Program-made: the position numbers and the translations under genes | In this document: piece after piece, positions 1-64,000 of the stretch | How the letters are laid out: each line of letters begins with the position of its first letter | Position numbering within the stretch: the first letter of the stretch is position 1 | Source: Peptococcaceae bacterium BICA1-8 | Lineage (GTDB): Bacteria; Bacillota; Peptococcia; Peptococcales; BICA1-8 | DNA: 64,000 nucleotides | NCBI GenBank assembly: GCA_000802045.1 | Contig: JUEF01000135.1 | Coordinates: forward strand, 8,287 to 72,286 | Direction: 5' to 3' | Notes under the pieces: generated by a model | Told to the model about the DNA's origin: nothing | What the model saw: the letters and a program-made list of their open reading frames with translations, nothing else | Databases searched by the model: none

Positions 1-2
1 CC

Positions 3-449
3 CAAGAAAGATTGGCAGCTGGCCCTGTGGCTGTTATTGAATGTTTTCAAGAAATCCCCTGCAACCCCTGTTGGGAAGCATGTGCTAAGGGAGCCATTTT
101 AGGGATGGATGATATGAACAATATTCCTCAGCTAGATCTTGATAAATGCAACGGCTGTGGGACCTGTGCCCTGAAATGCCCAGGCTTAGCCATATTTATT
201 ATTGACTCATCCTATAGTTCTACTGAGGCTGTTGTCCGGCTTCCCTATGAATTCTATCCTCTTCCCGAGGTGGATGAAGAAGTAATAGGCTTGAATAGGG
301 CTGGGGAAAAGCTGGGTAAATTCAAGGTGATAAAAGTGCAAAAAGGTGGAAAACAAAATAAAACCGCCTTAATATGGATTGCTGTTCCCCACGAGTTAGC
401 TATGGAATTAAGAAATATTCGGATAGAAAGGGTGGTAAACGTTGGATAA
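3..449 (+). CDS. Fe-S protein, C-terminal part (4Fe-4S-type Cys motifs); reading frame is open to the left window edge
   Basis: Motifs CNPCWEAC and CNGCGTCALKCP. No stop between nt 3 and the listed start at 12. Overlaps the next ORF by 8 nt, suggesting translational coupling. Confidence 0.6.
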   Translation, partial: QERLAAGPVAVIECFQEIPCNPCWEACAKGAILGMDDMNNIPQLDLDKCNGCGTCALKCPGLAIFIIDSSYSSTEAVVRLPYEFYPLPEVDEEVIGLNRAGEKLGKFKVIKVQKGGKQNKTALIWIAVPHELAMELRNIRIERVVNVG

Positions 450-708
450 AGAAATATTTGTTTGCCGCTGTGAAGATATTACTTTAACTCAAATTAAGGA
501 ATTAATCAGTCAAGGTCATAGAACTATAGATGAGATAAAAAGGGTTAGCAGGGCTGGGATGGGTCCCTGTCAGGGTAGAACTTGTCGAATGCTCATAGCT
601 CAAGAATTGGCTAAAGCCTATGGGGTAAATGTAGAAGAGGTTTTAATGCCTTCTTTTCGGCCACCGGTAAAGCCAATAAAATTAGGGCTTTTGGCGGGAG
701 GGGAATAA
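442..708 (+). CDS. BFD-like (2Fe-2S)-binding small protein
   Basis: CRCEDIT...GPCQGRTC motif pattern typical of BFD-like [2Fe-2S] domains. TTG start with AAGGGTGG RBS 6 nt upstream. Confidence 0.8.
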   Translation: MDKEIFVCRCEDITLTQIKELISQGHRTIDEIKRVSRAGMGPCQGRTCRMLIAQELAKAYGVNVEEVLMPSFRPPVKPIKLGLLAGGE

Positions 709-709
709 T

Positions 710-1858
710 ATGCAGAAAACAAGCAGCATAGTGATCATTGGCGGTGGAGTAATTGGCTGTGCTTTAGCTTATCAGTTAGCAAGACGGGGTGTTAAAGATA
801 TTGTAGTTTTAGAAAAGGAATACTTAACATCTGGCGCTACTGGTCGTTGTGGGGCAGGTGTTAGACAGCAATGGGCTACTGAGACTAACTGTTTATTAGC
901 AAAAGAAAGTGTAAGAATGTTTGAAAACATGAATGAAGAACTAGGCTACTCCAAGGATATAGAATTTAAGCAGAAGGGATATCTCTTGTTAGCTTATACG
1001 GACGATCAGTGGAATCAGTTTAAAAAGAATGTGAAATTGCAGAAGAGCTTAGGTATCCCCGTTGAAATGGTCAAACCCCAAAAAGCAAAAGAGATTGTAC
1101 CCCATCTTAATATTGAAGGTCTTATTGGAGCTACATATTGCGGTACTGACGGCCATGCTAATCCTTTTCATGTAACATATGCTTATGCTGAGGCAGCACG
1201 GAAGTTAGGTGTAAAAATTGAAACCTATACTGAGGTTATTGGCTTTGAAGTAGAAAAGGGGAAAATTAAGAAAGTGAAAACAAACAGGGGGGATATTTAT
1301 GCTCCTATTGTGGTCAACTGTGCTGGTCCACATAGTGGTGAGATTGCTAAAATGGCTGGGGAAGAAATTCCTATTTATCCCGAACGGCACCAAGCCTTGG
1401 TAACAGAACCCGTAGAAAGTATCCAAGATCCGATGGTGATTTCATTTCACCACCATATCTATTGCCAACAGGTACCTCATGGGAGTTTTGTTATGGGAAT
1501 GGGAGACCCTAATGAACCAACCAGCTTTAATCAAAAATCAAGCTGGCAGTTTTTAGAAGAAATGGCTCAGAAGGTTGTAAGTATTCTGCCACCACTAAAG
1601 GATATTAGAGTTGTGCGGCAATGGGCAGGTTTATATGATATGAGCCCTGATGCCAATCCAGTCATAGATGAGTTAGCAAGCGTTAAAGGCTTTTATACAG
1701 TGGCTGGCTTTAGTGGCCACGGGTTTATGGTGGCGCCTATTACAGGTGTAATGGTAGCTCAGTTGATTTTAGGTGAAGAGACTTCTCTGCCTGTTCATCC
1801 TTTTGGTTTAGAGCGTTTTAAAAGAGGAGAGTATCTCTTGGAGCATTCAGTTGTTTAG
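710..1858 (+). CDS. FAD-dependent oxidoreductase, DAO family (sarcosine/proline/opine dehydrogenase beta-subunit-like)
   Basis: N-terminal Rossmann fingerprint VIIGGGVIGCALAYQLARRG. Length 382 aa. Tightly packed behind the two Fe-S ORFs. Confidence 0.85.
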   Translation: MQKTSSIVIIGGGVIGCALAYQLARRGVKDIVVLEKEYLTSGATGRCGAGVRQQWATETNCLLAKESVRMFENMNEELGYSKDIEFKQKGYLLLAYTDDQWNQFKKNVKLQKSLGIPVEMVKPQKAKEIVPHLNIEGLIGATYCGTDGHANPFHVTYAYAEAARKLGVKIETYTEVIGFEVEKGKIKKVKTNRGDIYAPIVVNCAGPHSGEIAKMAGEEIPIYPERHQALVTEPVESIQDPMVISFHHHIYCQQVPHGSFVMGMGDPNEPTSFNQKSSWQFLEEMAQKVVSILPPLKDIRVVRQWAGLYDMSPDANPVIDELASVKGFYTVAGFSGHGFMVAPITGVMVAQLILGEETSLPVHPFGLERFKRGEYLLEHSVV

Positions 1859-1865
1859 TGGAAAT

Positions 1866-2036
1866 GGGACACACCTCCTTAAAAGCTAGACTCTGGTGCC
1901 GAGGAATGTCCCCATCTGTATTGGACGCACCTCCTTTGTAGATGCTTAACTCTTAGGCTGAGGAATGTCCCGATCGGTATGGGACACACCTCCTAAAAGC
2001 TAGACTCTGGTGCCGAGGAATGTCCCCGATTAAAAA
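1866..2036 (+). repeat. Tandem ~57-bp repeat, three units (outer two near identical, middle one diverged)
   Basis: GGGACACACCTCC(T)TAAAAGCTAGACTCTGGTGCCGAGGAATGTCCCC occurs at 1866 and 1981, with a degenerate copy at 1923. Each unit starts GGGACA and ends TGTCCC. Confidence 0.9.
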
Positions 2037-2081
2037 GAATTGGTGATAAAAAAAATAAAGTAAATAAGTGGGGTGAAATAG

Positions 2082-2501
2082 ATGAAATTTCTGGATAAGA
2101 ATGAGGAGCTTTGTACAAAATGTCATCTTTGTGAGGAAGTTTGTGCTGCTGCTATCAATAAAAGTGATGACAGAGAAAAATCCGCTATCAGAATTGATGA
2201 TGAGAAAGATATAGGTATAATTAATGTCTGCAATCAGTGCGGGGAATGTATTGAGGTTTGTTCGGAACAGGCTATTTTCAAGGCAAAAAATGGAGTAATC
2301 CTCATAAATAAAAGTAAGTGTATTGGATGTCTGATTTGTGTAGGCTATTGTCCCAGCCTGTCTATGATTTTTCATGAAGATATACCTGCTCCATTTAAAT
2401 GTATTGCCTGTGGCAAATGTACAGATGAATGTCCCAGCGGAGCTATTTTCCTTAAGGAAATAATAGACGAAGAGCAGGTAGCAGCAGGTGTAGCGGAATA
2501 A
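2082..2501 (+). CDS. Polyferredoxin-type 4Fe-4S protein (likely electron partner of the downstream AOR)
   Basis: Several CxxCxxCxxxC(P) motifs (CTKCHLCEEVC, CNQCGECIEVC, CIGCLICVGYCP, CIACGKCTDECP). 19 nt upstream of the AOR gene. Confidence 0.85.
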   Translation: MKFLDKNEELCTKCHLCEEVCAAAINKSDDREKSAIRIDDEKDIGIINVCNQCGECIEVCSEQAIFKAKNGVILINKSKCIGCLICVGYCPSLSMIFHEDIPAPFKCIACGKCTDECPSGAIFLKEIIDEEQVAAGVAE

Positions 2502-2520
2502 AAAGTTAAGGAGGAAAAAA

Positions 2521-4695
2521 ATGAGTTGTATTTTGACTGCAGAACATGTTCACAAAATAAAAGCAGCCCGTAAAGTTCTCAAAGAGTTTAAATACGAGCC
2601 GGCTAAGCTTGAAAAAGGTTATGCCAACAAATCCTTATATATCAATATTAGTAATAACTCAATAGTATCCAAAGATGTTACAGAAAAAATGAAGGATGTC
2701 TTTATCGGTGGTAAAGGTTTTGGTTTATGGTATCTATGGAATGCAGTTAACCCTCTAACCAAATGGAATGACCCCGAAAATGAAATTGTTATTTCACCGG
2801 GTCCTATCGCTGGTATTACCCAATATCCTGGTGCGGGGAAATCTTTGGTTGTCAGTATATCACCTACCACGGGCTCCGTGGTGGACAGTAATGTAGGCGG
2901 TCATTTTGGACCATTTTTAAAGTTTTCCGGCTGGGATGCTTTAGAAATTCAAGGTAAGGCTGATCGGGAAGTGATAATTTTTATTGACGGAAACAAAGGA
3001 ACTATTTCAATAGAAGAGGCACCTCTTGAATCCGTTGACACCCACTTAATTATTGAAGAATTGACAGAAATGTATGCTGAATCAGATGAGGATAAGAGAA
3101 ATATTTCTGTAGTATCTTCCGGTACTGCTGCTCAAAATTCTTATATTGGTTTGCTTAATTTCAGTTTTTACGATAAAAGGAGAAAGTCTCCCAGGGTAAA
3201 ACAGGCAGGCCGGGGGGGTATTGGAACTGTATTCAGAGACAAGAAAATTAAAGCCATCGTTGTCAAATTCAATGGTGTTAAGGGTGATTTGAACAACCCC
3301 GTAGACCTTAAAAAAATTCAAGAACTGGGAATTAAACTTCATAAAGAAATCCATGATTTTGATGCTATCCAGACCCAAAAGCGAGAAGTAGGTACTGCCA
3401 ATCTGGTGGAGATAATGAATGATTATGACCTGCTGCCGGTTAATAATTTTAAATACGGCAATCATCCTGAGACTTGGAAAATAGATTCTAAGCAGATTAA
3501 GAAAAAAGTAACACAAAATATGCCCGACGGCTGCTGGTACGGTTGTTCCATGGCCTGTGCCAAGGCGGTAGACGGCTTTATACTAAAAACAGGTCCTTAT
3601 AAAGGTCAAAAGGTCTTAATTGACGGACCGGAATATGAGACTGTCGCAGCAGTAGGCAGTAACTTGGGTATCTTTAACTTGGATCATGTTTTAGAGTGCA
3701 ACTTCTATTGTGATACTTATGGGGTTGATACCATTTCTCTAGGTACTACCACAGCCTTCTTGATGGAGTGCTATGAAAGCAATATTCTCAATAAAGAAAT
3801 TACCGGAGGCTTAGAGTTGACCTTTGGCAATAAGGACGCTGCCATGGAACTTCTCCATCAAATGTCTCGAGGTGAAAGCTTTGGTAAGATTGCTGGTCTA
3901 GGTGTTAGAAAAATTAAAGAGCTTCTGGTTAAGGAGTATGGTGCCGAGCCACAATTTTTAAATGATATTGGAATGGAAAATAAAGGTATGGAGTATTCCC
4001 AGTATATCTCTAAGGAATCTTTAGCCCAACAGGGTGGTTATGCCATGACCAACAAGGGACCCCAGCATGACGAGGCTTGGCTGATATTTATGGATATGGT
4101 TAATAACCAAATTCCTAGCTTTGAAGATAAGGCAGAAGCCCTGCATTATTTCCCAATGTTCCGTACTTGGTTCGGCCTAATGGGCTTATGTAAGCTGCCC
4201 TGGAATGATATAGAACCTGCTAATAATAGGCAGACAAGTGAACCTGCCAAGGTTCCTGAGCATGTACAGAACTATGTAGAGTTATTTAACAGTGTAACTG
4301 GAAAAACTATTAATAAACAAGAATTGATAGTCCAGTCTGAGCGGGTTTATAACTTCCAGCGGATTTTTAATATCAAAATGGGCTTTGGGCAGAAGGTTCA
4401 TGACAATCCGCCTTACCGCTCTGTTGGACCTGTAACAGTTGAGGAATATCTATCTCGTCAGGACCGTTATGACCAGCAGATGAAGGAATTAATAGGTGTA
4501 GCTCCTGACGGGAAAACTATTGAAGAGAAAATTAAGATTACCCGTAAATATAGAGAAGACCAATACGAAGAGTTAAGACAGACGGTTTATAAGAGAAGGG
4601 GCTGGACGGAAAACGGTATTCCAACTCTGGAGCACATTAGAAATCTGGGTATAGATTTCCCAGAGGTTCTAGAAGTTGTAAATAAACATCTCTAA
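2521..4695 (+). CDS. Aldehyde:ferredoxin oxidoreductase family (tungstopterin enzyme), long 724-aa variant
   Basis: AOR N-terminal domain pattern (GYANKSLYINIS...GGKGFG) and Cys cluster GCWYGCSMAC. Strong GGAGG RBS. Confidence 0.9.
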   Translation: MSCILTAEHVHKIKAARKVLKEFKYEPAKLEKGYANKSLYINISNNSIVSKDVTEKMKDVFIGGKGFGLWYLWNAVNPLTKWNDPENEIVISPGPIAGITQYPGAGKSLVVSISPTTGSVVDSNVGGHFGPFLKFSGWDALEIQGKADREVIIFIDGNKGTISIEEAPLESVDTHLIIEELTEMYAESDEDKRNISVVSSGTAAQNSYIGLLNFSFYDKRRKSPRVKQAGRGGIGTVFRDKKIKAIVVKFNGVKGDLNNPVDLKKIQELGIKLHKEIHDFDAIQTQKREVGTANLVEIMNDYDLLPVNNFKYGNHPETWKIDSKQIKKKVTQNMPDGCWYGCSMACAKAVDGFILKTGPYKGQKVLIDGPEYETVAAVGSNLGIFNLDHVLECNFYCDTYGVDTISLGTTTAFLMECYESNILNKEITGGLELTFGNKDAAMELLHQMSRGESFGKIAGLGVRKIKELLVKEYGAEPQFLNDIGMENKGMEYSQYISKESLAQQGGYAMTNKGPQHDEAWLIFMDMVNNQIPSFEDKAEALHYFPMFRTWFGLMGLCKLPWNDIEPANNRQTSEPAKVPEHVQNYVELFNSVTGKTINKQELIVQSERVYNFQRIFNIKMGFGQKVHDNPPYRSVGPVTVEEYLSRQDRYDQQMKELIGVAPDGKTIEEKIKITRKYREDQYEELRQTVYKRRGWTENGIPTLEHIRNLGIDFPEVLEVVNKHL

Positions 4696-4717
4696 AATAA
4701 TAAACCGGAGTGATATA

Positions 4718-4915
4718 ATGATAAAGGTAAACAACAGGCCGGTAGAGTGGCAGGAGGGTATGACCATAAAAAAACTAATAAACATCCTCAAATACTCCTA
4801 CCCTGTACTGATTGTCACTATAAACGGCGAACATATCCCAAGGGAAAAATATGAAGCAGCTACCGTCTCAGACGGTGATGACGTAAAAATAATCCATCCT
4901 ATTGCAGGAGGATAA
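4718..4915 (+). CDS. ThiS/MoaD-like ubiquitin-fold sulfur-carrier protein
   Basis: 65 aa ending in the diagnostic C-terminal GG (..HPIAGG). Sits directly after the AOR gene. Confidence 0.8.
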   Translation: MIKVNNRPVEWQEGMTIKKLINILKYSYPVLIVTINGEHIPREKYEAATVSDGDDVKIIHPIAGG

Positions 4916-4917
4916 AA

Positions 4918-4954
4918 ACAAAGCCGGCCTTTTGGGGTCGGTTTTGTTTCGTTT
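4918..4954 (+). terminator. Putative intrinsic terminator after the AOR operon
   Basis: 10-bp stem ACAAAGCCGG/TCGGTTTTGT (with G-U pairs), 10-nt loop, then a T-rich tract. Confidence 0.55.
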
Positions 4955-5055
4955 GGAAAGGGAAGTACTTGCTATGTTAGCATATATTTAATAGATAGGG
5001 ATATAATTGTATCATGCTGAATCCCTGAAGCATTTTCATAATATTTTCCCGTTGG

Positions 5056-5088
5056 TAGGGGCAGACCTGTGTATGTGCGTCTGCCCTA
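5056..5088. repeat. REP-like GC-rich hairpin (TAGGGGCAGAC ... GTCTGCCCTA)
   Basis: Near-perfect inverted repeat. Belongs to the GTAGGGG-hairpin class also seen at 23396, 23549 and 34771. Confidence 0.7.
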
Positions 5089-5194
5089 TGGTATTTTGTA
5101 TTTAACAAATAAAATAATTTCCATGAAGGAATTTGTTCTAAATTGTTGAATAAACTATGTTTAATTCTGTTTTTATAATAAGGGAGGGAATATA

Positions 5195-5482
5195 ATGCAG
5201 GCTAAAGGAAGTACAAGGATAGTTGTTACAGTTGTTGGTAAAGACAAAGTAGGTATCATCGCTGGTGTGGCTAACGTGTTGAGTGACTTAAATGCAAATA
5301 TCTTAGACATAAGCCAAACGATTTTACAGGATTTCTTTACCATGATAATGATTGTAGATATTGCCAAGTGTAATGTAGATTTCAATACGCTCAAAACAAG
5401 ACTGGAGGATAAAGGACAGGGAATCGGAGTAAAAATATCAGCACAGCATGAGGATGTTTTCGAATTTATGCATCGGATCTAA
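5195..5482 (+). CDS. ACT domain protein (UPF0237-type)
   Basis: VVTVVGKDKVGIIAGV ACT fold signature. Conserved pairing with the downstream UPF0210 gene. Confidence 0.85.
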   Translation: MQAKGSTRIVVTVVGKDKVGIIAGVANVLSDLNANILDISQTILQDFFTMIMIVDIAKCNVDFNTLKTRLEDKGQGIGVKISAQHEDVFEFMHRI

Positions 5483-5497
5483 AGGAGGAAGAAACAA

Positions 5498-6865
5498 ATG
5501 CCAATTTCCATTACTACAGAAGAAATATTAGAAACTATTCGGATGGTGGAGGCTGAGAATCTCGATATCCGTACAATTACTATGGGAATTTCTTTACGGG
5601 ACTGTGCCCATTCTGACCTAAAAGTTACCTGTAGAAAAATATATGATAAGGTGACCCATACAGCAGGAGATCTGCTAAAAGTAGGAGCACAAATTGAGGC
5701 AGAATATGGAATACCCATTATAAATAAAAGAATCTCTGTTACTCCTATTGCCATTGTGGCGGAAGCGTGTGAGGCGGAAAATTATGTTGATATAGCTATA
5801 AGTCTTGATAAAGCAGCCAAAGAGGTCGGCGTGAATTTTATCGGAGGTTTTTCCGCTTTAGTACATAAGGGATTAACCAAAGGTGATGAGAAGCTAATCT
5901 ATTCTATACCTCAAAGCTTGGCCCAAACAGAAAGAGTTTGTGCTTCTGTTAATGTTGCCACAACTAAAGCAGGCATCAATATGGACGCTGTAAAAATAAT
6001 GGGAAGAATAATTAAAGAAACAGCAGAATTAACCAAAGAAAAAAATGGCTTGGGTTGTGCAAAACTGGTAGTTTTCTGTAATGTACCAGAAGACAATCCC
6101 TTTATGGCCGGAGCCTTTCATGGTATTGGCGAACCGGAAGCAGTTATTAATGTAGGTGTCAGTGGCCCCGGGGTTATCTTAAATGTAGTCAGAGCAAACC
6201 CTGATATTACCTTTGGTGTGCTAGCTAGCAGGATTAAGGAAACTGCCTTTAAAATAACTAGAATGGGAGAATTAGTGGGTAAGCAAGCGGCTAGAAGATT
6301 AGGTCTTCCTTTTGGTATTGTTGACCTTTCTCTAGCTCCTACTCCTGCCGTCGGTGACAGTGTTGCTGATATTCTAGAAGCTATGGGTCTGGAAAGATGT
6401 GGAACCCACGGAACAACGGCTGCCTTAGCCATGCTTAATGATGCGGTAAAAAAAGGTGGGGCTATGGCATCTTCTTATGTAGGAGGTTTAAGTGGTGCGT
6501 TTATTCCCGTTAGTGAAGATGCAGGGATGATTAGGGCCGTTGAAGAGGGTGCCTTAGATATAAATAAATTAGAAGCCCTGACCTGTGTCTGTTCTGTTGG
6601 ATTGGATATGATTGCAGTACCAGGTGATACCAGTGCTGCAACTCTTTCCGCAATTATTGCCGATGAAGCAGCTATTGGAATGATCAATAAGAAAACCACT
6701 GCTGTTCGAATTATTCCTGTTCCAGGTAAGCAGGTAGGTGAGATGGTAGTCTTTGGCGGGTTATTAGGACGTGCTCCTATTATGCCTGTAAATAAATTTA
6801 GCTCGGAAAGCTTTATTAATCGAGGAGGCAGGATACCAGCACCTATCCATGCCCTAAACAACTAA
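5498..6865 (+). CDS. UPF0210 / PFL-like (DUF711) family protein
   Basis: 455 aa. N-terminus [30 protein letters not shown] is typical of UPF0210. Coupled to the ACT gene. Confidence 0.9.
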
Positions 6866-6890
6866 AGATTATTTTTAAGTTATTAGCTTT

Positions 6891-6921
6891 TACCGTCCTA
6901 AGCAGGGCGGTATTTTTTTTT
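6891..6921 (+). terminator. Intrinsic terminator
   Basis: 9-bp stem TACCGTCCT/AGGGCGGTA, loop AAGC, followed by T9. Confidence 0.85.
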
Positions 6922-6962
6922 CTTAAATGGGGAAAATATCACTAAGATGGGGAGGAGTTAGG

Positions 6963-7259
6963 GTGCTAAACACTAACAAAAAAATCGAAGATTTGCTTAA
7001 AAAATTATCACTAGATATGGAAAAAATGAAATTAGCCGAATATATTGAGCTCCTAAATAACCCCAAAAGACTTCTTTGGGTAAATTTTATTGCAGGGGTT
7101 GCTAGAGGATTAGGTACCGCTATAGGATTTACAATTCTTTTTGCAATAATTCTTTACTTTTTGCAGAAACTAGTATTGTTAAAGCTACCTCTGATAAGTG
7201 ATTTTATAGCAGATATCGTAAGGATGGTACAAAACAATACTAGAATTCCTAAATATTGA
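6963..7259 (+). CDS. Small membrane protein (DUF5665-like)
   Basis: Motif NFIAGVARGLGTAIGFTI plus a TM helix. GTG at 6963 is preferred because of the GGAGGAG RBS 5 nt upstream; the ORF track starts at 6927. Confidence 0.6.
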   Translation: MLNTNKKIEDLLKKLSLDMEKMKLAEYIELLNNPKRLLWVNFIAGVARGLGTAIGFTILFAIILYFLQKLVLLKLPLISDFIADIVRMVQNNTRIPKY

Positions 7260-7278
7260 GAAGAGGAAGGTATTATGT

Positions 7279-8004
7279 ATGGACAATCTAAAACAAAAAA
7301 AATATAAAGACCTATTGGAAAAACTTAAAGGGGAGTATAGTGAATTAATTAACTCATTAGAACAAGGATTAAATGATCCAATGAGTTGGACAACTTCAGA
7401 GCTCTCTTTATATGATAACCATCCTGCTGATGTAGCTAGTGAAGTTTATGAAAGAGGGAAAGACATCGGCTTTAAAACTTACGCTTTAGAGCAGATTGAA
7501 AAGGTAGAAGATGCTTTAGAAAGATTAGAACAAGGGAAGTATGGCACTTGTGATAAATGCGGCCAGTTTATTCCTGAAGAAAGGCTAGATACAATTCCCT
7601 TAACAACAATGTGTGTTAAATGTCGAAAAGAGGAATGGGAGGATGGAACCCAATATAACCTAAAAGCCAGGAGACCTGTAGAAGAAGAAGTGGTAATGCC
7701 GCCCTTTGGTGGGGAAACCAACGATACCTTTGAAGACAAATTAGGACAAGGATTAGATCTTAATGAATTCGATGGCGAGGATTCTTGGCAAGCCGTTGCC
7801 CGTTATGGCACTTCTGAGTCCCCTAGTGATATAGGAAGTGTCCTCAATTATAACAATACATATTATGATTATGATGAGGATATAGGAACAGTGGAGACGT
7901 ATGAACAGATTCCCGTATACAAGGATGAGGATGGGCAGTTTTATCAAGATTTTAAAGGATTAGATGATGAGGATGGACCACCCGATGCCCATGATGAAGA
8001 TTAG
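7279..8004 (+). CDS. DksA/TraR C4 zinc-finger protein, YteA/YlyA-like, with acidic C-terminal tail
   Basis: CDKCGQFIPEERL...CVKC zinc finger. Position upstream of lspA matches Bacillus ylyA synteny. Confidence 0.8.
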   Translation: MDNLKQKKYKDLLEKLKGEYSELINSLEQGLNDPMSWTTSELSLYDNHPADVASEVYERGKDIGFKTYALEQIEKVEDALERLEQGKYGTCDKCGQFIPEERLDTIPLTTMCVKCRKEEWEDGTQYNLKARRPVEEEVVMPPFGGETNDTFEDKLGQGLDLNEFDGEDSWQAVARYGTSESPSDIGSVLNYNNTYYDYDEDIGTVETYEQIPVYKDEDGQFYQDFKGLDDEDGPPDAHDED

Positions 8005-8014
8005 GTAATCTATT

Positions 8015-8599
8015 ATGTATTTATATGCGGATCGAATTATACTCCAAATATTAGCATTTTCCTTAGGACCATTTTTAGGATTACTAACCGCAGCATTTGT
8101 TAACCCTTGGGCAGGTATAATTATTGGACTGACAGCCTTTATATTTATATTTTTTCAGCCGTTTTTTTCTGATTGTTGCTTGAAAAATACTGCAAAAGAC
8201 CTCGGGTTAGAAAAAATATTACTAGCTGAAGGTAATGTAAAGTATTATTCCAGAAGTTTAGATTTAACAGGAAAACTATATCTTTGTCGGGACAAGATAA
8301 CCTTCGTCATAAATAATAAGGTGGACATTATTCTGCCAGTAGAAAAAATTTTAAAGGTGCAGGGGGAAACTGAGCAAATCGATGAGGAAGCTCTCAAGTT
8401 AACTCCTATGTTTGAACGAAGATCCCCCAATCTTCCTCAAGTTACTCAGATGGTTACGGAAATAGCTGTGTTAAACTGTGGTATCTTACAGATAACTGTT
8501 GAACAGAGTATTTTTAGCAATGAATTCTGCTTCGAGGTATCTGATATTAATCTATGGGTAAAAAAGGTAATTGAACTACAAAAAAGCCGGGCGCTGTAA
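8015..8599 (+). CDS. Hypothetical membrane protein (two N-terminal TM helices plus a soluble domain)
   Basis: ORF with a hydrophobic N-terminus. No family recognised. Confidence 0.55.
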   Translation: MYLYADRIILQILAFSLGPFLGLLTAAFVNPWAGIIIGLTAFIFIFFQPFFSDCCLKNTAKDLGLEKILLAEGNVKYYSRSLDLTGKLYLCRDKITFVINNKVDIILPVEKILKVQGETEQIDEEALKLTPMFERRSPNLPQVTQMVTEIAVLNCGILQITVEQSIFSNEFCFEVSDINLWVKKVIELQKSRAL

Positions 8600-8619
8600 G
8601 CCTGGCTTTAACACCTATT

Positions 8620-8810
8620 ATTTAACCACGGGCCCCTTCAGGGCACACGGATATACACGGTTAAAAAAATAAATAATATTAAAAATTATTTGTCTATCCT
8701 GAATGAGGCAAAACCCTAATTCATTACTATGGAAGTACTTATTGTTGCTGTGTCATCTCCTAATCCATACCGTGTTCATCTGTGTGCCCCAGAGGGGCCC
8801 GTGGTTAAAT
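8620..8810. mobile_element. MITE/BIME-like 191-bp element bounded by 33-bp inverted repeats
   Basis: Left end is ATTTAACCACGGGCCCCTTCAGGGCACACGGAT. The reverse complement of the right end is ATTTAACCACGGGCCCCTCTGGGGCACACAGAT (29/33 identical). No ORF inside. Confidence 0.6.
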
Positions 8811-8902
8811 TAATGCCTTTGCCTCTTGAACGTTGTAGGCGATTTGTTATTTTTATGCTAAAATTACAGGGTACAGAAATTTTTGTTGGTTGAAGGAGTG
8901 AC

Positions 8903-9349
8903 TTGCAGTTGTTTTTTTGGATAACTATAGTAATTGTATTAATTATTGATCAAGGCACTAAAATATTGGTGAAAACCACCATGTCGTTGTATGAAAGCAT
9001 AGCGTTGATCCCTAATATCTTTCACTTAACTTATATAGAAAATCCCGGAGCTGCTTTTGGATTACTTGCTAATCAAAGAGTTTTTTTTATAGTTATAACA
9101 ACTATAATTTTACTGGCAGTTATCTATTTTTATAATCAATTAAAGGGTCAACACCTGTTATTGCGAATTGCTTTAGGAATGGTAGTAGGAGGAGCATTAG
9201 GTAATTTAGTTGATCGAGTACGAATGGGTACAGTAACAGATTTTTTTGACTTTAGAATTTGGCCTGTTTTTAATATCGCCGATTCAGCCATTGTTTTAGG
9301 AATGATTTATATCTCATACCAGCTTCTCTTTCAAGGGGAGGAATTTTAA
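8903..9349 (+). CDS. lspA: Lipoprotein signal peptidase II
   Basis: Motifs NPGAAFG and FNIADSAI. TTG start (8903 or 8909) after a GAAGGAG RBS. Confidence 0.85.
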   Translation: MQLFFWITIVIVLIIDQGTKILVKTTMSLYESIALIPNIFHLTYIENPGAAFGLLANQRVFFIVITTIILLAVIYFYNQLKGQHLLLRIALGMVVGGALGNLVDRVRMGTVTDFFDFRIWPVFNIADSAIVLGMIYISYQLLFQGEEF

Positions 9350-10272
9350 TGGATAAATTAACCTTTATAGTTGAAGAAGATGAACAAGAACAGCGCTTAG
9401 ATGTCTTTATCTCTGAAAATTTGGAGGCAATATCCCGTTCCTATATCCAAAAATTAATTAGTGAAGAATTAATAAAGGTTAATGGAAAAAAAGTAAAATC
9501 TAATTACCGTTTAAAAGAAGAAGATTTAATAGAAGCAGTTATACCCGATCCTCAGCCTTTGGTTATTGAGGCTGAGAATATTCCGTTAGAAATAGTTTAT
9601 GAAGATAGTGATTTACTAGTAGTAAATAAACCAATTAATATGGTAGTTCATCCTGCGGCAGGTAATTATTCTGGTACTTTAGTCAATGCTTTACTTTACC
9701 ATTGTCAAGACCTATCAGGTATCAACGGAAAACTGCGGCCAGGAATTGTCCATCGAATTGATAAAGATACTTCCGGTTTGTTAATGGTTGCAAAAAATGA
9801 TATTAGTCATCAACAGTTAGCAAGGCAATTAAAGGAGCATACTGTTGATCGTGCATATTTGGCATTAGTTCATGGGAATGTTTCGGAACCTGGTGGAATT
9901 ATTGATGCTCCTGTGGGTCGACATCCTACCGATCGAAAAAAAATGGCAGTTACTCTAAAGAATTCCAAGAATGCCATTACTAAATATATGATTAAAGAGC
10001 GTTTCCTTGACTATTCCTTTGTGGAATGCAGATTAGAAACCGGTAGAACCCATCAAATTAGAGTACATATGGCTTATATTAGTCATCCCTTAGTAGGCGA
10101 TTTACTGTATGGATATAATAAAAGGAATAGCCTGGGCTTTGATGGTCAGGCTTTACATGCTTATCTTATTGGCTTTGAACACCCTCGTACTAAAGAAAGA
10201 ATGCAATTTCAAATTGATTTGCCAGATAATTATCAAGAAATTCTAAATAAATTACGTAAGGAGGATTTTTAA
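9349..10272 (+). CDS. rluD: RluA-family 23S rRNA pseudouridine synthase D
   Basis: S4 domain plus the HRIDKDTSGLL catalytic motif. lspA-rluD-pyrR synteny. Confidence 0.9.
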   Translation: MDKLTFIVEEDEQEQRLDVFISENLEAISRSYIQKLISEELIKVNGKKVKSNYRLKEEDLIEAVIPDPQPLVIEAENIPLEIVYEDSDLLVVNKPINMVVHPAAGNYSGTLVNALLYHCQDLSGINGKLRPGIVHRIDKDTSGLLMVAKNDISHQQLARQLKEHTVDRAYLALVHGNVSEPGGIIDAPVGRHPTDRKKMAVTLKNSKNAITKYMIKERFLDYSFVECRLETGRTHQIRVHMAYISHPLVGDLLYGYNKRNSLGFDGQALHAYLIGFEHPRTKERMQFQIDLPDNYQEILNKLRKEDF

Positions 10273-10818
<546 letters not shown>

Positions 10819-10921
10819 TTTTCTAAACATTTTTTTGTTGAATGCCCGAAAGAAGGAATATGAGGAAATAATGGCGAAATAAAGGTAATAAAAAATTCTT
10901 ATAGTTTGGGGGCATTTGATA

Positions 10922-11833
10922 TTGGTTAATGATAGCATTAGGGTCTTTCTGGCGGTAGCAGACAAAAGGAACTTTTCTAAGGCTGCTAAATCCTTGTTTT
11001 TGACCCAACCTGCAGTAAGCTTTCAGATTCAGATGCTAGAACAATATTATGGCACAGTCTTATTTGACAGAGTCAATCGCAATATTACATTAACATCTGC
11101 TGGTGAACTCCTATTGAGTTATGCGCAGGAATTAAGTACTCTTCAAGCAAATCTTGAAAGAGAAATGCAGGAGCTTACCGGTACAATTAAGGGTAGGTTG
11201 ATGCTGGGCGCTAGCACAACCATAGGTGAATATGTTTTGCCCTACCTGGTAGGAGGATTTAAAAAGCAATTTCCCGAAGTTGACGTAAGCTTAGTGGTAG
11301 CTAATACTGAGGATATTGAAACAAGTATTCTCAATACTACTTTAGATGTAGCATTAGTAGAGGGTCCTGTGAGTGGTAAAGATCTGAATACGGAGAAGTT
11401 TCTTGATGATGAATTAGTATTAATTACTCCGATGGATCACCCTTGGGTAAATAATAAAAGAATCTCTGTTTTTGAGTTAAGCCAATATCCTTTTATCACT
11501 AGAGAGAAAGGTTCAGGAACAAGGCATATTATGGAGAATGCTTTTAAAAAGGTGGGTTTTAACCCAAATAATCTGAACATTATAATGGAATTAGGTAGTA
11601 CTACTGCTATTAAAGCAGCAGTATCTAGCGGATTAGGTGTTTCAATCATTTCTGAATGGGCCGCTAAGGATTTGGTAAAACAAAACAAGTTGGCGACTAT
11701 AGCTATACATGAAACAAAGTTTGAACGCCAATTTACTGTTATTTATCATGAGAAAAAATTTAGAACAAAGGCTGCATATGAATTTCTAAACTTTTTGCGT
11801 AGTGAAGAGGTCCATGATATGCTAAAACAATAA
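10922..11833 (+). CDS. LysR-family transcriptional regulator (paralog 1, YeiE-like context)
   Basis: HTH region FSKAAKSLFLTQPAVSFQIQMLE. Start set by alignment to paralog 2 and a GGGGG RBS; the ORF track starts at 10916. Confidence 0.85.
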   Translation: MVNDSIRVFLAVADKRNFSKAAKSLFLTQPAVSFQIQMLEQYYGTVLFDRVNRNITLTSAGELLLSYAQELSTLQANLEREMQELTGTIKGRLMLGASTTIGEYVLPYLVGGFKKQFPEVDVSLVVANTEDIETSILNTTLDVALVEGPVSGKDLNTEKFLDDELVLITPMDHPWVNNKRISVFELSQYPFITREKGSGTRHIMENAFKKVGFNPNNLNIIMELGSTTAIKAAVSSGLGVSIISEWAAKDLVKQNKLATIAIHETKFERQFTVIYHEKKFRTKAAYEFLNFLRSEEVHDMLKQ

Positions 11834-11858
11834 TTTATTAATAAGGCAGGGAACGTTC

Positions 11859-12746
11859 GTGCTGATACGTAATAGTCTAAGTAAGGTTTTAAGGGAAAAA
11901 GAGATAACATTAGCACAACTAGCAGAGGAGAATAACATCCCCATAGCAACCTTAGAACAAATTTATTTAGGACACAAAGAGTTTACTCCTGAAATCTTAA
12001 ATAAAATAGCAGATTACTTAAATATTTCCCAAGAAGCTATATTATTTGACAGTAAAAAAAATATTTATGATAATATTGGTATCCAGCTCAGACAAATTAG
12101 GGAAGAAAAGAAGATGACCTTAATTCAATTGGGTAAAATATCCGGTGTTTCTTATACTCATATCAGTGAAATTGAGCGAGGGAAAACCTGCGCTTCCCTA
12201 AAAACTTTAGAAAAACTGGCCATAGTTTTAGAAATTCCTACAAGATATTTTTTTCAACTTGAGGAAAATTTTACCTTGGGTGATAAAGTAAGAAGGTTAA
12301 GGGAGAAGCAGAATCTTACCCAGGTTCAGCTAGCAGAAAAATTTGGTGTATCCCTAAGTCTAATAGGGCAAATTGAAACTGGTAGGGTTAAGCCTGCATT
12401 AGATACTTTACAAAGCATTGCCAATGTTTTTGGAGTGAATATTTGTTATTTTCTTATGACAGAAACTGAGGAAATGTCTTTGAGACAGGCGAACTCTGGC
12501 TGTGCAACTTCCTATGATAAACTTATAGAATTAACTCAAGGAATTCAGCCCCAAGGTTTTGCTTTAATAATTGATTTAATAAATGTATTAAAAACCCACA
12601 ATCGTTTTAATATCAATGATGAAATTATAAATAACCAGACTAAAGAACTATTAGATATTATGGCTGATCTTTCTGAGGATGATAAAAATTATATTATTGA
12701 AAACGCCCGTTGGGTTTTAAAAAAAGCAAAATCAAATACGCAATAA
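11859..12746 (+). CDS. Protein with three tandem XRE-type HTH domains plus a ~90-aa C-terminal domain
   Basis: Three repeats of the XRE pattern: ..ITLAQLAEENNIPIATLEQIYLG.., ..MTLIQLGKISGVSYTHISEIERGK.., ..LTQVQLAEKFGVSLSLIGQIETGR... Confidence 0.8.
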   Translation: MLIRNSLSKVLREKEITLAQLAEENNIPIATLEQIYLGHKEFTPEILNKIADYLNISQEAILFDSKKNIYDNIGIQLRQIREEKKMTLIQLGKISGVSYTHISEIERGKTCASLKTLEKLAIVLEIPTRYFFQLEENFTLGDKVRRLREKQNLTQVQLAEKFGVSLSLIGQIETGRVKPALDTLQSIANVFGVNICYFLMTETEEMSLRQANSGCATSYDKLIELTQGIQPQGFALIIDLINVLKTHNRFNINDEIINNQTKELLDIMADLSEDDKNYIIENARWVLKKAKSNTQ

Positions 12747-12768
12747 ATCGCCCAAAAGGCGATTTTTC
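12745..12768 (+). terminator. Intrinsic terminator
   Basis: AAATCGCC-CAAAA-GGCGATTT followed by TT; begins on the last base (12745) of the final sense codon CAA (12743-12745), so the TAA stop codon (12746-12748) lies inside the 5' stem. Confidence 0.7.
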
Positions 12769-13073
12769 CTATTTAGTACCTTCTACACTAGTTATATTCT
12801 GATAAGTCTTGTTAAATAAATTTACATTAATGTGACCGAACTTTCTTTAGATAAAAAGAAGGGAATAATAAAATAATTGTTGAATGTTGTAAATTGGGGT
12901 GATAAGGGACAGTATAAACATACATTATTAAACAAATTTCTTTACTATATTTTTCTGCTAGAAGTTTCTAAAATGGTTTAGAAATAAATAGTAGGTATTC
13001 AACGAAAGAGTGTAAAATCTAATTAATAAATATAAAAAAACTATTAATTATTTATGAAAGGTGGAATACGACT

Positions 13074-13985
13074 TTGTTAAATGATAGTATTAGAGTATTT
13101 CTGACAGTTGTTGATAAAAAAAGTTTTTCTAAGGCTGCAAAAGCATTGTTTCTTACACAGCCAGCTATTAGTTTTCAAATTCAGATGCTTGAAGAATATT
13201 ATGGGACAAGACTTTTTGATAGGGTAAGTAGGAATATTTCTTTGACTCAGGCCGGGCATTTATTGCTTGGATATGCTAATCACATGACTAAATTGCAAAG
13301 TGAGCTAGAGAGAGAAATGCAAGAATTAACCGGAACTATCAAAGGACGGCTATTAATCGGTGCCAGTACAACTATTGGTGAATATATTGTTCCCTATCTT
13401 TTAGGTGCATTTAAGAAAAAATATCCTGAGGTAGAGCTCTCCTTAGAGGTTGGTAATTCAGAGGATATTGAAAATAAGATTCACGATACATCATTGGATA
13501 TAGGGCTTGTGGAAGGACCGGTAACCGTTAAGGATATTGAAAAGGAACTGTTTTTAAAAGACCAAATGGTTTTAGTAGTTTCCCATGACCACCCTTGGGC
13601 TCAACTGGATAAAATATCCGTATTTGAATTAGATAAATTCCCCTTTATTTCTAGAGAAAAGGGGTCAGGGACAAGAATTGAGACTGAGCAGCATTTGAAA
13701 AAGACGGGTTTTTCTGCAAATAATTTAAAAGTTATTATGGAATTGGGAAGTACTTCTGCGATAAAAGCAGCAGTGGAAAGCGGCTTAGGTATGTCTATTA
13801 TCTCTAAGTGGGCCGCAAAAGAAAAGGTTAAACTGGGGCAGCTTGCGCAGCTTAATTTCAAGGAGGATATTTTTGAGAGAGATTTTAATGTTATCCACCA
13901 TAAGAAAAAGTTCCGTACCCAGGCAGCTGATGAGTTTCTGCGTTTTATAAAAACAAGTGAGGCTTTAGATTTATTAGAAAGGTAG
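13074..13985 (+). CDS. LysR-family transcriptional regulator (paralog 2)
   Basis: Collinear with the 10922-11833 product along its whole length (same HTH and TGTIKGRL motif). TTG start after AAGGTGG. Confidence 0.85.
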   Translation: MLNDSIRVFLTVVDKKSFSKAAKALFLTQPAISFQIQMLEEYYGTRLFDRVSRNISLTQAGHLLLGYANHMTKLQSELEREMQELTGTIKGRLLIGASTTIGEYIVPYLLGAFKKKYPEVELSLEVGNSEDIENKIHDTSLDIGLVEGPVTVKDIEKELFLKDQMVLVVSHDHPWAQLDKISVFELDKFPFISREKGSGTRIETEQHLKKTGFSANNLKVIMELGSTSAIKAAVESGLGMSIISKWAAKEKVKLGQLAQLNFKEDIFERDFNVIHHKKKFRTQAADEFLRFIKTSEALDLLER

Positions 13986-14040
13986 GATATTCACAAAATT
14001 AGACCTACTGTATCTACAGAGTTAAATATTATTTTATATA

Positions 14041-14086
14041 AATAAAGAAGAAGCACATTAAATAGTGCTTCTTCTTCTTTATTTAT
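14041..14086. terminator. Bidirectional hairpin terminator between convergent genes
   Basis: AATAAAGAAGAAGCAC-ATTAAATA-GTGCTTCTTCTTCTTTATT, flanked by A/T runs on both sides. Confidence 0.75.
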
Positions 14087-14382
14087 TATTTCTTACTTTC
14101 CATCCAAGATATAAATTTAAAGCAGGCGTATCCCCAAAGGAAAAAAAGGCCGAAGAAGAGGAAGGGTTGCTTAGTTCCTAAAGTAATGCTCTTTTCTCCA
14201 AAAAATATTTCTTCCCATCCAGGGAGATCCGTATAATAATATTGACCAGGGCCAAAGTCCAGACCCTCAATCAGACCTATATTATTACGCATTATGTATA
14301 TTGCAACAATTAGTACTGAAGCTAGAACTAGGATACTTAGTATATTTAGCCTGCGGGTCGTAAGGAATTTCTGACTACCCAT
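14086..14382 (-). CDS. Small two-TM membrane protein, family A/B (paralog of 18098-18367)
   Basis: GAGGTG RBS. Shares GxGxYYY, GTKxP, FFxLFFxW and CxxFxxWME motifs with the other small ORF. Confidence 0.7.
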   Translation of the reverse strand: MGSQKFLTTRRLNILSILVLASVLIVAIYIMRNNIGLIEGLDFGPGQYYYTDLPGWEEIFFGEKSITLGTKQPFLFFGLFFLWGYACFKFISWMESKK

Positions 14383-14617
14383 AACAACACCTCAATATGA
14401 TATGATTTTATAACTTTATTATACTGCTAATTGATGAATTGAAAAGATAATTCCAAAAAAACATTATATTAAAAGCTGTCTTCCTTTTAAAGCTCGCCTC
14501 CTTCCAGTGGAGCTAAAACTATGGCAAAGGAATATGTTTTCCGCTTAATAATTAAATTATAAGCATAAAAGGAACTTATGCATATCCCTCTTTTGTACTA
14601 ATTGACGAAATTTGCTG

Positions 14618-14651
14618 AAAAAAAAGGGTCCATTCCGTAAAGAATGGACCC
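14618..14651 (-). terminator. Intrinsic terminator of YeiH paralog 1
   Basis: On the minus strand: GGGTCCATTC-loop-GAATGGACCC followed by T8. Confidence 0.85.
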
Positions 14652-14664
14652 TTTAAAGAAGCAA

Positions 14665-16002
14665 TTATACTGTTAATACTGGAATTGGGAATATAACGCC
14701 ACTGAGTAGTAACCAAGCAACTAATAAGGTTAATACTAGGTTAAAGCTTTGACCTACAATGTATAACCAAAGTGGCTTACCGCCTTGGACAAGCTCAGCC
14801 ATTTCTTTAAAGTTGGACTCAAGGCCGATACAGACAAATGCCATACAGAAGCACCAGCCCTTCCAGCCACCTGTTAGACCTAATAGAGTTTTTGTTTCTT
14901 TAGCACCAATTGCCGGCTCAACAATAAAGGAGAAGATTAAAGACGCACCAATAAAACCAAGGATAAATTTGGGGAAACGGTGCCAGATTTCATCTGCTCC
15001 CACAGAAGGTCCGTCAACATCTTTCTCAACTTTTGTTGCAAAAAATACAGCAATGGCAAAAGCAATAACACCAATTAATACGTTTTGAATCATTTTAACA
15101 AGAGCAGCAACCTGACCCCCTAGTGGCCCTAATGCTTCACCGGCTAATACAACAGCACCTGTTGCGTCAACTGTACCACCGATCCAAGCACCGCCAACCA
15201 TAGGATCCATACCAATAGCTTTAATAAAGATAGGCATACCAACCATCATTAAAACTGTAAAAATTAAGGATAAGCCAATTGCAAAGGTTAAATCGTCCTT
15301 TTTAGCTTTGGAAGCGGCTGCTGCAGCGATAGCGGCTGAAACACCACAAACAGAAGTAGCAGTAGCGATAACTATTACCATAGGCTTACTGGTCATTTTA
15401 AGTATTTTTGTACCATAATGCCACATGAAAATAATTACGATAGGAGTAACGAACCAAGCAATACCTAAACCATAGATACCAAATTTAACTACATTGGAGA
15501 AAAGAACCTCAGCACCCATTAAAACCAGACCGGTTTTAATGTAGTATTCAGTTTTTACAGCAGGCTTTAACCAATCGGGAGTTTTTACAGTATTACTTAC
15601 TAAAAGACCTACTGCTAATGCCCAGAAAGCATACTCTACATATTTTTTCATAGTTGCTTGAGCACCTAATATATAGGCAATTGTAGCTAAGAGGAATATT
15701 ACAGGGAAGGCAATTGCAAATTTAGGTACGTTTTCGCCCATAAATACTAATCCAATTGAAAAAAGAGCAGTTAATACAACCATTGTGATTAGTAAACTAG
15801 CAATATCAAAAGAACCTAAGAAACTTGGAACCTTTTCGGTTCCCCATGTTGCGATCTTGGATGCATTAAACTTAAAAGCTCCTGTGGATTTACTGATAGC
15901 AGCTATTATAATTACGATAAGTCCAAGCCAAATTGCCCACCAGTCTTCTTTCTTTATTAAATCCGACCATTTAAACTTACTAGCTGTTACGACATCTGAC
16001 AT
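14665..16002 (-). CDS. YeiH/UPF0324 family membrane transporter (putative sulfate-exporter family), paralog 1
   Basis: Polytopic, 445 aa. Start moved to MSDVV (16002) by alignment with the paralogs and a GGAGGTG RBS 8 nt upstream. Confidence 0.9.
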   Translation of the reverse strand: MSDVVTASKFKWSDLIKKEDWWAIWLGLIVIIIAAISKSTGAFKFNASKIATWGTEKVPSFLGSFDIASLLITMVVLTALFSIGLVFMGENVPKFAIAFPVIFLLATIAYILGAQATMKKYVEYAFWALAVGLLVSNTVKTPDWLKPAVKTEYYIKTGLVLMGAEVLFSNVVKFGIYGLGIAWFVTPIVIIFMWHYGTKILKMTSKPMVIVIATATSVCGVSAAIAAAAASKAKKDDLTFAIGLSLIFTVLMMVGMPIFIKAIGMDPMVGGAWIGGTVDATGAVVLAGEALGPLGGQVAALVKMIQNVLIGVIAFAIAVFFATKVEKDVDGPSVGADEIWHRFPKFILGFIGASLIFSFIVEPAIGAKETKTLLGLTGGWKGWCFCMAFVCIGLESNFKEMAELVQGGKPLWLYIVGQSFNLVLTLLVAWLLLSGVIFPIPVLTV

Positions 16003-16383
16003 ATAAAGCACCTCCAAAATTTAAAATATTTTATAGGGTATTTGAACAATTAATTTTTTTAATCCCTCCTTATAATTTAGATAAATAACGCCGCGGTACA
16101 GTCATTGAGCATATTGATGCTGTCATACACACAAATTTAGGGTGTGTTTTAATTATAAGTTATCAAAAAAAATCTTTATATCATTCTTTAATACCATCTT
16201 TATTAAATGCATTAGGAAAATTTATTAATTTAGGAAAAAGCATTTGTTGAACTAAAAAATTAAGATAATGCAGGTAGATGAAATTAGACTAAATCTCATA
16301 ATAATAAAATAAAGAGGCCAGATGGCCGCTTTAAAAGGAAATAATTATTCAATTATCATTTTTCGTAGTAGTAGCATTTTAGT

Positions 16384-16420
16384 GAAAAATGGCACCATTC
16401 CTGAAGGAATGGTGCCATTT
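16384..16420 (-). terminator. Intrinsic terminator of YeiH paralog 2
   Basis: On the minus strand: AAATGGCACCATTCC-TTCA-GGAATGGTGCCATTT followed by TT. The stem is related to the paralog 1 terminator, with compensatory changes. Confidence 0.8.
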
Positions 16421-16424
16421 GATA

Positions 16425-17768
16425 TTATACTGTTAATACTGGAATTGGGAAGATAACGCCGCTTAGTAATAACCAGGCTACTAATAAGGTTAATACTAAG
16501 TTAAAGCTTTGTCCCACGACATACAGCCAAAGTGGCTTACCACCTTGAACAAGCTCAGCCATGTCCTTGAAGTTAGACTCAAGACCAATTGATACGAAGG
16601 CCATGCAGAAGCACCATGCTTTCCAACTTCCAGATAAGGAAAGTATAGCTTTAGTATCCTTTGTACCTATTGAAGGCTCAACCAAGAAGGAGAATATTAT
16701 CGATCCTACAATAAAACCAAGAATAAATTTAGGGAAACGGTGCCAAATTTCATCGGCGCCCACAGAGGGTCCATCAACATCTTTTTCAACTTTTGTTGCA
16801 AAAAATACGGCAATGGCAAAAGCGATAACACCAATAAGAACGTTTTGAATCATTTTAACCAGAGCAGCAACTTGACCTGCTAATGGCCCTAAGGTTTCTC
16901 CGGCAAGTACAACTGCACCGGTAGCATCAATGGTTCCACCCATCCATGCTCCACCAAGCATCTCATTCATACCAATAGCTTTAATGAACATAGGCATGAA
17001 GACCATCATTAATACGGTGAAGATAAGGGTTAAACCGATGGCAAAGGTTAAGTCTTCTTTCTTTGCTTTAGAAGCAGCGGCAGCGGCAATAGCTGCAGAA
17101 ACCCCGCAAACCGAAGTAGCTGTCGCAATAACGATAACCATAGGTTTGCTGGTCATTTTCAAGATTTTGGTACCATAATACCACATAAAGACTATAACAA
17201 TTGGAGTAACAAACCAAGCAATACCTAGACCGTAGAAACCAAATTTAACAACATTGGAGAATAGTACTTCAGCACCCATCAGTACAAGACCTGTTTTAAT
17301 ATAGTATTCTGTTTTAACGGCCGGCTTTAGCCACTCGGGGGTTTTTACGGTATTACTTACCGCAAGTCCGACCACTAGTGCCCAGAAGGCGTACTCAATA
17401 TATTTTTTCATTGTGGCTTGAGCACCAAATACATAAGCAATTGTTGCTAAGATAAAAACAACAGGGAAGGCGATTAAGAAGCCTTTCACATCTTCTCCCA
17501 TAACTTTAAGACCGAGAGCAAATAATGCACCTAGTACAATTAGACTGAAAATTAATAAGCCTACTTGACCATTAAAAGCATCCATAATGCTAGGCGCCTT
17601 TTCATTTCCCCAAGTAGCTATTTTGGCGGCCTTAAAGGCGAAAGCACCTGTAAATTTACTTATTGCTGCTAAAGCTAATACAATGAATCCAAGCCAAATT
17701 GCCCACCAATCTTCTTTCTTTGTTAAATCAGACCATTTAAACTTACTAGCTGTTACGATATCTGACAT
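16425..17768 (-). CDS. YeiH/UPF0324 family membrane transporter, paralog 2
   Basis: 447 aa. Very similar to paralog 1, including an identical C-terminus LLSGVIFPIPVLTV. Confidence 0.9.
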   Translation of the reverse strand: MSDIVTASKFKWSDLTKKEDWWAIWLGFIVLALAAISKFTGAFAFKAAKIATWGNEKAPSIMDAFNGQVGLLIFSLIVLGALFALGLKVMGEDVKGFLIAFPVVFILATIAYVFGAQATMKKYIEYAFWALVVGLAVSNTVKTPEWLKPAVKTEYYIKTGLVLMGAEVLFSNVVKFGFYGLGIAWFVTPIVIVFMWYYGTKILKMTSKPMVIVIATATSVCGVSAAIAAAAASKAKKEDLTFAIGLTLIFTVLMMVFMPMFIKAIGMNEMLGGAWMGGTIDATGAVVLAGETLGPLAGQVAALVKMIQNVLIGVIAFAIAVFFATKVEKDVDGPSVGADEIWHRFPKFILGFIVGSIIFSFLVEPSIGTKDTKAILSLSGSWKAWCFCMAFVSIGLESNFKDMAELVQGGKPLWLYVVGQSFNLVLTLLVAWLLLSGVIFPIPVLTV

Positions 17769-18097
17769 TTAATACACCTCCATAAAATTTTAGATAAAGA
17801 CGGAAGAAAAACATAGTAAAAATTTTAGTCAGTCCTCACCACCCATATAAATGACTTATTTGATCGATAAATTATTACGATTATATTATATTAAAAATTG
17901 TTATACACTGATAATCCACCATTCTTACTATTTTTTGACAAAAAAGTAAGTCAGGTAATAAGGGGTTGCGCTATATATAAATTTAGTATAAAAACATAAA
18001 TAGGAAAATACTTGCGGCTACTTGTTTTATTCTTTTTTAGCAGGAAATTGGGTACTTTTAGTTGAAGTAAAGCATGAGGTGATATGAGGTGATAAAT

Positions 18098-18367
18098 ATG
18101 AAGCAGAGGCCAAAAATAAATAGTAAGTTAGGGAAAATGAGTTTATTGATAATTTTAATAATTATAGTAGTAATTGTTTATGCTATTGTAGTAGATCCTT
18201 GGAACATAAGTGAGGCGCCTTACGGCGCTGGGGATTATTATTATGATGAAGTAGAGGGTTATGATTTTAGCATAAGCATAGGTACTAAACATCCTATTAT
18301 ATTTTTCATTTTGTTTTTTGGCTGGGCTTTTGGCTGCTGGCATTTTTTAAAGTGGATGGAAAGATAA
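18098..18367 (+). CDS. Small two-TM membrane protein, family A/B (paralog of 14086-14382)
   Basis: ATG at 18098 lies 5 nt after GAGGTG. Shares motifs with the 14086-14382 product. Confidence 0.7.
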   Translation: MKQRPKINSKLGKMSLLIILIIIVVIVYAIVVDPWNISEAPYGAGDYYYDEVEGYDFSISIGTKHPIIFFILFFGWAFGCWHFLKWMER

Positions 18368-18463
18368 AGCTTGGGATTTTTGATAAAAAGGATCATAATT
18401 AAACTTCGTTATAAAAAAAATAGGTTAATGAGAGAAAAACAGTAATAATAATTGAGTGTAAAG

Positions 18464-18492
18464 AAAAAAAGCCGAGCTATTGCTCGGCTTTA
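18464..18492. terminator. Bidirectional terminator (small ORF on +, YeiH paralog 3 on -)
   Basis: A7-GCCGAGC-TATT-GCTCGGC-TTTAATT. Confidence 0.75.
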
Positions 18493-18499
18493 ATTAATT

Positions 18500-19843
18500 T
18501 TACATTGTTAAATTGGGTATTGGGAAGATAATTCCACTTAACAGCAACCAAGCCACTAAGAGAGTTAATACTAAGTTAAAGGTTTGACCAACAATGTATA
18601 ACATTAATGGCTTGCCGCCTTGTACAAGCTCAGCCATATCTTTAAAGTTAGATTCTAATCCTATACAGGTAAAGGCCAGACAGAAGCACCATCCTCTAAA
18701 GCCTTTAGCTAAGCCCGTAACGCCCTTTGTTCCAGCTGCACCCAAAACGGGTTCTACTATAAAGGAAAAAATGACTGAGGCTGCTATGAAACCAAGGATG
18801 AATTTTGGGAAGCGATGCCAGATTTCACTAGCTCCTACAGCAGGGCCGTCGACATCTTTGTCTACTTTAGTTGCAAAAAATACAGCTATGGCGAAGGCGA
18901 TAACGCCTATAAGTACGTTTTGAATCATTTTAACCATTGCAGCTACTTGACCAGCCAAAGGTCCCAATGCTTCTCCAGCAAGAACAACTGCACCGGTAGC
19001 ATCAATTGTTCCACCCATCCAGGCTCCACCTATCATTTCGTTCATGCCAATAGCTTTAATAATCATAGGCATGAAGATCATCATTATAACTGTAAAAATG
19101 AGGGTTAAACCAATGGCGAAAGTTAAATCTTCTTTTTTAGCTTTAGAAGCTGCAGCAGCGGCAATGGCTGCCGAAACACCACAAACAGAAGTCGCGGTAG
19201 CGATTACAATAATCATGGGTTTGCTAACCATTTTTAATACTCTAGTACCGTAATACCACATAAATATTACTACTATTGGAGTAACAAACCAGGCTATACC
19301 TAATCCGTAAATACCGAATTTTACAATGTTTGAAAAGAGAACTCCAGAACCCATTACAACCAAACCTGTTTTTATATAATACTCTGTCTTAACAGCTGGT
19401 TTTAGCCATTCAGGGGTCTTTATAGTATTGCTAACCAAAAGACCAATAGCCAGCGCCCAAAAAGCGTAGCCTAAATAGTTTTTTATGCCGGCATTAGCTG
19501 AAAAGAGATAGGCTAATGTTGAAAGAATGAATACTACCGGGAAACCAATGAGGAATTTCCCAACATCACCGCCCATTACTTTCAGACCGATAGCGAATAA
19601 AGCGCCTAGTATTATCATTGTTATTAATAATGATGGTAAAGTACCATTAAAGGAATCAAAAATACTAGGTGCTTTCTCTACACCCCAGGTATTAAGTTTA
19701 GCGGCTTTAAAGCTAAAAGTACCAGTAGTAGAACTAATAAATGAGAGAATAAGGATAATAAATCCAAGCCAAATTGCCCACCAATCTTCTTTATTGATAA
19801 GATCTTTCCATTCAAACTTACTAGTCGTTACGACATCAGACAT
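18500..19843 (-). CDS. YeiH/UPF0324 family membrane transporter, paralog 3 (most diverged)
   Basis: 447 aa, collinear with paralogs 1 and 2. AGGAGGTG RBS. Confidence 0.9.
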   Translation of the reverse strand: MSDVVTTSKFEWKDLINKEDWWAIWLGFIILILSFISSTTGTFSFKAAKLNTWGVEKAPSIFDSFNGTLPSLLITMIILGALFAIGLKVMGGDVGKFLIGFPVVFILSTLAYLFSANAGIKNYLGYAFWALAIGLLVSNTIKTPEWLKPAVKTEYYIKTGLVVMGSGVLFSNIVKFGIYGLGIAWFVTPIVVIFMWYYGTRVLKMVSKPMIIVIATATSVCGVSAAIAAAAASKAKKEDLTFAIGLTLIFTVIMMIFMPMIIKAIGMNEMIGGAWMGGTIDATGAVVLAGEALGPLAGQVAAMVKMIQNVLIGVIAFAIAVFFATKVDKDVDGPAVGASEIWHRFPKFILGFIAASVIFSFIVEPVLGAAGTKGVTGLAKGFRGWCFCLAFTCIGLESNFKDMAELVQGGKPLMLYIVGQTFNLVLTLLVAWLLLSGIIFPIPNLTM

Positions 19844-20330
19844 TTAAATACACCTCCTGAAAATTTGAGAAGCTTAATTGAATTAATCTAAAGAACCAGA
19901 CCCTCCTTTCGTTATGTAAAAATAATTACAAACAAGAGAACATTGATTAAAGACAAATAAAAAATACTTATAAATTAATTTAGCTATAACTAATTATAAG
20001 TATAAATTATATTTAATAAAACCCCTCGATTTTACTAGAACTGTAAATTAACTAAAAATAATGACGGAAATTATTTAAAATAATTACTGTTTTGAACTTA
20101 TTGGTATAAAATACTGGTTAATAAAGGGAATGAAAAGGTGCATGTTAAAATTAATTTTAAATATAGAGTAAAGAAGTAAACGTTATATAATATAAAATTA
20201 TTAATAATATAAAAAATTCTTATATATATACTTTTGATAGTTATGTAGGTTTTCGAAATCCTTGTGTAGAATAGTACAAATTAACTATGAAAATACATAG
20301 TACTTCCTACCTAATTGGAGTTGATTTGAT

Positions 20331-21662
20331 GTGAAAAATAATTTAGAAGACTATTATGTGAATATCAAATGGATGGCTTTTGTTATTCCAGTCCTATGGG
20401 TAGGCATTTATGAAGTGTTACGGTTTCAAATTCTAGGCAATATATTTACGCCAATCATTAATAGTGTCATATTAATATGTTCAGTTGGTTTTTTCGGACT
20501 TATTTTTTCGGCATATTTGTTTAGAAAGATTAGGACTATTCATAATTCACTTTTTTTAGAACAGCAAAAACTGAAAACTATCTTTCATCATACATCTGAC
20601 GGAATTATCGTTTTAGGAGAGAATTGTCAGATCCTTGATATCAACCCAGCCGTAGAAAAATTAACAGGGTGGAAAGCTAAAGAGGTAATTAAGAAAATTA
20701 CTTGTGAAGAAATGAACCGGTGTTTAAAGAGTACAGAGGCCTGTTGGAATTCTCAAAATCCCGAAGGCTGCATGAATGTAGACTGTGGGCATAGGGAGTG
20801 CTGGGGTAAGACTTGCCTGGAAAAACAAATTTCAGTTCCCCATGTAGAGATGTGTCTTGTTTGTAAAAATGGTAAGAAAATTAAGGTTGCCGCCAGTTAT
20901 TCTTACATACCTGCTGTAGGCGAGGAAAAGCCGTTGGTAAAGCTTGTTCTAAGAGATATCTCTGAAAAAAAAGAATTTGAAAAGGCTATTCAAAATTATG
21001 CTACTTTAGAGGAAAGATACAGACTAGCCAGAGAAATGCATGATGGATTAGCGCAAGCTTTAGTTTATTTAAATATTAAGGCTTATAATATTCAAAAGAA
21101 TTTAGAAAAGCATGGTAACCATGATTCTATTATTAATGACCTAGTTGAAATAAGGCAGGTTACCCAGGAGGCTGTTAATGAAGTCCGTCAGAATATTTTT
21201 GATTTAAAAACACCTCCTAGAGATGAAACTAGTTGTTTTAGGGTATGGATTGAGGATTATCTAAAAAACTTTGGTTTTATAAATCATTTAGATACTGAGT
21301 TTTTCTGTAATTGTCAGGCAGCACTTATATTACCTACTGATGTCAAAGTTCAATTAATTAGGATTATTCAGGAGGCTTTAACTAATATCAGAAAGCATGC
21401 TCGAGCTACAAAAATAAATATCTTTTTAACAAAGAATGAGAAGAAATTAATTATTAAAATTACTGATAATGGAAAAGGTATTGATTTAACTACTCTAAAT
21501 ATGGACACAAAGGAACATTTCGGATTAACTATAATGAAGGAAAGAGCTCAAATTATCGGAGGAGATATAAAAATTATTCCAGGTGAAGCCCGAGGAACTC
21601 TTGTAGAATTGACTTTGCCATTGATTAATGGATATGAAAGAAATAATAGGATAGCAAATTAG
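20331..21662 (+). CDS. Membrane sensor histidine kinase, HisKA_3/NarL-partner type, with a PAS-like domain carrying a nine-Cys insert
   Basis: Two N-terminal TM helices, H-box REMHDGLAQAL, and HATPase motifs (DNGKGI, GLTIMKERA). Cys-rich segment encoded at 20703-20864. GTG start. Confidence 0.85.
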   Translation: MKNNLEDYYVNIKWMAFVIPVLWVGIYEVLRFQILGNIFTPIINSVILICSVGFFGLIFSAYLFRKIRTIHNSLFLEQQKLKTIFHHTSDGIIVLGENCQILDINPAVEKLTGWKAKEVIKKITCEEMNRCLKSTEACWNSQNPEGCMNVDCGHRECWGKTCLEKQISVPHVEMCLVCKNGKKIKVAASYSYIPAVGEEKPLVKLVLRDISEKKEFEKAIQNYATLEERYRLAREMHDGLAQALVYLNIKAYNIQKNLEKHGNHDSIINDLVEIRQVTQEAVNEVRQNIFDLKTPPRDETSCFRVWIEDYLKNFGFINHLDTEFFCNCQAALILPTDVKVQLIRIIQEALTNIRKHARATKINIFLTKNEKKLIIKITDNGKGIDLTTLNMDTKEHFGLTIMKERAQIIGGDIKIIPGEARGTLVELTLPLINGYERNNRIAN

Positions 21663-21693
21663 TTGTACCGGCTGATTTAAAGGGGGCATTGAA

Positions 21694-22347
21694 ATGTTAA
21701 AGTTTAAAGTACTTTTAGTCGATGACCACGCTTTATTCCGTAAAGGGATGGCCAGTTTATTAAATGAACTTAAGGAACTAGAAATAATTGGCGAAGCAAG
21801 TAATGGTAAAGAAGGGGTTGAGAAAGCTAGAGAACTCAAGCCAGATATTATTATCATGGATGTGGAAATGCCTGAGATGACAGGAGTAGAGGCAGTAAAA
21901 GTTATTAAAGAGGAACTTCCACAGTGTAAAGTAGTTATGCTAACAATATCTGAGGATGATGACAATTTATTTAAATCAATTAAAAATGGAGCTCAAGGGT
22001 ATTTATTAAAGAGTATGGACCCTGATGATTTAATTAGACAAATAAAAGATTTGTTAAAGGGTGAGGCTGCTTTATCAAAGACGATAGCTAGTAAAATTTT
22101 AAAAGAATTTGCAAACCTTTCTAAAAAGCAAAAGGAAGTAGATTATCATAAATTTAATCTGACTGAAAGAGAGGGAGAGGTTTTAATTCAGGTAGCTCAG
22201 GGAATTACTAATAAGGAGATTGCTCTTGAACTGGCGATTACTGAGAATACAGTTAAGAATCACCTCTGCAATATCATGGAAAAACTCCACCTCCAGAATC
22301 GTGTCCAGTTAGCGACTTTTGCCTGGCGGGAAGGGTTTGTTGAATAA
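21694..22347 (+). CDS. NarL/LuxR-family response regulator
   Basis: Receiver domain (VLLVDDH...DIIIMDVEMPEMTG) plus a LuxR-type HTH (LTEREGEVLIQVAQGITNKEIA). Confidence 0.9.
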   Translation: MLKFKVLLVDDHALFRKGMASLLNELKELEIIGEASNGKEGVEKARELKPDIIIMDVEMPEMTGVEAVKVIKEELPQCKVVMLTISEDDDNLFKSIKNGAQGYLLKSMDPDDLIRQIKDLLKGEAALSKTIASKILKEFANLSKKQKEVDYHKFNLTEREGEVLIQVAQGITNKEIALELAITENTVKNHLCNIMEKLHLQNRVQLATFAWREGFVE

Positions 22348-22369
22348 TAGGTATATTGGATAAATATTT

Positions 22370-22412
22370 AAGATGATACTATTCTTAATTAAGAAAGTAT
22401 CATCTTTGTTTT
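22370..22412 (+). terminator. Intrinsic terminator
   Basis: AAGATGATACTATTCTT-AATT-AAGAAAGTATCATCTT followed by TGTTTT. Confidence 0.8.
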
Positions 22413-22526
22413 ATGGTCGTTATGGCTAGATAGAGTTAAATCGCCAAAAGGGGTTTAACATATGAAGTGAAGGGTATAATAATTTATAATATTTTAGTGA
22501 TAGCTAAGTTTAGAGGGGGATAATAT

Positions 22527-23399
22527 ATGGAATTTCCTCAATGGGATATTCTAATTATCGGTTGTGGGCCCGCTGGGCTTTCAGCGGCGGTAAATGCGAC
22601 AATTCGTAACAAAAAGGCAATAGTATATGGCGGAGAGTTTTGCAGTCCCAAGCTTCATAAAGCTCCACATGTCAATAACTATTTAGGTTTCTGGGATGTA
22701 TCAGGAGAAGAATTGCGGAAAAAATATCTCAATCATGTTCAACAGTTAGATATAAAAATGGAATGTCATAAAATTGATAATATTTACCCTGCCGGGAAAT
22801 CTTTTAATGTTGTCAGTAAGGGCAATATGATTATGTGTAATGCAATAATAATTGCAGTAGGCTTGCAAAATCCTAAATACCTGCCAGGAGAAGAGGAACT
22901 GTTGGGCAAGGGTGTGGGTTATTGTGCTACCTGTGATGGCCCTTTGTATAAAGGGAAAAAGGTTGCAGTAATTGGTTATAACACAGAGGCAGAGGAAGAG
23001 GTTAACTATTTGGCCGGGTTAGCTAGCCAAGTTATATATCTTCCGTTGTATCAAGGGCTAGGAAGTATCGACAGTAGAGTTCGAATTTTAAATGAAAGAC
23101 CCAAGGCTCTATTAGGTACAGATAGATTACAAGCACTAGAAACGGAAGGGGAAACCCTAGAACTAGATGGATTATTTATTATTCGGGATAGTGTTCCTCC
23201 AGCTCAGCTTTTGCCTGGCTTGGAGCTTGAGGAAAACGCAATAGTAGTAAATAGAAAAATGTCTACAAATATAACCGGTGTATTTGCTGCCGGTGACTGC
23301 ACCGGTGCCCCTTATCAGCTGGCCAAAGCAGTAGGTGAAGGAGCAGTTGCAGGACTAAGTGCTGTGAGTTATTTGGAAGAAATGAATAAGGGAAAGTAG
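22527..23399 (+). CDS. Thioredoxin-reductase-like flavoprotein with a CATC redox motif but no recognisable NADPH-binding motifs
   Basis: IIGCGPAGLSAA FAD fingerprint and a CATCDG active site. The position of GGGxSA reads GYNTEA, and no HRRxxxR motif follows. Confidence 0.8.
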   Translation: MEFPQWDILIIGCGPAGLSAAVNATIRNKKAIVYGGEFCSPKLHKAPHVNNYLGFWDVSGEELRKKYLNHVQQLDIKMECHKIDNIYPAGKSFNVVSKGNMIMCNAIIIAVGLQNPKYLPGEEELLGKGVGYCATCDGPLYKGKKVAVIGYNTEAEEEVNYLAGLASQVIYLPLYQGLGSIDSRVRILNERPKALLGTDRLQALETEGETLELDGLFIIRDSVPPAQLLPGLELEENAIVVNRKMSTNITGVFAAGDCTGAPYQLAKAVGEGAVAGLSAVSYLEEMNKGK

Positions 23400-23496
23400 G
23401 GGGGCGCATTGCGCGTCCTACCTCATTCTCTTGTGTAATAATCATCCTGTGAATATGATTAGGCATAATCATATGTTTTTCAATAGTAACACCTGC
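23396..23496 (-). pseudogene. Remnant of an IS200/IS605-type (COG1943/RAYT-like) Y1 transposase; HUH strand only
   Basis: The minus-strand frame reads AGVTIEKHMIMPNHIHRMIITQENEVGRAMRPP. MPNHIH is the HUH hallmark. The frame is bounded by a stop upstream and runs into the antisense of the TrxR-like gene. Confidence 0.5.
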
Positions 23497-23570
23497 TCAA
23501 AATTTTGAATCAAATTATCAATTTTTTACTGATATTGGATGACCCACTGACGCGCAATGCGCGCCCCTAC
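23396..23570. mobile_element. 175-bp element bounded by 22-bp inverted REP-like hairpins, containing an HUH-transposase fragment
   Basis: GTAGGGGGGCGCATTGCGCGTC at 23396. The reverse complement of 23549-23570 is GTAGGGGCGCGCATTGCGCGTC (21/22 identical). Confidence 0.65.
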
Positions 23571-23598
23571 GACATTAATAAAAAAGACACCCGCCTTA

Positions 23599-25389
23599 TC
23601 AGAGCCCGGTATCTTTTTTGAGTAATTCTAAAGCTTTTTCTTCATCAGGTGTAATATAAATGGTTTTTTGGTTTTCATATATTACCATACCTGGTTTTGC
23701 TCCCCCGGGTTTTTTTACATGTTTTCTTAAAGTATAGTCTACAGGTACCTGTGCGGAATAACGTCCCTTGCTATAATAGGCTGCAAGATTAGCGGCTGTG
23801 TCTAAGATGCTTTTGGGAATTTCTTTTTTATCAGGATTTTTAATAATTACATGGGAACCTGGGATATCCTTGACGTGGAGCCATAAGTCATCATTCTTAC
23901 CTAACTTAAAAGTTACATAGTCATTTTGTTTGTTGTTTTTTCCAAGCAATATCTTATAATCTGAAATAGCAATTGCTAGGGGCTCTGACTGAGCATTACT
24001 TTTAACCTTATTTTTATTTTTTTGCGGCCGGGCTTTAACATACCCGGCTTCTTCTAATTCCCATCTAATATCCTGCAGATCCTGGGGATTATCAGATCCA
24101 TCTAGACTATTCTTAATGCTTTCCAAATAACCTAATTCTTCAATTGTGATTTTGCTTTGTTCAAGGGTTTTTTCGGAACCTACTTTGGCTTTACTGTACT
24201 TTTTAAAATACTTTTGCGCATTTTCATTAGGCGTTAAGTTTGGTTCTAGAGTAATAGCAATATTCTCCAATTCCTCTGAGTAAAAATTGGAAACTATTGC
24301 CTCTTGCCCTTGCTTGAGATTGTGCAAATTTGCAGTAATAAGTTCTCCCCATAATTTATATTTGGCGGCTATCTCAACCTCTGCGATTTTTTCCAGCTGC
24401 AGAGCTAATTTACGCTGGCAGCGGTCTAGTTCTCTATCAATTATTTTATCTAGGTCTCCGGATTTTTGTTTAAAGAAATTTGTTTCCTCACTTTTACCGA
24501 TGAAAGATTCTATCAAATCACCCATAGAAGAATGTGTTTCTTGTACTAAACCGTCAAACTGCTGCAAGGAAAAGGGAGCAAAAGCAAAAGGCTTGCCCTC
24601 AGTATCTCTGACAAGTGTTGGTTGGTATGTCTGGGATAATATCAGGGTTTTTAACCAGTTTAGACTTTTCCAAAGACTTAAGTATTCATATTCACCTAAA
24701 AATTCCAGACTGTTTTCCAAATCAATTCCAGCTCGAACAGTTAATTCTTTAGCCGTTTGGGGTCCAAAACCTTCCATTATATTAAGTAAAGCTTTATGAA
24801 CCTTTTGTTCGGGGGGCAGATTTTGAAATCTCTCAACTAGGGTTTCTTCAGTTATTTCCTCAAGCTTAACTTTTTCCTGGGGTGGTGGAGAAATATAAGG
24901 GGCCCCCGGTAGTATTTCGCGGTATTGATTTACTGCATGACTTAAGCGTTTAATACTATCAAGAATTATTCTTTCGTTTTGTTTTATCAAAATTAGATTA
25001 CTGTGTTTTCCCATAAACTCTCCGATGAGAATTTTACTCACCTTATCTCCTAATTCATCAAAACCTTCTAATATAAAGTGAACAATTCTTTCTAAACCTT
25101 GTTGTTCAATATTTACAATTTTACTACCTTCTAGGTGCTTTCTCAGAACCATACAAAACAAGGGGGGCTGGAGAGGGTTTTGTCTGGCAGTATTGGTTAA
25201 ATTGAAGCGAGCACTTTGGGGTTTTACGGTAATTAAAAGCCGTAGGTTTTTACCTGGCTGTCTAATTGTCATAACTAGAGTATTGTGATCAGGCTGTTGT
25301 ATCTTATCTATTCTACCGCCAATTAACTGAGGCTTCAGTTCATCAACTAAAGCTCTTATGGCTATACCGTCTAATGACAAGTTAGTCAC
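23599..25389 (-). CDS. rqcH: NFACT-family ribosome quality control protein (fibronectin-binding protein A / YloA)
   Basis: 596 aa. N-terminus LDGIAIRALVDEL...RIDKIQQP and a C-terminal DUF814-type region. AGGAGGTG RBS. yloA-yloB synteny. Confidence 0.85.
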   Translation of the reverse strand: MTNLSLDGIAIRALVDELKPQLIGGRIDKIQQPDHNTLVMTIRQPGKNLRLLITVKPQSARFNLTNTARQNPLQPPLFCMVLRKHLEGSKIVNIEQQGLERIVHFILEGFDELGDKVSKILIGEFMGKHSNLILIKQNERIILDSIKRLSHAVNQYREILPGAPYISPPPQEKVKLEEITEETLVERFQNLPPEQKVHKALLNIMEGFGPQTAKELTVRAGIDLENSLEFLGEYEYLSLWKSLNWLKTLILSQTYQPTLVRDTEGKPFAFAPFSLQQFDGLVQETHSSMGDLIESFIGKSEETNFFKQKSGDLDKIIDRELDRCQRKLALQLEKIAEVEIAAKYKLWGELITANLHNLKQGQEAIVSNFYSEELENIAITLEPNLTPNENAQKYFKKYSKAKVGSEKTLEQSKITIEELGYLESIKNSLDGSDNPQDLQDIRWELEEAGYVKARPQKNKNKVKSNAQSEPLAIAISDYKILLGKNNKQNDYVTFKLGKNDDLWLHVKDIPGSHVIIKNPDKKEIPKSILDTAANLAAYYSKGRYSAQVPVDYTLRKHVKKPGGAKPGMVIYENQKTIYITPDEEKALELLKKDTGL

Positions 25390-25436
25390 CTCCTAATTTG
25401 CAAGTATACCATATTACTCACGGGTTTAGCTAGCAG

Positions 25437-25574
25437 GTCGGAAATACTTAGGGTCTAGCTTGAGCGTCTGACAATACTATGGGGACAAATTGTTGCGTCT
25501 GACATCGCTAATGGGTTGAGTTTTAGGGTCTGACAGTACTATGGGGACATTTTATTGCGTTTGACACTAGCTTT
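25437..25574 (+). repeat. Array of five ~31-bp units with GTCTGACA core (direct orientation)
   Basis: Core starts at 25437 (degenerate), 25466, 25497, 25528 and 25559. Spacings are 29, 31, 31 and 31 bp. Confidence 0.9.
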
Positions 25575-25584
25575 GAGATTTTTT

Positions 25585-25660
25585 CTGGGTACTGAACCCT
25601 GGGCCCTGGACACTAAGCACTTGAACACCGAGCACTTGAGCACAGCGCTCTGGACACGAA
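25585..25660 (+). repeat. CTGGG(T/C)ACTG...GGACACGAA low-complexity cassette (GAGCACT/GGACACT words)
   Basis: CTGGGTACTGAACCCTGGGCCCTGGACACTAAGCACTTGAACACCGAGCACTTGAGCACAGCGCTCTGGACACGAA. Confidence 0.85.
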
Positions 25661-25772
25661 TTTATCAGACGAGATATCTTCGCCCAGAAGTATGATCCCA
25701 GAAGTAAATGTCATTTTTCCCTTGATATTTGAATAAAAATTACTTAGTACTCTGCAAAGTGAGGGGAAACTT

Positions 25773-28526
25773 ATGGCAAATAGATTTTGGTACAATATGC
25801 ATGATTTAAAAGTTTTAGAAGAATTTCAGGTTGATGTAAAAAAGGGTCTAGACTCAAAAGAGGCTCAGCGCAGGTTGGAGTTGGTGGGTTTTAATCAATT
25901 GCGGGAAAAAGTAAAAACATCACCAATTAAAATGTTTTTTAATCAGTTCAAGGATTTTATGGTTATCGTGCTTTTAGCAGCTACAATTATCTCTGGTTTT
26001 TTAGGGGAGTATGCTGATGCTATTACCATAATGGCTATAGTCATTCTTAATTCAATTTTAGGTTTTGTGCAGGAATACCGAGCAGAGAAGTCTATGGAAG
26101 CTTTAAAAAAATTAATAGCTCCTGAAGCAATGGTTATCAGAGATGGTATAGAAAAGAAAATCCCTGCCCGGGAACTAGTTCCAGGTGAACTGGTTTTATT
26201 AGAAACCGGTGTTATAATTCCTGCGGATTTGCGTTTATTAGAAACAATTCAAATGGAAATAGAAGAATCTTCTTTGACTGGTGAATCTGTTCCTGCTAAA
26301 AAAATAGCCAGTGCAATATTTGAAACAAATACCAGCTTAGGTGATAGGAAGAATATGGCCTATATGGGTACTACCGTAACCCGGGGCAAAGGAATGGGCA
26401 TAGTTGTTGATACTGGTATGCAAACGGAAATGGGGCAGATTGCGGGACTAATTCAAAAGGTTGGTGATGAACAAACTCCGCTCCAAAGAAGGTTAGAACA
26501 ATTAGGCAGATGGCTAGTAGCTTTTTGTCTGTTAATTGTGCTGGTAGTTGTTGTTACAGGAATTCTCCGGGGTGAGCCTATTTACCAAATGTTCTTAGTG
26601 GGAGTCAGTCTGGCGGTGGCTGCTATTCCTGAAGGATTGCCTGCAATTGTTACAATTGCTTTAGCCGTAGGAGTTCAAAAAATGCTTAAAAGAAGAGCAA
26701 TTATTAGGAAGCTGCCTGCAGTAGAAACCTTGGGATGTGCCACAGTAATATGTTCTGATAAAACAGGTACCCTTACTCAAAATGAGATGACAGTGCGCAG
26801 GATTGTTATTAGTAATGAAACAATTCAAATTACAGGGGAAGGTTATGATCCTAAAGGAGAGGTGGTTGTTCCCGGGGATAAATCCCGTATGATGAGGAAT
26901 AAGGAATCCTTAAATATAGCCTTTAAAATTGCCGCCTTGTGTAATAACTCAAAGCTAAGAAAAACAGAAACAGTTATAGCCGGAATTTTTAGAAAGAAAA
27001 GCTCGAATCCTTGGCAGGTTTTAGGAGACCCCACTGAAGGAGCTCTCCTAGTTTTAGCAGCAAAAGCAGGTTTTTGGAGAGAACGTGTAGAAAAAGATGA
27101 GCAAAGAGTTTATGAAATGCCCTTCGATTCTGAACGCAAGAGAATGTCTGTTATCTATCAAAATAAAGATAAGCTTAACATTTATACCAAAGGGGCCCCG
27201 GATATTGTATTAGAAAATTGCAAATATGTTTGGTGGGAAGGGAAAATCGTTCTTTTAAACCGAGAACTAAAACAAAAAATATTAGAAAATAATGATAAGA
27301 TGGCTAATGAAGCCCTTCGAGTTTTAGCTCTAGCTTATAAACAAATTTCTGCCAATTTTGACTATGAAAGAAATGAGGCAGAGATTGAAAATGACCTGAT
27401 TTTTGTAGGATTAGCTGGAATGATTGATCCGCCCCGTCCTGCAGCAATTAAAGCTGTAGCTGTATGTAAAAACGCAGGGATAAAAACAGTTATGATAACC
27501 GGGGACCATAAAATCACTGCCCAGGCAATTGGTAAAGAACTAAAAATTTATAATGATCAGGACCTTATTTTAACGGGCAGCCAATTAGATGAAATGCCAG
27601 ACCCGGAATTAAATAAAATTATTAATAATGTAACCGTTTATGCCAGAGTATCACCAAAACATAAGCTCAGGATTGTTAAAGCCCTCAAAAAGCGGGGACA
27701 TGTGGTTGCAATGACAGGGGACGGAGTAAATGATGCCCCAGCAATTAAAGAGGCGGATATTGGAATTTCCATGGGAATAAATGGTACCGATGTAACAAAG
27801 GAATCTTCCTCTATGATTTTAGGGGATGATAATTTTGCAACTATTGTAGCTGCCGTTGAGGAAGGTCGGGCTATTTATGATAATATCAGGAAATTCATTA
27901 GATATCTTTTATCCTGTAATGTAGGTGAAGTTTTAACAATGTTTTTTGCTTCATTATTGGGATTGCCTTTGCCTTTATTGCCAATACAGATATTGTGGGT
28001 TAACTTAGTAACTGATGGATTGCCAGCAATGGCTTTAGGTGTTGATACAGCTGATCCTGATATCATGTACAGAAAACCTAGACATCCGAAAGAAAGCATT
28101 TTTGCCTATGGCTTGGCTAGACGCATAGCAGTAAGGGGAACATTAATAGGTGTCGGTACCCTTTTAGTATTTATGATAGGTTATTACTTAAATAAGAATT
28201 TAGATATAGCTAGAACTATGGCTTTTACAACACTTGTTTTCTCCCAGCTGTTTCATGTTTTTGATTGTCGTTCGGAAAAATATTCTATTTTTGAATTAGG
28301 CTTTTTCACCAACCCATTTTTAGTAGGCGCCGTAAGCTGTTCGGTAATAATGCATTTAATGGTAATTTATTTACCCTTTTTCCAAAAAATATTCAAAACT
28401 ACTCCTCTCTCTTTTAATAGCTGGCTGATTATAATTGCCGTTTCCGGTGGGTTAACAATTATGCAGAACGTGTATCGGAGCTTGAAAAGATATTATTTGA
28501 ATTTAGGGAGAACATTAAGGGCTTGA
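25773..28526 (+). CDS. yloB: P-type Ca2+-transporting ATPase (SERCA/YloB type)
   Basis: CSDKTGTLT phosphorylation motif plus TGDGVNDAPA, TGES and PEGL motifs. 917 aa. Confidence 0.9.
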   Translation: MANRFWYNMHDLKVLEEFQVDVKKGLDSKEAQRRLELVGFNQLREKVKTSPIKMFFNQFKDFMVIVLLAATIISGFLGEYADAITIMAIVILNSILGFVQEYRAEKSMEALKKLIAPEAMVIRDGIEKKIPARELVPGELVLLETGVIIPADLRLLETIQMEIEESSLTGESVPAKKIASAIFETNTSLGDRKNMAYMGTTVTRGKGMGIVVDTGMQTEMGQIAGLIQKVGDEQTPLQRRLEQLGRWLVAFCLLIVLVVVVTGILRGEPIYQMFLVGVSLAVAAIPEGLPAIVTIALAVGVQKMLKRRAIIRKLPAVETLGCATVICSDKTGTLTQNEMTVRRIVISNETIQITGEGYDPKGEVVVPGDKSRMMRNKESLNIAFKIAALCNNSKLRKTETVIAGIFRKKSSNPWQVLGDPTEGALLVLAAKAGFWRERVEKDEQRVYEMPFDSERKRMSVIYQNKDKLNIYTKGAPDIVLENCKYVWWEGKIVLLNRELKQKILENNDKMANEALRVLALAYKQISANFDYERNEAEIENDLIFVGLAGMIDPPRPAAIKAVAVCKNAGIKTVMITGDHKITAQAIGKELKIYNDQDLILTGSQLDEMPDPELNKIINNVTVYARVSPKHKLRIVKALKKRGHVVAMTGDGVNDAPAIKEADIGISMGINGTDVTKESSSMILGDDNFATIVAAVEEGRAIYDNIRKFIRYLLSCNVGEVLTMFFASLLGLPLPLLPIQILWVNLVTDGLPAMALGVDTADPDIMYRKPRHPKESIFAYGLARRIAVRGTLIGVGTLLVFMIGYYLNKNLDIARTMAFTTLVFSQLFHVFDCRSEKYSIFELGFFTNPFLVGAVSCSVIMHLMVIYLPFFQKIFKTTPLSFNSWLIIIAVSGGLTIMQNVYRSLKRYYLNLGRTLRA

Positions 28527-28552
28527 CATTTACTCACAGGTTAATATATTGG

Positions 28553-28655
28553 GTCTGACATATGCTTGGGGGTGAAATATCGCGTCTGACAATACTCCTG
28601 GGTGAACATTTTGCGTCTGACATTTTACTTTTGGGTTGAGATGCTGCGTCTGATG
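28553..28655 (+). repeat. Array of four ~31-bp GTCTGACA units (direct orientation)
   Basis: Cores at 28553, 28584, 28615 and 28648 (the last reads GTCTGATG). Confidence 0.9.
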
Positions 28656-28658
28656 AAT

Positions 28659-28696
28659 GGTGCTCTGTGCTCAGTGCTCAGTGTCCAGTGCCCAGT
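28659..28696 (-). repeat. Heptamer block GTGCTCA/GTGTCCA, the inverted copy of the CTGGGCACTGGACACTGAGCAC cassette
   Basis: The reverse complement reads ACTGGGCACTGGACACTGAGCACTGAGCACAGAGCACC. Confidence 0.85.
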
Positions 28697-28707
28697 AAAA
28701 AACTAAT

Positions 28708-28872
28708 AAAGCTAGTGTCAGACGCAATAAATTGTCCCCATAGTACTGTCAGACCTTACAGCTTAACCCATGAGTAATTGTCAGACGCCCAAGCTAGACC
28801 CTTGAGTATTGTCCGACCCTAAAACTTAACCTATAAGTAGATGTCAGAAACGCAAAAGCTAGACCCCTAAGT
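28708..28872 (-). repeat. Array of five ~31-bp GTCTGACA units in inverted orientation
   Basis: TGTCAGAC-type cores at 28716, 28747, 28779, 28810 (TGTCCGAC) and 28842. 28708-28755 is 46/48 identical to the reverse complement of 25527-25574. Confidence 0.9.
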
Positions 28873-28885
28873 AGAAAGGAAGTGT

Positions 28886-29734
28886 TTGAGAGTGAATTTT
28901 GTAAAAATGCATGGAGCAGGAAATGATTTTATTTTAATTAATTTATTAGAGGGAAATTCGCCGTTAGATTATTCCTTACTGGCTCCTAAGCTTTGCGACC
29001 GGAATTTTGGAATTGGTGCTGATGGACTTTTGTTCATTATGCCTTCCGAGACCGCTGATATTAAAATGAGGATTATTAATTCCGATGGTAGTGAAGCTGA
29101 AATGTGTGGTAATGGTATTAGATGTTTTGCAAAATTTGTTTATGAAGAGGGAATAATTAATAAAAATATAATAGAAGTAGAAACCCTAGCGGGTAAAATC
29201 ATCCCGGAAATTATTTTAAATAATAACAAAGTAGCTTCTGTCCGAGTTGATATGGGTGAGCCTAAGCTAGAAAGAAGCCAAATTCCAATGTTTGGAGAAG
29301 AGGGACGGGTAATTAAGGAGAAGTTAGTGATTGCTGAGAAAGAATTTGAAGTCACTGCTGTTAGTATGGGTAATCCCCATTGCGTTATTTTTGTACCTAA
29401 TATAAAAGAGATAGAAATAGAAAAATGGGGTCCTTTAATTGAAAAGCATCCAGTTTTCCCCCGAAAAACAAATGTAGAATTTGTCCAAGTTATTACCCCC
29501 TCTGAGGTTGTTATGCGAGTATGGGAAAGGGGTGCAGGCATAACTTTAGCCTGTGGTACAGGAGCGTGTGCAACCTTAACTGCGGGTGTTCTAAATAATT
29601 ATATTAATAGGAAGGCTTCTATAAAATTACTTGGTGGTGAATTAACTGTTGAATGGGAAGAAAATAATCACCTCTATATGACAGGTCCGGCGATTGAAGT
29701 ATTTCGCGGGGTAATTAGTATAGGTAGTCTATAG
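28886..29734 (+). CDS. dapF: Diaminopimelate epimerase
   Basis: FVKMHGAGNDF N-terminus and catalytic Cys motifs (MCGNGIRC, ACGTGACA). Start is TTG 28886 or GTG 28892. Confidence 0.9.
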   Translation: MRVNFVKMHGAGNDFILINLLEGNSPLDYSLLAPKLCDRNFGIGADGLLFIMPSETADIKMRIINSDGSEAEMCGNGIRCFAKFVYEEGIINKNIIEVETLAGKIIPEIILNNNKVASVRVDMGEPKLERSQIPMFGEEGRVIKEKLVIAEKEFEVTAVSMGNPHCVIFVPNIKEIEIEKWGPLIEKHPVFPRKTNVEFVQVITPSEVVMRVWERGAGITLACGTGACATLTAGVLNNYINRKASIKLLGGELTVEWEENNHLYMTGPAIEVFRGVISIGSL

Positions 29735-29773
29735 TCGATAGTCCATAATCGATAATTATAGCGAAAATTAGCT

Positions 29774-29799
29774 AAAAAACGCCGCTTTGGCGTTTTTTT
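29774..29799 (+). terminator. Intrinsic terminator after dapF
   Basis: AACGCC-GCTTT-GGCGTT followed by T7. Confidence 0.85.
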
Positions 29800-29902
29800 A
29801 TGCAGGAAATATTTTTTTAAAAGAGAATTGTTTCCATTATGCTTGATTTACTAGGTTTTGGTTAATTATAGTATATATATTTAATTTTAGGAGGAATAAA
29901 AT

Positions 29903-30778
29903 ATGCGCAGTATGACAGGTTATGGGCGTGGGGAAGCTGAGAACTTCGCTAAAAAGTTTATAGTAGAAATAAAATCAATTAATCATAGATATTCAGAAAT
30001 TATTGCTAAGCAGCCCAGACAGTATATGTTATTAGAGGATAATATCAGACGGTTGGTACAAAAATATATTCAGCGGGGTAGGGTAGAAATTTATTTTAAA
30101 GTAGAAGAAACAGGAGCAAAAAAACCAGAGATTAAAGTTGACAAAGACAATGCCATAGCTTATTATAAGTCTTTGAAGGATTTGGCTAGTTATCTTGAAA
30201 TTCCCCCAAATATCAATATTCACCAGTTAGTGGCTTTACCTGAAGTCATAAAATTAGAAGAGCTAGAAGAGGATTTGGCTGATATTTGGACAGTAATGGA
30301 GACAGCACTCACCAAAGCTCTCAATCAACTCATTGAAATGCGGCAAACAGAAGGGGAAGCCTTAAAAAATGATCTCAAACAGCGGATTCTTCTTTTAAAA
30401 AAATTTAGTGAGCAAATAAGTGCCCGAGGTCCGGTGGTAATAGAGGAGTATCGAGAAAAATTAAAGGTAAGGATTAAAGAATTATTGGATGAGACCCAGT
30501 ATGACGAAAATAGATTAACACAAGAAATTGTCTATATTGCTGAAAAATGCAGCATTACTGAAGAATTAGTTCGCCTAGAAAGCCATTATAAACAATTTAT
30601 AGATTCCTTAGGTTCAAGTGAAAGTGTTGGACGCAAGCTGGATTTTCTCGTTCAGGAATTGAATAGGGAAACTAATACAATAGGTTCTAAGTCCAACGAT
30701 TTAGAAATTTCTCAGATTGTTGTGGATATGAAGAGTGAAATAGAGAAAATTAGAGAACAGGTACAGAATATAGAATGA
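29903..30778 (+). CDS. yicC: YicC/YloC family endoribonuclease
   Basis: MRSMTGYGRG N-terminus and C-terminal DUF1732-type motif LVQELNRETNTIGSK. Confidence 0.85.
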   Translation: MRSMTGYGRGEAENFAKKFIVEIKSINHRYSEIIAKQPRQYMLLEDNIRRLVQKYIQRGRVEIYFKVEETGAKKPEIKVDKDNAIAYYKSLKDLASYLEIPPNINIHQLVALPEVIKLEELEEDLADIWTVMETALTKALNQLIEMRQTEGEALKNDLKQRILLLKKFSEQISARGPVVIEEYREKLKVRIKELLDETQYDENRLTQEIVYIAEKCSITEELVRLESHYKQFIDSLGSSESVGRKLDFLVQELNRETNTIGSKSNDLEISQIVVDMKSEIEKIREQVQNIE

Positions 30779-30888
30779 AATAGTGTGACGGCTATGTGGC
30801 TTACTGAATGACAGTGTGTAAGCTTAAGGGATATACAAATTGTCAGTGCTACAGTGCTACAGAAATTTAGTTGGTTTGTTTATTCTCC

Positions 30889-30916
30889 TAGTCACTAGTC
30901 ACTAGTCACCAGTAAC
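30889..30916 (+). repeat. Heptamer tandem TAGTCAC x3 plus a degenerate fourth unit, 18 nt upstream of the remA start
   Basis: TAGTCACTAGTCACTAGTCACCAGTAAC. An octamer pair AGTGCTAC x2 lies at 30845-30860. Confidence 0.9.
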
Positions 30917-30933
30917 TATATAAGGAGGGCAAA

Positions 30934-31209
30934 ATGGGTATTAAATTGATAAATATTGGATTTGGAAATATTGTTTCCGCCAACAGAATTGTAGCAATTG
31001 TCAGTCCTGAGTCTGCTCCTATAAAAAGAATAATTCAGGAAGCCCGGGATAGGGGTATGTTAGTAGATGCAACATATGGCCGAAGGACTAGGGCTGTAGT
31101 TATTACTGACAGTGACCATGTTATACTTTCCGCAGTCCAACCAGAAACTGTTGCCCATCGGTTGGCAGCTAAGGATGCTCCGGTACATAATGAAGAGCAG
31201 GAAGATTAA
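30934..31209 (+). CDS. remA: RemA/YlzA (DUF370) regulator
   Basis: [32 protein letters not shown] is the highly conserved RemA N-terminus. Confidence 0.85.
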
Positions 31210-31223
31210 AGGAGTTGTTGGAT

Positions 31224-31817
31224 ATGACAAATAGGGAAGGGTTATTATTAGTATTATCTGGTCCTTCCGGTGCGGGAAAAGGTACTATTTGTAAAAGCTT
31301 ATTGAGAGAAGCTGATATTCAATATTCAATTTCAGCTACTACACGGGGCCCTAGAACTGGTGAAAAGGATGGAAGGGAGTATTTTTTTCTCACTAAAGAT
31401 GATTTTGAAAATAAAATAAAAGAGAATGCTTTTTTAGAATGGGCTAAGGTTTATGACAACTACTATGGAACACCAAAAAAATTTGTTGAAGATATGCTTT
31501 TAAATGGTAAAGACTGTATTTTAGAAATCGATCCTCAAGGAGCACATAAAGTTAGAGCAAACAAGCCGGATGGAGTAATGGTTTTTATTGCACCTCCTTC
31601 ATTGCATGAATTGAAAAATCGCATTACAAATAGGGGAACAGAAAATATTTTAGAAATTCAAAAAAGGTTAAGCTGTGCAAAAGAAGAAATGTTATGTATG
31701 CATAATTATGACTATGTTGTAATAAATGATCAAGTAGAGGTGGCAGTAGAAAAAATTAAGGCCATACTTGTTGCAGAAAAATGCAGGATCCAAAGGAACA
31801 AATCTTGCTACTTATAG
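31224..31817 (+). CDS. gmk: Guanylate kinase
   Basis: P-loop SGPSGAGKGT. ATG at 31224 lies 9 nt after AAAGGAG; the ORF track starts at 31215. Confidence 0.9.
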   Translation: MTNREGLLLVLSGPSGAGKGTICKSLLREADIQYSISATTRGPRTGEKDGREYFFLTKDDFENKIKENAFLEWAKVYDNYYGTPKKFVEDMLLNGKDCILEIDPQGAHKVRANKPDGVMVFIAPPSLHELKNRITNRGTENILEIQKRLSCAKEEMLCMHNYDYVVINDQVEVAVEKIKAILVAEKCRIQRNKSCYL

Positions 31818-31828
31818 GAGGAATTATT

Positions 31829-32035
31829 ATGATTAGGCCTTCAATAGATGTTTTGGTTACCAAGGCTGATAGTAAATATTCACTGGTTGTTGCAACTGCC
31901 AAAAGGGCAAGAAGTATTGTAGAGGGTGCGCCTATAATGGTAACTACCGATTCTACTAAACCCGTTACTTGTGCATTATTTGAAATTGCAGCAGGTAAAA
32001 TAACATACGAAAGAACTAAAACCGGAATCAAATAA
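31829..32035 (+). CDS. rpoZ: DNA-directed RNA polymerase subunit omega
   Basis: MIRPSIDVLV..KYSLVVATAKRAR motif. ATG preceded by a TAGGAGG RBS; the listed longer ORF overlaps the gmk end. Confidence 0.85.
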   Translation: MIRPSIDVLVTKADSKYSLVVATAKRARSIVEGAPIMVTTDSTKPVTCALFEIAAGKITYERTKTGIK

Positions 32036-32086
32036 GTCTATTAGTGGGCGAGACTTTTGGGGAATCGATGGAGGGCAGTTTTATGG

Positions 32087-32240
32087 GATGCATCTACTCA
32101 TAGGCTTTACTGCAAGATGCATCAGATGAATGCCAATTTTTTTGATGCATCCTTTAAGTTAGACCGCAGAGCAGATGCCTCAATAGGATTTTACATGCAT
32201 AGGATGCATCCCAAAATGTATGCCAAAATAGGATTCTAGG
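32087..32240 (+). repeat. ~29-bp periodic array with GATGCATC palindromic core
   Basis: Cores at 32087, 32116, 32144, 32174 (GATGCCTC) and 32203. Preceded by TATTAGTGGGCGAG at 32038-32051. Confidence 0.85.
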
Positions 32241-32284
32241 TTGATTGAAATATTGACCAGTAACTATGATTGGGGTTTTTCCTA

Positions 32285-33478
32285 ATGTTAAGAAATAAAA
32301 CCATTGTTGTTGGTGTAACAGGAGGGATTGCAGCCTATAAAACTGCTGAAATAGTAAGTAGGCTAAAAAAGTTAGGTGCTGATGTTTATTGTATAATGAC
32401 AAAAGGTGCACAGGCTTTTCTTACGCCCCTTACTTTAAGTACTTTGTCAGGTAATCCTGTAATAACTGATATGTTTCAGAAACCTGAAAAATGGAATGTA
32501 GAACACATAGCACTTGCTGATAAGGCAGATTTCTTTTTGATAGCACCAGCGACCGCCAATGTTGTTGGTAAGGTTTCCTCTGGAATTGCAGATGATTTTT
32601 TAACAACAACCATAATGGCAACAAAAGCTAAAGTTATTTTTGCTCCGGCTATGAATGTGAATATGTATAATAATCCTATTTTCCAGGAAAATATGACTAA
32701 ACTGAAAAATCTAGGTTATTATTTTATTGAACCTCAGGAAGGCAATTTAGCTTGTGGCTACAGTGGAAAAGGAAAAATGGCTGAGCCAGAATCTATTATG
32801 AATTATTTATTGGATTTTTTGAAAAAGGACTTGGAAGGAAAAAATATTTTGATTACTGCAGGACCTACTAGAGAGCCAATTGACCCAGTCCGTTATTTGA
32901 CAAATAGAAGCAGCGGCAAAATGGGTTATGCTCTGGCTAGGTGTGCATATAGTAGAGGAGCCCAAGTCACTTTAATATCAGGACCTACTAACTTGGACAG
33001 GCCTCAGGGTGTAGTTTTTATTCCTGTTGAGTCTGCAGAAGAAATGTTTGTAGAAGTAAACAAGCATTATCTAGAACAGGATATAATTATTAAGGCTGCT
33101 GCTGTGGCTGATTATCGTCCCCAAAGCTACAATGGACAGAAAGTAAAGAAGCTAAATAATGATTTGCAATTACAGCTAGAGAGAACTACAGATATTCTAA
33201 GCTTTCTGGGAGAAAACAAAGGAAATAAGGTTTTGGTTGGATTTGCAGCAGAAACTAATGATATAAAAGAAAATGCTCAGAAAAAACTAATAAAAAAGAA
33301 TTTGGACTTCATCGTAGCTAATGATGTTACCGCAAAGGATGCTGGTTTTAATTATGATACCAATAAAGTGACCTTGTACTATAGAGATGGTAATCAACAG
33401 GACTTGCCTCTTTTAAGTAAAGATGAAGTTGCCAATTATATTCTTAATGAAGTAAGCAAGCTATTAAAAAAGGAGTGA
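32285..33478 (+). CDS. coaBC: Bifunctional phosphopantothenoylcysteine decarboxylase / synthetase
   Basis: [15 protein letters not shown] flavoprotein motif and a C-terminal CoaB domain. Start at the ATG at 32285 (MLRNK). Confidence 0.9.
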
Positions 33479-33483
33479 TTGTT

Positions 33484-34671
33484 TTGCGCAAATTTTTTAC
33501 TTCCGAATCGGTAACAGAGGGTCATCCTGATAAAATATGTGACCAGATTTCCGATGCTGTTTTGGACGCGATTTTCCAATGTGACCCTCAGGCTAGGGTT
33601 GCATGCGAAACTGCGGTAACTACCGGTTTGGTTTTAGTTATGGGTGAAATTACTACATCCTGTTATGTAGATATCCCAAAAATTGTTAGAGAAACACTTA
33701 GGGATATTGGCTATACTCGAGCTAAGTATGGTTTTGATTCTGACACTTGTGCTGTAATAACTTCCATTGATGAGCAATCTTCTGATATTGCTCTAGGTGT
33801 TGATAAGGCACTTGAAGCTAAAACAGGAGAAATGCTTGACGACCTCATTGAGGCAATTGGGGCAGGAGATCAAGGAATGATGTTTGGTTATGCTTCCAAT
33901 GAAACACCTGAGTATATGCCCTTACCAATATCCTTAGCACATAAGCTTACTAAAAAGCTCAGTGATGTTAGAAAGAATAATGAATTAGATTATTTATTAC
34001 CTGATGGCAAATCCCAGGTTACTGTTGAATATGAGGGGGATAATCCATTAAGGGTTGATACTGTTGTTATTTCTACACAGCATAGTTCAGCGGTAGATCT
34101 TGAGACAATAAGAAAAGATGTGATTGAGAAAGTAATAAAGCCTGTCATATCTGCTGAATTAATTGATGATAAAACCCGATATTTAATAAATCCTACCGGC
34201 CGTTTTGTCATTGGTGGTCCCCAAGGTGATTCTGGCTTAACTGGAAGGAAAATTATCGTAGATACATATGGTGGTATGGCTCGTCATGGTGGCGGAGCGT
34301 TTTCTGGTAAAGACCCCACTAAGGTTGACAGATCTGCTGCTTATGCTGCAAGATATGTGGCCAAAAATGTAGTAGCTGCTGGTTTAGCCGACCGCTGTGA
34401 AATTCAACTTGCTTATGCAATTGGTGTTGCTCACCCTGTGTCAGTTTTAGTTGAGACCTTTGGAACAAACAAGGTCGCTGAAGAGAAAATCTCCCACGCT
34501 ATTAATAAAGTATTCGACCTGCGGCCTGCAGCAATTATTAAAGATTTAGATTTGAGAAAGCCTATCTATAGGCAGATTGCAGCATATGGGCATTTTGGTC
34601 GACCCGATCTTGATTTACCCTGGGAGCGGCTAGACAGAGTTGAACAATTGAAAAAAGAAGTAGGTATGTAA
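33484..34671 (+). CDS. metK: S-adenosylmethionine synthetase
   Basis: [20 protein letters not shown] and [16 protein letters not shown] motifs. TTG at 33484 lies 8 nt after AGGAG; the ORF track starts at 33475. Confidence 0.92.
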
Positions 34672-34673
34672 TA

Positions 34674-34701
34674 AAAAGTTGGGCGCTGCCCAACTTTTTT
34701 A
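34674..34701 (+). terminator. Intrinsic terminator after metK
   Basis: AGTTGGGC-GCT-GCCCAACT followed by T6. Confidence 0.9.
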
Positions 34702-34708
34702 TTAACTA

Positions 34709-34966
34709 TATTAAACCACGGGCCCCAATGGGGCACACGGATAAATGTCCTGTTCTATCAGGTATTCTTTGTAGGGGCGCGCATTGCGCGTCCGACTTCA
34801 CTTCTTAGTCCATAATATGCTAAAATACAATTAACAAAAAATATCACCATGGACCATTCGCCAAACTAACATGACACAAAACGTCATCAACAGAATATGA
34901 ATATAGTTTAATCCCTAAATAATTAATCTGCGTTAACCGTGTGCCCTGTAGGGGCCCGTGGTTTGA
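34709..34966. mobile_element. Second MITE/BIME-like element (258 bp) with the same inverted ends as 8620-8810 and a nested GTAGGGGCGCGCATTGCGCG hairpin
   Basis: Left end is ATTAAACCACGGGCCCCAATGGGGCACACGGATA. The reverse complement of the right end is ATCAAACCACGGGCCCCTACAGGGCACACGGTTA. The interior is unrelated to the 8.6-kb copy. Confidence 0.6.
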
Positions 34967-34979
34967 TAAAATGCTTTTT

Positions 34980-35048
34980 CTGGGCACTGGACACTGAGGA
35001 CTGGTCACGAACCCCGAAAATTTCTACGGACTCGCCCACTCGCCCACT
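34980..35048 (+). repeat. CTGGGCACTG...CACGAACCCCGAAAA cassette plus octamer pair CGCCCACT x2, ending 25 nt before the priA start
   Basis: CTGGGCACTGGACACTGAGGACTGGTCACGAACCCCGAAAATTTCTACGGACTCGCCCACTCGCCCACT. Confidence 0.85.
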
Positions 35049-35072
35049 AAATAGACGTAGGAGGAAAAAGTT

Positions 35073-37517
35073 TTGCCGAAAATTGCAGCGGTTTGCGTTA
35101 ACATTACCACCAAAATAGACACTAAAGTATTTCATTATAATGTTCCTCCTTCTATGGAAGAAGTATTGCAGGTTGGCTGTCGTGTTCAAGTTCCTTTGGG
35201 ATTCCAGCTATGTGATGGTTTTGTGGTAGATTTTCCTAATTCTAGTGAAACAATGAATTTGAAAGAAATTAAAGATATTATTGATAAAGAACCGGTGATT
35301 TCCCAGGAAATGGTAGAATTAGCCCTTTGGGTTAGCAATTATTATCTTTCACCTTTACATAAAATATTAGAATACATTTTACCGCCTTATGCCAGAGTCC
35401 AAAAGGAAAAGTGGGTAAAGCTTGAAGATGCTTGCTCGTTAGGAGAAATAACCCAAACTTTAGCTCTATTAGATTCTTTGATAAAAGATATTATTGAGGC
35501 TTTAGGTAAGGGGCCGCAAAAAATTGATAAACTAATAAAAAGGTTTGGTTCAAACTGTAATAGTGCACTAGAAGATTTACAGTCTAGAGGAGTAGTAATT
35601 ATTTTCTGGCAGTTTATTCCTCTGGGTAAAGAAAAAATAATCACTTTTTATAGAGCTAAAGTCATCATAGAAGAAGAAATAACTAATCAATTTAAAAGAG
35701 CCCCTAAGCAAATGGAAGTTCTACAATACCTTATAAGAAATGGCCCGCAATCTAAAGCTCAGCTTACTAATATTTTAGGGAAAAATATTTATATCCTGAA
35801 TACTCTAGTCAATAAAGGAATAATTGAGAAGTACGAGTTTCGGGAGCAACGACTACCAGAATTGCATGAAGAGTTTGCTAATAACGTGGTCTTAGAGTTG
35901 AATAATTATCAAAAAGAGGCAATAAAGAGAATAATTGAAGCCTTAGATGCTAAAATCCATACAACCTTTTTAATACATGGCATAACAGGTAGTGGAAAAA
36001 CTGAGGTATATCTTACAAGTATTAAAGCTGCTATCATGAGGGGGCAGGGAGCCATACTGTTGGTTCCGGAAATAGCTTTGACTCCTCAAATAATTGGCCG
36101 CTTCAAAAGTATATTAGGAGATAAAGTGGTTGTGCTCCATAGCAACCTATCCCAAGGGGAAAGATTGGATGCTTGGGAGAGTCTGCGGGTAGGACAGGCT
36201 AAGGTTATTATTGGAGTACGAAGTGCAATTTTTGCTCCTGTACAAAGCTTGGGGTTGATCATAATTGATGAAGAACATGAAACAACATATAAACAAAGTG
36301 AGCCTGAACCTCGTTATCATGCCAGGGAAGTTGCTCTAAAAAGGGCACAATTGACAAATGCTGTTTTAGTTTTAGGGAGTGCTACCCCCTCAATAGAAAG
36401 TTATTTTTCTGCCCAAAAGGGTGATTATGACTTAATAGAAATGCCAGAAAGAGTTACCAAACATTCATTGCCAGATGTTAAGGTTGTTGACCTCAGAGAA
36501 GAATTTAAATTAGGAAATAAAAGTATTTTCAGTACGGCTCTTTCCGAGGCCATAACGGAAGCATTAAATAAATATGAACAAATAATTCTTTTCTTAAATC
36601 GACGAGGCTTTTCAACTTTTGTTTTATGTAGAGAATGCGGCAGTCCTCTAAAGTGTCGGAATTGTTCTATTTCTTTAACATATCATGCAGCTACTCTGGA
36701 AATGAAGTGCCATTATTGTAGTTATAAGACTAGAGTACCCCCACGTTGTCCAAATTGTGGCAGTTCTTTTATTCGTTATTTTGGTACGGGTACACAGCAG
36801 GTAGAACAGGAAATAAAGTCAATTTGGCCTCATGCTAGGGTCACACGTATGGACGTTGATACAACTGGTAATAAAAACGCCCATCAGAATTTACTAGCTC
36901 CATTTAAAAAAGGAGAATCAAATATTCTAGTAGGTACTCAAATGATCACTAAGGGCTTAGATTTTCCTAACGTAACCTTGGTAGGTGTTATAGCTGCCGA
37001 TATTTCCTTAAATCTTCCTGACTACACCTCCAGTGAGCGTACCTTTCAGCTGCTAACCCAGGTTGCTGGTAGAGCTGGACGGGGGGCAAAAAAAGGGCAG
37101 GTTATTATTCAAACATATAGCCCTGACAATTACTCGATTGTAGCTGGTAAAAACCAGGATTTTTTAGGATTTTATCGGCAGGAACTGGCTGCTAGAAAGA
37201 TTATGGATTATCCACCCTTTAGCTATCTAATTAGGATATTAGTTACTGATTATCACGAAAAAACAGTGATTCTTTATCTAGAAGCTTTTACTGAGATCAT
37301 CAAAAAGGATTTTGTGGATAATGTGGAAATATTAGGTCCTGCTCAAGCCCCAATAGGCAAAATAAAAAACCGCTACCGCTGGCAGATTATTTTGAAGGGC
37401 ATAGATTTGGAGCTTTTGAAAAATGCAGCCCTAAGGGGATTGCATCAAACTCAAAAAGGAGAAACTAATAAAACTCTTAGAGTTATTCTTGATGTTGAAC
37501 CGCAAAGTATTCTATAA
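35073..37517 (+). CDS. priA: Primosomal replication restart helicase PriA
   Basis: Walker A GITGSGKTEV, DEEH box and Cys4 zinc-binding region (CRECGSPLKCRNC...CHYC...CPNCGS). TTG start after TAGGAGG. Confidence 0.9.
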   Translation: MPKIAAVCVNITTKIDTKVFHYNVPPSMEEVLQVGCRVQVPLGFQLCDGFVVDFPNSSETMNLKEIKDIIDKEPVISQEMVELALWVSNYYLSPLHKILEYILPPYARVQKEKWVKLEDACSLGEITQTLALLDSLIKDIIEALGKGPQKIDKLIKRFGSNCNSALEDLQSRGVVIIFWQFIPLGKEKIITFYRAKVIIEEEITNQFKRAPKQMEVLQYLIRNGPQSKAQLTNILGKNIYILNTLVNKGIIEKYEFREQRLPELHEEFANNVVLELNNYQKEAIKRIIEALDAKIHTTFLIHGITGSGKTEVYLTSIKAAIMRGQGAILLVPEIALTPQIIGRFKSILGDKVVVLHSNLSQGERLDAWESLRVGQAKVIIGVRSAIFAPVQSLGLIIIDEEHETTYKQSEPEPRYHAREVALKRAQLTNAVLVLGSATPSIESYFSAQKGDYDLIEMPERVTKHSLPDVKVVDLREEFKLGNKSIFSTALSEAITEALNKYEQIILFLNRRGFSTFVLCRECGSPLKCRNCSISLTYHAATLEMKCHYCSYKTRVPPRCPNCGSSFIRYFGTGTQQVEQEIKSIWPHARVTRMDVDTTGNKNAHQNLLAPFKKGESNILVGTQMITKGLDFPNVTLVGVIAADISLNLPDYTSSERTFQLLTQVAGRAGRGAKKGQVIIQTYSPDNYSIVAGKNQDFLGFYRQELAARKIMDYPPFSYLIRILVTDYHEKTVILYLEAFTEIIKKDFVDNVEILGPAQAPIGKIKNRYRWQIILKGIDLELLKNAALRGLHQTQKGETNKTLRVILDVEPQSIL

Positions 37518-37532
37518 TTAAGATAAATTCGT

Positions 37533-37561
37533 CAATAGACAATAGACAATAGACCAAAGAC
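37533..37561 (+). repeat. Heptamer tandem CAATAGA x3 plus a degenerate unit, in the priA-def spacer
   Basis: CAATAGACAATAGACAATAGACCAAAGAC, followed by a TGTCCCCAGTCATTA word. Confidence 0.9.
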
Positions 37562-37604
37562 CATTCTATATGTCCCCAGTCATTAATCGTTAGGAGAGAG
37601 CAAG

Positions 37605-38060
37605 ATGGCAATTTATAATATTATTAAAAAAGAAGACCCTCAACTAAGGGAAAAATCAAAACGTGTTAAGGCGATAACACCCAATATTACTAAATTAGTA
37701 AAAAATATGTTAGAAACTATGTATGACGCAAATGGTGTAGGATTAGCGGCTCCCCAGATTGGGGTTTTAAAAAGAGTAATTGTAATTGACGTAGGAGAAG
37801 GAAGTATTGCCTTAATTAATCCTGAAATAATTGAGGCTAGTGGGGAAGAAACCGATACAGAAGGTTGTTTAAGCTGCCCCGGATTACTTGGAGAGGTTTC
37901 CAGAAATGCAAAGGTAAAGGTCAAGGCAATCAACACTGAAGGTAAAGAGGTAGTAATTGAAGGCGAGGGATTCCTAGCTAGAGCTTTACAACATGAAATA
38001 GACCATCTAGAGGGAATTGTCTTTTTAGATAAGGCTAAAAATATACGAACCCAGGATTAG
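37605..38060 (+). CDS. def: Peptide deformylase
   Basis: [15 protein letters not shown] and QHEIDHL motifs. Confidence 0.9.
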
Positions 38061-38070
38061 GAGGGTAGCT

Positions 38071-39018
38071 ATGGGTATAGTATTTATGGGAACACCCCAC
38101 TTTGCTGTTGAAACCTTTGAACAGCTTATACAAGCAGGTCATCAGATTTTGGGAGTAGTGACCCAACCTGATCGTCCTAAAGGACGGGGTAATAAGTTAA
38201 ATCCTTCTCCTGTAAAAGTAAAAGCTTTAGATTATGGGCTGCCTATCTATCAGCCTGAAAAGGTTAGAGATCCTATCTTTATTAAAAAACTAGCTGACCT
38301 TAAGCCGGAAGTAATAGTTGTTGTGGCTTATGGGCAGATATTACCTAAGGAGATATTGGAATTGCCGCCCTTAGGCTGTATTAATGTTCATGCTTCCCTT
38401 TTACCAAAATACCGGGGAGCTGCACCCATCCACTGGGCAATTATTAACGGAGAAAAGGAAACAGGAGTAACAACTATGCTGATGGATCAAGGATTAGATA
38501 CAGGCAATATGTTGCTTAATACTTCCGTGGAAATTGGCTCTGATGTGACAACCGGGGAACTACATGACAAATTAGCGGTATTAGGGGGCCAACTTCTAAC
38601 TAAAACCCTATATATGCTAGCCAAAGGAGAAATTACCCCTCAACCTCAAGATGATGGACAGGCTACCTATGCATCACTTATAAATAAAGAACATGAGCTA
38701 ATTAATTGGCAGAAGAAAGCCCAGGATATTCACAACTTAATTAGGGGTATGAATCCATGGCCTGGCGCATATTCCTTTTTTATGGGCACCAGGTTAAAAG
38801 TATGGGAGACATCTTTACAGGATTACCCCGGCTCAAATTCTGGCTCAATTGGTGAAATTGTCTATCAAGATGACCTAGGGTTTTGGGTCCAAACTGGTGA
38901 TAAACCAGTATTGATTAAAAAAATACAGCCTGCAGGGAAAAATATTATGACTGCCAATTCTTTTGTAAATGGTTATGGTCTGTCCCTGGGTCAGTTTTTA
39001 GGTGATAAAAATGAATGA
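38071..39018 (+). CDS. fmt: Methionyl-tRNA formyltransferase
   Basis: IVFMGTP..., HASLLPKYRGAAPI motif. Confidence 0.9.
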   Translation: MGIVFMGTPHFAVETFEQLIQAGHQILGVVTQPDRPKGRGNKLNPSPVKVKALDYGLPIYQPEKVRDPIFIKKLADLKPEVIVVVAYGQILPKEILELPPLGCINVHASLLPKYRGAAPIHWAIINGEKETGVTTMLMDQGLDTGNMLLNTSVEIGSDVTTGELHDKLAVLGGQLLTKTLYMLAKGEITPQPQDDGQATYASLINKEHELINWQKKAQDIHNLIRGMNPWPGAYSFFMGTRLKVWETSLQDYPGSNSGSIGEIVYQDDLGFWVQTGDKPVLIKKIQPAGKNIMTANSFVNGYGLSLGQFLGDKNE

Positions 39019-39772
39019 AGCAAGAAAGCGCCTTTTTGTTTTTTTAATGGCTTTTAGTCTTTTTGGAATCGCTTTAATTTCTTTATTTGCTTGGTGGTTA
39101 GTTTCTAAGCAATACTTACTTATGAATCAGATTATTCTAACCCTCACCTTGGTATTTTTTATCCTGCTTTTTCTTATTATATCAATAGGCGTTTTTTTAT
39201 TAATCTACAGTCTGTGGAGCTTTAGGGTTTATAAAGGAACAAACATATTTATCAGGAACGCCATAGATTTTCTTTTTCCATTGGCTTTAAAGTTAGGACA
39301 GTGGTTGGGCATTGAGGATGATAAAATAAAGAGTTCTTATATTCAAGTCAGCAATCAACTTGTTAAGCTTGAACAAAAAATTATTATGCCAGAAAAAATC
39401 CTAATTTTAGCACCACATTGTTTGCAAAGGGTTCAGTGTCCATATAAGATTACTGTTGATGTTAATAATTGCAAACAATGTGGTCAATGCCCGGTAGGTG
39501 ACTTGTTAGCATTAAGTAAAGAAAAAGGGACCCAAATGGTAGTAGCTACCGGAGGAACCTTTGCCCGCAAATTTATTAAAGAGAAAAGGCCACAAGCAAT
39601 AGTAGCAATTGCCTGTGAAAGGGATTTAACCAGTGGAATTCAGGACGTAGAGATTATTCCTGTAATTGGTGTTGTTAATGAAAGGCCTGAAGGCCCCTGT
39701 CATAACACCAGAGTAAATATGTGTCAAGTTGAAAGGGCAGTAAACTATTTTGCAGAAGGAGGAGAAGTATAA
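39011..39772 (+). CDS. DUF116 family membrane protein with Cys-rich C-terminal domain
   Basis: TM helices followed by APHCLQRVQCPYKITVDVNNCKQCGQCPVGDL. ATG at 39011 lies after AGGTGA; the ORF track starts at 39002. Confidence 0.75.
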   Translation: MNEARKRLFVFLMAFSLFGIALISLFAWWLVSKQYLLMNQIILTLTLVFFILLFLIISIGVFLLIYSLWSFRVYKGTNIFIRNAIDFLFPLALKLGQWLGIEDDKIKSSYIQVSNQLVKLEQKIIMPEKILILAPHCLQRVQCPYKITVDVNNCKQCGQCPVGDLLALSKEKGTQMVVATGGTFARKFIKEKRPQAIVAIACERDLTSGIQDVEIIPVIGVVNERPEGPCHNTRVNMCQVERAVNYFAEGGEV

Positions 39773-40474
39773 ATGTTTCCAGGCATGTTTTTTGACTCAA
39801 CGATGATATTACTAATTCCGGGTATTATTTTAGCTATGTATGCTCAGGGAAAGGTTAAGACTACATTTCATAAGTATTCTAAGGTTTTATCTAAAAGAGG
39901 TATCACTGGTGCCGAGACTGCTAGAAGAATTTTAGATGGTTATGGTTTACATGATGTACAGATAGAAATGACAGGGGGGCAATTATCTGACCATTATGAC
40001 CCCCGTTCCCGCAAGGTTAGATTGTCCAATGATGTTTACCGAGGCAGTTCTCTAGCTTCATTAGGAGTAGCAGCCCATGAAGTAGGGCATGCTATCCAAC
40101 ATGATACCGGATATGCTCCTCTTCATATCCGAAACAGTATTGTTCCTGTAACTCAGATTGGCTCAACCTTATCCTTTCCCCTATTACTTTTAGGTCTTTT
40201 TATGGGGATTCCTTCATTAGCTCAATTAGGTGTTCTATTGTTTACTGGGGTAGTGCTATTTCAGATTATTACCCTACCTGTGGAATTTAATGCTAGTTCT
40301 CGAGCCTTGGCTATTTTGGACCAGGAAGGCTTTTTAAGCAGCGAAGAATTAAATGGCACAAAAAAGGTGTTGGATGCTGCTGCATTAACATATGTTGCGG
40401 CAGCTTTAATGGCAGCCTTAAACTTATTAAGACTTTTAATAATTTCAGGTATGTTAGGTGGTAGAAGGGATTAA
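39773..40474 (+). CDS. Membrane zinc metallopeptidase (YugP/Zn_peptidase_2 type)
   Basis: HEVGHAIQH zinc motif and flanking TM helices. Confidence 0.8.
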   Translation: MFPGMFFDSTMILLIPGIILAMYAQGKVKTTFHKYSKVLSKRGITGAETARRILDGYGLHDVQIEMTGGQLSDHYDPRSRKVRLSNDVYRGSSLASLGVAAHEVGHAIQHDTGYAPLHIRNSIVPVTQIGSTLSFPLLLLGLFMGIPSLAQLGVLLFTGVVLFQIITLPVEFNASSRALAILDQEGFLSSEELNGTKKVLDAAALTYVAAALMAALNLLRLLIISGMLGGRRD

Positions 40475-41814
40475 TGGACGCCCGCCAATTTGCTCTAAAA
40501 GTTCTGTATCAGGTCAATGAAGAGGAAGCTTATGCTAATATTGCCTTAGATAAGGCTTTTTCTCAGTTCCAATTAGACGACCCTCGAGATAAAGGGTTGG
40601 CTACGGAACTGGTTTATGGTTGTATAAAATACAAGGGTCATTTAGATTGGGTTGTTAATAAATTTGCAAAGCCACAAGTGAATAAAATGGCACCTTGGAT
40701 CAGAAATATTATTAGACTGGGACTTTATCAGATTATGTTTTTAGATAAGGTCCCGGTTTCTGCTGCTATTAATGAATCAGTCAAGCTGGCAAAGAAATAT
40801 GGGCATCAGGGTACAGTTAAATTTGTGAACGGAGTCTTAAGAAATATAGAAAGAAATAGACAGAAAATAAATTACCCATCGTTGGCAAAAGAACCAGTTC
40901 AACATATTAGTATTGTTTATTCCTTTCCTGTCTGGCTGGTAGAAAGGTGGATTGGCGAATTTGGAGTAGAAAATACTATTAAGCTATGTGTTTTCTTTAA
41001 TAATCCATCTCCTTTATGGATAAGAACAAATACACTGCAAACAACCAGGAATGGCTTAAAAGAGGCTTTAGAAGCACAGGCAGTTAACTGCCAAGAAAGC
41101 ATGAAAACCCCTGAGGGATTAAGAATAATAAACAGTGTAGATATTAGCAAAATTGAAGCGTTTAAGGCCGGATTATTTACTGTCCAAGATGAAAGCTCAA
41201 TGCTTGTAAGCCATATTCTCTCACCACAAGCAGGCCAGCGTATTTTAGATGTCTGTAGCGGGCCGGGTGGTAAAACCAGCCATCTTGCTCAATTAATGAA
41301 CAATGACGGGGAAATTATCGCCTTTGATGTACATGAGCATCGTTTAGAATTGATTAGGGAAACTTGTGAGAGGCTGGGGATCACAATAGTAAAAACAGTG
41401 CTGCAGGATGCCAGAGCTGCAACCCAAATAGTACTAGAACAAGTCGATGCTGTTTTAGTTGATGCTCCTTGTACAGGCTTAGGGGTCTTAGGAAGGCGCC
41501 CTGATGCTAGGTGGCGTAAAAAGCCGGAGGATATAGCGGAGTTAGAGCATATTCAAAAGGAAATCTTAAAAGAAGCTTCTCGCCTGGTAAAATCCGGTGG
41601 TGCTTTGGTGTACAGTACTTGTACAATTAACCAGGAAGAAAATATTAATGTGATAAATGACTTTTTAAAGGACAACCCAGATTTTTCCCTTGATACAAAT
41701 TTATCTAAATATATACCTTATAGTACTGATGAAGGTCAAAAAGGCTGGATACAATTTCTGCCTTTTAGCCATAATATGGATGGATTTTTTATAGCTCGTA
41801 TGCAAAGGAATTGA
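40474..41814 (+). CDS. rsmB: 16S rRNA (cytosine967-C5)-methyltransferase
   Basis: NusB-like N-terminal domain, SAM motif DVCSGPGGKT and catalytic DAPCTGLG/YSTCT motifs. Confidence 0.9.
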   Translation: MDARQFALKVLYQVNEEEAYANIALDKAFSQFQLDDPRDKGLATELVYGCIKYKGHLDWVVNKFAKPQVNKMAPWIRNIIRLGLYQIMFLDKVPVSAAINESVKLAKKYGHQGTVKFVNGVLRNIERNRQKINYPSLAKEPVQHISIVYSFPVWLVERWIGEFGVENTIKLCVFFNNPSPLWIRTNTLQTTRNGLKEALEAQAVNCQESMKTPEGLRIINSVDISKIEAFKAGLFTVQDESSMLVSHILSPQAGQRILDVCSGPGGKTSHLAQLMNNDGEIIAFDVHEHRLELIRETCERLGITIVKTVLQDARAATQIVLEQVDAVLVDAPCTGLGVLGRRPDARWRKKPEDIAELEHIQKEILKEASRLVKSGGALVYSTCTINQEENINVINDFLKDNPDFSLDTNLSKYIPYSTDEGQKGWIQFLPFSHNMDGFFIARMQRN

Positions 41815-41819
41815 TCGAT

Positions 41820-42875
41820 ATGAAAAAAGACTTGCGTTCGATGAGTTTAGAAGAAATCAAAGAATTAATGATTGAGTTAAACGAACCAGCCTTTAGGGCA
41901 AAACAGCTATTTGAGTGGGTTCATAAAAAAGGTATAGATAGCCTAGAAGAGATCTCTAATTTCAGCAAGGAATTAAAAGATAAAATAGCACTGAATTTTA
42001 AAATTACCTGCTTTAACTTGATAACTAAACAAGTATCAGAAGATGGTACTATTAAATATCTTTTTGCTTTAGAAGATAACAATTATATTGAATGTGTACT
42101 GATGAGATATCGGGGTACGAAAAGCAAAAAGCGTAATACCTTATGTGTTTCTAGCCAGGTAGGTTGTGCCATGGGCTGTGGCTTTTGTGCAACTGGTCTA
42201 GGTGGATTTCAGCGGAACCTAACTGCTGGGGAAATTCTAAGTCAAGTTTATACTGTCAATAATTATTTAAAAATAGAAAATGATGATTTTATGGTAGGAA
42301 ATATAGTTTATATGGGAATGGGTGAACCACTCCTAAACTTTCAGAATCTGATTAAATCTATAAGATTATTAAATGAACTACTAGGTCAGAATATAAGTAT
42401 AAGAAGGATAACTATATCAACATGTGGAATAATACCCAAGATAATTGACTTGGCAGATTTAAATTTAGATCTAGTACTTGCTGTTTCTCTTCATGCTCCA
42501 ACAGACCAACTACGGTCACAGATAATGCCTGTTAATAATCAGTATCCTTTAAAAGTATTAAAAGATGCCTGCTTATATTATGTTGAGAAAACCCGAAGAC
42601 GGCTCACTTTTGAATATGCCTTAGTTAATAACTTTAATGATACTAAAGAGCATGCTTACCAATTAGCTGATTATTTAAAGGATATCTTTAGCCATGTTAA
42701 TCTAATTCCTGTTAACCCTACTGTCACCGAAAAATATCAAAGGCCTCAAAGAGTTAAAGTTCAAGACTTTTTAGAGGTACTTACCAGTTTAGGCATTGAA
42801 GCGAGTATCCGTGAGGAACGGGGTAAAGATATTGCTGCCGCTTGCGGACAATTAAGAGGGAAAGTGGTGGAGTAA
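41820..42875 (+). CDS. rlmN: 23S rRNA/tRNA adenine-C2 methyltransferase (radical SAM)
   Basis: CAMGCGFCATG radical-SAM cluster motif. ATG at 41820 (MKKDLRS). Confidence 0.9.
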   Translation: MKKDLRSMSLEEIKELMIELNEPAFRAKQLFEWVHKKGIDSLEEISNFSKELKDKIALNFKITCFNLITKQVSEDGTIKYLFALEDNNYIECVLMRYRGTKSKKRNTLCVSSQVGCAMGCGFCATGLGGFQRNLTAGEILSQVYTVNNYLKIENDDFMVGNIVYMGMGEPLLNFQNLIKSIRLLNELLGQNISIRRITISTCGIIPKIIDLADLNLDLVLAVSLHAPTDQLRSQIMPVNNQYPLKVLKDACLYYVEKTRRRLTFEYALVNNFNDTKEHAYQLADYLKDIFSHVNLIPVNPTVTEKYQRPQRVKVQDFLEVLTSLGIEASIREERGKDIAAACGQLRGKVVE

Positions 42876-43259
42876 GTGTGGTTATTAGCATATTGGTGGC
42901 AAGCTTTAATATTAATACTTTTATATAGTTTCCTGTTTTTAGTTTATAAAGAAATGAACAGAGAACATTTTAGAGAGCCTGCCGCCATACTTATGGTAAC
43001 TCAAGAGCCAATGGGCATAGAGGTAAATATATTTTCGGTAGGTCAAGCACTTTTAATATACCCTCAAGAACCTTTAGAAATACAGGATGAAAAAATATAT
43101 GTCCACAATGAAAATATTATTTTAGAGCGTAAAGGTGAAATAAAAAAGATATCTGCTGGAGAAGTTTTCGATTTTGCAGGTGGTACTCTAGAGCTGGTGA
43201 GGTGGAATAATGCACGTCAACTCATTAACAAATATCGGGCTGGTACGAAAAGCCAATGA
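42876..43259 (+). CDS. Hypothetical membrane-anchored protein (127 aa) overlapping the stp start by 50 nt
   Basis: GTG-start ORF with one N-terminal TM helix. No family recognised. Sits where FHA-domain proteins sit in related clusters. Confidence 0.45.
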   Translation: MWLLAYWWQALILILLYSFLFLVYKEMNREHFREPAAILMVTQEPMGIEVNIFSVGQALLIYPQEPLEIQDEKIYVHNENIILERKGEIKKISAGEVFDFAGGTLELVRWNNARQLINKYRAGTKSQ

Positions 43260-43932
43260 GGATAGTTTTCTCACTGACAAAAACAGAGGCCTTTTTGTGG
43301 TTGCTGATGGTATGGGAGGTCATGAAGCAGGAGAACTGGCAAGCAGCATAGCCATCAAAACATTAGACGATTTTTTAACCAGGGAAGTAATTACTAATCA
43401 AAAAAGTAAGGGCTTATGTCAGGCTATTCAGAAAGCTAATGAACTGGTTAATGAAGAATCCAGATTAAATACTAATTGCGCAGGTATGGGTACCACTATT
43501 ACAGCTGCTTTATTAATTGATAATATGCTATATATCGCGCATATTGGCGATAGCCGGGCTTATCTTGTTAGGGACAAAACGATTAGTTTATTGACAAAGG
43601 ATCATTCTCTCGTAGGAGAATTATTAAGACAGGGAGAGTTGACGGAAAGTGAAGCATATAGACATCCCCATCGTAATATTCTAACCCGAGCCTTAGGGAC
43701 AGAACGGGAAGTAGAAATTGACCAAGTAGAAATAAAAATAAACCCCGGGGATTTACTCCTTTTATGTACAGATGGTCTTTATAATTTAGTACATGATAAT
43801 GAAATTTTAAGGGAAATTATTCATAATAGCAGTGATATGAAAAAATCAGTAGATCAATTAGTACAAATAGCCCTTGACCGAGGAGGAGTCGATAATATTA
43901 CGATTATTTTGGTAAGTTGTGATGAGCAATAG
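43210..43932 (+). CDS. stp: PP2C-family Ser/Thr phosphatase
   Basis: TNIGLVRKANEDSF, VADGMGGHEAG and DNITIILV motifs. GAGGTGG RBS. Confidence 0.9.
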   Translation: MHVNSLTNIGLVRKANEDSFLTDKNRGLFVVADGMGGHEAGELASSIAIKTLDDFLTREVITNQKSKGLCQAIQKANELVNEESRLNTNCAGMGTTITAALLIDNMLYIAHIGDSRAYLVRDKTISLLTKDHSLVGELLRQGELTESEAYRHPHRNILTRALGTEREVEIDQVEIKINPGDLLLLCTDGLYNLVHDNEILREIIHNSSDMKKSVDQLVQIALDRGGVDNITIILVSCDEQ

Positions 43933-46504
43933 AATAAAGAGCAATATCTTCCTCTATTTGGCGGTTTTTATGGGGCTAGCTGGGTATATGTCTTTATCAA
44001 TTCATTTAGATTGGATGCAAAAATTATTTCTTCCTACTTTAATTTTAATATTTATCCTCTATCTAACCTTTTTTGCTGTGAAACACATCATGGGGGAAGT
44101 AAACATTCTGTTTTCATTGGTTACCTTTATGGTTATTATTGGCTGGCTGATTCTTATCAGATTACAGCCTCAGTTGGCATTAAGGCACTTGCTTTGGATA
44201 GCTTTGGGTTGTTTACTACTGATCGTATTTTTAAAAACTTTACATATATTACCCAATGATTTTATTTTAAAACACAAATTTTATTGGCTTTTACTAACTC
44301 TTGTTTTACTTCTTATACCTTTAGAGTTTGGGATTAGAATTGGTGGAGCTAAAAGTTGGGTGGATATCTTTGGCTTGCGTTTTCAGCCTTCAGAAGTCGC
44401 CAAACTCTCTTATCTGGTTTTTTTGGCCAGTTGGTTTAAAGATAATGCAAGGGGCGCATGGCAAAAGTCGTGGCCTGCCTGGTTGGGTACAATTGGCTGC
44501 ATAGCCTTACTTGTTTTACAAAGGGATTTAGGAACAGCCTTGATTTTCTATTTAGCATTTTTATTAATCTTATATCTGACATCAGGTAAATTACAGTATT
44601 CTTTTCAAGGCCTATTACTTTTAATAATCGGTTCAATAATTGCATATTTTTCTTTTACCCATGTTCGAGTTCGGGCCATAAGTTGGCTTAATCCTTGGTT
44701 GGAACCCGAAGGCAATGGATATCAAATTATCCAATCCCTTTTTGCTTTAGCCAATGGTGGGATTGTGGGAATGGGTTTAGGTGGTGGTTTCCCTAATAAT
44801 ATTCCTGAAGCACACACTGATTTCGTTTTTGCTGTAATCGGTGAACAGTTAGGTTTACTAGGAGCTACTGGTGTAGTTTTACTGTATCTATTTTTTGCCT
44901 TTTTTTCTTTGAAAAGGGCTCAGTTTATTTCTACTTTTGGGAGTAGGCTTTTGGCCTCAGGGTTAACTTTTGTGCTGGTAGTCCAAGCATTTGTAATAAT
45001 GGGTGGGGTTACGAAGCTGATTCCTTTAACTGGTTTACCCCTTCCCTTTATGGGCTATGGAGGCAGTTCCACTATTAGCAGCTTTGGCATGTTAGGAATT
45101 ATTATCTGGTTAGGTAGGGAAAAAGGTTTTGTATCATCAATGTCCAGAAGCCGATTAATCAATATTAATAAGCTGATTTGGTTTGTTTTTCTCCTCCTAA
45201 TATTGAACCTAGGATATTGGCAGGTAATAAAGGCACAAAATTTGATCGAGCATCCATTTAATGCTAGATCCCGACTTGTGGAAAAATTTACAACCAAAGG
45301 AGTTATTTATGCCGCTGATGGTTCTTTGCTAGCTGGAAATAATGATGAAGGTAACATTCGTTATTATCCTTTAAAAGAAGCGGCTGCTCATATTACGGGC
45401 TATGATTCATTAAAATATGGTAAAGCCGGATTAGAAAGTTCTTTAAATTCATTTTTATACGCAAAAACTCTGCTTAAACCAGGATTTATAGATAGAAAAA
45501 GTGTTGGATGGAATGTATACACCACTATTAATTCAGAATTACAAAAAACAGCATGGTTATTACATAGAGAAAAGGCAGGAGCATCTGTTGTAATAGAAGT
45601 AAAAACAGGTAATATATTAGCACTGGTTTCTAACCCCTCCTATGACCCTAACAGCCTATTAAAAGAATGGGAAAATTATATAGAAAATGAAAGTGGAGTT
45701 TTTTTAAATAGAGCAACTCAAGGCTTATATCCACCTGGTTCAGTGTTTAAAATTATCTCTGGTACAGCCTTATTACGATTAAAACCAGAGGTGGCACGAG
45801 AGTCAAGCTTTATAGAACCACAGATAAATGCTGGCGGTTATGTAATTAAAGATATGTTATACAGATCTAATTTAACTTTTCAAGAGGCTTTAGGTTATTC
45901 AAGTAATCTGTTTTTTGTTAAACATTTTCTTGACTTAGACTGGGAAGATGTTGCCCAGGAATTGCAAAATAGTTTTATGATTTCCAATGATTTTTCTAGT
46001 AAAGAAATCCCTCTTGCTAAGGCTCAACTTGGAAAAGTAATTGATCAAGTTGATGTAGCCTTTACTGTCATCGGACAGGGAGAAGTAGTTGTTACTCCTT
46101 TGCACATTGCAATTTGGGCTGGGGCTATAGCCAATGCGGGATTAATATTGCAGCCTAATATTATAGATAGAATTGTTGATCAGCATGGAATAATCATCGA
46201 AAAGAAAAAGCCCACTGTTTTAGGCAGAGCTTGTTCAGAGGAAAATGCCCAACTTGTTCTGGAAGGTCTAAAATACTCTGTTCAATCAGGAACCGGCAAA
46301 AATGCCAAAATCCCTGGTATGTCCATTGGCGGCAAAACAGGAACGGCTGAAAATATTCATGGTGATCCCCATGCTTGGTTTGTAGGTATAGGCCCTCTGG
46401 AGGATCCTAAAATTGTAGTAGTTACAATTGTAGAAAACGGGGGAAGAGGCGGGGACGCAGCTCTTCCAATAGCGAAAAGTTTGATAGAAGGAGCCCTTCG
46501 GTAA
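43919..46504 (+). CDS. Fusion protein: SEDS glycosyltransferase (RodA/FtsW) plus class B penicillin-binding transpeptidase
   Basis: Residues up to about 410 are polytopic SEDS (…GLPLPFMGYGGSS…). An extra TM helix follows, then a PBP domain with SVFK (SxxK), SSN (SxN) and KTGT motifs. Single uninterrupted 861-aa ORF. Confidence 0.85.
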   Translation: MMSNRIKSNIFLYLAVFMGLAGYMSLSIHLDWMQKLFLPTLILIFILYLTFFAVKHIMGEVNILFSLVTFMVIIGWLILIRLQPQLALRHLLWIALGCLLLIVFLKTLHILPNDFILKHKFYWLLLTLVLLLIPLEFGIRIGGAKSWVDIFGLRFQPSEVAKLSYLVFLASWFKDNARGAWQKSWPAWLGTIGCIALLVLQRDLGTALIFYLAFLLILYLTSGKLQYSFQGLLLLIIGSIIAYFSFTHVRVRAISWLNPWLEPEGNGYQIIQSLFALANGGIVGMGLGGGFPNNIPEAHTDFVFAVIGEQLGLLGATGVVLLYLFFAFFSLKRAQFISTFGSRLLASGLTFVLVVQAFVIMGGVTKLIPLTGLPLPFMGYGGSSTISSFGMLGIIIWLGREKGFVSSMSRSRLININKLIWFVFLLLILNLGYWQVIKAQNLIEHPFNARSRLVEKFTTKGVIYAADGSLLAGNNDEGNIRYYPLKEAAAHITGYDSLKYGKAGLESSLNSFLYAKTLLKPGFIDRKSVGWNVYTTINSELQKTAWLLHREKAGASVVIEVKTGNILALVSNPSYDPNSLLKEWENYIENESGVFLNRATQGLYPPGSVFKIISGTALLRLKPEVARESSFIEPQINAGGYVIKDMLYRSNLTFQEALGYSSNLFFVKHFLDLDWEDVAQELQNSFMISNDFSSKEIPLAKAQLGKVIDQVDVAFTVIGQGEVVVTPLHIAIWAGAIANAGLILQPNIIDRIVDQHGIIIEKKKPTVLGRACSEENAQLVLEGLKYSVQSGTGKNAKIPGMSIGGKTGTAENIHGDPHAWFVGIGPLEDPKIVVVTIVENGGRGGDAALPIAKSLIEGALR

Positions 46505-46516
46505 AGAGGTGGTAGC

Positions 46517-48418
46517 ATGATAGGAAAAAAAATAGGAAATAGATACGAAATATTAGCCCTTATCGGTGGAGGGGGTATGTCTTTAGTTTATCAAGCTAAA
46601 GATATATATTTAAATCGTATTGTGGCTGTAAAGATATTAAGGGAATATTTTACAAGTGACAATGAGTTTGTTCGGCGTTTTAGGCGAGAGGCTCAGGCAG
46701 TTGCCAGTTTATCCCATCCTAATATTGTAAATATTTATGATGTGGGTCAAGATGGAGATACCCATTATTTAGTGATGGAATATATCAAAGGTAAAACCTT
46801 AAAAGAGATAATTATTGAACAAGCTCCGATATCTCTAAATGAAACTATTGATATTGTTAAACAGATATGTGATGCCTTGGAACATGCTCATGAAAACTCT
46901 ATTGTCCATAGAGATATAAAACCCCATAACATCATCATAACTCGGGGTGGACGGGTCAAGGTAACGGATTTTGGTATTGCCAGGGCTGTAAGCACAGCTA
47001 CTGTTACCCATACTCGAGGTATAATAGGTTCTGTTCACTATTTTTCACCAGAGCAGGCTAAAGGTGAGGTTACCGGCGAAAAATCCGATATTTATTCACT
47101 GGGTATTGTCCTTTACGAAATGGTTACCGGTAAGCTTCCCTTTGAAGGGGAGTCACCTATTAGTGTTGCTTTAATGCATATTCAAAGTGAACCAGTGCCA
47201 CCATCTAGACACAATCCCAATCTTACCGATAATATTGAAAAGATTATTTTGAAAGCTATCAAGAAGAATCCTGATGAAAGATATGAAACAGTGGCTAAAC
47301 TTCGGTTAGACTTAAGGGCCTCACTGTTAGGGAAAATATCAGCCCCTGTTGGTGACGCTGGTGACCAACAGGTATTTAGGAATAAAAAATCAGTACAAAC
47401 TGTGTCAGATGATACCTTGGTACTTGATGATAAACCAAGCTTGAAAAATAAACCACCAGAAAAACAACATGGGGAAAAAACTAGAAAAATAAGACCTCTG
47501 GGATATTTGCTCTTAACGCTTCTAAGCCTATTAATTATTGGAGGAGCCATTTGGGGGCTGGGGAAGCTTTGGGTAAAAGAAGAAATTCTGGTTCCAGATA
47601 TTATTGAGCTGTCTGCACCTGAGGCTCAACGGATTCTTGCGGCTGAAAACCTGAAAATGGCCATTGAGAGAGAGATTCCTCATCCTGACATAAAGAAGGA
47701 TCATATTATTAGTCAAGACCCTCTTCCTGAAACAAGAACAAAATCGGGACGTACTATTCAGGTGCTAGTAAGCTCTGGACCTGCCTTAGTCCCAGTACCA
47801 AATGTTGTAGGCAGTTCCCAAATTATTGCTGATGTCAATATTACTAACGCTGGATTGACTGTCGGCAAGGTAGAGCAGCAATACAGTTCTCAATATGCAA
47901 ATGGTATAGTAATGGGTCAGTATCCTGAAGCAGGTGGGCTGGTTCCAGAAAAAAGTTCTATCGACCTTGTAGTTAGTAAGGGTCCCGAACCTCGTAATAT
48001 CTCAATGCCCCCTTTAATTGGGTTGGATTTAAATAACGTAGAAGCGAGGCTTCAGGAAACAGGATTGGAATTAGGTGAAATAACTAGACAAAAAAGTGAA
48101 TTATATCCCTATGATTTTGTTATAGAACAGAATCCTATGGCGGGTAAAGAGGTAATTCAAGGCTCAAAGGTTAACCTGGTGCTAAGTGATGGTCCAGGGC
48201 CTTCAACTCAGTCAGCTAGGGTAGTCCTTAAATTAAATGAATCAGGGCAAGTCAAAATCCAGGTACGGGATGTAAAGGGCGATAGGATTGCCTATGAAAA
48301 ATACCATGAACAAGGGGATGCCTTTGTTGTAAATGTTAATTATTTTGGGCAAGGACTCATAACAGTATATATTGATGATAAAAAGATTAAAGAACAAGTA
48401 GTGCCATCGGAACAATAA
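46517..48418 (+). CDS. pknB: PASTA-domain Ser/Thr protein kinase
   Basis: Hanks kinase motifs (VAVK, HRDIKPHN, DFG), a TM helix and three PASTA repeats. Confidence 0.9.
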   Translation: MIGKKIGNRYEILALIGGGGMSLVYQAKDIYLNRIVAVKILREYFTSDNEFVRRFRREAQAVASLSHPNIVNIYDVGQDGDTHYLVMEYIKGKTLKEIIIEQAPISLNETIDIVKQICDALEHAHENSIVHRDIKPHNIIITRGGRVKVTDFGIARAVSTATVTHTRGIIGSVHYFSPEQAKGEVTGEKSDIYSLGIVLYEMVTGKLPFEGESPISVALMHIQSEPVPPSRHNPNLTDNIEKIILKAIKKNPDERYETVAKLRLDLRASLLGKISAPVGDAGDQQVFRNKKSVQTVSDDTLVLDDKPSLKNKPPEKQHGEKTRKIRPLGYLLLTLLSLLIIGGAIWGLGKLWVKEEILVPDIIELSAPEAQRILAAENLKMAIEREIPHPDIKKDHIISQDPLPETRTKSGRTIQVLVSSGPALVPVPNVVGSSQIIADVNITNAGLTVGKVEQQYSSQYANGIVMGQYPEAGGLVPEKSSIDLVVSKGPEPRNISMPPLIGLDLNNVEARLQETGLELGEITRQKSELYPYDFVIEQNPMAGKEVIQGSKVNLVLSDGPGPSTQSARVVLKLNESGQVKIQVRDVKGDRIAYEKYHEQGDAFVVNVNYFGQGLITVYIDDKKIKEQVVPSEQ

Positions 48419-48430
48419 TGGAGGTTTTGC

Positions 48431-49306
48431 ATGTTAGAAGGAACTATTTTAAAAGGATACAGTGGTTTTTACTATGTCAAATATGAGGAAAAAACCTATG
48501 AATGCTCATTAAGGGGTAAAAACAGATTGAAAAAGGCAAAATTTCTCCCGGGTGATAATGTTGCTTTTGAAGTATTAACTGCTGATTCAGGGGTTATTGC
48601 TAGTATTTTACCTCGTAGGAATGAGTTGATAAGACCTCCAATAGCTAATGTAGAACAGGTAATAATTGTAAGTTCCCTAAACCCTGAACCTGACCTTTGG
48701 TTAATAGATCGGTTAACAATTTTAGCTTTATGGAATGATGTACAGCCTGTAATTTGTTTTAATAAGGCTGATCAGGTTAGCGAAGAAAGTATTTCCATTT
48801 ACCAGGATATATATATTAGTGCCCAGTTCCCTGTTATTGTTACCAGTACTAAAGATAGCAGGGGAATAGACCAGTTGAAAGCTATCCTAAAAAACCGTAT
48901 TTCTGTAGTTGCCGGAGCCTCGGGTGTAGGAAAATCCAGTCTTTTGAACGCTGTTCAACCTGGCCTAAAGCTTCAGACCGGAGAAGTAAGCCAAAAACTA
49001 AAAAGAGGCAGACATACTACACGCCATGTAGAATTATTGCCCTTATCTTCAGGGGGATTAGTTGCTGATACCCCTGGTTTTAGTTCTTTAAATTTACCTC
49101 CAGAAATAATAAGAGAAGAATTATCTTCTTTGTTTCCTGATTTTCAGGAGTTTCGGGAAAATTGTAAATTTTCAACCTGCCAGCATAGGGTAGAGCCGAA
49201 ATGTAGTGTGCGGGAAGCAGTTTCAGAAGGTAAATTATCTGTAAATAGGTATAATAATTACTTAACTTTTTTAGATGAAGTAATTAAACAAGAAAGGAGC
49301 TTTTAA
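48431..49306 (+). CDS. rsgA: Ribosome small-subunit-dependent GTPase A
   Basis: GASGVGKSSL P-loop and C-terminal Cys zinc knuckle (CKFSTCQHRVEPKC). Confidence 0.9.
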   Translation: MLEGTILKGYSGFYYVKYEEKTYECSLRGKNRLKKAKFLPGDNVAFEVLTADSGVIASILPRRNELIRPPIANVEQVIIVSSLNPEPDLWLIDRLTILALWNDVQPVICFNKADQVSEESISIYQDIYISAQFPVIVTSTKDSRGIDQLKAILKNRISVVAGASGVGKSSLLNAVQPGLKLQTGEVSQKLKRGRHTTRHVELLPLSSGGLVADTPGFSSLNLPPEIIREELSSLFPDFQEFRENCKFSTCQHRVEPKCSVREAVSEGKLSVNRYNNYLTFLDEVIKQERSF

Positions 49307-49957
49307 GTGACGATCATTGCGCCTTCATTATTATCTGCAGATTTTAGCATTTTACAAAGTGAAGTACAAAGTATAGAAAATGGAGGTGCGGATTGGCTCC
49401 ATCTAGATATTATGGATGGACATTTTGTACCTAATATTACCTTTGGGCCTATAGTTATTCAATCCCTACGGGCTCACAGTCGTCTTTTTTTTGATTGCCA
49501 TTTAATGATTGAAAAGCCTGATGCATATATAGAAGATTTTGTTAATGCTGGTTCTGATTTGATTACTATTCATGCTGAGACTGTAAATCATTTGCATCGT
49601 TCAATTCAGATTATAAAAAGTTATGGTGTTAAGGCAGGGATTTCTTTAAATCCTGCTACACCTCTTTCGAGCTTAGAATATGTATTAGAAGAGATAGACT
49701 TGGTTTTATTAATGAGTGTCAATCCCGGATTTGGAGGGCAAAAATTTATTCCACAGGTTTTACCAAAAATTAAAATGTTAAAACAAATGATTATGGACCG
49801 TGGGTTAAGTACTGATATTCAGGTTGATGGCGGGGTAAATGCTCAAACAGCTCCCCAAATTGTTAGTGCAGGTGCCAATGTTCTTGTGGCAGGCTCCTTT
49901 GTATTTGGCAGTGATAATAGAGCACAGGCTATATCAGAGTTGAAAAATTTTATTTAA
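49307..49957 (+). CDS. rpe: Ribulose-phosphate 3-epimerase
   Basis: [22 protein letters not shown] and [12 protein letters not shown] motifs. GTG start. Confidence 0.9.
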
Positions 49958-49962
49958 TTTTA

Positions 49963-49991
49963 TTGACATTACCCACCGTTTTACTTAATAT
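49963..49991 (+). promoter_or_regulatory. Sigma-A-type promoter for the FMN riboswitch/ribU transcript
   Basis: TTGACA (49963-49968), 17-nt spacer, TAATAT (49986-49991), about 20 nt upstream of the aptamer. Confidence 0.7.
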
Positions 49992-50011
49992 TATATTAAA
50001 GTTAATAATTT

Positions 50012-50121
50012 ACTCTTTCGGGGTTAGGTGCAATTCCTTACCGGCGGTATAGCCCGCGAGCCAAATGGCAGATCCGGTTTAATTCCGGAGCCGACAGTTA
50101 AAGTCTGGATGGAAGAAAGAG
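50012..50121 (+). promoter_or_regulatory. FMN riboswitch (RFN element) aptamer
   Basis: Matches the RFN core: CTCTTTCGGGGTTAGGTGCAATTCCTTACCGGCGGT..AGCCCGCGAGCC...GGTTTAATTCCGGAGCCGACAGTTAAAGTCTGGATGGAAGAAAGAG. The P1 stem closes CTCTTTC with GAAAGAG. Confidence 0.92.
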
Positions 50122-50176
50122 ATTGATTACTATTCATTGCATTTTTGCTTTTGAATGGTAATTATCTTGTTTTATT

Positions 50177-50212
50177 GCCCCGAAGCTCTTATTGCTTCGG
50201 GGCTTATTTGTG
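50177..50212 (+). terminator. Riboswitch expression-platform terminator
   Basis: GCCCCGAAGC-TCTTATT-GCTTCGGGGC followed by TTATTTGTG. Confidence 0.75.
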
Positions 50213-50214
50213 TA

Positions 50215-50500
50215 GTTTTATTAGTGGGCGAGTGGGCGAGAAGTATTATTTAACCACGGGCCCCTCCGGGGCACACCGATAAACACTGTTAAACGATAAG
50301 TGACTAAATTAATGGTTGATGCATCCCTTAAGTTAGACCTTTGAGCAGATGCATCCTGTAATTTTCACTTGCATCGGGTGCCTCCTAATCGGTGACACGG
50401 TAGCACGTCAAGGAAAGCTAGACATTCATGTTCACACGTCCTTACTAGTCACAGATCCCCGGCCACTGAGTACGAATCCCGAAAGACTGTCCCCTAATAC
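50215..50500 (+). repeat. Composite of dispersed repeat modules between the riboswitch terminator and ribU
   Basis: TAGTGGGCGAGTGGGCGAG (50222-50240). Solo ATTTAACCACGGGCCCCTCCGGGGCACACCGAT end (50248-50281). GATGCATC units (50318, 50348). AAGCTAGAC, TAGTCAC, TACGAATCCCGAAAG and TGTCCCC words (50415-50495). Confidence 0.85.
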
Positions 50501-50523
50501 AAAAAACGAGGAGCGATTTTAAA

Positions 50524-51087
50524 ATGACTACAAAAATTTTAGCAAGGATTTCATTACTAGCGGCATTTGGGCTTATTCTGCAGTTTTTTAGCTTTCCATT
50601 ACCATTTTTTCCAGAATACCTTCGTTATGATGCAGCCGAGGTTCCGGCACTTATTGCAGCCTTTGCCATTGGTCCTTGGGCTGGAGTATTGGTGGATTTA
50701 GGAAAAAATCTACTTTCTTTTCTAATTGGTAATGCTCCTGCTGGCATAATCGGAATTACAGCTAATTTTATTGCTGGTGCAACATTCGCTTTTGTTGCTG
50801 GGGTAATTTACTCTATAAATAAAACTAAAGGCAGGGCTGTCTTTGCACTAAGCTGTGGTGTTATTGCCACTACAATAGTAATGGTTGTATCTAATTATTA
50901 TTGGCTTTTACCCTTATGGGGAATACCCAGAAATGCTATCTTGCCATTATTAACTGCATCAATAATCCCCTTTAATCTTTTTAAAGGGGGCTTAACAGGC
51001 TTATTTACTTTTGTTCTTTATAAAAAAGTAAAAGGTTATTTAGAACCGGCGGTAAGTCGGAAAAATGAAGCCTTGGCGGAAAAATAA
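50524..51087 (+). CDS. ribU: ECF-transporter S component for riboflavin (RibU/YpaA type)
   Basis: 187-aa six-TM protein downstream of an FMN riboswitch. GAGGAG RBS. Confidence 0.8.
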   Translation: MTTKILARISLLAAFGLILQFFSFPLPFFPEYLRYDAAEVPALIAAFAIGPWAGVLVDLGKNLLSFLIGNAPAGIIGITANFIAGATFAFVAGVIYSINKTKGRAVFALSCGVIATTIVMVVSNYYWLLPLWGIPRNAILPLLTASIIPFNLFKGGLTGLFTFVLYKKVKGYLEPAVSRKNEALAEK

Positions 51088-51096
51088 GTTACTGGC

Positions 51097-51125
51097 TAGT
51101 GACTAGTGACTAGTGACTGGTGACT
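51097..51125 (-). repeat. Heptamer tandem TAGTGAC x3 plus TGGTGAC (reverse complement of the TAGTCAC family)
   Basis: TAGTGACTAGTGACTAGTGACTGGTGACT. Confidence 0.9.
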
Positions 51126-51131
51126 GGTAAT

Positions 51132-51166
51132 AAGGCTATAGTCCATTGACTATAGTCTATAGCCTT
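51132..51166. repeat. Perfect 10-bp-stem hairpin made of CTATAG words (possible weak ribU terminator)
   Basis: AAGGCTATAG-15 nt-CTATAGCCTT. Contains the ATAGTCCAT word also seen at 29739, 34808 and 52453. Confidence 0.6.
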
Positions 51167-51276
51167 TAGCCGATAGTCAATAGACTATAGTAGAAGTTTT
51201 TAATGACCTGCTTAGCAGGTCTTTTCTTTATCATAAATTGACTATATACTGATTGTTTTTCATAAAGGTCCTTTAT

Positions 51277-51347
51277 CTGGGCACTAGTCACTGAACAACT
51301 AGTCACTGAACAACTAGTCACTGAACAACTGGACACGAAACCAAAAA
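51277..51347 (+). repeat. CTGGGCACT cassette containing an exact 15-bp tandem repeat x3, ending GGACACGAAACCAAAAA
   Basis: AGTCACTGAACAACT at 51286, 51301 and 51316 (exact copies). Confidence 0.95.
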
Positions 51348-51522
51348 TTAGCACAATCACCAGTCATTAGTTACTAATAACCATTGACCATCAACTATCG
51401 TCCAGCGTCCCCAACAAAGCTATTTCTTGTCTTATCCAGATTCTTGTATTAAACTAGTATATGTTTGCAATTATAATAACAAATAACAACTATTAGCTTA
51501 ATTGTACTTGGAGGTTGAATTA

Positions 51523-52395
51523 ATGTGGGATAGTATAGTAAGGGCAACAGCACTAAATAATACCATTAGAGTTTCGGCTGTGGTTACTACAAAGCTGACA
51601 AATGAGGCTAGTTTAAGACATCAAACCTTTCCGGTTGCTACTGCTGCTTTGGGCAGGGTTATGAGTGCCGCTTTATTATTAACTTGGGGTTTAAAAGGAG
51701 AGGGCGCAATTACGGTACGGGTTTTTGGTGATGGACCTTTAGGTGGAATAATTGCTGATGCCAATACTGAAGGTGAAGTAAGGGGTTATGTACAAAACCC
51801 CCATGTTGATTTGCCCTTAAATAATAAAGGCAAGTTAGATGTAGGTGGGGGAGTAGGGGTCGGTAATCTTTATATTACAAAAGATATAGGTTTAAAAGAA
51901 GCATATACTGGCAGTATCCCTCTTGTTTCTGGGGAAATAGGTGAAGATATTGCTAGTTATCTAACAAGGTCGGAGCAAATACCATCATTAGTTTCTTTAG
52001 GTGTTTTAGTAAATCCTGATTTTTCTGTTGAAGCTAGTGGAGGGATTATTATCCAGGTATTACCGGACACTCCTGAAGAGGTTCTCGTGAAAATAGAAGA
52101 AAATACTGCTGAGCTTAAGCCTATTAGCACATTGATTAATGAAGGCAATGGACCGAAAGAATTAATTGCTTTATACCTAAAGGGTATAGATATTAATTAC
52201 TTAGAAGAAAAGCCAGTAAACTTTCGGTGTAAATGCAGCGAAGATAGGATTAAAAATATTTTAGTAAGCTTAGGAGAAGAAGAACTAAAGGATATGATAA
52301 AAAAAGATGGCAAAGGTGAAGTTACCTGCCATTTTTGTAATGAAATATATACCTTAAGTAAAGCAGAGCTAGAAGATATTCTGGAAAATATATAA
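51523..52395 (+). CDS. hslO: Redox-regulated chaperone Hsp33
   Basis: C-terminal zinc centre CKCS...CHFC. ATG at 51523 lies 7 nt after GGAGGT; the ORF track starts at 51502. Confidence 0.9.
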   Translation: MWDSIVRATALNNTIRVSAVVTTKLTNEASLRHQTFPVATAALGRVMSAALLLTWGLKGEGAITVRVFGDGPLGGIIADANTEGEVRGYVQNPHVDLPLNNKGKLDVGGGVGVGNLYITKDIGLKEAYTGSIPLVSGEIGEDIASYLTRSEQIPSLVSLGVLVNPDFSVEASGGIIIQVLPDTPEEVLVKIEENTAELKPISTLINEGNGPKELIALYLKGIDINYLEEKPVNFRCKCSEDRIKNILVSLGEEELKDMIKKDGKGEVTCHFCNEIYTLSKAELEDILENI

Positions 52396-52399
52396 ATAG

Positions 52400-52473
52400 T
52401 TGAGAATTGAGAATGGTCGATGGTATATAGTTATTGGACTAACCCCGTAGGCCATAGTCCATGGGCTATCGAC
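52400..52473. repeat. Heptamer pair TGAGAAT x2 followed by a segment with GTCGAT...ATCGAC inverted ends
   Basis: TGAGAATTGAGAATGGTCGATGGTATATAG...GGCCATAGTCCATGGGCTATCGAC. Confidence 0.75.
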
Positions 52474-52480
52474 GTTATAT

Positions 52481-52513
52481 AAAAAAGATCACCCTGTTGG
52501 GGTGATCCTTTTT
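52481..52513. terminator. Bidirectional terminator between convergent hslO and rpmB
   Basis: A6-GATCACCC-TGTT-GGGGTGATC-CTTTTT. Confidence 0.8.
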
Positions 52514-52703
52514 ATACAGCACGCTTTACTTTTCCGGAACGTAAACAACGGGTGCATACAGTAACTCTTTTGGGAGTACCTTTAACAATCGCTCTTACTT
52601 TTTGTAAGTTAGGCGCCCATTTTTTCTTAGTTCTGATATGGGAGTGACTAACCTGCATACCAGTCATAACACCTTTTCCACAAACATCACATACTCTTGC
52701 CAC
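52512..52703 (-). CDS. rpmB: 50S ribosomal protein L28
   Basis: ARVCDVCGKG...HSHIRTKKKW. GTG start at 52703 lies 8 nt after GGAGGTG; the listed ORF extends further upstream to 52730. Confidence 0.9.
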   Translation of the reverse strand: MARVCDVCGKGVMTGMQVSHSHIRTKKKWAPNLQKVRAIVKGTPKRVTVCTRCLRSGKVKRAV

Positions 52704-52927
52704 GGTGCGCACACCTCCTTCAGTAAACAATCAATCTATTACAAATTAAAAGAAAAATCACTGTTTAATTCTAACAAAAAGCCATGCCCATTGCAAGGTC
52801 AAAAATGATTAAGTACAATATATTTAAAATAAAACCGATGGGTATTATTATATTTTCCTTATGATAAGTGTTTTAAAGCATATAAATGGTATAAAATTAA
52901 ACAAGCTCCCTACTTCTACCTTGGAGA

Positions 52928-53926
52928 GTGATCAATGTGAAAATTAAAATATTAAAAGTTTTAAGCAATTCGGAGGATTTTATTTCCGGGGAACGATTAA
53001 GTGAATTATGTGGTGTATCCCGTACTGCCATTTGGAAGAATATTAATAGTCTTAAAGAAGAAGGTTATGAGATAGAAACACAACCACGTTGGGGATATCG
53101 GCTGATAAGCCGGCCAGATGCTTTATTAAAGACAGAGATACTCAACAATCTGCAAACTGAAAAATGGGGAAAGGAATTTTTATTTACCTTTGATGAAGTT
53201 GATTCAACAAATGCTCTAGCTAAAGCATATGCAGCTTCAGGTAAACCAGAAGGAACTGTTGTTATTGCTGAAAAACAGCGGCAGGGTAAAGGGAGACTAG
53301 GTAGAGCCTGGGATTCTCCTAAAGGAAAAGGAATTTGGGTTTCAGTCCTTTTGCGTCCTGAGATTCCACCTACTAGTGCTCCACAAATTTCATTTGTTTT
53401 AGCAGTAGGTATGGTTAGAGCTTTAGAAAAAGCTCTGGGAGTTAACGCAGGAATAAAGTGGCCCAATGATATACTTATTAATAAGCAAAAAGTAGCAGGT
53501 ATTTTAACGGAGTTATCAGCAGAAATCGAAAGGGTAAATTATATTGTCTTTGGAATAGGGGTAAATGTTAACCAAGGCAAGGAGGAATTTCCTGAAAAAT
53601 TTAGGGATAATGCTACCTCATTAAAAATAGCTTTAGGCCATTTAGTATCTAGAGTTCAAGTTTTTCAAGCCATGCTTGAGGAAATAGAAAAAACTTATAA
53701 TCAATATTTAGAGCAGGGTTTCTCTTTTATTATAGAAGAATGGAAAAGAAATTCGGTGACTCTGGGGGAAGATGTACTAATAATAATGCCTCAGGAAAGA
53801 TTAGAAGGGAAAGCAGTTGATGTGGATAGGGACGGTTTTCTAATTGTAAGAGATAACAACAATGACTTACATCGCATCCTTGTTGGTGATGTGTCATTAA
53901 GAAATTCACAAGGGAAATATGCATAA
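52928..53926 (+). CDS. birA: Bifunctional biotin operon repressor / biotin-protein ligase
   Basis: N-terminal HTH (ISGERLSELCGVSRTAIWKNI) and ligase motif GKGRLGRAW. Start is GTG 52928 or GTG 52937. Confidence 0.88.
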   Translation: MINVKIKILKVLSNSEDFISGERLSELCGVSRTAIWKNINSLKEEGYEIETQPRWGYRLISRPDALLKTEILNNLQTEKWGKEFLFTFDEVDSTNALAKAYAASGKPEGTVVIAEKQRQGKGRLGRAWDSPKGKGIWVSVLLRPEIPPTSAPQISFVLAVGMVRALEKALGVNAGIKWPNDILINKQKVAGILTELSAEIERVNYIVFGIGVNVNQGKEEFPEKFRDNATSLKIALGHLVSRVQVFQAMLEEIEKTYNQYLEQGFSFIIEEWKRNSVTLGEDVLIIMPQERLEGKAVDVDRDGFLIVRDNNNDLHRILVGDVSLRNSQGKYA

Positions 53927-54127
53927 AGTGATAGTGAAAAGTTTAATTATGAAGGATTTTGCTTTCCATGGGCGAATATTTTATAGTTAAGAATTTTCAG
54001 GAAAAATGCTAATGATTATAAATATAAATATAAATATTATGTGAAAAATGGTACCAACAAATTTAAGTTAGGCGTATAATTTGCTTATATGTTTATTAAA
54101 TTAAAGACAGGAAGGAGAGTAGATAAT

Positions 54128-55819
54128 ATGTATGACAAAGAGAAATTAGAAAAGATTAAACAAGACAATCGTAATTATGAAGCCGATTGGGAAAAAGGTG
54201 TTGAAAAACTAGCAGCTAAAGGTAAAAAGGGAGAGCGCAAGGATAAATTTGTGACAGGCTCAGGAGCTTCTGTAAATCAACTTTATACGCCCTTAGATAT
54301 TGATATTGATTATAGAAGTGAGATTGGTTTTCCCGGACAATACCCCTTTACTAGAGGGGTACAGCCTAATATGTATAGGGGTCGTTTCTGGACTATGCGT
54401 CAGTATGCCGGCTTTTCCTCGGCAGAAGAATCCAATGCTCGTTATAAATATTTATTAGAACAGGGTCAAACAGGGCTTTCCGTAGCTTTTGACCTACCAA
54501 CCCAAATAGGTTATGACTCAGATCATCCTATGTCTGAAGGTGAAGTAGGCAAAGTCGGAGTTGCCATTGACTCTTTAGCTGATATGGAAATTTTATTTAA
54601 CGGGATTCCTTTGGATAAAGTAAGTACCTCAATGACGATTAATGCACCTGCTTCTGTTTTATTGGCTTTTTACATAGCGGTTGGTGAAAAACAGGGTGTT
54701 ACACCAGATAAATTAAATGGTACAATTCAAAATGATATACTAAAAGAATACTCAGCTCGGGGAACTTATATCTTTCCGCCTACCCCATCCATGCGTTTGA
54801 TTACAGATATTTTTGACTTTTGTACTAGGAATGTCCCAAATTGGAATACAATTAGTATTTCTGGTTATCACATTAGAGAAGCAGGTTCAACTGCTTCTCA
54901 GGAAGTAGCCTTTACTTTAGCTGATGGTATTGCTTATGTTAATGCGGCTATTATTGCCGGGTTAGATGTTGATACCTTTGCTGGACGTTTATCATTTTTC
55001 TTTAACGCTCACAATGACCTGTTAGAGGAGGTTGCTAAATTTAGAGCTGCCCGCCGAATATGGGCTAAGCTAATGAAGGAACGTTTCAAGGCAAAAAGTG
55101 AACGTTCTATGATGCTCCGTTTTCATACTCAAACAGGGGGCTCAACCCTTACTGCACAACAGCCAGATAATAATATTGTTCGGGTTGCCATTCAAACCTT
55201 GGCTGCAGTACTAGGTGGCACCCAATCCTTACATACTAACTCAAAAGATGAAGCGTTAGCACTACCTGCAGAAGATTCAGTTCGCATAGCATTACGTACA
55301 CAACAAATTGTTGCCTATGAAAGTGGTGTTACTGAGACAGTAGATCCATTAGCTGGTTCATATTATGTAGAAGCTTTAACAAAGCGTATTGAGGATGAAG
55401 CCTGGGCTTACATCAATAAAATTGATGAATTAGGAGGAGCTGTTAAAGCAATAGAGCAGGGCTATATTCAAAAGGAAATTCAGGATGCTGCATATGAATA
55501 CCAAAAAGAAGTTGAAGCTGGCAAACGGGTTGTTGTCGGTATGAACAAATTTCAGATAAAAGAGAAACCACCCCAAGGACTTTTAAGAGTAGATCCAAGT
55601 ATGGGTTTTTTACAGGCTAAAAAGGTTGCGGAAATGAAGTCAAAGCGGGATGGTAATATGGTCCAAGCTATCCTTGATGAACTAAGGTCAGCAGCAAAAG
55701 GCAATGATAATATGATGCCCATCATGCTGAAGGCTGCCAAAGCTTATTGTACTGAGGGTGAAATATGTGATGTACTACGGGAAGTATTTGGTGAATACAC
55801 ACCAATTCAGGTACTTTAA
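54128..55819 (+). CDS. Methylmalonyl-CoA mutase, catalytic (large) subunit
   Basis: [10 protein letters not shown] and RQYAGF motifs. ATG at 54128 lies after GGAAGGAGAG; the ORF track starts at 54089. Confidence 0.9.
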
Positions 55820-55841
55820 TATCTGGTATTAGGAGGTTAGT

Positions 55842-56243
55842 ATGATGACTGAGAGGAAAATTAGAGTCCTGGTTGCTAAGCCAGGCTTAGATGGTCATGA
55901 TCGTGGTGCAAAAATAATTGCCCGTGCTTTTCGGGATGCTGGTTTTGAAGTTATCTATACAGGATTAAGGCAAACTCCTGAACAAATAGTTGCTGTTAGT
56001 ATTCAAGAAGACGTTGATGTGGTGGCTATTAGCTTATTATCCGGTGCCCACGGGACTTTGATGCCTAAAGTGGTTAAATTATTGCGAGAAAAGGGTGCAG
56101 ATGACAAACTAATAATCGGAGGTGGAGTAATACCAGATGATGATATTCCCGCTCTAAAAGAGGCGGGAGTAGCGGAAATATTTACTCCTGGCACACCTAC
56201 CTCTGTTCCCATTGAATTTATTAAAGCCAATGTCAGGCAATAA
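55842..56243 (+). CDS. Methylmalonyl-CoA mutase, cobalamin-binding (small) subunit
   Basis: B12-binding DxHxxG motif: [10 protein letters not shown]. Confidence 0.9.
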
Positions 56244-56273
56244 GATGATATTCTAGTAAAAGGCGGTGGAATA

Positions 56274-57212
56274 ATGGATTTGGTGCAACTGGTTAAGGAA
56301 GGCAATCGTGTTGCTATCGCCCGCCTCATAACAAAAGCTGAAAATGAAGCCCCAGAAGCCGCCATAGCCATGCGGCAACTTTATTCCGAAACAGGTAAGG
56401 CTTTTTTGATAGGCATCACTGGACCTCCAGGTTCAGGGAAAAGTACCTTGACCGACAAAATGGTTAAAGAGTTGCGTAAAAGAGGTAAGACTGTTGGAGT
56501 AATTGCTGTTGATCCCAGTAGTCCCTTTACTGGTGGGGCAATTCTTGGTGATAGAATTCGCATGTCAGATTTAGCTTTGGATGACGGGGTATTTATCAGA
56601 AGCATGGGCACAAGAGGCAGTTTAGGGGGCCTTTCCAAAGCAACCTATGATACTATAAAAATATTGGATGCTGCTGGATTTGAGTATATTTTAATTGAAA
56701 CTGTTGGTGTAGGCCAGTCGGAAGTTGATATTGTCAAGACTGCTGATACAACAGTTGTAGTTTCTGTTCCAGGGTTAGGTGATGATATTCAAGCTATAAA
56801 GGCTGGTATAATGGAGATCGGTGATGTATTTGTTGTCAATAAAGCTGATCGCGAAGGAGCAGAAAGAGTAGTTATAGAATTAGCTCAAATGCTGGAACTC
56901 AATGCAAATATGGGCGATTGGTTCCCGCCGATTCTAAAAACTGTAGCTGTCCGCAATGAAGGTATTGTGGAAGTAGTGGATAAGATTATGGAGCATCGAG
57001 AATTTTTGACATCTTCAGGTGAATTGCGCAACCGAAGAAAAGAAAGAATTAGTAATGAACTTTTTAATCTTATTTTAAAAAAGGTGTCAGCTAAAATTTC
57101 CACTAAGCTTTCTGAGGAAAATTTTTGGGATAGTCAACTGGATGAGATTATAGAAAATCAGAAAAATCCCTATGATGTTATAGACCGTGTTATAGACGGG
57201 ATATTACAATAA
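56274..57212 (+). CDS. meaB: Methylmalonyl-CoA mutase-associated G-protein chaperone (ArgK/MeaB)
   Basis: P-loop GPPGSGKST and NKAD specificity motif. Confidence 0.9.
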   Translation: MDLVQLVKEGNRVAIARLITKAENEAPEAAIAMRQLYSETGKAFLIGITGPPGSGKSTLTDKMVKELRKRGKTVGVIAVDPSSPFTGGAILGDRIRMSDLALDDGVFIRSMGTRGSLGGLSKATYDTIKILDAAGFEYILIETVGVGQSEVDIVKTADTTVVVSVPGLGDDIQAIKAGIMEIGDVFVVNKADREGAERVVIELAQMLELNANMGDWFPPILKTVAVRNEGIVEVVDKIMEHREFLTSSGELRNRRKERISNELFNLILKKVSAKISTKLSEENFWDSQLDEIIENQKNPYDVIDRVIDGILQ

Positions 57213-57250
57213 AAATTTGGTTAAATTTAATCAAAGGAGGTTAAAATGGG

Positions 57251-57655
57251 ATGCAGGTTTTAAAAATAGATCATATTGGAATTGCTGTAAAAAACTTAGA
57301 AGAAAGTCTAAGTTTTTATACTGATGTTCTAGGTCTTAAATGTCAAGGAATAGAACTAGTTGAAGAACAAAAAGTAAAAGTTGCTTTTCTACCTTGTGGT
57401 GAAAGTGAACTAGAATTATTGGAATCGACATCACCTGAGGGACCAATAGCAAGATTTATTGAAAAAAATGGCGAGGGTATTCAGCATATTGCTCTACAAG
57501 TTGAGAACATTGAAGAAGCATTAGAATATCTAAAAGAGCAGGGTATGCGTCTAATAGATGAAAAACCCCGTTATGGTGCCGGTGGGGCTAAGATAGCCTT
57601 CCTTCACCCGAAAGCTACAAAAGGAATACTTTTAGAGTTATCTGAAAGGGCGTAG
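57251..57655 (+). CDS. mce: Methylmalonyl-CoA epimerase (VOC/glyoxalase fold)
   Basis: IDHIGIAV...GIQHIAL pattern, 134 aa, in the mutase/decarboxylase cluster. Confidence 0.88.
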
Positions 57656-57692
57656 ATTATATTTTAGAAAGAAGTGAGGGGAGTTTCCAAAC

Positions 57693-59243
57693 ATGAGTAC
57701 TCGAGCAAAATTAGAAGAACTACGGTTAAGAAACCAAGAAATTGAGCTAGGTGGTGGCGCCAAGGCCATAGAAAAACAGCATGAGCGAGGTAAATATACG
57801 GCTCGCGAGCGTTTAACGCTGCTTTTTGATGAAGGCTCTTTTACGGAGCTGGATAAGTTTGTTACACACCGCTGCGTTAATTTTGGTATGGAAAATATTT
57901 CTACACCAGCTGAAGGTGTTGTTACCGGTTATGGTACTATTGATGGAAGATTAGTTTATGCTTTTGCTCAAGACTTTACAGTGGTAGGTGGTTCTTTAGG
58001 AGAAATGCATGCCAAGAAAATCTGTAAAGTATTAGACTTAGCGTTAAAAATGGGCGCTCCCTGTATTGGTATAAATGATTCTGGTGGAGCCCGAATCCAA
58101 GAAGCGGTAGATGCTCTTAGCGGTTATGGTGATATTTTCTATCGAAATACTATTGCTTCCGGTGTAATACCGCAGATTTCTGTAATTATGGGACCCTGTG
58201 CAGGGGGAGCGGTATACTCCCCAGCAATAACCGATTTTGTATTCATGGTTAAAAATACTTCTCAAATGTTTATAACCGGACCGCAGGTTATTAAGGCAGT
58301 AACCGGAGAAGAGGTAAGTGCTGAAAAGCTAGGTGGAGCCATGACTCATAACAGTGTTAGTGGGGTTGCTCACTTTGCCGCAGAAAATGAAGAAGACTGC
58401 ATATTGCAGATCCGGGCTTTACTAAGCTATATTCCCAACAACAATTTAGAGGAAGCACCAGTCTTTGATACCGGTGATGATCCTGAACGTCGGGATGAAA
58501 CTCTAAATGATATTATACCCGATAACCCCAATGCTCCTTATGATATCAAAGACGTAATAATAAAAATTGCTGATAGTGGCGAGATCTTTGAAGTGCAGCC
58601 CTATTATGCTCAGAATATAGTCACCGCCTATATCCGACTAAATGGGAAAAGTATAGGAGTTATAGCCAACCAACCCAAATTTATGGCTGGTTGCTTAGAC
58701 ATTAATGCTAGTGATAAATCAGCAAGATTTATTCGTTTCTGTGATGCTTTCAATATTCCAATATTAACTGTAGTAGATGTTCCAGGATTTTTACCTGGGG
58801 TCAACCAGGAATTTGGCGGTATAATTCGCCATGGTGCTAAAATGCTCTATGCTTATTCGGAAGCAACTGTACCCAAAGTTACCTTAATTACCAGAAAGGC
58901 TTATGGGGGAGCTTATATCGCGATGTCTTCACGCCACCTGGGAGGTGACCAGGTAATTGCCTGGCCTACAGCTGAGATTGCCGTTATGGGTGCTGGAGGT
59001 GCTGCAAACATCATTTTCCGTAAGGATATTGAAGCTGCTCAAGATAAAGAAGCCAAACGAACTGAAATAATTAAGCAGTATGAAGAACGATTTGCTACAC
59101 CTTATGTTGCCGCTGAAAGAGGTTATGTGGACATGGTTATCGAGCCTGCTGTAACAAGACCAGTTCTAATAAACGCTTTTGAAATGCTATCTACCAAACG
59201 GGAAACCCGTCCTGCCAAAAAACACGGCAATATTCCTTTGTAA
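57693..59243 (+). CDS. mmdA: Methylmalonyl-CoA decarboxylase alpha subunit / acyl-CoA carboxyltransferase
   Basis: 516-aa carboxyltransferase fold (GGARIQE, GPCAGGAVYSPA). Confidence 0.9.
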   Translation: MSTRAKLEELRLRNQEIELGGGAKAIEKQHERGKYTARERLTLLFDEGSFTELDKFVTHRCVNFGMENISTPAEGVVTGYGTIDGRLVYAFAQDFTVVGGSLGEMHAKKICKVLDLALKMGAPCIGINDSGGARIQEAVDALSGYGDIFYRNTIASGVIPQISVIMGPCAGGAVYSPAITDFVFMVKNTSQMFITGPQVIKAVTGEEVSAEKLGGAMTHNSVSGVAHFAAENEEDCILQIRALLSYIPNNNLEEAPVFDTGDDPERRDETLNDIIPDNPNAPYDIKDVIIKIADSGEIFEVQPYYAQNIVTAYIRLNGKSIGVIANQPKFMAGCLDINASDKSARFIRFCDAFNIPILTVVDVPGFLPGVNQEFGGIIRHGAKMLYAYSEATVPKVTLITRKAYGGAYIAMSSRHLGGDQVIAWPTAEIAVMGAGGAANIIFRKDIEAAQDKEAKRTEIIKQYEERFATPYVAAERGYVDMVIEPAVTRPVLINAFEMLSTKRETRPAKKHGNIPL

Positions 59244-59358
59244 AAACTGACTAAGTGTCAGTTTTAAGGCTAAGGCTAAGGCCTGTGTTTATGTGTTTCC
59301 ATTGTTGTATATTTCTGGGCACTGAACACCAGTCACCGGGCACGATAACCCGAAAAAT
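59243..59358 (+). repeat. Repeat insertion inside the mmd operon: hairpin, AAGGCT x3 and a CTGGGCACTG...CACGATAACCCGAAAAAT cassette
   Basis: AAAACTGAC-TAAGT-GTCAGTTTT (59243-59265). AAGGCTAAGGCTAAGGCC (59266-59283). Cassette at 59315-59358. Confidence 0.85.
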
Positions 59359-59404
59359 CCACTATCACACTAAAACACTTACGTTACAAGGAGGGGATTA
59401 CAGA

Positions 59405-59749
59405 ATGATAATATATGGGTTAAAGGTTGCTTTGTTAGGGATGGGTATAGTTTTTGTCGCATTATTAATTTTGATGTTTTTGATTCAGGTCCAATCCAGT
59501 TTCCTAGCACCAAAGCCCAAAAGGAAAGAAGAACTGAAAATAGCAGATAACTCTAATAAAGAACAGTCACTGGCTGTTGAAATAGTAGAAAATGATGATA
59601 CTGATGAAATTGCAGCAGTAATCTCGGCAGCCATAGCCGCCTGTGGTCAACAGGTTGTTATCAAAGCTATTACTCGTATTTCCGGAACAGACGGTTCGGC
59701 TTGGGCCCAAAGAGGTCGTACTGAAGCTATGAACCTGCGTCAACTATAA
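59405..59749 (+). CDS. OadG-like gamma/delta subunit of the Na+-translocating decarboxylase
   Basis: N-terminal TM helix LKVALLGMGIVFVALLILMFLI. ATG at 59405 lies 7 nt after GGAGGGG. The listed ORF start at 59255 reads through the repeats. Confidence 0.7.
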   Translation: MIIYGLKVALLGMGIVFVALLILMFLIQVQSSFLAPKPKRKEELKIADNSNKEQSLAVEIVENDDTDEIAAVISAAIAACGQQVVIKAITRISGTDGSAWAQRGRTEAMNLRQL

Positions 59750-59775
59750 TAAAGCAGATTGGAAGGAGAATGAAG

Positions 59776-60162
59776 ATGAGAAAGTTTAACATAACTGTTA
59801 ATGGAAAAACCTATGAAGTAGAAGTGGAAGAAGTGGGGGGGGTTGCAGCTCCAGTTAGAATGGCACCAATTAGTGCACCTAAAGCTAGCGTACCAGCTGC
59901 GCCAACCCCGGCAGCAGCACAACCTAAGACTCAAGCTCCGGTAACTGGTGGAGAATCGGTAACAGCTCCAATGCCCGGTAAAGTATTTAAGGTTATTAAA
60001 GGCGAGGGAACGCAGGTTAAAAATGGCGAAGTAGTTATGATTTTAGAAGCGATGAAAATGGAAAACGAAATTACAGCTCCTGTAGATGGGACTGTTCAAC
60101 AAATCACGGCCAAAGAAGGAGCTGCCGTTAATCCTGGTGATGTTTTGTTTATAATTGGCTAG
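59776..60162 (+). CDS. mmdC: Biotin carboxyl carrier subunit
   Basis: Biotinylation motif EAMKMENEI and an Ala/Pro-rich linker. ATG at 59776 lies 7 nt after AAGGAG. Confidence 0.85.
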   Translation: MRKFNITVNGKTYEVEVEEVGGVAAPVRMAPISAPKASVPAAPTPAAAQPKTQAPVTGGESVTAPMPGKVFKVIKGEGTQVKNGEVVMILEAMKMENEITAPVDGTVQQITAKEGAAVNPGDVLFIIG

Positions 60163-60229
60163 TGCTCCTATAGGACAAGCATTAATACCAATAACTTTTT
60201 AAAGCAGAGAGAGGAGTTGAACTAGCTTA

Positions 60230-61405
60230 ATGGATTACCAAATGGACCTGGGTAAGGCTCTTATACAGCTTATTAATAGCACAGGTTTTCTGACTATCAG
60301 TATAGGGCAAATAATAATGATAATTATATCTTTTATTTTATTATATTTGGCCATTGTTAAAAAATACGAACCATTACTTTTATTACCAATAGCTTTTGGA
60401 ATGCTGTTAACTAACTTTCCGGGAACTGGGATTATGGATCCACCCATCTATGACCCTAATGACTCACATAATGTATTGCAACCAGGGGGCTTGCTTTACT
60501 ATTTATACTTGGGAGTAAAGTTAGGTATTTATCCTCCCTTAATCTTCTTAGGTGTAGGGGCAATGACCGATTTCGGTCCCTTAATTGCAAATCCAAAAAC
60601 ATTGCTTTTGGGTGCAGCTGCCCAATTTGGTATATTCACAACTTTTATTGGTGCACTTTTTTTAGGTTTTACTCCCCAAGAAGCTTCTTCTATAGGTATA
60701 ATTGGTGGAGCTGACGGTCCAACGGCTATTTATTTAACAAGTAAACTAGCACCCCACCTTTTAGGGCCGATAGCTGTTGCTGCTTATTCCTATATGGCCT
60801 TGGTACCTATTATCCAGCCGCCAATTATGAAGGCTTTAACTACTAAAAAGCAGCGTCAGGTGGTTATGGAACAGTTACGTCCTGTTTCCAAGGTGGAAAG
60901 AGTTGTTTTCCCCATCATGGTTAGTATAGTTTGTGTTTTGTTCTTACCAAGTGCTGCACCATTAATTGGCATGCTCATGCTAGGGAACCTTTTTAGAGAA
61001 TCAGGTGTTGTAGAACGATTGAATGATACTGCCCAAAATGCCTTAATAAATATTGTAACTATCGCTTTAGGCACAACTGTAGGGGCAACTGCAACGGCAG
61101 CAAAGTTTTTGACACCTGCAACTCTTAAGATAATTGTTATGGGCTTGCTAGCCTTTTCCATTGGAACGGCTGCCGGGGTACTTTTAGGTCGTCTAATGTA
61201 TGTACTGACTGGTGGAAAAGTAAATCCTTTGATTGGTTCTGCAGGAGTGTCTGCTGTACCTATGGCTGCAAGGGTTTCGCAGGTAGTGGGACAAAAAGAA
61301 AATCCCCGCAATTTCCTATTAATGCATGCCATGGGACCTAATGTCGCCGGTGTTATCGGTTCTGCTGTGGCAGCAGGTGCCCTTTTATCCTTATTTGGTA
61401 GTTAA
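60230..61405 (+). CDS. mmdB: Na+-translocating decarboxylase beta subunit (OadB/MmdB family)
   Basis: Polytopic, 391 aa, with conserved OadB-family regions ([24 protein letters not shown]). Confidence 0.9.
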
Positions 61406-61430
61406 ATATAATATTATTAATGCAAATTAT

Positions 61431-61466
61431 AAGAAGGATGACTTAGGTCATCCTTCTTAGTTTTAG
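61431..61466 (+). terminator. Intrinsic terminator after the mmd operon
   Basis: AAGAAGGATGAC-TTAG-GTCATCCTTCTT followed by AGTTTT. Confidence 0.7.
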
Positions 61467-61551
61467 ACAGCTATCTATGGAATTTATTTAAGACTATCTA
61501 AAGGAGAAAACAGTAACAATAAAGAATAGACTTTAGTATAAACAATAAGCT

Positions 61552-61596
61552 AAAAAAGTGACTAGTCACCAGTCACTAGTAACTAGTCACTTTTTT
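61552..61596. repeat. Perfect 15-bp-stem hairpin built from TAGTCAC-family words and flanked by A6/T6
   Basis: AAAAAAGTGACTAGT-CACCAGTCACTAGTA-ACTAGTCACTTTTTT, ending 21 nt before the next start codon. Confidence 0.85.
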
Positions 61597-61616
61597 AATA
61601 AGGGAGAGTGGTTTGA

Positions 61617-61823
61617 ATGATAAATAAAAATATGTCAATAACAGAACTACTACAAGCCCATCCGCAAACAGCCGGTATATTAAAAGAAGTAGGTATGGCG
61701 TGTTCTCTTTGTATGGGAGCCTCTACAGAAACCTTAGAACAGGGTATTAAAGCCCACGGTCTAAAACTAGAAGAAGTATTAAGACAGTTAAATGCTGTTA
61801 TAAATGAAAATAATGGTGTTTAA
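61617..61823 (+). CDS. DUF1858-type small protein (ScdA N-terminal-like; CxxC)
   Basis: 68 aa with the ITELLQAHPQTAGILKEVGMACSLCMGA pattern. Confidence 0.75.
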   Translation: MINKNMSITELLQAHPQTAGILKEVGMACSLCMGASTETLEQGIKAHGLKLEEVLRQLNAVINENNGV

Positions 61824-61849
61824 CTATTTGAAGCATATAGGAGAAAAAA

Positions 61850-64000
61850 ATGTTAAATGAAGAACAAAAAAATTTAATAGCTAAGGCAATTAAAGCAGAA
61901 TTAAAATTAAATTTATCAAATGGTGGAGTAATAGGGGGCTTTAATAATTTCCTGCTAGATTTTTTTAACAAAACATTTACATTAGAGGAACTAGGTGATT
62001 TACCACAACGCTTAAGCCGATATAATTCTTTATTACGAAAAGAAAAGTTTGAACTATTAAAGGACTTGGAAATTTGGATAGAAAAAGGAATTGTTACAGA
62101 AAAAAGAGCTAAACCAAAAGAAGCTAAGAGTATTTTAACTAAAAAAGCAGGGGATATACTAAATATCCCTGGTATAGGTAAAAAGAGGCAGGAGGATTTA
62201 GCGAAGCTTGGCTTAAAGAGCATTGAAGACTTCCTATATTACATACCCCGTAGGTATGAAGATAGATCACAATTAAAGCCTTTTAGTAAATTAGTAAATG
62301 GAAATGTAGAAACTGTTTTGGGAACTATAAGTAAAGTGGAGATCTTACGGCCGAAAAAACATGTTAGTATTTTCAAAATTATTTTGCATAATAACTGGCA
62401 AAGTATAGCTGCCGTTTGGTTTAATCAGACTTTTTTGAAAAATAGATTAAAGCAGGGCATGCAAGTGATTGTTACTGGAAAAGTTGATCTCCGTTTTGAA
62501 AAACAAATCGTGGTAAGTGATTATGAAGTATACTATCCTGATGGGGAGCAGCTGCATACTGCCAGAATTGTACCAGTATATTCGGGCTCGGAACAAATTA
62601 CTTCCAAATTTTTGAGGGATGTTATTTATAATATTTTAGAAAAATCCCTGCATAATATTACAGAGATTATTCCCGAGGAAATAATCAACAAATATAATTT
62701 GCTGAGTCTTAGGGAAGCTATTAAAGAAATGCATTTTCCTAGCAGTTGGCAGGTATTAAAAAGAGCCCGTTATCGAATGGCTTTTGAAGAACTGCTCCTT
62801 TTACAGCTGGGTATTAAAAGCCTACGAAGTAAGCTCGTAAATTTAGTTGGGATTAGCCATTCTAAAGACAAAAAATTACCAGATAGTCTAAATAAAAGTA
62901 TTCCATTTTCCTTAACCCAGGCTCAATTACGAGTAATCTCAGAAGTTAATAAGGACATGGAAGAAAATAAGGTTATGAACCGCCTCGTACAAGGTGATGT
63001 CGGATCAGGGAAAACTATTATAGCCGCTTGGTCTTTAGTCAAAGCTTTAGGCGGCGGATACCAAGGTGCTTTAATGGCACCTACTGAGATTTTAGCTGAG
63101 CAGCATTATCTAAGCTTAAAAGAAATGCTAGCGCCTTTAGGGATTGAACCTGTTTTACTAACGGGCAGTCTAACACTCAATGAAAAAAGAAAAAAACTTT
63201 ATCATATTTTACAAGGTGATATAAAATTAGTAATAGGAACCCATGCTTTAATTCAAGATGAGGTTGTTTTCCGCAATTTAGGATTAGTGGTTATAGATGA
63301 GCAACATCGATTTGGAGTTAAACAGCGCTTGGCTTTACAAGAAAAAGGCTTAAATACAGATATTTTAGTAATGACTGCTACTCCTATACCTAGGTCCTTA
63401 GCCTTAACATTATATGGTGATATGGATTTATCTGTTATCGATGAACTGCCTCCGGGCAGACAACCAGTAAAAACACACCATATCTCGGAAAGTATGCGTC
63501 CTAAGGTGTACAATTTAATTAATAGAGAAATCAAAAATGGACAGCAGGTCTATATCGTTTGTCCTTTAATTGAAGAATCGGAGAAGCTTGACTTAGAAAA
63601 TGCGATAAGGTTGGCCGAGTATTTAAAAACAAATATCTTTCCTCAGTTTGAAATTGGTATTTTGCATGGCAGGATGAGGATGGAAGAAAAAGAAAAGGTA
63701 ATGGCTCAATTACGGACTGGTAAGATAGCAATTTTGGTTACTACTACAGTAATTGAAGTAGGAGTAAATGTGCCTAATGCTACTGTAATAGTAATAGAGA
63801 ATGCCGAAAGATTTGGTCTTGCACAGCTGCATCAACTAAGAGGCAGGGTCGGTCGGGGAGATAAGCAGGCTTACTGCATATTAATTTCGGACCCGAAAAC
63901 TGAGGAAGGGAAAGCTAGGATGGAAGTAATGACCCAAAGCTGTGATGGCTTTTATATTGCAGAACAGGATTTAAAAATAAGAGGACCTGGTGAAATTTTT
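61850..64000 (+). CDS. recG: ATP-dependent DNA helicase RecG (3' end beyond the window)
   Basis: My own translation from ATG 61850 (RBS AGGAG) is open to the window end. It contains GDVGSGKT (Walker A), VIDEQHRFGV (DEQH box) and the wedge-domain region. It is absent from the ORF track because no stop lies in the window. Confidence 0.9.
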   Translation, partial: MLNEEQKNLIAKAIKAELKLNLSNGGVIGGFNNFLLDFFNKTFTLEELGDLPQRLSRYNSLLRKEKFELLKDLEIWIEKGIVTEKRAKPKEAKSILTKKAGDILNIPGIGKKRQEDLAKLGLKSIEDFLYYIPRRYEDRSQLKPFSKLVNGNVETVLGTISKVEILRPKKHVSIFKIILHNNWQSIAAVWFNQTFLKNRLKQGMQVIVTGKVDLRFEKQIVVSDYEVYYPDGEQLHTARIVPVYSGSEQITSKFLRDVIYNILEKSLHNITEIIPEEIINKYNLLSLREAIKEMHFPSSWQVLKRARYRMAFEELLLLQLGIKSLRSKLVNLVGISHSKDKKLPDSLNKSIPFSLTQAQLRVISEVNKDMEENKVMNRLVQGDVGSGKTIIAAWSLVKALGGGYQGALMAPTEILAEQHYLSLKEMLAPLGIEPVLLTGSLTLNEKRKKLYHILQGDIKLVIGTHALIQDEVVFRNLGLVVIDEQHRFGVKQRLALQEKGLNTDILVMTATPIPRSLALTLYGDMDLSVIDELPPGRQPVKTHHISESMRPKVYNLINREIKNGQQVYIVCPLIEESEKLDLENAIRLAEYLKTNIFPQFEIGILHGRMRMEEKEKVMAQLRTGKIAILVTTTVIEVGVNVPNATVIVIENAERFGLAQLHQLRGRVGRGDKQAYCILISDPKTEEGKARMEVMTQSCDGFYIAEQDLKIRGPGEIF

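Follow-up and report, generated by a model that had tools for sequence, protein, structure and literature searches.

A degenerate internal cassette of a RAYT-like transposase gene between inverted REPs in Peptococcaceae bacterium BICA1-8

A 175-bp element in the 64-kb stretch of DNA that we analysed (the window) is a fragment and not a gene: a non-coding, non-autonomous relic that corresponds exactly to the H1-HUH-H2 cassette of a RAYT-like transposase gene, degenerate and cut at H1 and H2, the two REPs that intact genes of this family carry in their reading frame on either side of the HUH motif. We consider it probable, at roughly 60%, that this internal H1-alphaA/beta2/HUH-H2 cassette was copied into a REP site. 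The element is genuine and neatly illustrates a system that is for the most part known; it is not a new kind of system. With it, the GC-rich hairpins of the window are identified as GTAG-type REPs and tied to a RAYT-type enzyme, which explains a repeat class that also supplies the stop codon of a host gene. It also extends the in-frame REP observation of 2018 to a fixed, co-varying inverted pair in a very large family, a pair that is seen both deleted from the gene and detached from it, and it may offer a handle on the matching of RAYTs to their REPs and on the origin of REP doublets.

The 175-bp element and its identity

The window comes from a metagenome-assembled genome (MAG), Peptococcaceae bacterium BICA1-8 (KJS81448.1). 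In it the element lies between convergent TrxR-like and NFACT/RqcH-like genes, and two independent assemblies had the same 200-nt gap between the two genes. The TrxR-like ORF encodes a 290-aa thioredoxin-reductase-like flavoprotein (PF07992), whose TAG stop was correctly placed inside the left repeat by an earlier note on this DNA: it falls within the GTAG foot of the left REP. On the other side, the right REP (H1) is 28 nt from the stop codon of the convergent NFACT/RqcH-like gene. The features are collected in Table 1.

Table 1. Coordinates of the element, its parts and the other hairpins of the window.
Feature	Position	Strand	Remark
TrxR-like ORF	22527-23399	+	290 aa
TrxR-like stop codon TAG	23397-23399	+	provided by the left REP through its GTAG foot
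Whole element	23396-23570		175 bp
Left REP hairpin GTAGGGGGGCGCATTGCGCGTCCTAC, equal to in-gene H2	23396..23421	+	minus strand encodes (V)GRAMRPP
Open 33-codon RAYT ORF relic AGVTIEKHMIMPNHIHRMIITQENEVGRAMRPP	23398..23496	-	beta2, HUH strand and H2 loop
MPNHIH codons (HUH motif)	23449..23466	-	aligns with invariant M80 P81 N82 H83 H85 of alignment A1
Degenerate cassette part, equal to helix alphaA	23497..23548	-	two stop codons and one frameshift (three frames read)
Right REP hairpin GTAGGGGCGCGCATTGCGCGTC (minus-strand reading), equal to in-gene H1	23549..23570	-	encodes VGARIAR(Q)
Solo REP GTAGGGGCGCGCATTGCGCGTCCGAC	34771..34796	+	same sequence; folds as a hairpin
Variant GTAG-footed hairpin GTAGGGGCAGAC...GTCTGCCC	5055..5086	+	same foot, different stem; folds

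A repeat search recovered the inverted GC-rich copies that had been described as bounding the 175 bp: the arms, at 23396-23417 and 23549-23570, are 22 nt long, 95% complementary (21/22) and 131 nt apart. Allowing up to one mismatch, the 20-mer GTAGGGGCGCGCATTGCGCG occurs three times in the window, at 23396 (+; one mismatch), 23551 (-) and 34771 (+), compared with no occurrence in 100 shuffles. Folded as single-stranded DNA, one arm pairs with the other (dG -37.5 kcal/mol, z -6.4 against shuffles), and each can also fold separately as a hairpin. The left REP alone forms a "double-foot" hairpin, GTAGG...CCTAC, and the right REP is truncated in its inner half. A 5' GT[AG]G foot with a stem-loop directly after it is present, as in REPs, and the inverted pair can form one long hairpin, as in REPINs; a population of near-identical doublets, which also marks REPINs, was not found in the 64 kb and 207 loci.

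Read on the minus strand, 23496-23398 translates to the peptide with IMPNHIH reported in the earlier note, and the GRAMRPP residues are indeed encoded by the hairpin. The left REP is the equivalent of aa 95-102 (GRAMRAPT) in intact relatives and the right REP that of aa 38-45 (VGARIARP). Two stop codons stand upstream of AGVTIEKHMIMPNHIHRMIITQENEVGRAMRPP, and the right arm, in another minus-strand frame, reads VGARIARQ... and then KIDNLIQNFEQ. Relative to MPNH, H1 is at -104 and the end of H2 at +71. The first of these distances is some 16-23 nt shorter than the -120 to -127 nt typical of 74 family genes, and the cassette is 7-19 nt shorter than those of L004, L023 and L098, three loci with the same hairpin; the reading frame of H2 is the same as in the family. 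The RAYT N-terminal 37 and C-terminal 58 codons have left no trace at the element, where there is no room for them. Nothing of the RAYT is present beyond H2, the catalytic tyrosine helix (Y---NP) and the WQ motif being absent, and tblastn found no family similarity in the 64-kb window outside 23380-23610. Without beta1 and the catalytic-tyrosine helix, and with two stops and a frameshift, the relic cannot make an enzyme. A second copy of the spacer (23422-23548) was found neither in the window nor in the 207 loci, re-assemblies of the same locus aside.

The fragment had been attributed to Y1/HUH transposases of the IS200/IS605 type, REP-associated RAYT-like proteins included. Y1/HUH ancestry is borne out by targeted comparison, and the branch is that of the RAYTs and not IS200 proper. 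In tblastn searches with family proteins, the 64-kb window matched at up to 64% identity over 33 residues (best E 1.6e-8); the HUH spacer is 50-64% identical to intact proteins, and it is also similar to family genes in its DNA around the HUH codons. Given the scores of its intact relatives, described below, the fragment comes from a Y1/HUH enzyme that belongs to the RAYT (TnpA_REP) branch. The same searches found no intact copy in the window. Against the NCBIfam model NF047646 for REP-associated tyrosine transposases, the fragment reached E 0.01 and 15.7 bits (cut-off 80 bits).

Could the element be an ordinary REPIN or REP doublet whose spacer peptide resembles the HUH motif by chance? The general searches would allow it: the Pfam comparison proposed in the earlier note returned no match to Y1_Tnp (PF01797), one half of what that note had set as its own refutation, and no family for either the 33-aa or the 77-aa minus-strand peptide, phmmer with the 33-aa fragment gave 0 matches among 1.84 billion representative proteins, and a word-indexed protein search with a 44-aa frameshift-corrected composite gave no candidates. 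In addition, doublets of the same hairpin elsewhere enclose unrelated spacers of 47, 127 and 174 nt. The fragment, however, is too short for Pfam and for phmmer against a whole database, and significance comes only from the targeted family comparison. When the hairpin-coded residues were removed from the queries, 136 of 194 still matched the fragment at E<1e-3 (best E 5e-6), and the same 194 trimmed queries matched nowhere else in the 64-kb window. The order and spacing of H1, MPNHIH and H2 and the frame of H2 also agree with the family, as does the DNA of the spacer around the HUH codons. We therefore find a chance resemblance hardly credible.

Two further hairpins that had been assigned to this class, at 34771 and near 5055, both fold as hairpins. 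The REP at 34771 is part of a 260-bp element whose 36-nt inverted ends are unrelated; an adjoining HUH relic was considered and rejected, the family match being limited to the hairpin-coded residues. The foot motif GTAGGGGC occurs six times in the window compared with 1.4 expected, and two of the six sites (60554 and 61079) are ordinary coding sequence. REP copies in the 64 kb amount to three and one variant. A RAYT-type enzyme may, as the earlier note suggested, have spread part of the repeat load of this genome. A generic scan of the window for GT[AG]G plus a hairpin was set aside, as it gave 28 sites compared with 26 in shuffles; only the GTAGGGGC foot is informative.

Intact relatives and their paired in-frame REPs

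We entered the family through an exact-pattern scan with the hairpin, using one genome per species, which returned at least 120 stretches from about 59 assemblies. Oscillospiraceae, Acutalibacteraceae, Gracilibacteraceae, Defluviitaleaceae, Bulleidia, Petroclostridium, Christensenella and others were among the matches listed, as were three Synergistaceae MAGs. The same 20-mer occurs at multiple loci within other genomes, and most hairpin copies are intergenic, either single or in inverted doublets with genome-specific spacing (the 47, 127 or 174 nt given above). At L023, L098, L006 and L004 the hairpin instead lies antisense within an ORF roughly 160 codons long, where it follows MPNH(I/V)H immediately and codes for GRAMRAPT; 162-174 nt upstream there is another copy, inverted, that codes for VGARIARP. 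The intact genes with the same hairpin (L023, L098 and L006) encode proteins of 160 aa.

The intact relatives matched NF047646 (REP_Tyr_transpos) at E 1e-17 and 61-64 bits, which is below the 80-bit equivalog cut-off, so they form a related subfamily and not the modelled one. The IS200 model NF033573 gave E 3e-3, and Pfam Y1_Tnp a weak match. Their best sequence match in the PDB was 4ER8, the E. coli TnpA_REP (E 1.5e-5). In the same group of proteins, an AlphaFold (AF2) model (pLDDT 82.9) had this structure as its top Foldseek match (E 8.8e-9, TM 0.64), with the IS608 and ISDra2 transposases following at ranks 2-30. The predicted fold of the intact relatives is thus a Y1/HUH fold closest to that of TnpA_REP. 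Invariant in alignment A1 are the HUH histidines, W123/Q124 and Y138/Y144-I-x-x-N-P, and the tyrosine motif of the family reads YID(T/E/G)NP, that is, Y---NP. The family is very large and Clostridia-centred, being drawn from Clostridia and gut MAGs: 7989 of the 8000 candidates that were scored pass E<=1e-5, a minimum for its size, and some of them are annotated "REP element-mobilizing transposase RayT".

For a sample of the family that was blind to the hairpin, 80 metagenome loci were collected through MPNH and N-terminal peptide patterns, giving 74 genes with an HUH motif. An inverted repeat of 22-31 nt, running from H1 to H2 around MPNH, is carried by 50 of these 74 genes, compared with 8 of 74 for a direct-orientation control at the same score. 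Counted from MPNH, the H1 arm begins about 120-130 nt upstream and the H2 arm reaches about 65-78 nt downstream. Both arms form hairpins with a GTAG foot, and their stems vary widely from gene to gene (e.g., GTAGGGGCGGATATCATCCGCCCG, GTAGGGGCGCACAGTGTGCGCCCG and GTAGGGCGCGACGACCTCGGCGCGCC), and the encoded H1/H2 peptides are therefore varied yet paired, as in VGADIIRP/GRMISAPT, VGAHSVRP/GRTLCAPT and VGRDDLGAP/GAPRSSRPT. Within a gene, the variable core of H1 matched the reverse complement of H2 at 10.2 of 12 positions, compared with 4.5 of 12 between genes. Among 21 distinct 24-nt stem variants, pre-selected for at least 7/8 pairs, compensatory changes filled 33 double-sided cells compared with 8 in shuffles, and the three inner stem pairs showed all Watson-Crick types; owing to the pre-selection, the percentage of paired positions does not count as independent evidence.

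In the structural model both peptides fall in low-confidence loops, that of H1 at residues 41-50, between beta1 and alphaA, and that of H2 at residues 91-100, on the way from the HUH strand to the next helix; aa 95-102, the H2 segment, lies between model strand E83-90 and helix H103-118. Two GTAG-footed REPs are thus placed in frame and inverted in two surface loops of the protein, so that the ORF itself holds a REPIN-like inverted REP pair. The idea that hairpins flank a fossil gene needs amending accordingly: they are GTAG-footed and of REP type, as proposed, but in the intact family they are in-frame parts of the ORF and not external flanks. Nor, for the most part, do the same hairpins flank the intact copies, as 47 of 53 genes had no further REP of their own within 2.5 kb outside the ORF.

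The same site in relatives, and the origin and function of the element

The site was compared in loci that carry a related TrxR-like gene. In L206, whose TrxR is 92% identical, one double-foot REP, GTAGGGGCGCGCATTGCGCGCGCCTAC, stands at the same position between flanks as in the window, with the TrxR stop in GTAG and the right flank GACATTAAT; the two loci differ by exactly the segment between the palindromic cores. This comparison was made from the raw sequences and blastn, as a MAFFT pairwise alignment misplaced the large gap. In L207 (TrxR 81% identical) the REP at the stop codon is a variant, the spacer (about 330 nt) is unrelated and the right REP is degenerate; L203-205 (94%) are without a REP at the site, the TrxR-like gene of L203 ending two codons earlier, at a TAA. 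A TAG stop supplied by the GTAG foot is thus also found in L206 and L207 and is absent in L203. These states indicate that the site is an old REP site and that the HUH spacer is specific to the lineage of the window. We also considered an HUH relic in the spacer of L207 and dismissed it (tblastn E 0.007-0.2, not significant for about 200 queries, and an order relative to the REP inconsistent with the gene).

The single double-foot REP of L206, at the same site and within the same flanks, favours copying of the cassette over decay in situ. The donor would have been a RAYT gene elsewhere in the genome, whose cassette would have been copied into the old REP site, possibly through a RAYT that worked in trans on the pair of inverted REPs as on a REPIN, or alternatively through REP-to-REP recombination or gene conversion. 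The first route supposes that enzymes of this family act on their hairpins as E. coli TnpA_REP (4ER8) does on its own. In the sister lineage the pair would later have collapsed, or would never have expanded, leaving one double-foot REP; either of the two states may be ancestral.

A full-length RAYT gene between the TrxR-like and NFACT genes may instead have decayed in place, through deletions that ended at its in-gene REPs, a course of events that we regard as possible but doubtful. Decayed and internally deleted copies do exist in other genomes. RAYT pseudogenes with irregular deletions occur at L120 (3430-3637) and L004 (truncated after aa 109), so that deletion-driven decay is common in the family, and the genes of L042 and L093 show the reciprocal state of the window, with the cassette deleted and one fused double-foot palindrome left. 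REPs are also recombination-prone palindromes, for which recombination with neighbouring REPs is conceivable, and the relic carries stops and a frameshift. However, decay in place requires two deletions that end exactly at the hairpin feet, one of which must fuse GTAG in frame to TrxR about 6-8 nt past the ancestral TAA of L203. As identical flanks abut a single REP in L206, these boundaries must either have arisen twice or predate the split, and early boundaries sit badly with an HUH spacer that has kept 50-64% identity to intact proteins. Furthermore, tblastn found no residual similarity outside the hairpins.

Speaking against cassette copying, the reading that we prefer, just one detached cassette turned up when some 150 hairpin sites and about 94 regions related to the family were examined, which gives no sign of cassette proliferation. 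A further candidate HUH relic, at L029 2370-2468, was a short low-score match and proved on inspection to be no relic.

A bolder version, which we hold to be rather unlikely, is that the ORF carries its own REPIN, the in-frame pair serving as a master copy that seeds genomic REPs and doublets. The pair would then travel with the gene in horizontal transfer, which would explain the identical 20-mer in about 59 assemblies, Synergistaceae included, and it could be excised, killing the gene (L042 and L093), or copied elsewhere, as in the window. If this is true, transposase and cargo would be physically interleaved, a self-limiting arrangement.

The only thing that the element probably still does is to form hairpins where the TrxR-like transcript has its 3' end. 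It is improbable, in our view, that it was retained for a host function to which its RAYT origin is incidental, and no greater weight falls on the candidate functions taken jointly, which are a bidirectional transcription barrier or a hairpin that stabilises mRNA, either of them serving the two convergent genes, and a small antisense transcript. A role of this kind would suit the convergent genes on either side, one with its stop embedded in the hairpin, the strong long-range fold and the presence of a REP at the TrxR stop codon in three lineages; in E. coli, REPs stabilise upstream mRNA. Scans of 23200-23800, however, found no Rfam family and, for promoters and terminators, no terminator-like site and nothing relevant. 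Moreover, the closest relative by TrxR identity (L203, 94%) is without a REP there, and neither L206 nor L207 has the HUH spacer, which is thus not conserved itself.

Comparison with known REP systems

Earlier work has established GTAG-footed REPs, which TnpA_REP/RAYT binds and cleaves, as well as REPtrons and REPINs (PMC3116915, PMC3733652, PMC5581495, PMC6006769). Subclass 2.4 of Quentin, Siguier, Chandler & Fichant (2018), which equals RAYT Group 4 of Bertels et al. (2017) (PMC6006769, PMC5581495), has REPs inserted within tnpA_REP genes, the motifs NH[IFV]H, WQ and YIxNNP, and long and double-foot REPs (PMC6006769). The in-frame hairpin is therefore a published feature (Quentin et al. 2018, PMC6006769). 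The family described here shares with this subclass NH[IFV]H, WQ and the class 2 tyrosine signature Y---NP; GTAG-footed long or double-foot REPs, as in the left REP of the window, L206 and L042; and an in-frame REP between the HuH strand (beta3) and alphaC, the position of H2. A double-foot REP can arise via a central deletion in an inverted REP dimer (PMC6006769), and such an origin fits the difference between the window and L206.

The family departs from subclass 2.4 in its second REP, H1, which lies inverted in the beta1-alphaA loop and co-varies with H2. The 2018 paper reports variable insertions "generally between HuH and Y", plus flanking REPs (PMC6006769), whereas flanking copies are mostly absent here, with none within 2.5 kb in 47 of 53 genes. 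The motif YIxNNP is matched in part, the family having YIDxNP and not NNP, and the reports of subclass 2.4 come mainly from Cyanobacteria and Bacteroidetes (PMC6006769), in contrast to the Clostridia-centred family here. We call the family subclass 2.4-like, an assignment made by features. In the RAYT/REP literature that we compared, we did not find a description of a second in-frame REP in the beta1-alphaA loop, of the fixed inverted pairing and co-variation of H1 and H2, of a scarcity of flanking copies or of a detached cassette.

Both in sequence and in fold, the intact relatives match the E. coli REPtron (TnpA_REP with REP/BIME; 4ER8) best. The REP of this system consists of a GTAG foot and a hairpin, and the enzyme binds the hairpin and cleaves single-stranded DNA at the foot (PMC6006769, PMC3733652). 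In the REPtron the REPs flank the gene, whereas in the family here they are translated as parts of it; when the proteins are compared with 4ER8, the H2 peptide (the GRAMRA residues) is seen to be inserted. REPINs (Bertels & Rainey 2011, PMC3116915) resemble the element in that inverted REPs pair into one long hairpin, a unit that a single-copy RAYT is believed to mobilise in trans (PMC3116915). The spacer of the element differs from those of REPINs in being long (131 nt) and a piece of the transposase ORF itself, and one copy of the element was found in the 64 kb and 207 loci. With IS200/IS605 elements (IS608, ISDra2) the family shares the Y1/HUH fold, and those elements likewise have hairpins, subterminal ones recognised as single-stranded DNA. 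Unlike in IS200/IS605, however, the tyrosine motif of the family is Y---NP and not Y---Q, its match to NF033573 is weaker (E 3e-3), and its hairpins are inverted and inside the ORF rather than same-strand subterminal ends.

Distribution of the REP sequence across genomes

The one-genome-per-species contig scan (loci L001–L120) showed that the identical 20-mer of the REP, a GTAG-footed hairpin, is present in at least about 59 assemblies from different families. The matches listed came from Bacillota and also from Synergistaceae, and among them some genomes carried numerous inverted REP doublets at constant spacing; this spacing is 47 nt for the doublets of Gracilibacteraceae Nc350_bin127 and 127 nt for those of Oscillospiraceae RGIG9086. 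These data point to this type of REP having spread horizontally.

REP foot at the TrxR-like stop codon

In three lineages, namely that of the window (stop at 23397–23399) and those of the syntenic relatives L206 and L207, the TrxR-like gene takes its stop codon from a REP foot; the foot reads CTAG in L207 and GTAG in the others. The TrxR-like gene of L203, a REP-free relative, ends two codons earlier at a TAA. The sequence after this TAA is AAGTGA, and the corresponding position in the others reads AAGTAG. The REP may have inserted at the present stop, or the stop may have been created by the REP.

RAYT-like genes and other repeats

Tandem multiplication of REP units with the frame preserved was observed in the loops of two RAYT-like (REP-associated tyrosine transposase) ORFs, and damaged copies of the gene were found at four further loci. 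The window also holds a second repeat family, unrelated to REPs, whose palindromic ends of about 36 nt have the structure TTAAACCACGGGCCCC(loop)GGGGCACACGGATA; they occur as inverted pairs bounding two elements and as one single copy. The solo REP at 34771 sits within the 260-bp element, and the TrxR/NFACT spacer of L203 contains an end resembling those of this family, TTTAACCACGGG. Three tandem paralogues of PF03601 (Cons_hypoth698, YeiH-like membrane protein; 447–450 aa) lie in a window stretch with GC skew reversal.

Coordinates of RAYT-like variants, second-family ends and PF03601 paralogues
Feature	Locus	Position	Strand
RAYT-like ORF, tandem REP units reading GRAMHAPTGRAMRAPT and VGAAIGRPPEIGRPPEI	L006	2443–2982	
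RAYT-like ORF, six in-ORF REP copies	L184	2414–3070	
RAYT-like, H1-H2 cassette (running from one in-frame REP to the other) deleted, one palindrome left	L042	3479–3776	
Same	L093	about 7264–7566	
RAYT-like decayed pseudogene, N-terminal piece retained	L120	3430–3637	
RAYT-like, truncated after residue 109	L004	3462–3797	
Second-family inverted pair, ~190-bp element	window	8618–8653 / 8775–8810	
Second-family inverted pair, 260-bp element	window	34709–34744 / 34933–34968	
Second-family end, single copy	window	50246–50283	
PF03601 paralogue	window	14665–16017	-
PF03601 paralogue	window	16425–17768	-
PF03601 paralogue	window	18500–19843	-

Follow-up and report, generated by a model that had tools for sequence, protein, structure and literature searches.

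The 31-bp arrays that flank the calcium ATPase gene yloB in the window, which is the whole 64-kb stretch of DNA analysed, make up the arms of one element, here called E, that is present in two copies, each an imperfect palindrome of ~300-370 bp. E is a dispersed, intergenic and lineage-specific family of a Peptococcales-like Bacillota clade, and it most resembles the REP, REPIN and TIR repeats spread by tyrosine (Y1) transposases in other bacteria. We regard E, with a probability of about 0.6, as a BIME/REPIN/TIRtron-like, non-autonomous and non-coding repeat family that probably depends on a Y1 transposase.

The core positions listed in the sequence-only reading were reproduced. The core GTCTGACA had nine exact matches in the 64-kb window compared with 0.60 expected, and none of 100 shuffles reached nine. 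These exact cores formed three arrays with a spacing of 31-32 bp throughout, and other cores were degenerate:

25466, 25497 and 25528, + strand: exact GTCTGACA cores upstream of the ATPase gene
28553, 28584 and 28615, + strand: exact GTCTGACA cores downstream of the ATPase gene
28716, 28747 and 28779, - strand: exact GTCTGACA cores downstream of the ATPase gene
25437, 25559 (GTTTGACA), 28648 (GTCTGATG), 28810 (TGTCCGAC) and 28842 (TGTCAGAA): degenerate cores with 1-3 mismatches

Tandem Repeats Finder independently gave period-31/32 arrays at 25464-25566, 28524-28623 and 28747-28848, in agreement with the listed cores, and an additional 63-nt double unit at 28742-28873. The unit spacing was 30-33 bp overall and mostly 31-32 bp (~3 helical turns), and the units were 60-80% alike. 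An nhmmer profile made from arrays of other genomes only, without window sequence, matched the window arrays with E-values of 9e-16 to 4e-3. A marginal match at 25415-25452 (E-value 0.098) extended the upstream arm, a match at 20619-20652 (E-value 1e-3) within a histidine-kinase ORF was at chance level, and the profile had no other noteworthy match in the window. The words at 1866-2036 and 50415-50495, proposed earlier as relatives, do not belong to the family, since neither was matched by this profile; the former is a separate hairpin repeat. The ~31-bp periodicity and the non-coding nature of the arrays both held; promoter- and terminator-like consensus sites were not in excess, and no U-tract or terminator-like site was found at the arrays.

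All three arrays described earlier exist, but they are not independent. Two are both arms of one palindromic element, and the other is one arm of a second, half-decayed copy. The polarity of E is fixed: an X/Y/Z arm of 3-13 head-to-tail 31-32-bp units (TACT..GGGTCTAGCTT..GC-GTCTGACA and variants) comes first, then a short junction (CTAGCTTTGAG.TTTTTTCTGG) and a variable run of heptamers, and after the sequence TTTTTATCAGACGC the W units (TACT..GGGTGAACATT.TGC-GTCTGACA) form an inverted arm. The two copies in the window are separated by 3 kb and point in opposite directions; inverted-repeat pairs I1-I6 connect their arrays. The parts are as follows:

25414..25566, + strand: upstream element, X/Y/Z-type arm of five 30-31-nt units (cores, Tandem Repeats Finder, nhmmer; orthologous arms in L130, L131 and L169)
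25413-25443 (degenerate core GGTCGGAA), 25444-25473, 25474-25504, 25505-25535 and 25536-25566, + strand: the upstream X/Y/Z units
25567..25589, + strand: inner junction of the upstream X arm, CTAGCTTTGAGATTTTTTCTGGG (conserved in other copies; reverse complement at 28697-28715)
25590..25660, no strand: upstream element centre, degenerate heptamer-type run, CCTGGGC / CACTTGA / GCACAG ... (Tandem Repeats Finder 25616-25643, period 8)
25663..25708, - strand: upstream element, W-type arm remnant with one recognisable unit, TATCAGACGAGATATCTTCGCCCAGAAGTA, and a stub (pair D3; nhmmer E-value 5e-4)
28498..28655, + strand: downstream element, W-type arm (GGGTGAACATT class) of five units (cores, Tandem Repeats Finder, nhmmer)
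28656..28696, no strand: downstream element centre, heptamer run of GTGCTCA x ~5 (Tandem Repeats Finder 28660-28696, period 7, 5.3 copies)
28697..28715, - strand: inner junction of the downstream X arm, reverse complement TAAAAAACTAATAAAGCTAG (I1 pair)
28716..28873, - strand: downstream element, X/Y/Z-type arm of five units (cores, Tandem Repeats Finder, nhmmer)

The outer end of the upstream X/Y/Z arm abuts the -10/RBS region of rqcH, and that of the downstream X/Y/Z arm lies 2-12 nt from the dapF RBS (GAAAGGAAG). Positions 25508-25584 and 28698-28774 (pair I1) are 86% complementary. Two units were absent from the sequence-only reading, namely the inverted unit of the upstream W remnant (25663-25692) and the first downstream W unit (28498-28528, core-like GCTTGACA), which overlaps the ATPase stop codon at 28524-28526. 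The upstream W arm has two units in L130 and four in L131 and is mostly lost in the window copy, and the upstream centre is hypervariable among relatives. The two-arm inverted layout was observed in 19 complete E copies, and the arm-specific unit types and conserved junctions were seen again in independent copies. The motif positions TACT, GGG, T at -6 (97%) and GC-GTCTGACA are common to the X and W arms, though the arms are only ~70% complementary.

Two E loci are found in the 64 kb visible of the window organism. That the repeats are a dispersed family was borne out by at least 16 array loci in the MAG BRH_c20a (sister species), at least three in the MAG DJKA51 and ~27 array stretches in the metagenome Ga0209643. 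A suspected intergenic bias was also observed: 35 of 37 arrays were outside ORFs of at least 120 aa, and complete copies mostly span the spacer from the stop codon to the following RBS (most co-directional gene pairs). The array context is the housekeeping operon yloA-yloB-dapF-yloC-gmk-rpoZ-coaBC-metK-priA-def-fmt, and plasmid or phage sequences gave no array matches. The family has no particular tie to the ATPase gene, as dozens of unrelated spacers are filled by it, and since E resembles REP/REPIN/TIR repeats, it would not be a control site dedicated to the calcium pump. A classical GTAG REP family is also resident and is separate from E; arrays, heptamer runs and GTAG REPs share the same spacers.

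Relatives were ordered by ATPase amino-acid identity to the window. Conservation of the arrays was confirmed at the same two ATPase-flanking spacers, which are both occupied at 93% (L130), 85% (L131) and 81% (L132) identity. In L133 (78%) the upstream spacer has a degenerate copy and the downstream one has none, and in Desulfonispora (73%) both spacers are compact and empty, with a simple stem-loop between yloB and dapF in place of E. The ATPase-flanking copies go back to old insertion events in the ancestral rqcH-yloB and yloB-dapF spacers, followed by vertical inheritance. The flanks of L130 and L169 are 99% identical, yet these loci have 7 and 12 units, respectively, and E occupancy of the priA-def spacer differs between the window and L130/L132. 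Differences in unit number among relatives come about when entire units or blocks of three are duplicated or lost. The orthologous arms of the window and L130 are 89% identical, compared with an identity of 69% for the ATPase gene at its 4-fold degenerate sites (Fisher p = 2e-11), and since spacers without arrays in this operon have identities of 64-92% between the two, this excess is not decisive.

The only transposase genes found to adjoin analogous arrays are of the Y1 type. In Pseudomonadota bin05 (L097), a 296-aa Y1_Tnp gene is flanked by the same core with the same 31-bp period in a '+++ spacer ---' layout; a Massilia sp. RAYT has single copies of the bin05 unit on its flanks, and four 31-32-nt units sharing the core come after a Y1_Tnp gene on a Saccharibacteria contig. 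The proteobacterial version has near-identical arms and spacers that are constant in length but unrelated in sequence. Y1 genes bounded by inverted repeats were found at L097, L124, L122, L126 and L206/L207, and in the sister species at L165, where two identical Y1_Tnp+Bac_DnaA_C gene copies have 22-nt perfect TIRs (TGGGGTCAGGCTTTTATAATTT). A classical RAYT of the sister species has a W arm of four units at a distance of 70 nt (L140). No RAYT with arrays on both sides was found in the window, in ~130 kb of BRH_c20a/DJKA51 loci, within +-10 kb of five orthologous loci or in 432 kb of metagenome loci, and a pattern search for arrays adjoining a YHxxxRG start gave 0 matches. The likeness of the window-type unit to the BRH_c20a TIRtron TIR (L165) was weak and not significant (33 of 500 shuffles scored as well), and that of the units to CPR and Sporomusa RAYT TIRs was also weak (5-6 of 500). 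The 8-mers after GGGGTCAG vary inside one RAYT clade (GTCTGACA and TTCTAACA), and the shared 8-mer is possibly convergent because it was also the search key. The inverted arrangement of the window copies, 3 kb apart, argues against a strict IS200/IS605-type strand bias.

TIRtrons, or TIRYTs, are RAYT-like Y1 transposase genes flanked by TIRs that share GGGGWSAS (Di Nocera, De Gregorio & Rocco 2013, PMC3733652). The bin05, Massilia and Saccharibacteria units carry GGGGTCAG, consistent with this motif (PMC3733652), and the bin05, Massilia and CPR arrays are such TIRs (GGGGTCAG...), both flanking Y1_Tnp genes and as gene-less dimers or clusters. The sister species carries a TIRtron with a GGGGTCAGGC TIR. 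The E units are non-palindromic and of moderate copy number, as described for TIRtrons (PMC3733652). However, the window-clade units read GGGT(C/G)(T/A)A(G/A)C..GCGTCTGACA instead of GGGGWSAS, they are amplified to phased arrays of 3-13 units with two arm-specific subtypes, and no transposase gene was found between the E arms.

Similar to the repeats of REPIN-RAYT systems (Bertels & Rainey 2011, PMC3116915; Bertels et al. 2017, PMC5581495), E is an extragenic inverted doublet that folds into a hairpin, has dozens of copies, is vertically inherited and persistent at orthologous sites, and has a presumed mobiliser in trans. The REPIN-type inverted doublet is present at the level of the arms (28498-28655 versus 28716-28873), together with the many extragenic copies typical of REPs and REPINs. 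The RAYT groups that bear REPINs, 2 and 3, were studied in Escherichia and Pseudomonas, and for Firmicutes the same paper mentions group 1 alone, in Clostridia (PMC5581495). While REPs are palindromes of 20-25 nt that bear a GTAG tag, the E arms are tandem non-palindromic 31-nt units. The E units lack the 20-40-nt palindrome with an unpaired GTAG or CGTC tag that defines a REP unit; CGTC occurs in GCGTCTGACA, but without an adjacent 8-9-bp stem. Single X, W and Z units folded no more stably than shuffles, with a dG of 0 to -0.6 kcal/mol, and the resident GTAG REP, for comparison, folded at -8.5 (z = -3.5). Since single units form no hairpin (dG ~0), they are, strictly speaking, not REPs.

BIMEs of E. 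coli and BOX of Streptococcus pneumoniae are modular, mosaic intergenic repeats, and BOX has a variable number of tandem boxB between two partly complementary ends. We know of no transposase for BOX. E is likewise modular and shares spacers with other small repeats (heptamer runs, GTAG REPs), but it has no sequence relation to either, and in E the arms, not the centre, are tandem arrays. Heptamer runs of cyanobacterial STRRs lie in spacers that host or adjoin small mobile repeats, as E centres do, but in another phylum and with other sequences. Iterons belong to one origin or partition locus and adjoin a rep/par gene. E shares with plasmid or phage iterons and centromere arrays the direct repeats of protein-site size, the helical-phase spacing and, sometimes, the two inverted sets; its arrays, however, are chromosomal, in many unrelated spacers and without plasmid or phage match. 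An origin-type iteron is excluded by the housekeeping operon context and the dozens of loci. A CRISPR array was rejected because the 31-nt period has no spacers, the units are only 60-80% alike and the arms are inverted; the genes called up to 10 kb from the orthologous loci included no cas gene. A known RNA family was rejected as well, as no Rfam 15 covariance model matched within 25300-29000 at E-value <= 5. The sole gathering-score Rfam match in the window is an FMN riboswitch at 50010-50124.

The intact downstream copy was predicted to fold very stably as RNA (28520-28880, -135 kcal/mol, z = -7.6) and as DNA (z = -6.2), so that as RNA or single-stranded DNA it can form a hairpin with arms of ~150 nt. 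This raises the alternative that the long hairpin transcribed after yloB is itself the selected feature, whether by stabilising the 3' end, by offering an RNase III site or by acting as a yloB-dapF terminator, with the repeat structure incidental. REP/BIME hairpins stabilise upstream mRNA (PMC3733652), and both the span of E from the stop codon region to the next RBS in most co-directional pairs and the Desulfonispora stem-loop at the same site agree with such a role. We consider it very unlikely, since the upstream copy, which is situated between divergent promoters, has lost its fold in the window (z = -0.3) while its remaining arm is still well conserved, the arms retain motif rather than complementarity, and no U-tract, terminator-like site or Rfam match was found. 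An internally deleted DDE-type transposon (MITE), whose arms would be multi-site ends with subterminal transposase sites in the manner of Tn7, Mu or IS21, appears similarly doubtful. Two inverted arms of ~30-bp sites around a short centre fit it, the X versus W asymmetry is as in left and right transposon ends, and the unit may loosely resemble TnsB-type sites. However, the unit number is far more variable than the fixed end sets of Tn7 or Mu, no transposase of any kind lies between the arms at any locus, and all transposase genes found adjoining analogous arrays are of the Y1 type. Target-site duplications were absent at the outer ends of the 19 complete copies, which is a weak test because outer units decay and the ends are fuzzy.

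It is also rather unlikely that E is an iteron-like host platform, in which a nucleoid-associated or regulatory protein would bind phased duplex sites ~3 turns apart cooperatively and the arrays would be kept for structuring or regulating neighbour genes. The strict spacing, the lack of secondary structure in individual units, the motif positions retained in both poorly complementary arms and the arm identity to L130 in excess of 4-fold sites are what such a platform would give. Against this, E always appears as inverted two-arm elements in dozens of functionally unrelated spacers, arrays decayed or were lost in close lineages while synteny stayed, the conservation excess is not decisive, and the context excludes an origin-type iteron. 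To our knowledge, the array core resembles no regulator consensus sequence. A broader version, which we think unlikely, is that phased 30-33-bp GTC(T/A)GAC-core arrays, which were seen in Bacillota, Pseudomonadota, Patescibacteria, Planctomycetota and Spirochaetota, are more than remnants of transposons and form a class of protein-loading platforms retained across phyla, bound cooperatively on one duplex face by RAYT-like Y1 proteins (several DnaA-C/HTH-fused) or a domesticated relative, and kept by the host for chromosome structure or gene expression. It would explain why unit motifs are kept without arm complementarity, why the arms are more conserved than synonymous sites, and why near-identical proteobacterial arms surround constant-length, sequence-unrelated spacers.

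In the Y1-dependent reading that we prefer, E would be selfish DNA derived from a mobile element. Its units would correspond to terminal inverted repeats, as tandemly amplified sites recognised by a RAYT-like Y1 (HUH) transposase, and this enzyme would copy or maintain E in trans. The likeliest array binder would be a mobile-element (Y1/RAYT-like) protein, not a yloB regulator. Effects on neighbour genes would be secondary, such as the long yloB-dapF hairpin replacing a simple stem-loop of the Desulfonispora type.

REP/REPIN-RAYT systems are the best-studied long-lived, vertically inherited bacterial 'replicators', and they are known almost exclusively from Proteobacteria, with simple palindromes as repeats. 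The E family would carry this theme to subsurface Peptococcales-like Firmicutes with a different anatomy, in which the arms are phased tandem non-palindromic units of two arm-specific types around a heptamer-run centre. The orthologous loci, graded from empty through decayed, short and long to expanded, offer a natural time course of the birth, growth and death of an element in place. The same core and period beside Y1 genes in distant phyla provide a concrete hypothesis for TIRYT-type recognition. The arrays also break short-read assemblies and change gene ends; the C-terminus of the ATPase extends into an array unit, which is relevant to annotators.

The core motif GTCTGACA occurs nine times in the 64-kb window, compared with 0.60 expected, and nine occurrences were reached in 0 of 100 shuffles. 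All nine fall in three clusters, at 25466, 25497 and 25528 (+), 28553, 28584 and 28615 (+), and 28716, 28747 and 28779 (-), and the more degenerate cores listed by the sequence-only reading were recovered once mismatches were permitted. As an objective check, Tandem Repeats Finder gave period-31/32 arrays at 25464-25566, 28524-28623 and 28747-28848. An nhmmer profile of 62 nt, trained exclusively on arrays from other genomes, matched the window arrays with E values from 9e-16 to 4e-3; its remaining matches in the window were one within a histidine-kinase ORF, at chance level, and a borderline one (E = 0.098) that extends the upstream arm. The sites at 1866-2036 and 50415-50495, which had been assigned to the same family, were not matched by this profile.

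The arrays lie in the Firmicute ylo operon, with the gene order rqcH/NFACT (-), P-type Ca-ATPase (+), dapF, yicC and then remA-gmk-rpoZ-coaBC-metK-priA-def-fmt. The ATPase has its closest homologues in Peptococcales/Peptococcaceae MAGs (73% for Desulfonispora), and contigs matching the window came from SRR1539101 and JGI 3300002838. One imperfect palindrome was observed in the spacer on each side of the ATPase gene yloB.

Features of the two element copies (window positions)
25414-25566 (+): upstream element, five-unit arm
Following this arm: upstream junction CTAGCTTTGAGATTTTTTCTGGG, then a degenerate heptamer-type stretch
25663-25692 (-): upstream element, single decayed unit
28498-28655 (+): downstream element, first arm of five units, the first unit including the ATPase stop codon
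28660-28696: downstream element, run of the heptamer GTGCTCA
Between the heptamer run and the (-) arm: short downstream junction
28716-28873 (-): downstream element, second arm of five units, ending a few bases 5' of the dapF RBS

The downstream copy is a complete element that fills its spacer from stop codon to RBS and folds as one long hairpin (RNA -135 kcal/mol, z = -7.6; DNA z = -6.2). The upstream copy, located between the conserved rqcH -10 and the conserved ATPase promoter/leader, has lost this folding (z = -0.3). The two copies are oriented oppositely, with the W arms of both facing the ATPase gene. The three window arrays are the arms of these palindromic elements and not independent arrays. 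The finding of the sequence-only reading was real and largely correctly described, but its arrays bracketing the ATPase gene are better stated as a dispersed, palindromic repeat element that is present here twice.

For 178 units of the window clade, the consensus is ATACTTTTGGGTCAAGATTTTGC-GTCTGACA, in which the core is conserved, as are TACT, GGG, AA, GC and a T six bases 5' of the core (97%). The polarity of the element is defined by one arm of X/Y/Z units (GGGTCTAGCTT, GGGTTGAGTTT and GGGGACAAATT) with the junction CTAGCTTTGAG.TTTTTT, and a second arm of W units (GGGTGAACATT) starting with TTTTTATCAGACGC. No secondary structure was found in single array units. The centers of the palindromic elements are heptamer runs, whose length and sequence vary among close relatives. 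Heptamer tandem runs were seen in many window spacers (28660-28696, 29725-29754, 30844-30918, 37533-37561, 51096-51330 and 61557-61591), including GTGCTCA, TAGTCGA, CTAGTCA, CAATAGA, CTAGTGA and AGTCACT among others, and are reminiscent of the STRR repeats of cyanobacteria.

In a three-core pattern scan with one genome per species, many array loci were found, among the matches listed, in the MAG Clostridiaceae bacterium BRH_c20a, a sister species of the window organism at ~89% nucleotide identity, and in the Clostridia MAG DJKA51. A stricter scan of JGI metagenomes, listed completely, gave 72 stretches, ~27 of them from one metagenome. The arrays were intergenic in 35 of 37 cases. The ends of 19 complete copies showed no visible target-site duplication (TSD), and the W arm pointed toward the 3' end of the upstream gene in ~4 versus ~2 independent loci, which is not a significant preference. 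The element had no BLAST match in plasmids or phages, a scan of viral_contigs returned only coding-type 15-nt repeats, and the motif strings retrieved only unrelated primers in a full-text literature search.

The orthologous loci of relatives form a series in which the spacers range from empty to large copies.

State of the spacers on the two sides of the ATPase gene in relatives (ATPase identity to the window)
Desulfonispora (73%): upstream compact and empty; downstream compact and empty, with a simple stem-loop 3' of the ATPase gene
L133 (78%): upstream copy decayed; downstream empty (122 nt)
L132 (81%): short copy upstream; short copy downstream
L131 (85%): large copy upstream; large copy downstream
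L130 (93%): large copy upstream; large copy downstream

Since the yloA-yloB-yloC order is ancestral in Firmicutes, and relatives lacking one or both elements keep the synteny, the ATPase gene was rejected as the cargo of a composite element between two inverted copies. The upstream X arm varies in length, with 5 units in the window, 7 units in L130 and 12 units in L169, another orthologous locus. The flanks of L169 (2790-3160) and L130 (1457-1662) are 99% identical, and L169 reaches its 12 units with a 94-nt block of three units that is present three times; this difference is either strain-level polymorphism or assembly collapse/expansion of the repeat. In the priA-def spacer, two array units and a GGGGCATACCTC...GAGGTGTGTCCCC hairpin are present in L130 (13550-13733) and L132 (21299-21405), while that of the window (37520-37590) lacks array units and has just CAATAGA heptamers and a right-hand stub, TGTCCCCAG. 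The array units at this site are a presence/absence difference between sister species. The orthologous arms of the window and L130 are 89% identical, compared with 69% at ATPase 4-fold sites (p = 2e-11), but because control spacers of the same operon span 64-92% identity, this is only suggestive of constraint on the arms. The first repeat unit (28498-28528) takes in the final ~9 codons of the ATPase gene together with its stop. The protein ends in LNLGRTLRA in the window and L130, versus VVY(M/L)(R/K)A in L131-L133; its C-terminus has been remodelled by the element.

Analogous arrays with Y1 (tyrosine) transposases were found elsewhere. Among the matches listed in the three-core scan, GTCTGACA-type arrays with the same period and the same layout of three (+) units, spacer and three (-) units occur many times in bin05, a Pseudomonadota MAG, frequently at the ends of contigs, and like arrays occur in Massilia eurypsychrophila. 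At one bin05 locus (L097), two triple arrays lie either side of a 296-aa ORF with a Y1_Tnp domain (PF01797, 4.6e-11) and a C-terminal HTH, whose best NCBIfam match, below cutoff, is the REP-associated tyrosine transposase (RAYT). In another Massilia, the orthologous RAYT lies between single units. The bin05/Massilia unit is GGGGTCAG-GTCTGACA-TTCGGACA, and the terminal inverted repeat (TIR) in Undibacterium and a gamma-proteobacterial MAG is GGGGTCAG-TTCTAACA-TTCCAACA. In CPR genomes, a 223-aa Y1_Tnp gene lies between GGGTCAGACACC and GGTGTCTGACCCC (L122), and another is followed by four 31-32-nt units (L073); a Sporomusa plasmid RAYT has the TIRs GGGGTCAGGCC. These cases are what Di Nocera et al. 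2013 (PMC3733652) described as TIRtrons/TIRYTs, with GGGGWSAS as the TIR motif and TIR families of moderate abundance that occur as dimers or clusters. In the two-arm elements of the Proteobacteria (bin05 L013, L020, L051, L063, L071, L072, L087, L117 and L118; Massilia L019, L027, L068, L076, L079, L100, L102 and L114), the triple-unit arms are near-identical among loci around spacers of near-constant length (95-125 nt) and mostly unrelated sequence, some with a weak GGCGARCTCRTCC word in common. Simple copying of whole MITEs does not explain this arrangement. A Phycisphaerae MAG (L096, L104 and L113, at contig ends) and Treponema MAGs (L048, L081 and L056) also have long arrays in which units of 30-33 nt with a palindromic core, GGTGTCTGACACC, follow one another head to tail. 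No transposase gene adjoined them in the stretches analyzed, and the sole RAYT-like fragment was at the beginning of L048, where ~6 kb separate it from the array.

In the window clade, the link to a Y1 transposase is indirect. The sister species BRH_c20a carries two identical ~965-bp IS-like units 3.8 kb apart (L165, 7378-8343 and 11168-12133), each with perfect 22-nt inverted repeats, TGGGGTCAGGCTTTTATAATTT, on either side of a gene for a 290-aa Y1_Tnp+Bac_DnaA_C protein, and at another locus (L140) a 157-aa classical RAYT with GTAG REPs upstream and inside and a four-unit W arm 70 nt downstream. No Y1 gene with arrays on both sides was found in the window or in the BRH_c20a/DJKA51, orthologous or metagenome loci. 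No RAYT was detected by tblastn, phmmer or an HMM built from 120 RAYT sequences in the window, the BRH_c20a/DJKA51 loci or ±10 kb of the orthologous loci. A metagenome pattern of arrays with a YHxxxRG start at 90-120 nt gave 0 matches, and two RAYT-seeded protein searches returned proteobacterial and CPR clades only.

We propose, with a probability of roughly 0.85, that the arrays are dispersed, mobile-element-derived repeats of the BIME/REPIN/TIRtron type. The logic of the element resembles that of REPINs and TIRtrons, from which it differs by its unusual tandem-unit arms; it was found in Firmicutes, with an evolutionary series that is well resolved. The specific dependence on a Y1 transposase is held with moderate confidence, and the full statement that includes it is favored only somewhat over its negation, because the link is indirect, the similarity of array units to RAYT TIRs in a PWM comparison reached marginal significance at most, and the 8-mer common to the window clade and the Y1-linked arrays, which varies within one RAYT clade, was the search key itself.

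A platform bound by a host protein is possible, and would account for the helical-phase spacing, for units without structure and for conservation of the motif without arm complementarity. Should the phased arrays be a binding platform for a Y1/HTH protein conserved across phyla, the interest of the element would rise beyond moderate. Mobilization as a MITE by a DDE-type transposase is disfavored by the variable unit numbers and the lack of a TSD and of such a transposase; Tn7/TnsB-like multi-site ends were rejected on the same three points. A primary role of the hairpin as RNA is likewise disfavored, since the upstream copy has no hairpin and yet its remaining arm is conserved. No Rfam family matched the arrays, either in the whole window or in the array region at E <= 5. 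CRISPR was ruled out by the array anatomy, and origin iterons were excluded. Consensus scans showed no enrichment of promoter-like (6 versus 10.2 expected) or terminator-like sites (2 versus 3.6 expected), which rejected promoter and terminator arrays. One near-consensus sigma-70-like site, TTGACA-16-TATATT (11/12; 28523-28550), lies in units d0 and d1 pointing to dapF and may be incidental.

Other repeats were observed in the window. Hairpins of the classical GTAG-tagged REP type, GTAGGGGCGCGCATTGCGCGTCC, whose DNA fold has -8.5 kcal/mol and z = -3.5, are located as follows.

23396-23418 (+): GTAG REP hairpin
23548-23570 (-): GTAG REP hairpin
34771-34793 (+): GTAG REP hairpin

One inverted doublet lies between the 3' ends of rqcH and a Pyr_redox gene. 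Relatives have this REP too, including around and inside the 157-aa RAYT gene, so that the genome has a canonical REP system apart from the arrays. A hairpin repeat of another kind occupies 1866-2036, with three ~58-nt units of GGGACACACCTCC-(20 nt)-GAGGAATGTCCCC in tandem (RNA z = -3.6). It shares the short words AAGCTAGAC and TGTCCCC with the arrays, gives no match to the array profile, and is a second dispersed family, its hairpin word recurring in L069, L130, L153, L154, L162 and L189. An FMN riboswitch (RF00050, 116.8 bits) lies at 50010-50124 (+).

Follow-up and report, generated by a model that had tools for sequence, protein, structure and literature searches.

The locus and its two composite elements

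The 64-kb stretch of DNA analysed here (the window) carries a gene for a P-type Ca2+-ATPase, whose assignment on the basis of Pfam domains (Table 1) is also supported by the source names of its homologues. The genes adjoining the ATPase segment encode RqcH, DapF, YicC, and a two-component system, and no invertase, tyrosine recombinase, or other recombinase gene was found to adjoin it. A short block immediately preceding the ATPase start codon is conserved in six aligned orthologous loci, including the element-free locus of Desulfonispora, and represents a probable promoter or operator combined with a ribosome-binding site.

The original prediction described a 48-nt inverted repeat that encloses the ATPase reading frame and its promoter region. 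This repeat was recovered at the same coordinates and indeed brackets both the reading frame and the conserved proximal control block. The left arm, GGTCTGACAGTACTATGGGGACATTTTATTGCGTTTGACACTAGCTTT, is identical to the reverse complement of the right arm at 46 of 48 positions, with mismatches at 25550/28732 (T vs A) and 25561/28721 (T vs C), whereas about 3e-15 such pairs would be expected by chance in 64 kb. The longest perfect stretch within the repeat is 23 nt, and at lower identity the repeat extends to 77 nt (25508-25584/28698-28774; 66/77 positions, 86%). The heptamer block that had been reported on the inner side of both arms was found as well (25599-25621 vs 28673-28695; 23 nt, 91% complementary). 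The 48-mer is the longest and best match across the two gaps that flank the gene, because the remaining unit pairs are less alike or shorter (70-83% over 39-71 nt, and a single 26-nt pair at 96%).

Inspection of both gaps added two features to this picture: the arms belong to two complete, oppositely oriented composite elements, and a third array (28522-28662, + strand) separates the ATPase stop codon from the downstream arm. Each element measures approximately 310-350 nt and consists of a tandem-unit arm, a special inner unit, a microsatellite of CTGGRCA-type heptamers, and an inverted second arm, the whole element forming a long imperfect palindrome. The arm units are 31-32 nt long, are arranged in tandem, and start with GTCTGACA, with GTCTGACAATACTTnnGGGTnAAnATTTTGC as their consensus, and the characteristic inner unit reads GTCTGACAC[T/A]AGCTTT...TTTTTCTGGG. 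The upstream copy fills the rqcH/ATPase gap, and the downstream copy, in reversed orientation, fills the ATPase/dapF gap (Table 1). In upstream arm 1, units start at 25437, 25466, 25497, and 25528 with GTCGGAAA or GTCTGACA. The units of downstream arm 1 (- strand) occupy 28724-28754, 28755-28786, 28787-28817, 28818-28851, and 28852-28874, and the outermost unit of downstream arm 2 overlaps the TGA stop codon of the ATPase gene. A unit HMM built solely from units of a related metagenome-assembled genome (MAG), Clostridiaceae bacterium BRH_c20a, detected 12 units in the window (E<0.01), all within the two ATPase-flanking gaps and none elsewhere in the 64 kb; its nhmmer matches in the upstream element span 25444-25566 (+) and 25693-25665 (-). 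Tandem heptamers of the CTGGxCA/ACTAGTC type are also encountered in many intergenic regions of the window, in addition to the element centres.

Table 1. Positions of the ATPase gene, the inverted repeat, and the parts of the two composite elements in the window.
Feature	Position	Strand	Remarks
P-type Ca2+-ATPase gene (YloB/PMR1-type, 917 aa)	25773..28526	+	Pfam E1-E2_ATPase, Cation_ATPase_N/C, Hydrolase
Conserved proximal block TTGAATAAAAATTACTTAGTACT...AAAGTGAGGGG	25729..25772	+	just 5' of ATPase ATG, inside the repeat pair
Left 48-nt arm	25527..25574	+	last base of unit U2, last 'C-type' unit, and start of inner terminal unit
Right 48-nt arm	28708..28755	-	inside downstream element
Upstream composite element	25413..25710	+	between divergent rqcH (NFACT) and ATPase genes; unit parsing, nhmmer
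Upstream arm 1	25413..25558	+	partial outer unit 25413-25436 and four 29-31-nt units; TRF period 31
Upstream inner terminal unit GTTTGACACTAGCTTTGAGATTTTTTCTGGG	25559..25589	+	unit type recurs at the inner arm-1 end across many family members
Upstream heptamer/octamer microsatellite (CTGGRCA/CTGAGCA type)	25585..25658	+	~10.6 heptamer lengths, 74 nt
Upstream arm 2, degenerate	25663..25710	-	inverted unit 25663-25692 and remnant 25693-25710; nhmmer 25693-25665, E 0.008
Downstream composite element	28522..28874	-	fills gap from ATPase stop codon to dapF ribosome-binding site
Downstream arm 2	28522..28662	+	units at 28522, 28553, 28584, 28615, and 28648
Downstream central heptamer microsatellite	28663..28695	-	~5 copies; TRF period 7, 5.3 copies
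Downstream inner terminal unit and arm 1	28691..28874	-	inner terminal unit is 28691-28723

Gain, turnover, and probable exchange at orthologous loci

Comparison of orthologous loci revealed a stepwise acquisition of the elements in the ancestors of this lineage. Desulfonispora (73% ATPase identity) has neither element and displays an empty downstream site of 58 nt, L148 (77%) has the upstream element only and an ATPase-dapF gap of 20 nt, and both elements are present at identities of at least 81%, i.e., in L147 (81%), in L146 (85% at the amino acid level), and in BRH_c20a (89% nucleotide identity), where they occupy the same places in the same orientations as in the window. The gene order pyr_redox - rqcH - ATPase - dapF - yicC - remA - gmk is kept in relatives with one element or none. 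The layout of inverted repeat, gene, and inverted repeat would suit a composite transposon in which two elements mobilised the ATPase gene as cargo, but in L148 and L149, where one or both elements are missing, the gene keeps its syntenic position, and no transposase was found in approximately 0.4 Mb of array-carrying DNA, leaving this explanation a negligible probability. The ATPase gene, with an element on either side, is a bystander.

Relatives differ in their numbers of units and heptamers, which evolve rapidly. For example, the upstream arm comprises 12 units in BRH_c20a vs 4 in the window and includes a 95-nt super-unit that is repeated three times, and the B and C units of the downstream element are missing in BRH_c20a. 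The downstream heptamer tract has about 14 copies in BRH_c20a vs about 5 in the window, and the upstream tract about 4 vs about 10.6. Moreover, the BRH_c20a orthologue of the degenerate upstream arm 2 contains two clear inverted units.

The best inverted patch shared by the upstream and downstream elements measures 48 nt in the window (95.8% identity) and 82 nt in BRH_c20a (97.6%), where it falls within the heptamer/arm-2 region. L146 has two such patches, of 52 nt (94%) and 42 nt (95%), and no patch of such high identity was detected between the two elements of L147. Three genomes thus have an inverted patch of 94-98% identity whose location within the element differs from genome to genome. 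This pattern suggests that gene conversion has acted locally, rather than that a fixed pairing has been selected for. Among 27 BRH_c20a arrays, only 2 unlinked pairs reached at least 94% identity over at least 45 nt (patches of 45-47 nt, 96-98% identity), and such a match is therefore rare, yet not exclusive to neighbouring copies. In addition, the two copies in the window have a derived G in common (GTCTGACAGTACT) where the relative has A, and the downstream copy of the window matches the upstream copy of BRH_c20a at 46 of 47 positions. We infer that the 48-mers owe their near-identity to local exchange, through gene conversion or the transfer of units, between the two adjacent inverted copies, rather than to selection acting on the ATPase mRNA. 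The degree of conservation had earlier been attributed to selection or recent gene conversion; the common derived G, the 46/47 match, and the shifting patches speak for the latter, and the former is not borne out since the pairing segment is not conserved.

Gene conversion implies physical contact of the copies, and crossovers between them would invert the intervening DNA. It had been proposed that homologous recombination could invert the 3.1-kb ATPase segment, and a programmed switch would be a further possibility; the inverted repeats indeed flank the gene together with its own proximal control region. However, the window, the Logan assembly, and the JGI assembly of the same organism are 100% identical and unbroken across both repeats, with the segment in one orientation that also holds in five relatives (73-93% ATPase identity). 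No invertase or tyrosine recombinase gene is adjacent, and the longest perfect match, 23 nt, does not exceed the minimum that efficient RecA recombination requires. Inversion of the segment is accordingly considered very improbable.

As RNA, the downstream element is predicted to form one long imperfect local hairpin (-136.4 kcal/mol, z -9.2), and comparable folds were obtained for the downstream elements of BRH_c20a (z -4.5) and L146 (z -7.0) and for the upstream element of L146 (z -6.3), whereas the degenerate upstream element of the window scores z -0.4. Pairing of the two 48-mers over 3.1 kb within a single ATPase mRNA, as an RNase III substrate or stability element under selection, had been put forward as a function of the repeat. 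Such a duplex would be strong if both arms were present in one RNA (-84.9 kcal/mol vs -48.9 kcal/mol for the best local partner), and some high-identity inverted patch across the gene is kept in three genomes. Nevertheless, the orthologous loci do not display conserved pairing arms: BRH_c20a lacks the downstream unit and has its identical patch elsewhere in the element, no patch is found in L147, and the downstream element is missing altogether from L148 and Desulfonispora. Moreover, the downstream arm is part of a local hairpin that would be available co-transcriptionally, and the upstream arm is separated by about 155-200 nt from a control block further downstream that is conserved even where the element is missing, and thus probably lies outside the mRNA. 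With unrelated genes being flanked by the same repeat family as well, long-range pairing in the ATPase mRNA appears very unlikely. By analogy with REP/BIME and BOX elements, the most likely effect on the host, if any, would be exerted by the predicted local hairpin of the downstream copy in a read-through ATPase-dapF transcript, where it could act as a 3' stabiliser, attenuator, or RNase III target.

A dispersed extragenic family in related genomes

The original prediction did not extend to other genomes, in which the unit family turned out to be dispersed. At least 27 distinct arrays were found in BRH_c20a in two partial scans, 16 family loci were recorded in this genome, further loci of the same organism were present in a metagenome, and the family was also encountered in Clostridia bacterium DJKA51 and Bacillota bacterium Betzabe_MAG005, which are Peptococcales-like MAGs. 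All 27 examined arrays are extragenic and none overlaps a real ORF, while 18 of the 22 arrays with two called flanks are located between co-directional genes. The same family flanks unrelated genes in BRH_c20a. The 48-nt inverted repeat is therefore not a gene-specific structure, and we regard it as highly likely that it represents the best-conserved stretch of two opposed copies of a dispersed, non-coding, modular intergenic element, of which it is a by-product.

The window contains only two elements, both beside one gene, which could hint at a locus-specific role; at several other loci a second array is found within a few kb. The regular 31-32-nt phase (31 nt corresponding to about three helical turns), the strongly conserved 8-mer, and the confinement of arrays within the window to either side of the ATPase gene are consistent with phased GTCTGACA units acting as operators, through which a DNA-binding protein would control the ATPase from both sides, e.g., by looping. 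There is little probability of this, given that many unrelated BRH_c20a genes adjoin the same arrays, that unit number differs 3-fold between close relatives, and that one or both arrays are missing from relatives in which the gene order is unchanged.

The family has probably been dispersed as a non-autonomous mobile element. A search of approximately 0.4 Mb of array-carrying DNA (the window and the Firmicute-type loci) detected neither a transposase nor any other enzyme, and no multi-copy ORF adjoins the arrays in the partial genomes available. No target-site duplication was readable at the element ends in the window, L130, L146, and L147, a test that is limited by divergence from the empty sites, and the case for mobility is therefore derived only from the series of filled and empty sites.

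Relation to known repeat systems

No published description of the family was found, and full-text searching for the 8-mer gave no relevant result. The REP/BIME and REPIN-RAYT systems have been defined in Proteobacteria (PMC3116915, PMC2817692, PMC3733652). The present family resembles them in consisting of high-copy, strictly extragenic short repeats that are mostly located between co-directional genes, in the folding of inverted partners into a larger hairpin (here at the level of whole arms), and in its long persistence at orthologous sites with vertical inheritance and possible effects on mRNA 3' ends. It differs in that its palindromic character arises only from whole arms of 3-12 tandem units, the single unit being non-palindromic, in the heptamer microsatellite at the element centre, and in its Firmicute host; the text of a 2013 survey of REP super-families does not mention Firmicutes. 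A REP-type self-folding palindrome of 20-40 nt was ruled out as the nature of the unit, as single units folded as ssDNA yielded -1.7 and -3.0 kcal/mol (z +0.5 and -0.5 relative to shuffles). REP units end in an unpaired, conserved tag (GTAG or CGTC). About two thirds of the units contain CGTC in GCGTCTGACA (C at -1 in 18/27, G at -2 in 23/27); in CGTC REPs this tag is located next to a stem (PMC3733652), whereas in the Firmicute units it is not.

Other non-coding elements offer partial parallels. The layout recalls BOX elements in being a modular intergenic Firmicute element with variable tandem sub-units. BOX elements of Streptococcus pneumoniae have the structure boxA - boxB(n) - boxC, with variable tandem sub-units and partly complementary ends, and adopt a stable secondary structure when transcribed; no mobilising enzyme is known for them. 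In the present family, by contrast, both arms are built from the tandem units, with a heptamer microsatellite as the variable centre. MITE-like characteristics are the non-coding nature, a size below 600 bp, the terminal inverted structure, and the filled and empty orthologous sites (downstream empty in L148 and Desulfonispora, upstream empty in Desulfonispora), but target-site duplications were not detectable, and the partial genomes yielded no related autonomous insertion sequence. Cyanobacterial STRR sequences are heptamer repeats, and are resembled by the tandem heptamers in the window's intergenic regions and element centres, albeit in a Firmicute host.

TIRYT/TIRtron elements, in which inverted repeats with GGGG[AT][CG]A[CG] flank subclass 2.1 Y1 transposases (Di Nocera 2013, PMC3733652; Quentin 2018, PMC6006769), provide a further comparison. 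The Firmicute unit consensus (G)GGGT[CG]AA agrees with this motif at 7 of 8 positions, and some units, e.g., in L106, match it exactly. Arrays in Massilia and Pseudomonadota bin05, which start with GGGGTCAG, have GTCTGACA and the 31-nt period in common with the Firmicute arrays, a likeness that was imposed by the search pattern and does not constitute independent evidence. At locus L097, such proteobacterial arrays flank a gene for a 296-aa Y1 transposase with a C-terminal HTH (Pfam Y1_Tnp 4.6e-11, with weak HTH matches; NCBIfam REP_Tyr_transpos 70.3 bits, below the cut-off of 80), and relatives of this enzyme are flanked by inverted GGGGTCAGGTCTAACA or AAAGGTGTCTGACCCC. Unlike these arrays, the Firmicute ones have the within-unit blocks outside the 8-mer in a different order and were not seen with a Y1 gene: tblastn and an HMM of 120 RAYT/TIRYT proteins detected no RAYT/Y1 gene in the window and the Firmicute-type loci (~0.4 Mb). 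It is conceivable, though rather doubtful, that the GTCTGACA arrays are the Firmicute branch of a cross-phylum repeat class served by Y1 (TIRYT/RAYT subclass 2.1) transposases, and the link to these enzymes should be taken as a lead only. Such a class would be characterised by two inverted arms in which a GTCTGAC core recurs about every 31 nt, corresponding to three helical turns. Core and phase are also present in the arrays that flank the enzyme gene in Massilia and Pseudomonadota bin05, and related enzyme genes in CPR-like and gammaproteobacterial contigs have a single copy of the core on either side.

For the ATPase locus, these findings remove a tempting over-interpretation, the inverted repeat most likely being neither a switch for the ATPase gene nor a designed clamp on its mRNA. 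More generally, arrays of this type can break or mis-join metagenome assemblies and can pass for regulatory structures. In this family, units are rapidly gained and lost, microsatellites grow within the element, and neighbouring inverted copies probably evolve in concert; a graded set of relatives allows each of these processes to be followed. If the link to Y1 transposases holds, TIRYT/RAYT-type repeat systems would be extended to Peptococcales-like Firmicutes, and membership of a common class would imply a conserved multimeric end-recognition complex as well as a vertically inherited repeat population that evolves in concert in an uncultured subsurface Firmicute lineage.

The 48-nt inverted repeat and the elements that contain it

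The two 48-nt segments that bracket the P-type Ca2+-ATPase gene form the near-perfect inverted repeat originally predicted, with 46 of 48 positions matching between one copy and the reverse complement of the other (mismatches at 25550/28732 and 25561/28721), and chance alone would yield about 3e-15 pairs of this grade in 64 kb. A lower-identity extension brings the match to 77 nt (86%), and the heptamer blocks reported on the inner side of both copies are likewise inverted copies of each other (91%). The repeat simply reflects the presence of one intergenic repeat family in two copies of opposite orientation, and in each element it is composed of the last 'C-type' unit and the beginning of the arm-1 inner unit. 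Both gaps flanking the ATPase gene are built from tandem 31-32-nt units starting with GTCTGACA (TRF period 31-32; unit parsing), and since arm 2 is intact in the downstream element, that region forms a long imperfect palindrome.

Features at and around the Ca2+-ATPase locus (window positions)
Feature	Positions	Strand	Description
Neighbouring genes			RqcH/NFACT (-), P-type Ca2+-ATPase (+), DapF, YicC
Upstream element	25413-25710	+	arm 1 of four to five units, inner unit GTTTGACACTAGCTTTGAGATTTTTTCTGGG, ~ten CTGGRCA-type heptamers, degenerate inverted arm 2
Downstream element	28522-28874	-	same composite element, arm 2 intact
48-nt inverted repeat	25527-25574 / 28708-28755		upstream / downstream copy
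Extension of repeat	25508-25584 / 28698-28774		77 nt
Inner heptamer blocks	25599-25621 / 28673-28695		inverted copies
Block TTGAATAAAAATTACTTAGTACT	25729-25751		contains near-palindrome ATTACTTAGTA
Promoter-like match	28523-28550	+	strong sigma-70-like TTGACA-16-TATATT, 11/12
Heptamer/15-mer repeat sites	29725-29754, 30844-30918, 51096-51191, 51283-51330, 61557-61591		intergenic repeats
FMN riboswitch RF00050	50010-50124	+	116.8 bits, E 1.5e-26 (Rfam)

The gene neighbourhood is a Firmicute ylo-type cluster, in which the upstream element fits between an rqcH-proximal block and the proximal ATPase block, and the downstream element between the ATPase stop codon and the dapF ribosome-binding site. 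The rqcH-proximal block is similar in all six relatives and carries a TGGTATACT-like sequence that is read as a putative extended -10 promoter, and the proximal ATPase block is kept even in Desulfonispora. Just 5' of the ATPase ribosome-binding site, the TTGAATAAAAATTACTTAGTACT block is retained in six genomes, including the element-free Desulfonispora, making it a candidate operator or promoter of the Ca2+-ATPase. An Rfam search of 25380-28900 by E-value and a BLAST search of PLSDB plasmids with the downstream element gave no match, no target-site duplications were visible at the element ends, and the FMN riboswitch was the sole match in the whole window at the Rfam gathering threshold. Heptamer microsatellites (TAGTCGA, CTAGTCA, CTAGTGA, CTATAGT, AGTCACT) are also present in many intergenic regions of the window, as is the perfect 15-mer ACTAGTCACTGAACA in 3.2 copies; these microsatellites resemble cyanobacterial STRR repeats, although the genome here is that of a Firmicute.

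Insertion history and probable exchange between the two copies

The gene order pyr_redox - rqcH(-) - ATPase(+) - dapF - yicC - remA - gmk and the orientation of the ATPase gene are constant in all relatives recovered. Desulfonispora thiosulfatigenes (L149; 73% ATPase amino acid identity to the window) has neither element (gaps of 168 nt upstream and 58 nt downstream), Betzabe_MAG005 (L148; 77%) has the upstream element and a 20-nt ATPase-dapF gap, and both elements are present at the ATPase loci L147 (81%; upstream element degenerate) and L146 (85%) and at the orthologous locus of BRH_c20a (L130; about 92%). Such a gradation of filled and empty sites indicates that the elements were inserted one after the other, the upstream one being the older.

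The internal dynamics of the elements, read directly from the comparisons, are of two kinds: 31-nt units and heptamers slip or are exchanged unequally, and gene conversion takes place between nearby copies. Upstream arm 1 counts 4 units in the window and 12 in BRH_c20a. The difference is due to a 95-nt super-unit, made up of three distinct 31-32-nt units, that occurs three times in tandem in BRH_c20a (L130 2801-3180, upstream gap) and marks a clear and recent expansion of the array. Heptamer copies number about 11 upstream and about 5 downstream in the window, and about 4 and 14, respectively, in BRH_c20a. The BRH_c20a downstream element is without the B and C units, and the 48-mer therefore has no downstream counterpart in that genome. 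BRH_c20a nonetheless has a near-identical patch of its own, 82 nt at 97.6%, in inverted orientation on the two sides of the gene; it takes in the heptamers along with the first unit of arm 2. Two such patches, one of 52 nt (94%) and one of 42 nt (95%), are found in L146, and none in L147. Among the 27 BRH_c20a arrays compared, identity of 94% or more over 45 nt or longer is seen in only 2 pairs of unlinked arrays. The ninth unit base is G in both window copies and A in BRH_c20a, and the window downstream copy and the BRH_c20a upstream copy agree at 46 of 47 positions. Taken together, the patches in relatives, the rarity of unlinked pairs, the shared G, and the 46/47 match point to repeated exchange between two neighbouring inverted copies, rather than to selection for one particular pairing. 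Of the two origins suggested for the high identity of the 48-mer, gene conversion thus gains support from patches whose position within the element changes from genome to genome, the shared G, and the 46/47 match, and selection for one pairing does not.

RNA pairing, inversion, and transcription of the locus

The two 48-mers had also been proposed to pair within one ATPase mRNA as a panhandle. Pairing over 48 bp would give a strong RNA duplex (-84.9 kcal/mol), but the arms are unconserved in relatives, the upstream arm lies well 5' of the conserved proximal ATPase block, and the downstream arm is within a long local hairpin (-136.4 kcal/mol, z -9.2), so that the panhandle is not supported; the hairpin architecture of the element recurs in relatives. 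Inversion of the ATPase segment between the repeats is not supported either, as the inverted form was seen in none of three assemblies and five relatives, and the window DNA is 100% identical and unchanged in orientation in the Logan and JGI assemblies. In addition, no recombinase gene adjoins the segment, and the longest perfect stretch of the repeat is 23 nt, a length of perfect homology that is marginal for RecA-dependent recombination; the segment may invert on rare occasions.

The downstream element occupies the site that is the short intercistronic gap in L148, and no intrinsic terminator was found in the ATPase-dapF gap. As this copy was inserted in an intercistronic gap, a read-through ATPase-dapF transcript would form a hairpin of ~350 nt. 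If intercistronic REPs are a guide, this hairpin could lend stability to the message upstream of it, dampen the expression of dapF, or be a substrate for RNase III. The repeat units were rejected as promoters, since there is only one good scorer and it is unconserved in BRH_c20a. This promoter-like match is made by the outermost unit, overlaps the ATPase stop codon, and faces dapF, into the element.

A dispersed repeat family and the possible Y1 link

When one genome per species was scanned for three GTCTGACA at 29-33-nt spacing, the MAG Clostridiaceae bacterium BRH_c20a gave at least 16 loci, and the matches listed also included loci in Clostridia bacterium DJKA51 and Bacillota bacterium Betzabe_MAG005; many other matches were unrelated tandem repeats containing the 8-mer by chance. 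More BRH_c20a loci, 100% identical to LADT01 loci, came from a stricter metagenome scan. Members are typically built of arm 1, a centre that is short or contains heptamers, and arm 2 in inverted orientation. The centre junctions are conserved (GTCTGACAC[A/T]AGC... and ...CACGATTTTATCAGACGC), and the units, with consensus GTCTGACAATACTTnnGGGTnAAnATTTTGC, measure 31 nt in 27 cases and 32 nt in 23. All 27 distinct BRH_c20a arrays examined are extragenic, and 18 of the 22 with two called flanks sit between co-directional genes. An HMM built solely from BRH_c20a units recognised 12 units in the window, every one of them in the two ATPase-flanking gaps; the window organism is a relative of BRH_c20a (~89% nucleotide identity) distinct from it. 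No description of this family was found, a full-text literature search for GTCTGACA/TGTCAGAC giving only unrelated primer matches. A second orthologous array site is shared by BRH_c20a (L069 7700-8000 / L125 1040-1560) and DJKA51 (L105 6750-7200), with flanking proteins 83-88% identical and strongly different arrays, namely one arm with AACCTTA-type and heptamer repeats in BRH_c20a and a compact palindrome in DJKA51.

The GTCTGACA 8-mer and period also occur in Massilia eurypsychrophila and a Pseudomonadota MAG, where three units (GGGGTCAGGTCTGACAWTCGGACA with 7 variable nt) and three inverted units enclose a unique centre of ~100 nt. These centres differ at every locus of M. eurypsychrophila and Pseudomonadota bin05 (L068, L079, L020, L051, L063, L097, and others; units of 31 nt), which is unexpected for a copied mobile element. 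In the proteobacterial locus L097 the gene between two arrays encodes a 296-aa Y1 transposase (Pfam Y1_Tnp 4.6e-11; weak C-terminal HTH matches; 70.3 bits against NCBIfam REP_Tyr_transpos, below the cut-off of 80), of which homologues are named RayT by their sources. Related enzymes are flanked by inverted GGGGTCAGGTCTAACATTCC (L141) or AAAGGTGTCTGACCCC (L142, L144), or have tandem GGTGTCTGACAC units on one side of the gene (L073). In the TIRYT/TIRtron class, inverted repeats share GGGG[AT][CG]A[CG] and enzymes have a C-terminal HTH (PMC3733652; PMC6006769), and the L097-type arrays and enzymes match this class. Tandem arrays of ~30 nt on the palindrome GGGTGTCTGACACCC (6-bp stem, 3-nt loop, -5.5 kcal/mol), which may be further repeats of the Y1-associated class, were observed in Achromobacter (L004, L016, L036), a Phycisphaerae MAG (L096, L104, L113), L018, and L021.

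For the Firmicute arrays, neither tblastn searches that used two RAYT-like proteins nor an HMM built from 120 homologues detected a Y1 gene in any Firmicute-type locus (~0.4 Mb), and all-against-all ORF clustering found no multi-copy gene adjoining arrays. Single Firmicute units do not fold, and the 8-mer and period shared across phyla were imposed by the search pattern. Beyond the 8-mer, Firmicute and Massilia units have short common blocks (ACATTTTGC, a G-run) in a different order, and direct homology there is therefore treated as weak. For these reasons, a link of the Firmicute arrays to Y1 (TIRYT/RAYT) transposases is a lead only, and a rather doubtful one. In BRH_c20a, L134 (5849-8186) carries two successive small-gene pairs (~100 aa + ~133 aa) and a 162-aa gene with GTCTGACA arrays between them; these paralogous ORFs were rejected as transposases, as they look like putative nucleotidyltransferase/HEPN-type toxin-antitoxin pairs.

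The elements are best read as non-autonomous intergenic repeats, REP/BIME- or BOX-like, and from filled versus empty sites we infer that they have spread.

Follow-up and report, generated by a model that had tools for sequence, protein, structure and literature searches.

The spacer at the centre of this study (30779-30933) lies between a YicC-like gene (29903-30778) on its left and remA (30934-31209) on its right, in a 64-kb stretch of a MAG contig from Peptococcaceae bacterium BICA1-8 (Bacillota, Clostridia), which was analysed as a whole and is referred to below as the window. Past remA, the genes follow in the order gmk, rpoZ, coaBC, metK, priA, def and fmt. The YicC protein matches, with full identity, one assigned to Peptococcaceae bacterium BICA1-8. 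The start codon of remA is an ATG at 30934, preceded by a GGAGG Shine-Dalgarno (SD) sequence at 30924-28. On the plus strand, 7 nt 5' of this GGAGG, three copies of the heptamer CTAGTCA are followed by CCAGTAA(CTA), with the end CAGTAACTA (30888..30918); read in the TAGTCAC register, the array comprises three units at 30889-30909 and then a degenerate CAGTAAC at 30910-16. The first half of the same spacer holds, also on the plus strand, 2.4 copies of the octamer CAGTGCTA (reverse complement ACTGTAGC; 30844..30862). Neither a promoter nor a terminator was found on the plus strand of the yicC-remA spacer.

Scanning the window by eye and with degenerate units, we identified about 15 arrays of this kind, all between 25 and 62 kb; the first 25 kb has none, and none of the 15 lies inside a coding sequence (CDS) of the window. 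Tandem Repeats Finder and counts of exact tandems place period-7 arrays at 28660, 30888, 37533, 51096, 51136 and 61557. All tandems listed by the first-pass annotation, which had been made from the sequence alone, were located again, either at the positions it gave or offset by no more than 1-2 nt, and its impression of a Firmicutes-type genome agrees with the source, a member of Bacillota. It had also placed the word ATAGTCCAT at four sites. Three of these stand (29738, 51138 and 52454), while 34808 reads TTAGTCCAT; the count is therefore three and not four, and against 0.66 expected it is weakly significant and barely above chance.

The arrays draw on the unit families AC[TC]RRNC, ATAGNC and ACTCGCCC, and two module types with conserved non-repeat ends occur in at least 10 spacers and in both orientations. 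The arrays are thus parts of dispersed modules, not free-standing or isolated products of slippage. The first module, type A, consists of a T-run, TCTGGGCAC, (CTGRNCA)n and CACGAAnCCCGAAAA. Five copies lie on the plus strand. The one at 25583..25665 (T-run, CTGGGTAC, mixed 7- and 8-nt units, end TGGACACGAA) forms the centre of a palindrome of 31-nt units 5' of a P-type ATPase gene; that at 34974..35024, 5' of priA, reads TTTTTCTGGGCAC TGGACAC TGAGGAC TGGTCAC GAACCCCGAAAA (RNA z=-0.25); a degenerate copy ending in TACGAATCCCGAAAG (50444..50486) sits in the leader of an ECF S-component gene; the copy at 51272..51347 is built of 3.2 repeats of the 15-mer ACTAGTC ACTGAAC A, with the end TGGACACGAAACCAAAAA; and a fifth, 5' of the OAD-gamma gene (59310..59360), reads TTTCTGGGCAC TGAACAC CAGTCAC CGGGCAC GATAACCCGAAAAA. 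A Logan contig breaks inside the 51272..51347 element. The sixth copy is reversed (28655..28702, minus strand; after an A-run, with the reverse complement ACTGGGC ACTGGAC ACTGAGC x2 ACAGAGC) and forms the tip of a hairpin of about 300 nt, with five GTGCTCA-type units at 28660-96. Type A is also found in the relatives L122 and L125 and at the metagenome locus L179.

Type B, to which the remA array belongs, has the plan (ATAGNC)n, A/T linker, (AC[CT]AGTC)n, AGTAACTA. A reversed copy (51088..51191, minus strand) begins directly past the stop codon of the ECF S-component gene and runs in the order GTTACTGG, CTAGTGA x3, CTGGTGA, CTGGTAA, linker and eight CTATAGT-type units, of which the CTAGTGA x3 and CTGGTGA part occupies 51096-128; the whole folds as two hairpins. 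A remnant, GACCAGTAACTATGA, is left 5' of coaBC (32254..32269, plus strand), and several type B copies occur in the relatives L122 and L124. L179 has the two types in succession, type A first and then type B, the latter immediately 5' of the ribD SD.

The remaining arrays are all on the plus strand. The octamer ACTCGCCC is present in 2.4 copies 10 nt 5' of the priA SD (35030..35048), and its complement AGTGGGCG in 2.2 copies past the terminator of the FMN riboswitch (50223..50240). A single AGTGGGCG unit just 3' of the rpoZ stop codon (32039..32050) is read as a collapsed array because the orthologous position in L124 and L122 has three units. Four TAGTCNA/TAATCGA heptamers (29725..29754) overlap the end of dapF, whose stop codon is the TAG of the second unit (29732-34), so that the array sits between stop and terminator. 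Three CAATAGA units and two degenerate CCAAAGA units (37533..37563) begin 15 nt past the priA stop codon, about 29 nt before the def SD. A degenerate heptamer run (ACCAGTC ATTAGTT ACTAATA ...) occupies 51359..51411, and TTGAGAA x2 (52400-14) with ATAGTCC/ATCGAC-type units fills the interval from the hslO stop codon to a bidirectional terminator (52399..52475). The hexamer TAAGGC occurs three times past a terminator-like hairpin (59265..59283), and this array is intergenic since the OAD-gamma gene starts at about 59405. Finally, AAAAAAGTGACTAGTCACCAGTCACTAGTAACTAGTCACTTTTTT heptamers form a perfect A-run/T-run hairpin about 20 nt 5' of a 68-aa ORF (61551..61596), where the end of a Logan contig also falls. 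The genes 3' of the arrays (remA, priA, def, coaBC, the ATPase gene, hslO, OAD-gamma and the ECF transporter component) share no function.

The excess of these arrays over shuffled sequence is real and statistically solid. In the spacer set, the approximately 7.3 kb that remains once long ORFs are masked, there are 7 exact period-7 tandems of at least two units, where dinucleotide shuffles give 0.97 +/- 1.08, and 3 exact period-8 tandems, where they give 0.20. No excess is seen in the same spacers for periods 4-6 and 9-12, or in the 56.7 kb of CDS for period-7 tandems (3 against 4.4 expected). With up to two mismatches allowed, CTRGTCA x2 has 26 matches where 0.81 are expected, a number reached by 0 of 100 shuffles, and exact arrays of 21 nt or more are nearly absent from local shuffles (means 0.0-0.2). 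The possibility that the density is no higher than in shuffled intergenic sequence, raised together with the original observation, is thereby answered. We see a negligible probability that coincidence or faulty assembly produced the arrays: the sequence comes from a MAG, and assembly of short reads can give repeats the wrong size, but the two excesses over shuffles refute chance, arrays homologous to these were recovered from independent samples, and each array is short enough to fit within one sequencing read.

Of the arrays whose direction was counted relative to the adjacent gene, 17 point forward and 6 in reverse, and these are not independent observations. Forward arrays lie 5' of gene starts, and reverse arrays past stop codons or at the centres of palindromes. 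Only about four of the 15 abut a ribosome-binding site (30888, 35030, 61557 and, loosely, 37533), the others being past stop codons or terminators or in mid-spacer, so the first-pass description of repeats placed immediately before ribosome-binding sites does not hold for the set, which occurs in both orientations. At the RNA level, no structure is predicted for the forward arrays (z from -1.3 to +2.3; type A -0.95 to +2.3; the remA array -1.3), and arrays that follow stop codons fold (51088-51191, z=-4.0; 61551-96, z=-7.5). Further arrays lie past intrinsic terminators, for example that of metK in L124, L122 and L127, and about 310 nt of modules separate the FMN riboswitch from its transporter gene. 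Given arrays past terminators and inside a riboswitch leader, no single RNA-level role fits all copies.

Several specific roles were considered and set aside. A structured RNA found no support in the z-scores of the whole yicC-remA spacer (+0.67) or of type A, and Rfam 15 matched the window only at the FMN riboswitch, with no match at E<=1 in 25300-31000. An unstructured leader or standby site is not supported either: when native was compared with array-shuffled sequence, the predicted probability that SD and start codon are unpaired was higher for the native one in three cases, lower in two and equal in five. At remA, CUCC at 30884-87 can pair with the SD and leave the array as a loop (z=-1.3), but this anti-SD hairpin was dropped because CUCC is missing in L124 and L122. 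A heptamer that contains a stop codon, repeated three times, stops all three reading frames, and by hand tally about 60% of unit types have a sense-strand stop against about 39% expected from composition, the types not being independent of one another; the frequent CAGTCAC, CTGGNCA and ACTCGCCC have none, and a three-frame stop cassette is unconvincing. The likeness of CTGGGCAC-N- to a sigma-54 promoter fails by eye, as the sequence reads TGGGCAC and not TGGCAC and lacks TTGC at the correct spacing.

Comparison with syntenic loci of four relatives, whose YicC proteins are 87% (L124), 84% (L122), 79% (L125) and 75% (L127) identical to that of the window, reveals that the arrays are not confined to this genome. 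Homologous arrays come from independent samples or assemblies (JGI 3300001682, JGI 3300031485, GCA_049323895.1 and Ga0209643). At remA, the window has 3+1 units, L124 5+1 and L122 4+2, all of them ending in ...CAGTAACTA before the SD; L125 and L127 have other short repeats at this site, TTCATAG in the case of L125. There are two copies of CAGTGCTA in the window and three in L122 (10930-10959), one unit of AGTGGGCG past the rpoZ stop codon in the window and three in each of L124 and L122, and two copies of ACTCGCCC 5' of priA in both the window and L122. The arrays 5' of coaBC are full in L122 and L124 where the window keeps its remnant, and the layout of the 28655 array is repeated at 8663 in L122 and 8655 in L125. 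Upstream of def, the window has CAATAGA, L124 has CCATAGA and GAATGTA arrays, and another species has ACCAGTC. The relatives, too, show a predominance of period 7, with 9 arrays in 10 kb of L124, which carries CCATAGA x11, and 4 arrays plus one of octamers in L122.

Between species, entire units are added or missing in orthologous arrays, and T/C changes occur inside units. This conservation of position combined with change in copy number indicates that the arrays are passed down by descent, keep their location and grow or shrink by complete units, a signature of slippage. The slipped-strand variation between isolates for which the first-pass annotation had proposed a comparison did not appear. 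Of three near-identical pairs of assemblies, L122/L123 and L127/L128 are identical and L125/L126 differ by 33 substitutions and 0 indels, so that turnover is visible at the level of species only and a contingency-locus reading is unsupported. Phase variation, in which the number of units would switch the downstream gene, is accordingly very improbable: simple-sequence repeats do occupy the interval from promoter to start codon, and species do differ in the number of units, but the pairs hold no indels, the genes concerned are housekeeping genes (remA, priA, def, coaBC) and not surface or virulence genes, the arrays have only 2-5 units, and the organism is a free-living anaerobe known from a MAG alone.

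The heptamer arrays of cyanobacteria, the STRRs to which the repeats of the window had been likened, have been known since 1990. The likeness is one of style: 7-bp units in short, tandem, intergenic arrays, dispersed here over spacers between 25 and 62 kb of the window, some forming hairpins between genes. The arrays are not strict members of the STRR families: the host is one of the Peptococcaceae and not a heterocyst-forming cyanobacterium, and the units differ. Octamers are also mixed in, and types A and B have conserved non-repeat ends. The consensus units of STRR1-3 are reportedly CCCCAGT, TTGGTCA and CAACAGT, attributed to Mazel et al. in 1990; against these sequences, TAGTCAC, CAGTCAC, CTGGNCA, CAATAGA and CTATAGT are unmatched, and the best agreement is 6/7 (CTGGTCA with TTGGTCA, ACTGGGC with ACTGGGG). 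What is shared is the tandem amplification of a heptanucleotide. For the STRRs themselves, hairpin formation between genes is described, and no function is known (PMC2670836).

Other bacterial repeats also resemble those of the window. MacGregor (2015) described 169 sets of TAACTGA repeats in a Beggiatoaceae genome, mostly just 5' of start codons, with further cases in cyanobacteria and Bacteroidetes and function unknown (PMC4679880). Both systems comprise intergenic heptamers in 2-6 copies at many loci, often a few nt 5' of the starts of unrelated and partly essential genes. In Beggiatoaceae, however, one unit predominates, mostly in one orientation, and replaces the canonical SD, whereas here there are several families of other units in both orientations, GGAGG is kept 3' of the array, many arrays follow stop codons and about 4 of 15 abut the SD. 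In Geobacter metallireducens, multicopy elements consist of 4-5 tandem heptamers (GGACCGG, MTYCTGA) or octamers (GTTGCTYN), which their authors read, without tests, as regulator sites or regulatory RNAs (PMC2700814). The likeness extends to dispersed families of 4-5 tandem 7- or 8-nt units, often paired on opposite strands and present at tens of loci; the units and the taxon are different, and some Geobacter elements lie inside genes.

The spacer arrays also fall within the statistical class LSSR5-11, having units of 5-11 nt in greater number than composition predicts. In the account of Mrazek et al. (2007) given in PMC4679880, heptanucleotides are the commonest class of long simple-sequence repeats across prokaryotes. 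The same account (of Mrazek, Guo and Shah, 2007) describes LSSR5-11 as phylogenetically scattered, found in non-pathogens, linked by proposal to polymerase slippage and, where the unit is not a multiple of three, excluded from genes. The class is purely statistical and is defined without the modular elements and conserved ends found here. With the REP/BIME sequences of enterobacteria the arrays share spacer mosaics of short modules in alternating orientation, and by analogy the hairpins past stop codons could stabilise 3' ends. A REP unit is itself an imperfect palindrome about 35 nt long rather than a tandem of heptamers, and no RAYT-type transposase was seen in the 64-kb window.

Our literature search found no paper on such arrays in Firmicutes, but to call them unexpected there, as the first-pass annotation did, was an overstatement. 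Scanning one genome per species for exact (CTRGTCA)x3, we obtained at least 120 loci against about 2 expected by chance. The matches listed span more than 15 phyla and include about 36 loci in Cyanobacteria (among them Scytonema, Chroococcidiopsis, Aliterella, Rivularia and Microcystis, which thus have CT(A/G)GTCA arrays), about 20 in Bacteroidota and 9 in Bacillota (Dialister, Acidaminococcus, Eubacteriales, Clostridia and a Peptococcaceae MAG), the remainder being in Chloroflexota, Gemmatimonadota, Verrucomicrobiota, Planctomycetota, Chlorobi, Vulcanimicrobiota and others. The 852 kb flanking the listed matches hold 102 further period-7 arrays of at least three copies, compared with 21 of period 4, 12 of period 8 and 1-4 each of periods 5, 6 and 9. 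Because period-7 arrays, CTRGTCA included, are so widespread, the surprise value of those in the window is limited.

Taken together, we consider the arrays to be long simple-sequence repeats, with units of 7 nt and in some cases 8 nt, that belong to the same broad category as the cyanobacterial STRRs and occupy the spacers of one lineage: modules spread, arrays turn over by slippage, most copies probably have no function, and hairpins past stop codons may protect transcripts. We put the probability of this reading at about 0.55. A few seed modules would have spread between spacers by recombination or some mobilising activity, after which single arrays would expand, contract and decay as slipped strands mispair during replication. 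Mismatch repair would miss loops of 7-8 nt, and coding DNA would be cleared of units whose length is not divisible by three, leaving the repeats in spacers. Most copies are probably neutral or near-neutral filler carried into 5' or 3' UTRs; hairpins past stop codons could protect 3' ends in the manner of REP sequences, and copies that abut an SD would set the sequence of the leader.

In support of this reading, the excess is limited to periods 7 and 8 and to spacers, and the conserved ends are found at unrelated loci and in other genomes. The literature on such repeats likewise offers slippage-type explanations and no known function (PMC4679880, PMC2670836). Against it, the near-identical assemblies have no difference in copy number, and high instability is therefore not supported. 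Slippage alone leaves both the conserved ends and the preference for period 7 over 5, 6 and 9 unaccounted for, and the persistence of an array beside the SD in three species, together with the 17:6 forward bias, could reflect selection.

In the main rival to our reading, the arrays are cis-acting platforms for a trans-acting protein that reads a short motif every 7 nt, and they would affect how the flanking genes are transcribed or translated. The HutP hexamer reads UAG-N4-UAG-N4-UAG, stacked cold-shock domains cover about 7 nt each, and TRAP is similar; by analogy, a platform at the RNA level would resemble one of these, and one at the DNA level the 'global regulator sites' of Geobacter. Arrays lie directly beside the SD of remA (three species), of def, coaBC and priA (relatives) and of ribD (L179), arrays 5' of genes are biased in orientation, the conserved ends point to constraint, and TAG recurs at a 7-nt period in TAGTCAC, CAATAGA, CCATAGA and GTAGAAT. 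In viral contigs, (CTRGTCA)x3 occurs at 24 loci against 10, 4, 4 and 6 for four permuted control units, and is thus about four times commoner than the controls; the unit is favoured there, yet it is not unique. MacGregor (2015) argues along the same lines for TAACTGA (PMC4679880), and the Geobacter paper proposes regulator sites (PMC2700814). However, arrays occur in both orientations, past terminators and in mid-spacer, and the unit at a given position changes between species (CAATAGA to ACCAGTC at def; TTCATAG at remA in L125). The downstream genes are functionally incoherent, no candidate binding protein was found, and predicted SD accessibility is inconsistently affected at the 10 array-SD junctions. 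We regard a binding platform as possible but doubtful.

A mobile origin of the modules overlaps with the account we favour. In this alternative, types A and B would be non-autonomous mobile elements resembling MITEs, REP/BIME elements or the small dispersed repeats of Nostoc, moved by a transposase from elsewhere; the heptamers would then be internal or terminal repeats, and the spacers tolerated landing sites. The conserved non-repeat ends recur at unrelated loci in several genomes and in both orientations, and the same spacers are packed with other repeats, namely MITE-like elements with 36-42-nt inverted ends (8620-8810 and 34709-34968), a 22-nt pair (23396-23570) and palindromes of 31-nt units. 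The modules between the FMN riboswitch and its gene look like an insertion, and k-mer assemblies break at arrays. Nevertheless, types A and B have no terminal inverted repeats or target-site duplications, the window has no transposase, and the relatives offer no clean pair of filled and empty sites; the priA spacer of L122 instead has a degenerate element of the same length. The exact 20-mer at the head of type A was matched at a single locus in the metagenome collection, a result that, in the slippage reading too, gives no support to a high genome-wide copy number. We think it unlikely that types A and B are mobile elements in this sense.

On present evidence the arrays represent a real but known kind of bacterial repeat and reveal no new mechanism. 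To our knowledge, no published account explains why 7 nt is favoured or what heptamer arrays do. The window adds a lineage of the class Clostridia to the carriers of such arrays and, as the arrays can be followed at orthologous positions through the gain and loss of units and by their conserved ends, this lineage is a usable comparative system. We would give rather low odds to the broader proposition that the heptamer arrays of Peptococcaceae, Dialister, cyanobacteria, Beggiatoaceae and other phyla are products or targets of one shared period-7 mechanism. Such a mechanism might lie in a nucleic-acid-binding protein of wide distribution with a short core recognised every 7 nt, or in an enzyme activity that generates repeats, and if it exists, the type A and B elements beside ribosome-binding sites would be functional sites and not junk. 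Read as TGACYAG, the cross-phylum loci have a long open frame ending within 30 nt upstream in 51/131 cases, compared with 16/131 in the opposite reading, an orientation relative to gene ends that is suggestive and at the same time confounded by the TGA within the unit. At the Dialister loci, AGTCACT, AGTCCCC, GGGTTCA and CCTAATC arrays lie side by side, AGTCCCC being presumably the STRR1 unit.

The heptamer arrays reach into coding sequence at the end of dapF, where the stop codon, TAG (29732-29734), is part of the second unit of a TAGTCNA array (29725-29754) whose start falls within the final dapF codons. They also coincide with breaks in assembly. L129, a k-mer-based Logan contig from SRR1539101, both begins and ends within TAGTCAC-type arrays, at window positions 51301 and 61590, which fits with identical repeat stretches of at least 31 nt being present elsewhere in the genome or sample. 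A second Logan contig, L130, terminates at a different repeat, in a spacer (1859-2030) that is filled by three copies of a unit of ~50-55 nt, GGGACACACCTCC...GAGGAATGTCCC.

A heptamer array is also found at the tip of a much larger structure beside the P-type ATPase gene, where window 28527-28885 folds as a single hairpin of ~300 nt (-127.8 kcal/mol, z=-8.4). Units of 31-32 nt, reading TGTCAGACGC...ACCC...AGTA or the complement of this, are grouped in blocks on both flanks of this gene, at 25440-25740 and 28527-28885, with direct arrays followed by inverted ones. The block arrangement beside the gene is kept in four related genomes; blocks lie at 5317-5776 and 8534-8911 in the syntenic locus L122, at 8600-8852 and 17132-17271 in L125, and at 5684-6219 in L127. 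A search of the flanking blocks against Rfam returned zero matches.

In L125, whose YicC is 79% identical, the yicC-remA spacer (10928-11031) is a near-perfect palindrome in which four TTCATAG-type heptamers, a central hairpin and four CTATGAA-type heptamers follow one another; as RNA it has z=-2.67. The architecture of this spacer is like that of its counterpart in the window, but the units are unrelated. Heptamer arrays are absent from the AT-rich spacers of three tandem paralogous genes on the minus strand (14665-16017, 16425-17768 and 18500-19843), the strand opposite to almost every other gene in the window. Each encodes 447-450 aa and matches PF03601 (Cons_hypoth698, YeiH-like membrane proteins).

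An FMN riboswitch was matched at 116.8 bits in the 50010-50524 region. The riboswitch and its terminator are followed by ~310 nt made up of repeat modules before the ECF S-component gene begins; these modules comprise octamers, one MITE end, a cluster of GATGCATC and a type A element, the latter built on CTGRNCA repeats. Such a gap is unusually long for an expression platform. The palindrome-containing motif (G)GATGCATC(C) is clustered, at one per 20-45 nt, in two unrelated spacers, namely this riboflavin transporter leader (50310-50395) and the rpoZ-coaBC spacer (32080-32230).

MITE-like elements with inverted ends of 36-42 nt (ATTTAACCACGGGCCCC...GGGCACACGGATA), 86% complementary and spaced 107-188 nt apart, occupy 8620-8810 and 34709-34968, and a single unpaired end lies at ~50245 (50245-50290). 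Another small inverted-repeat element (23396-23570), with ends GTAGGGGGGCGCATTGCGCGTC and GACGCGCAATGCGCGCCCCTAC that are 95% complementary, sits between two convergent genes, and an end related to it (34772-34795) is nested inside the MITE-like element at 34709-34968.
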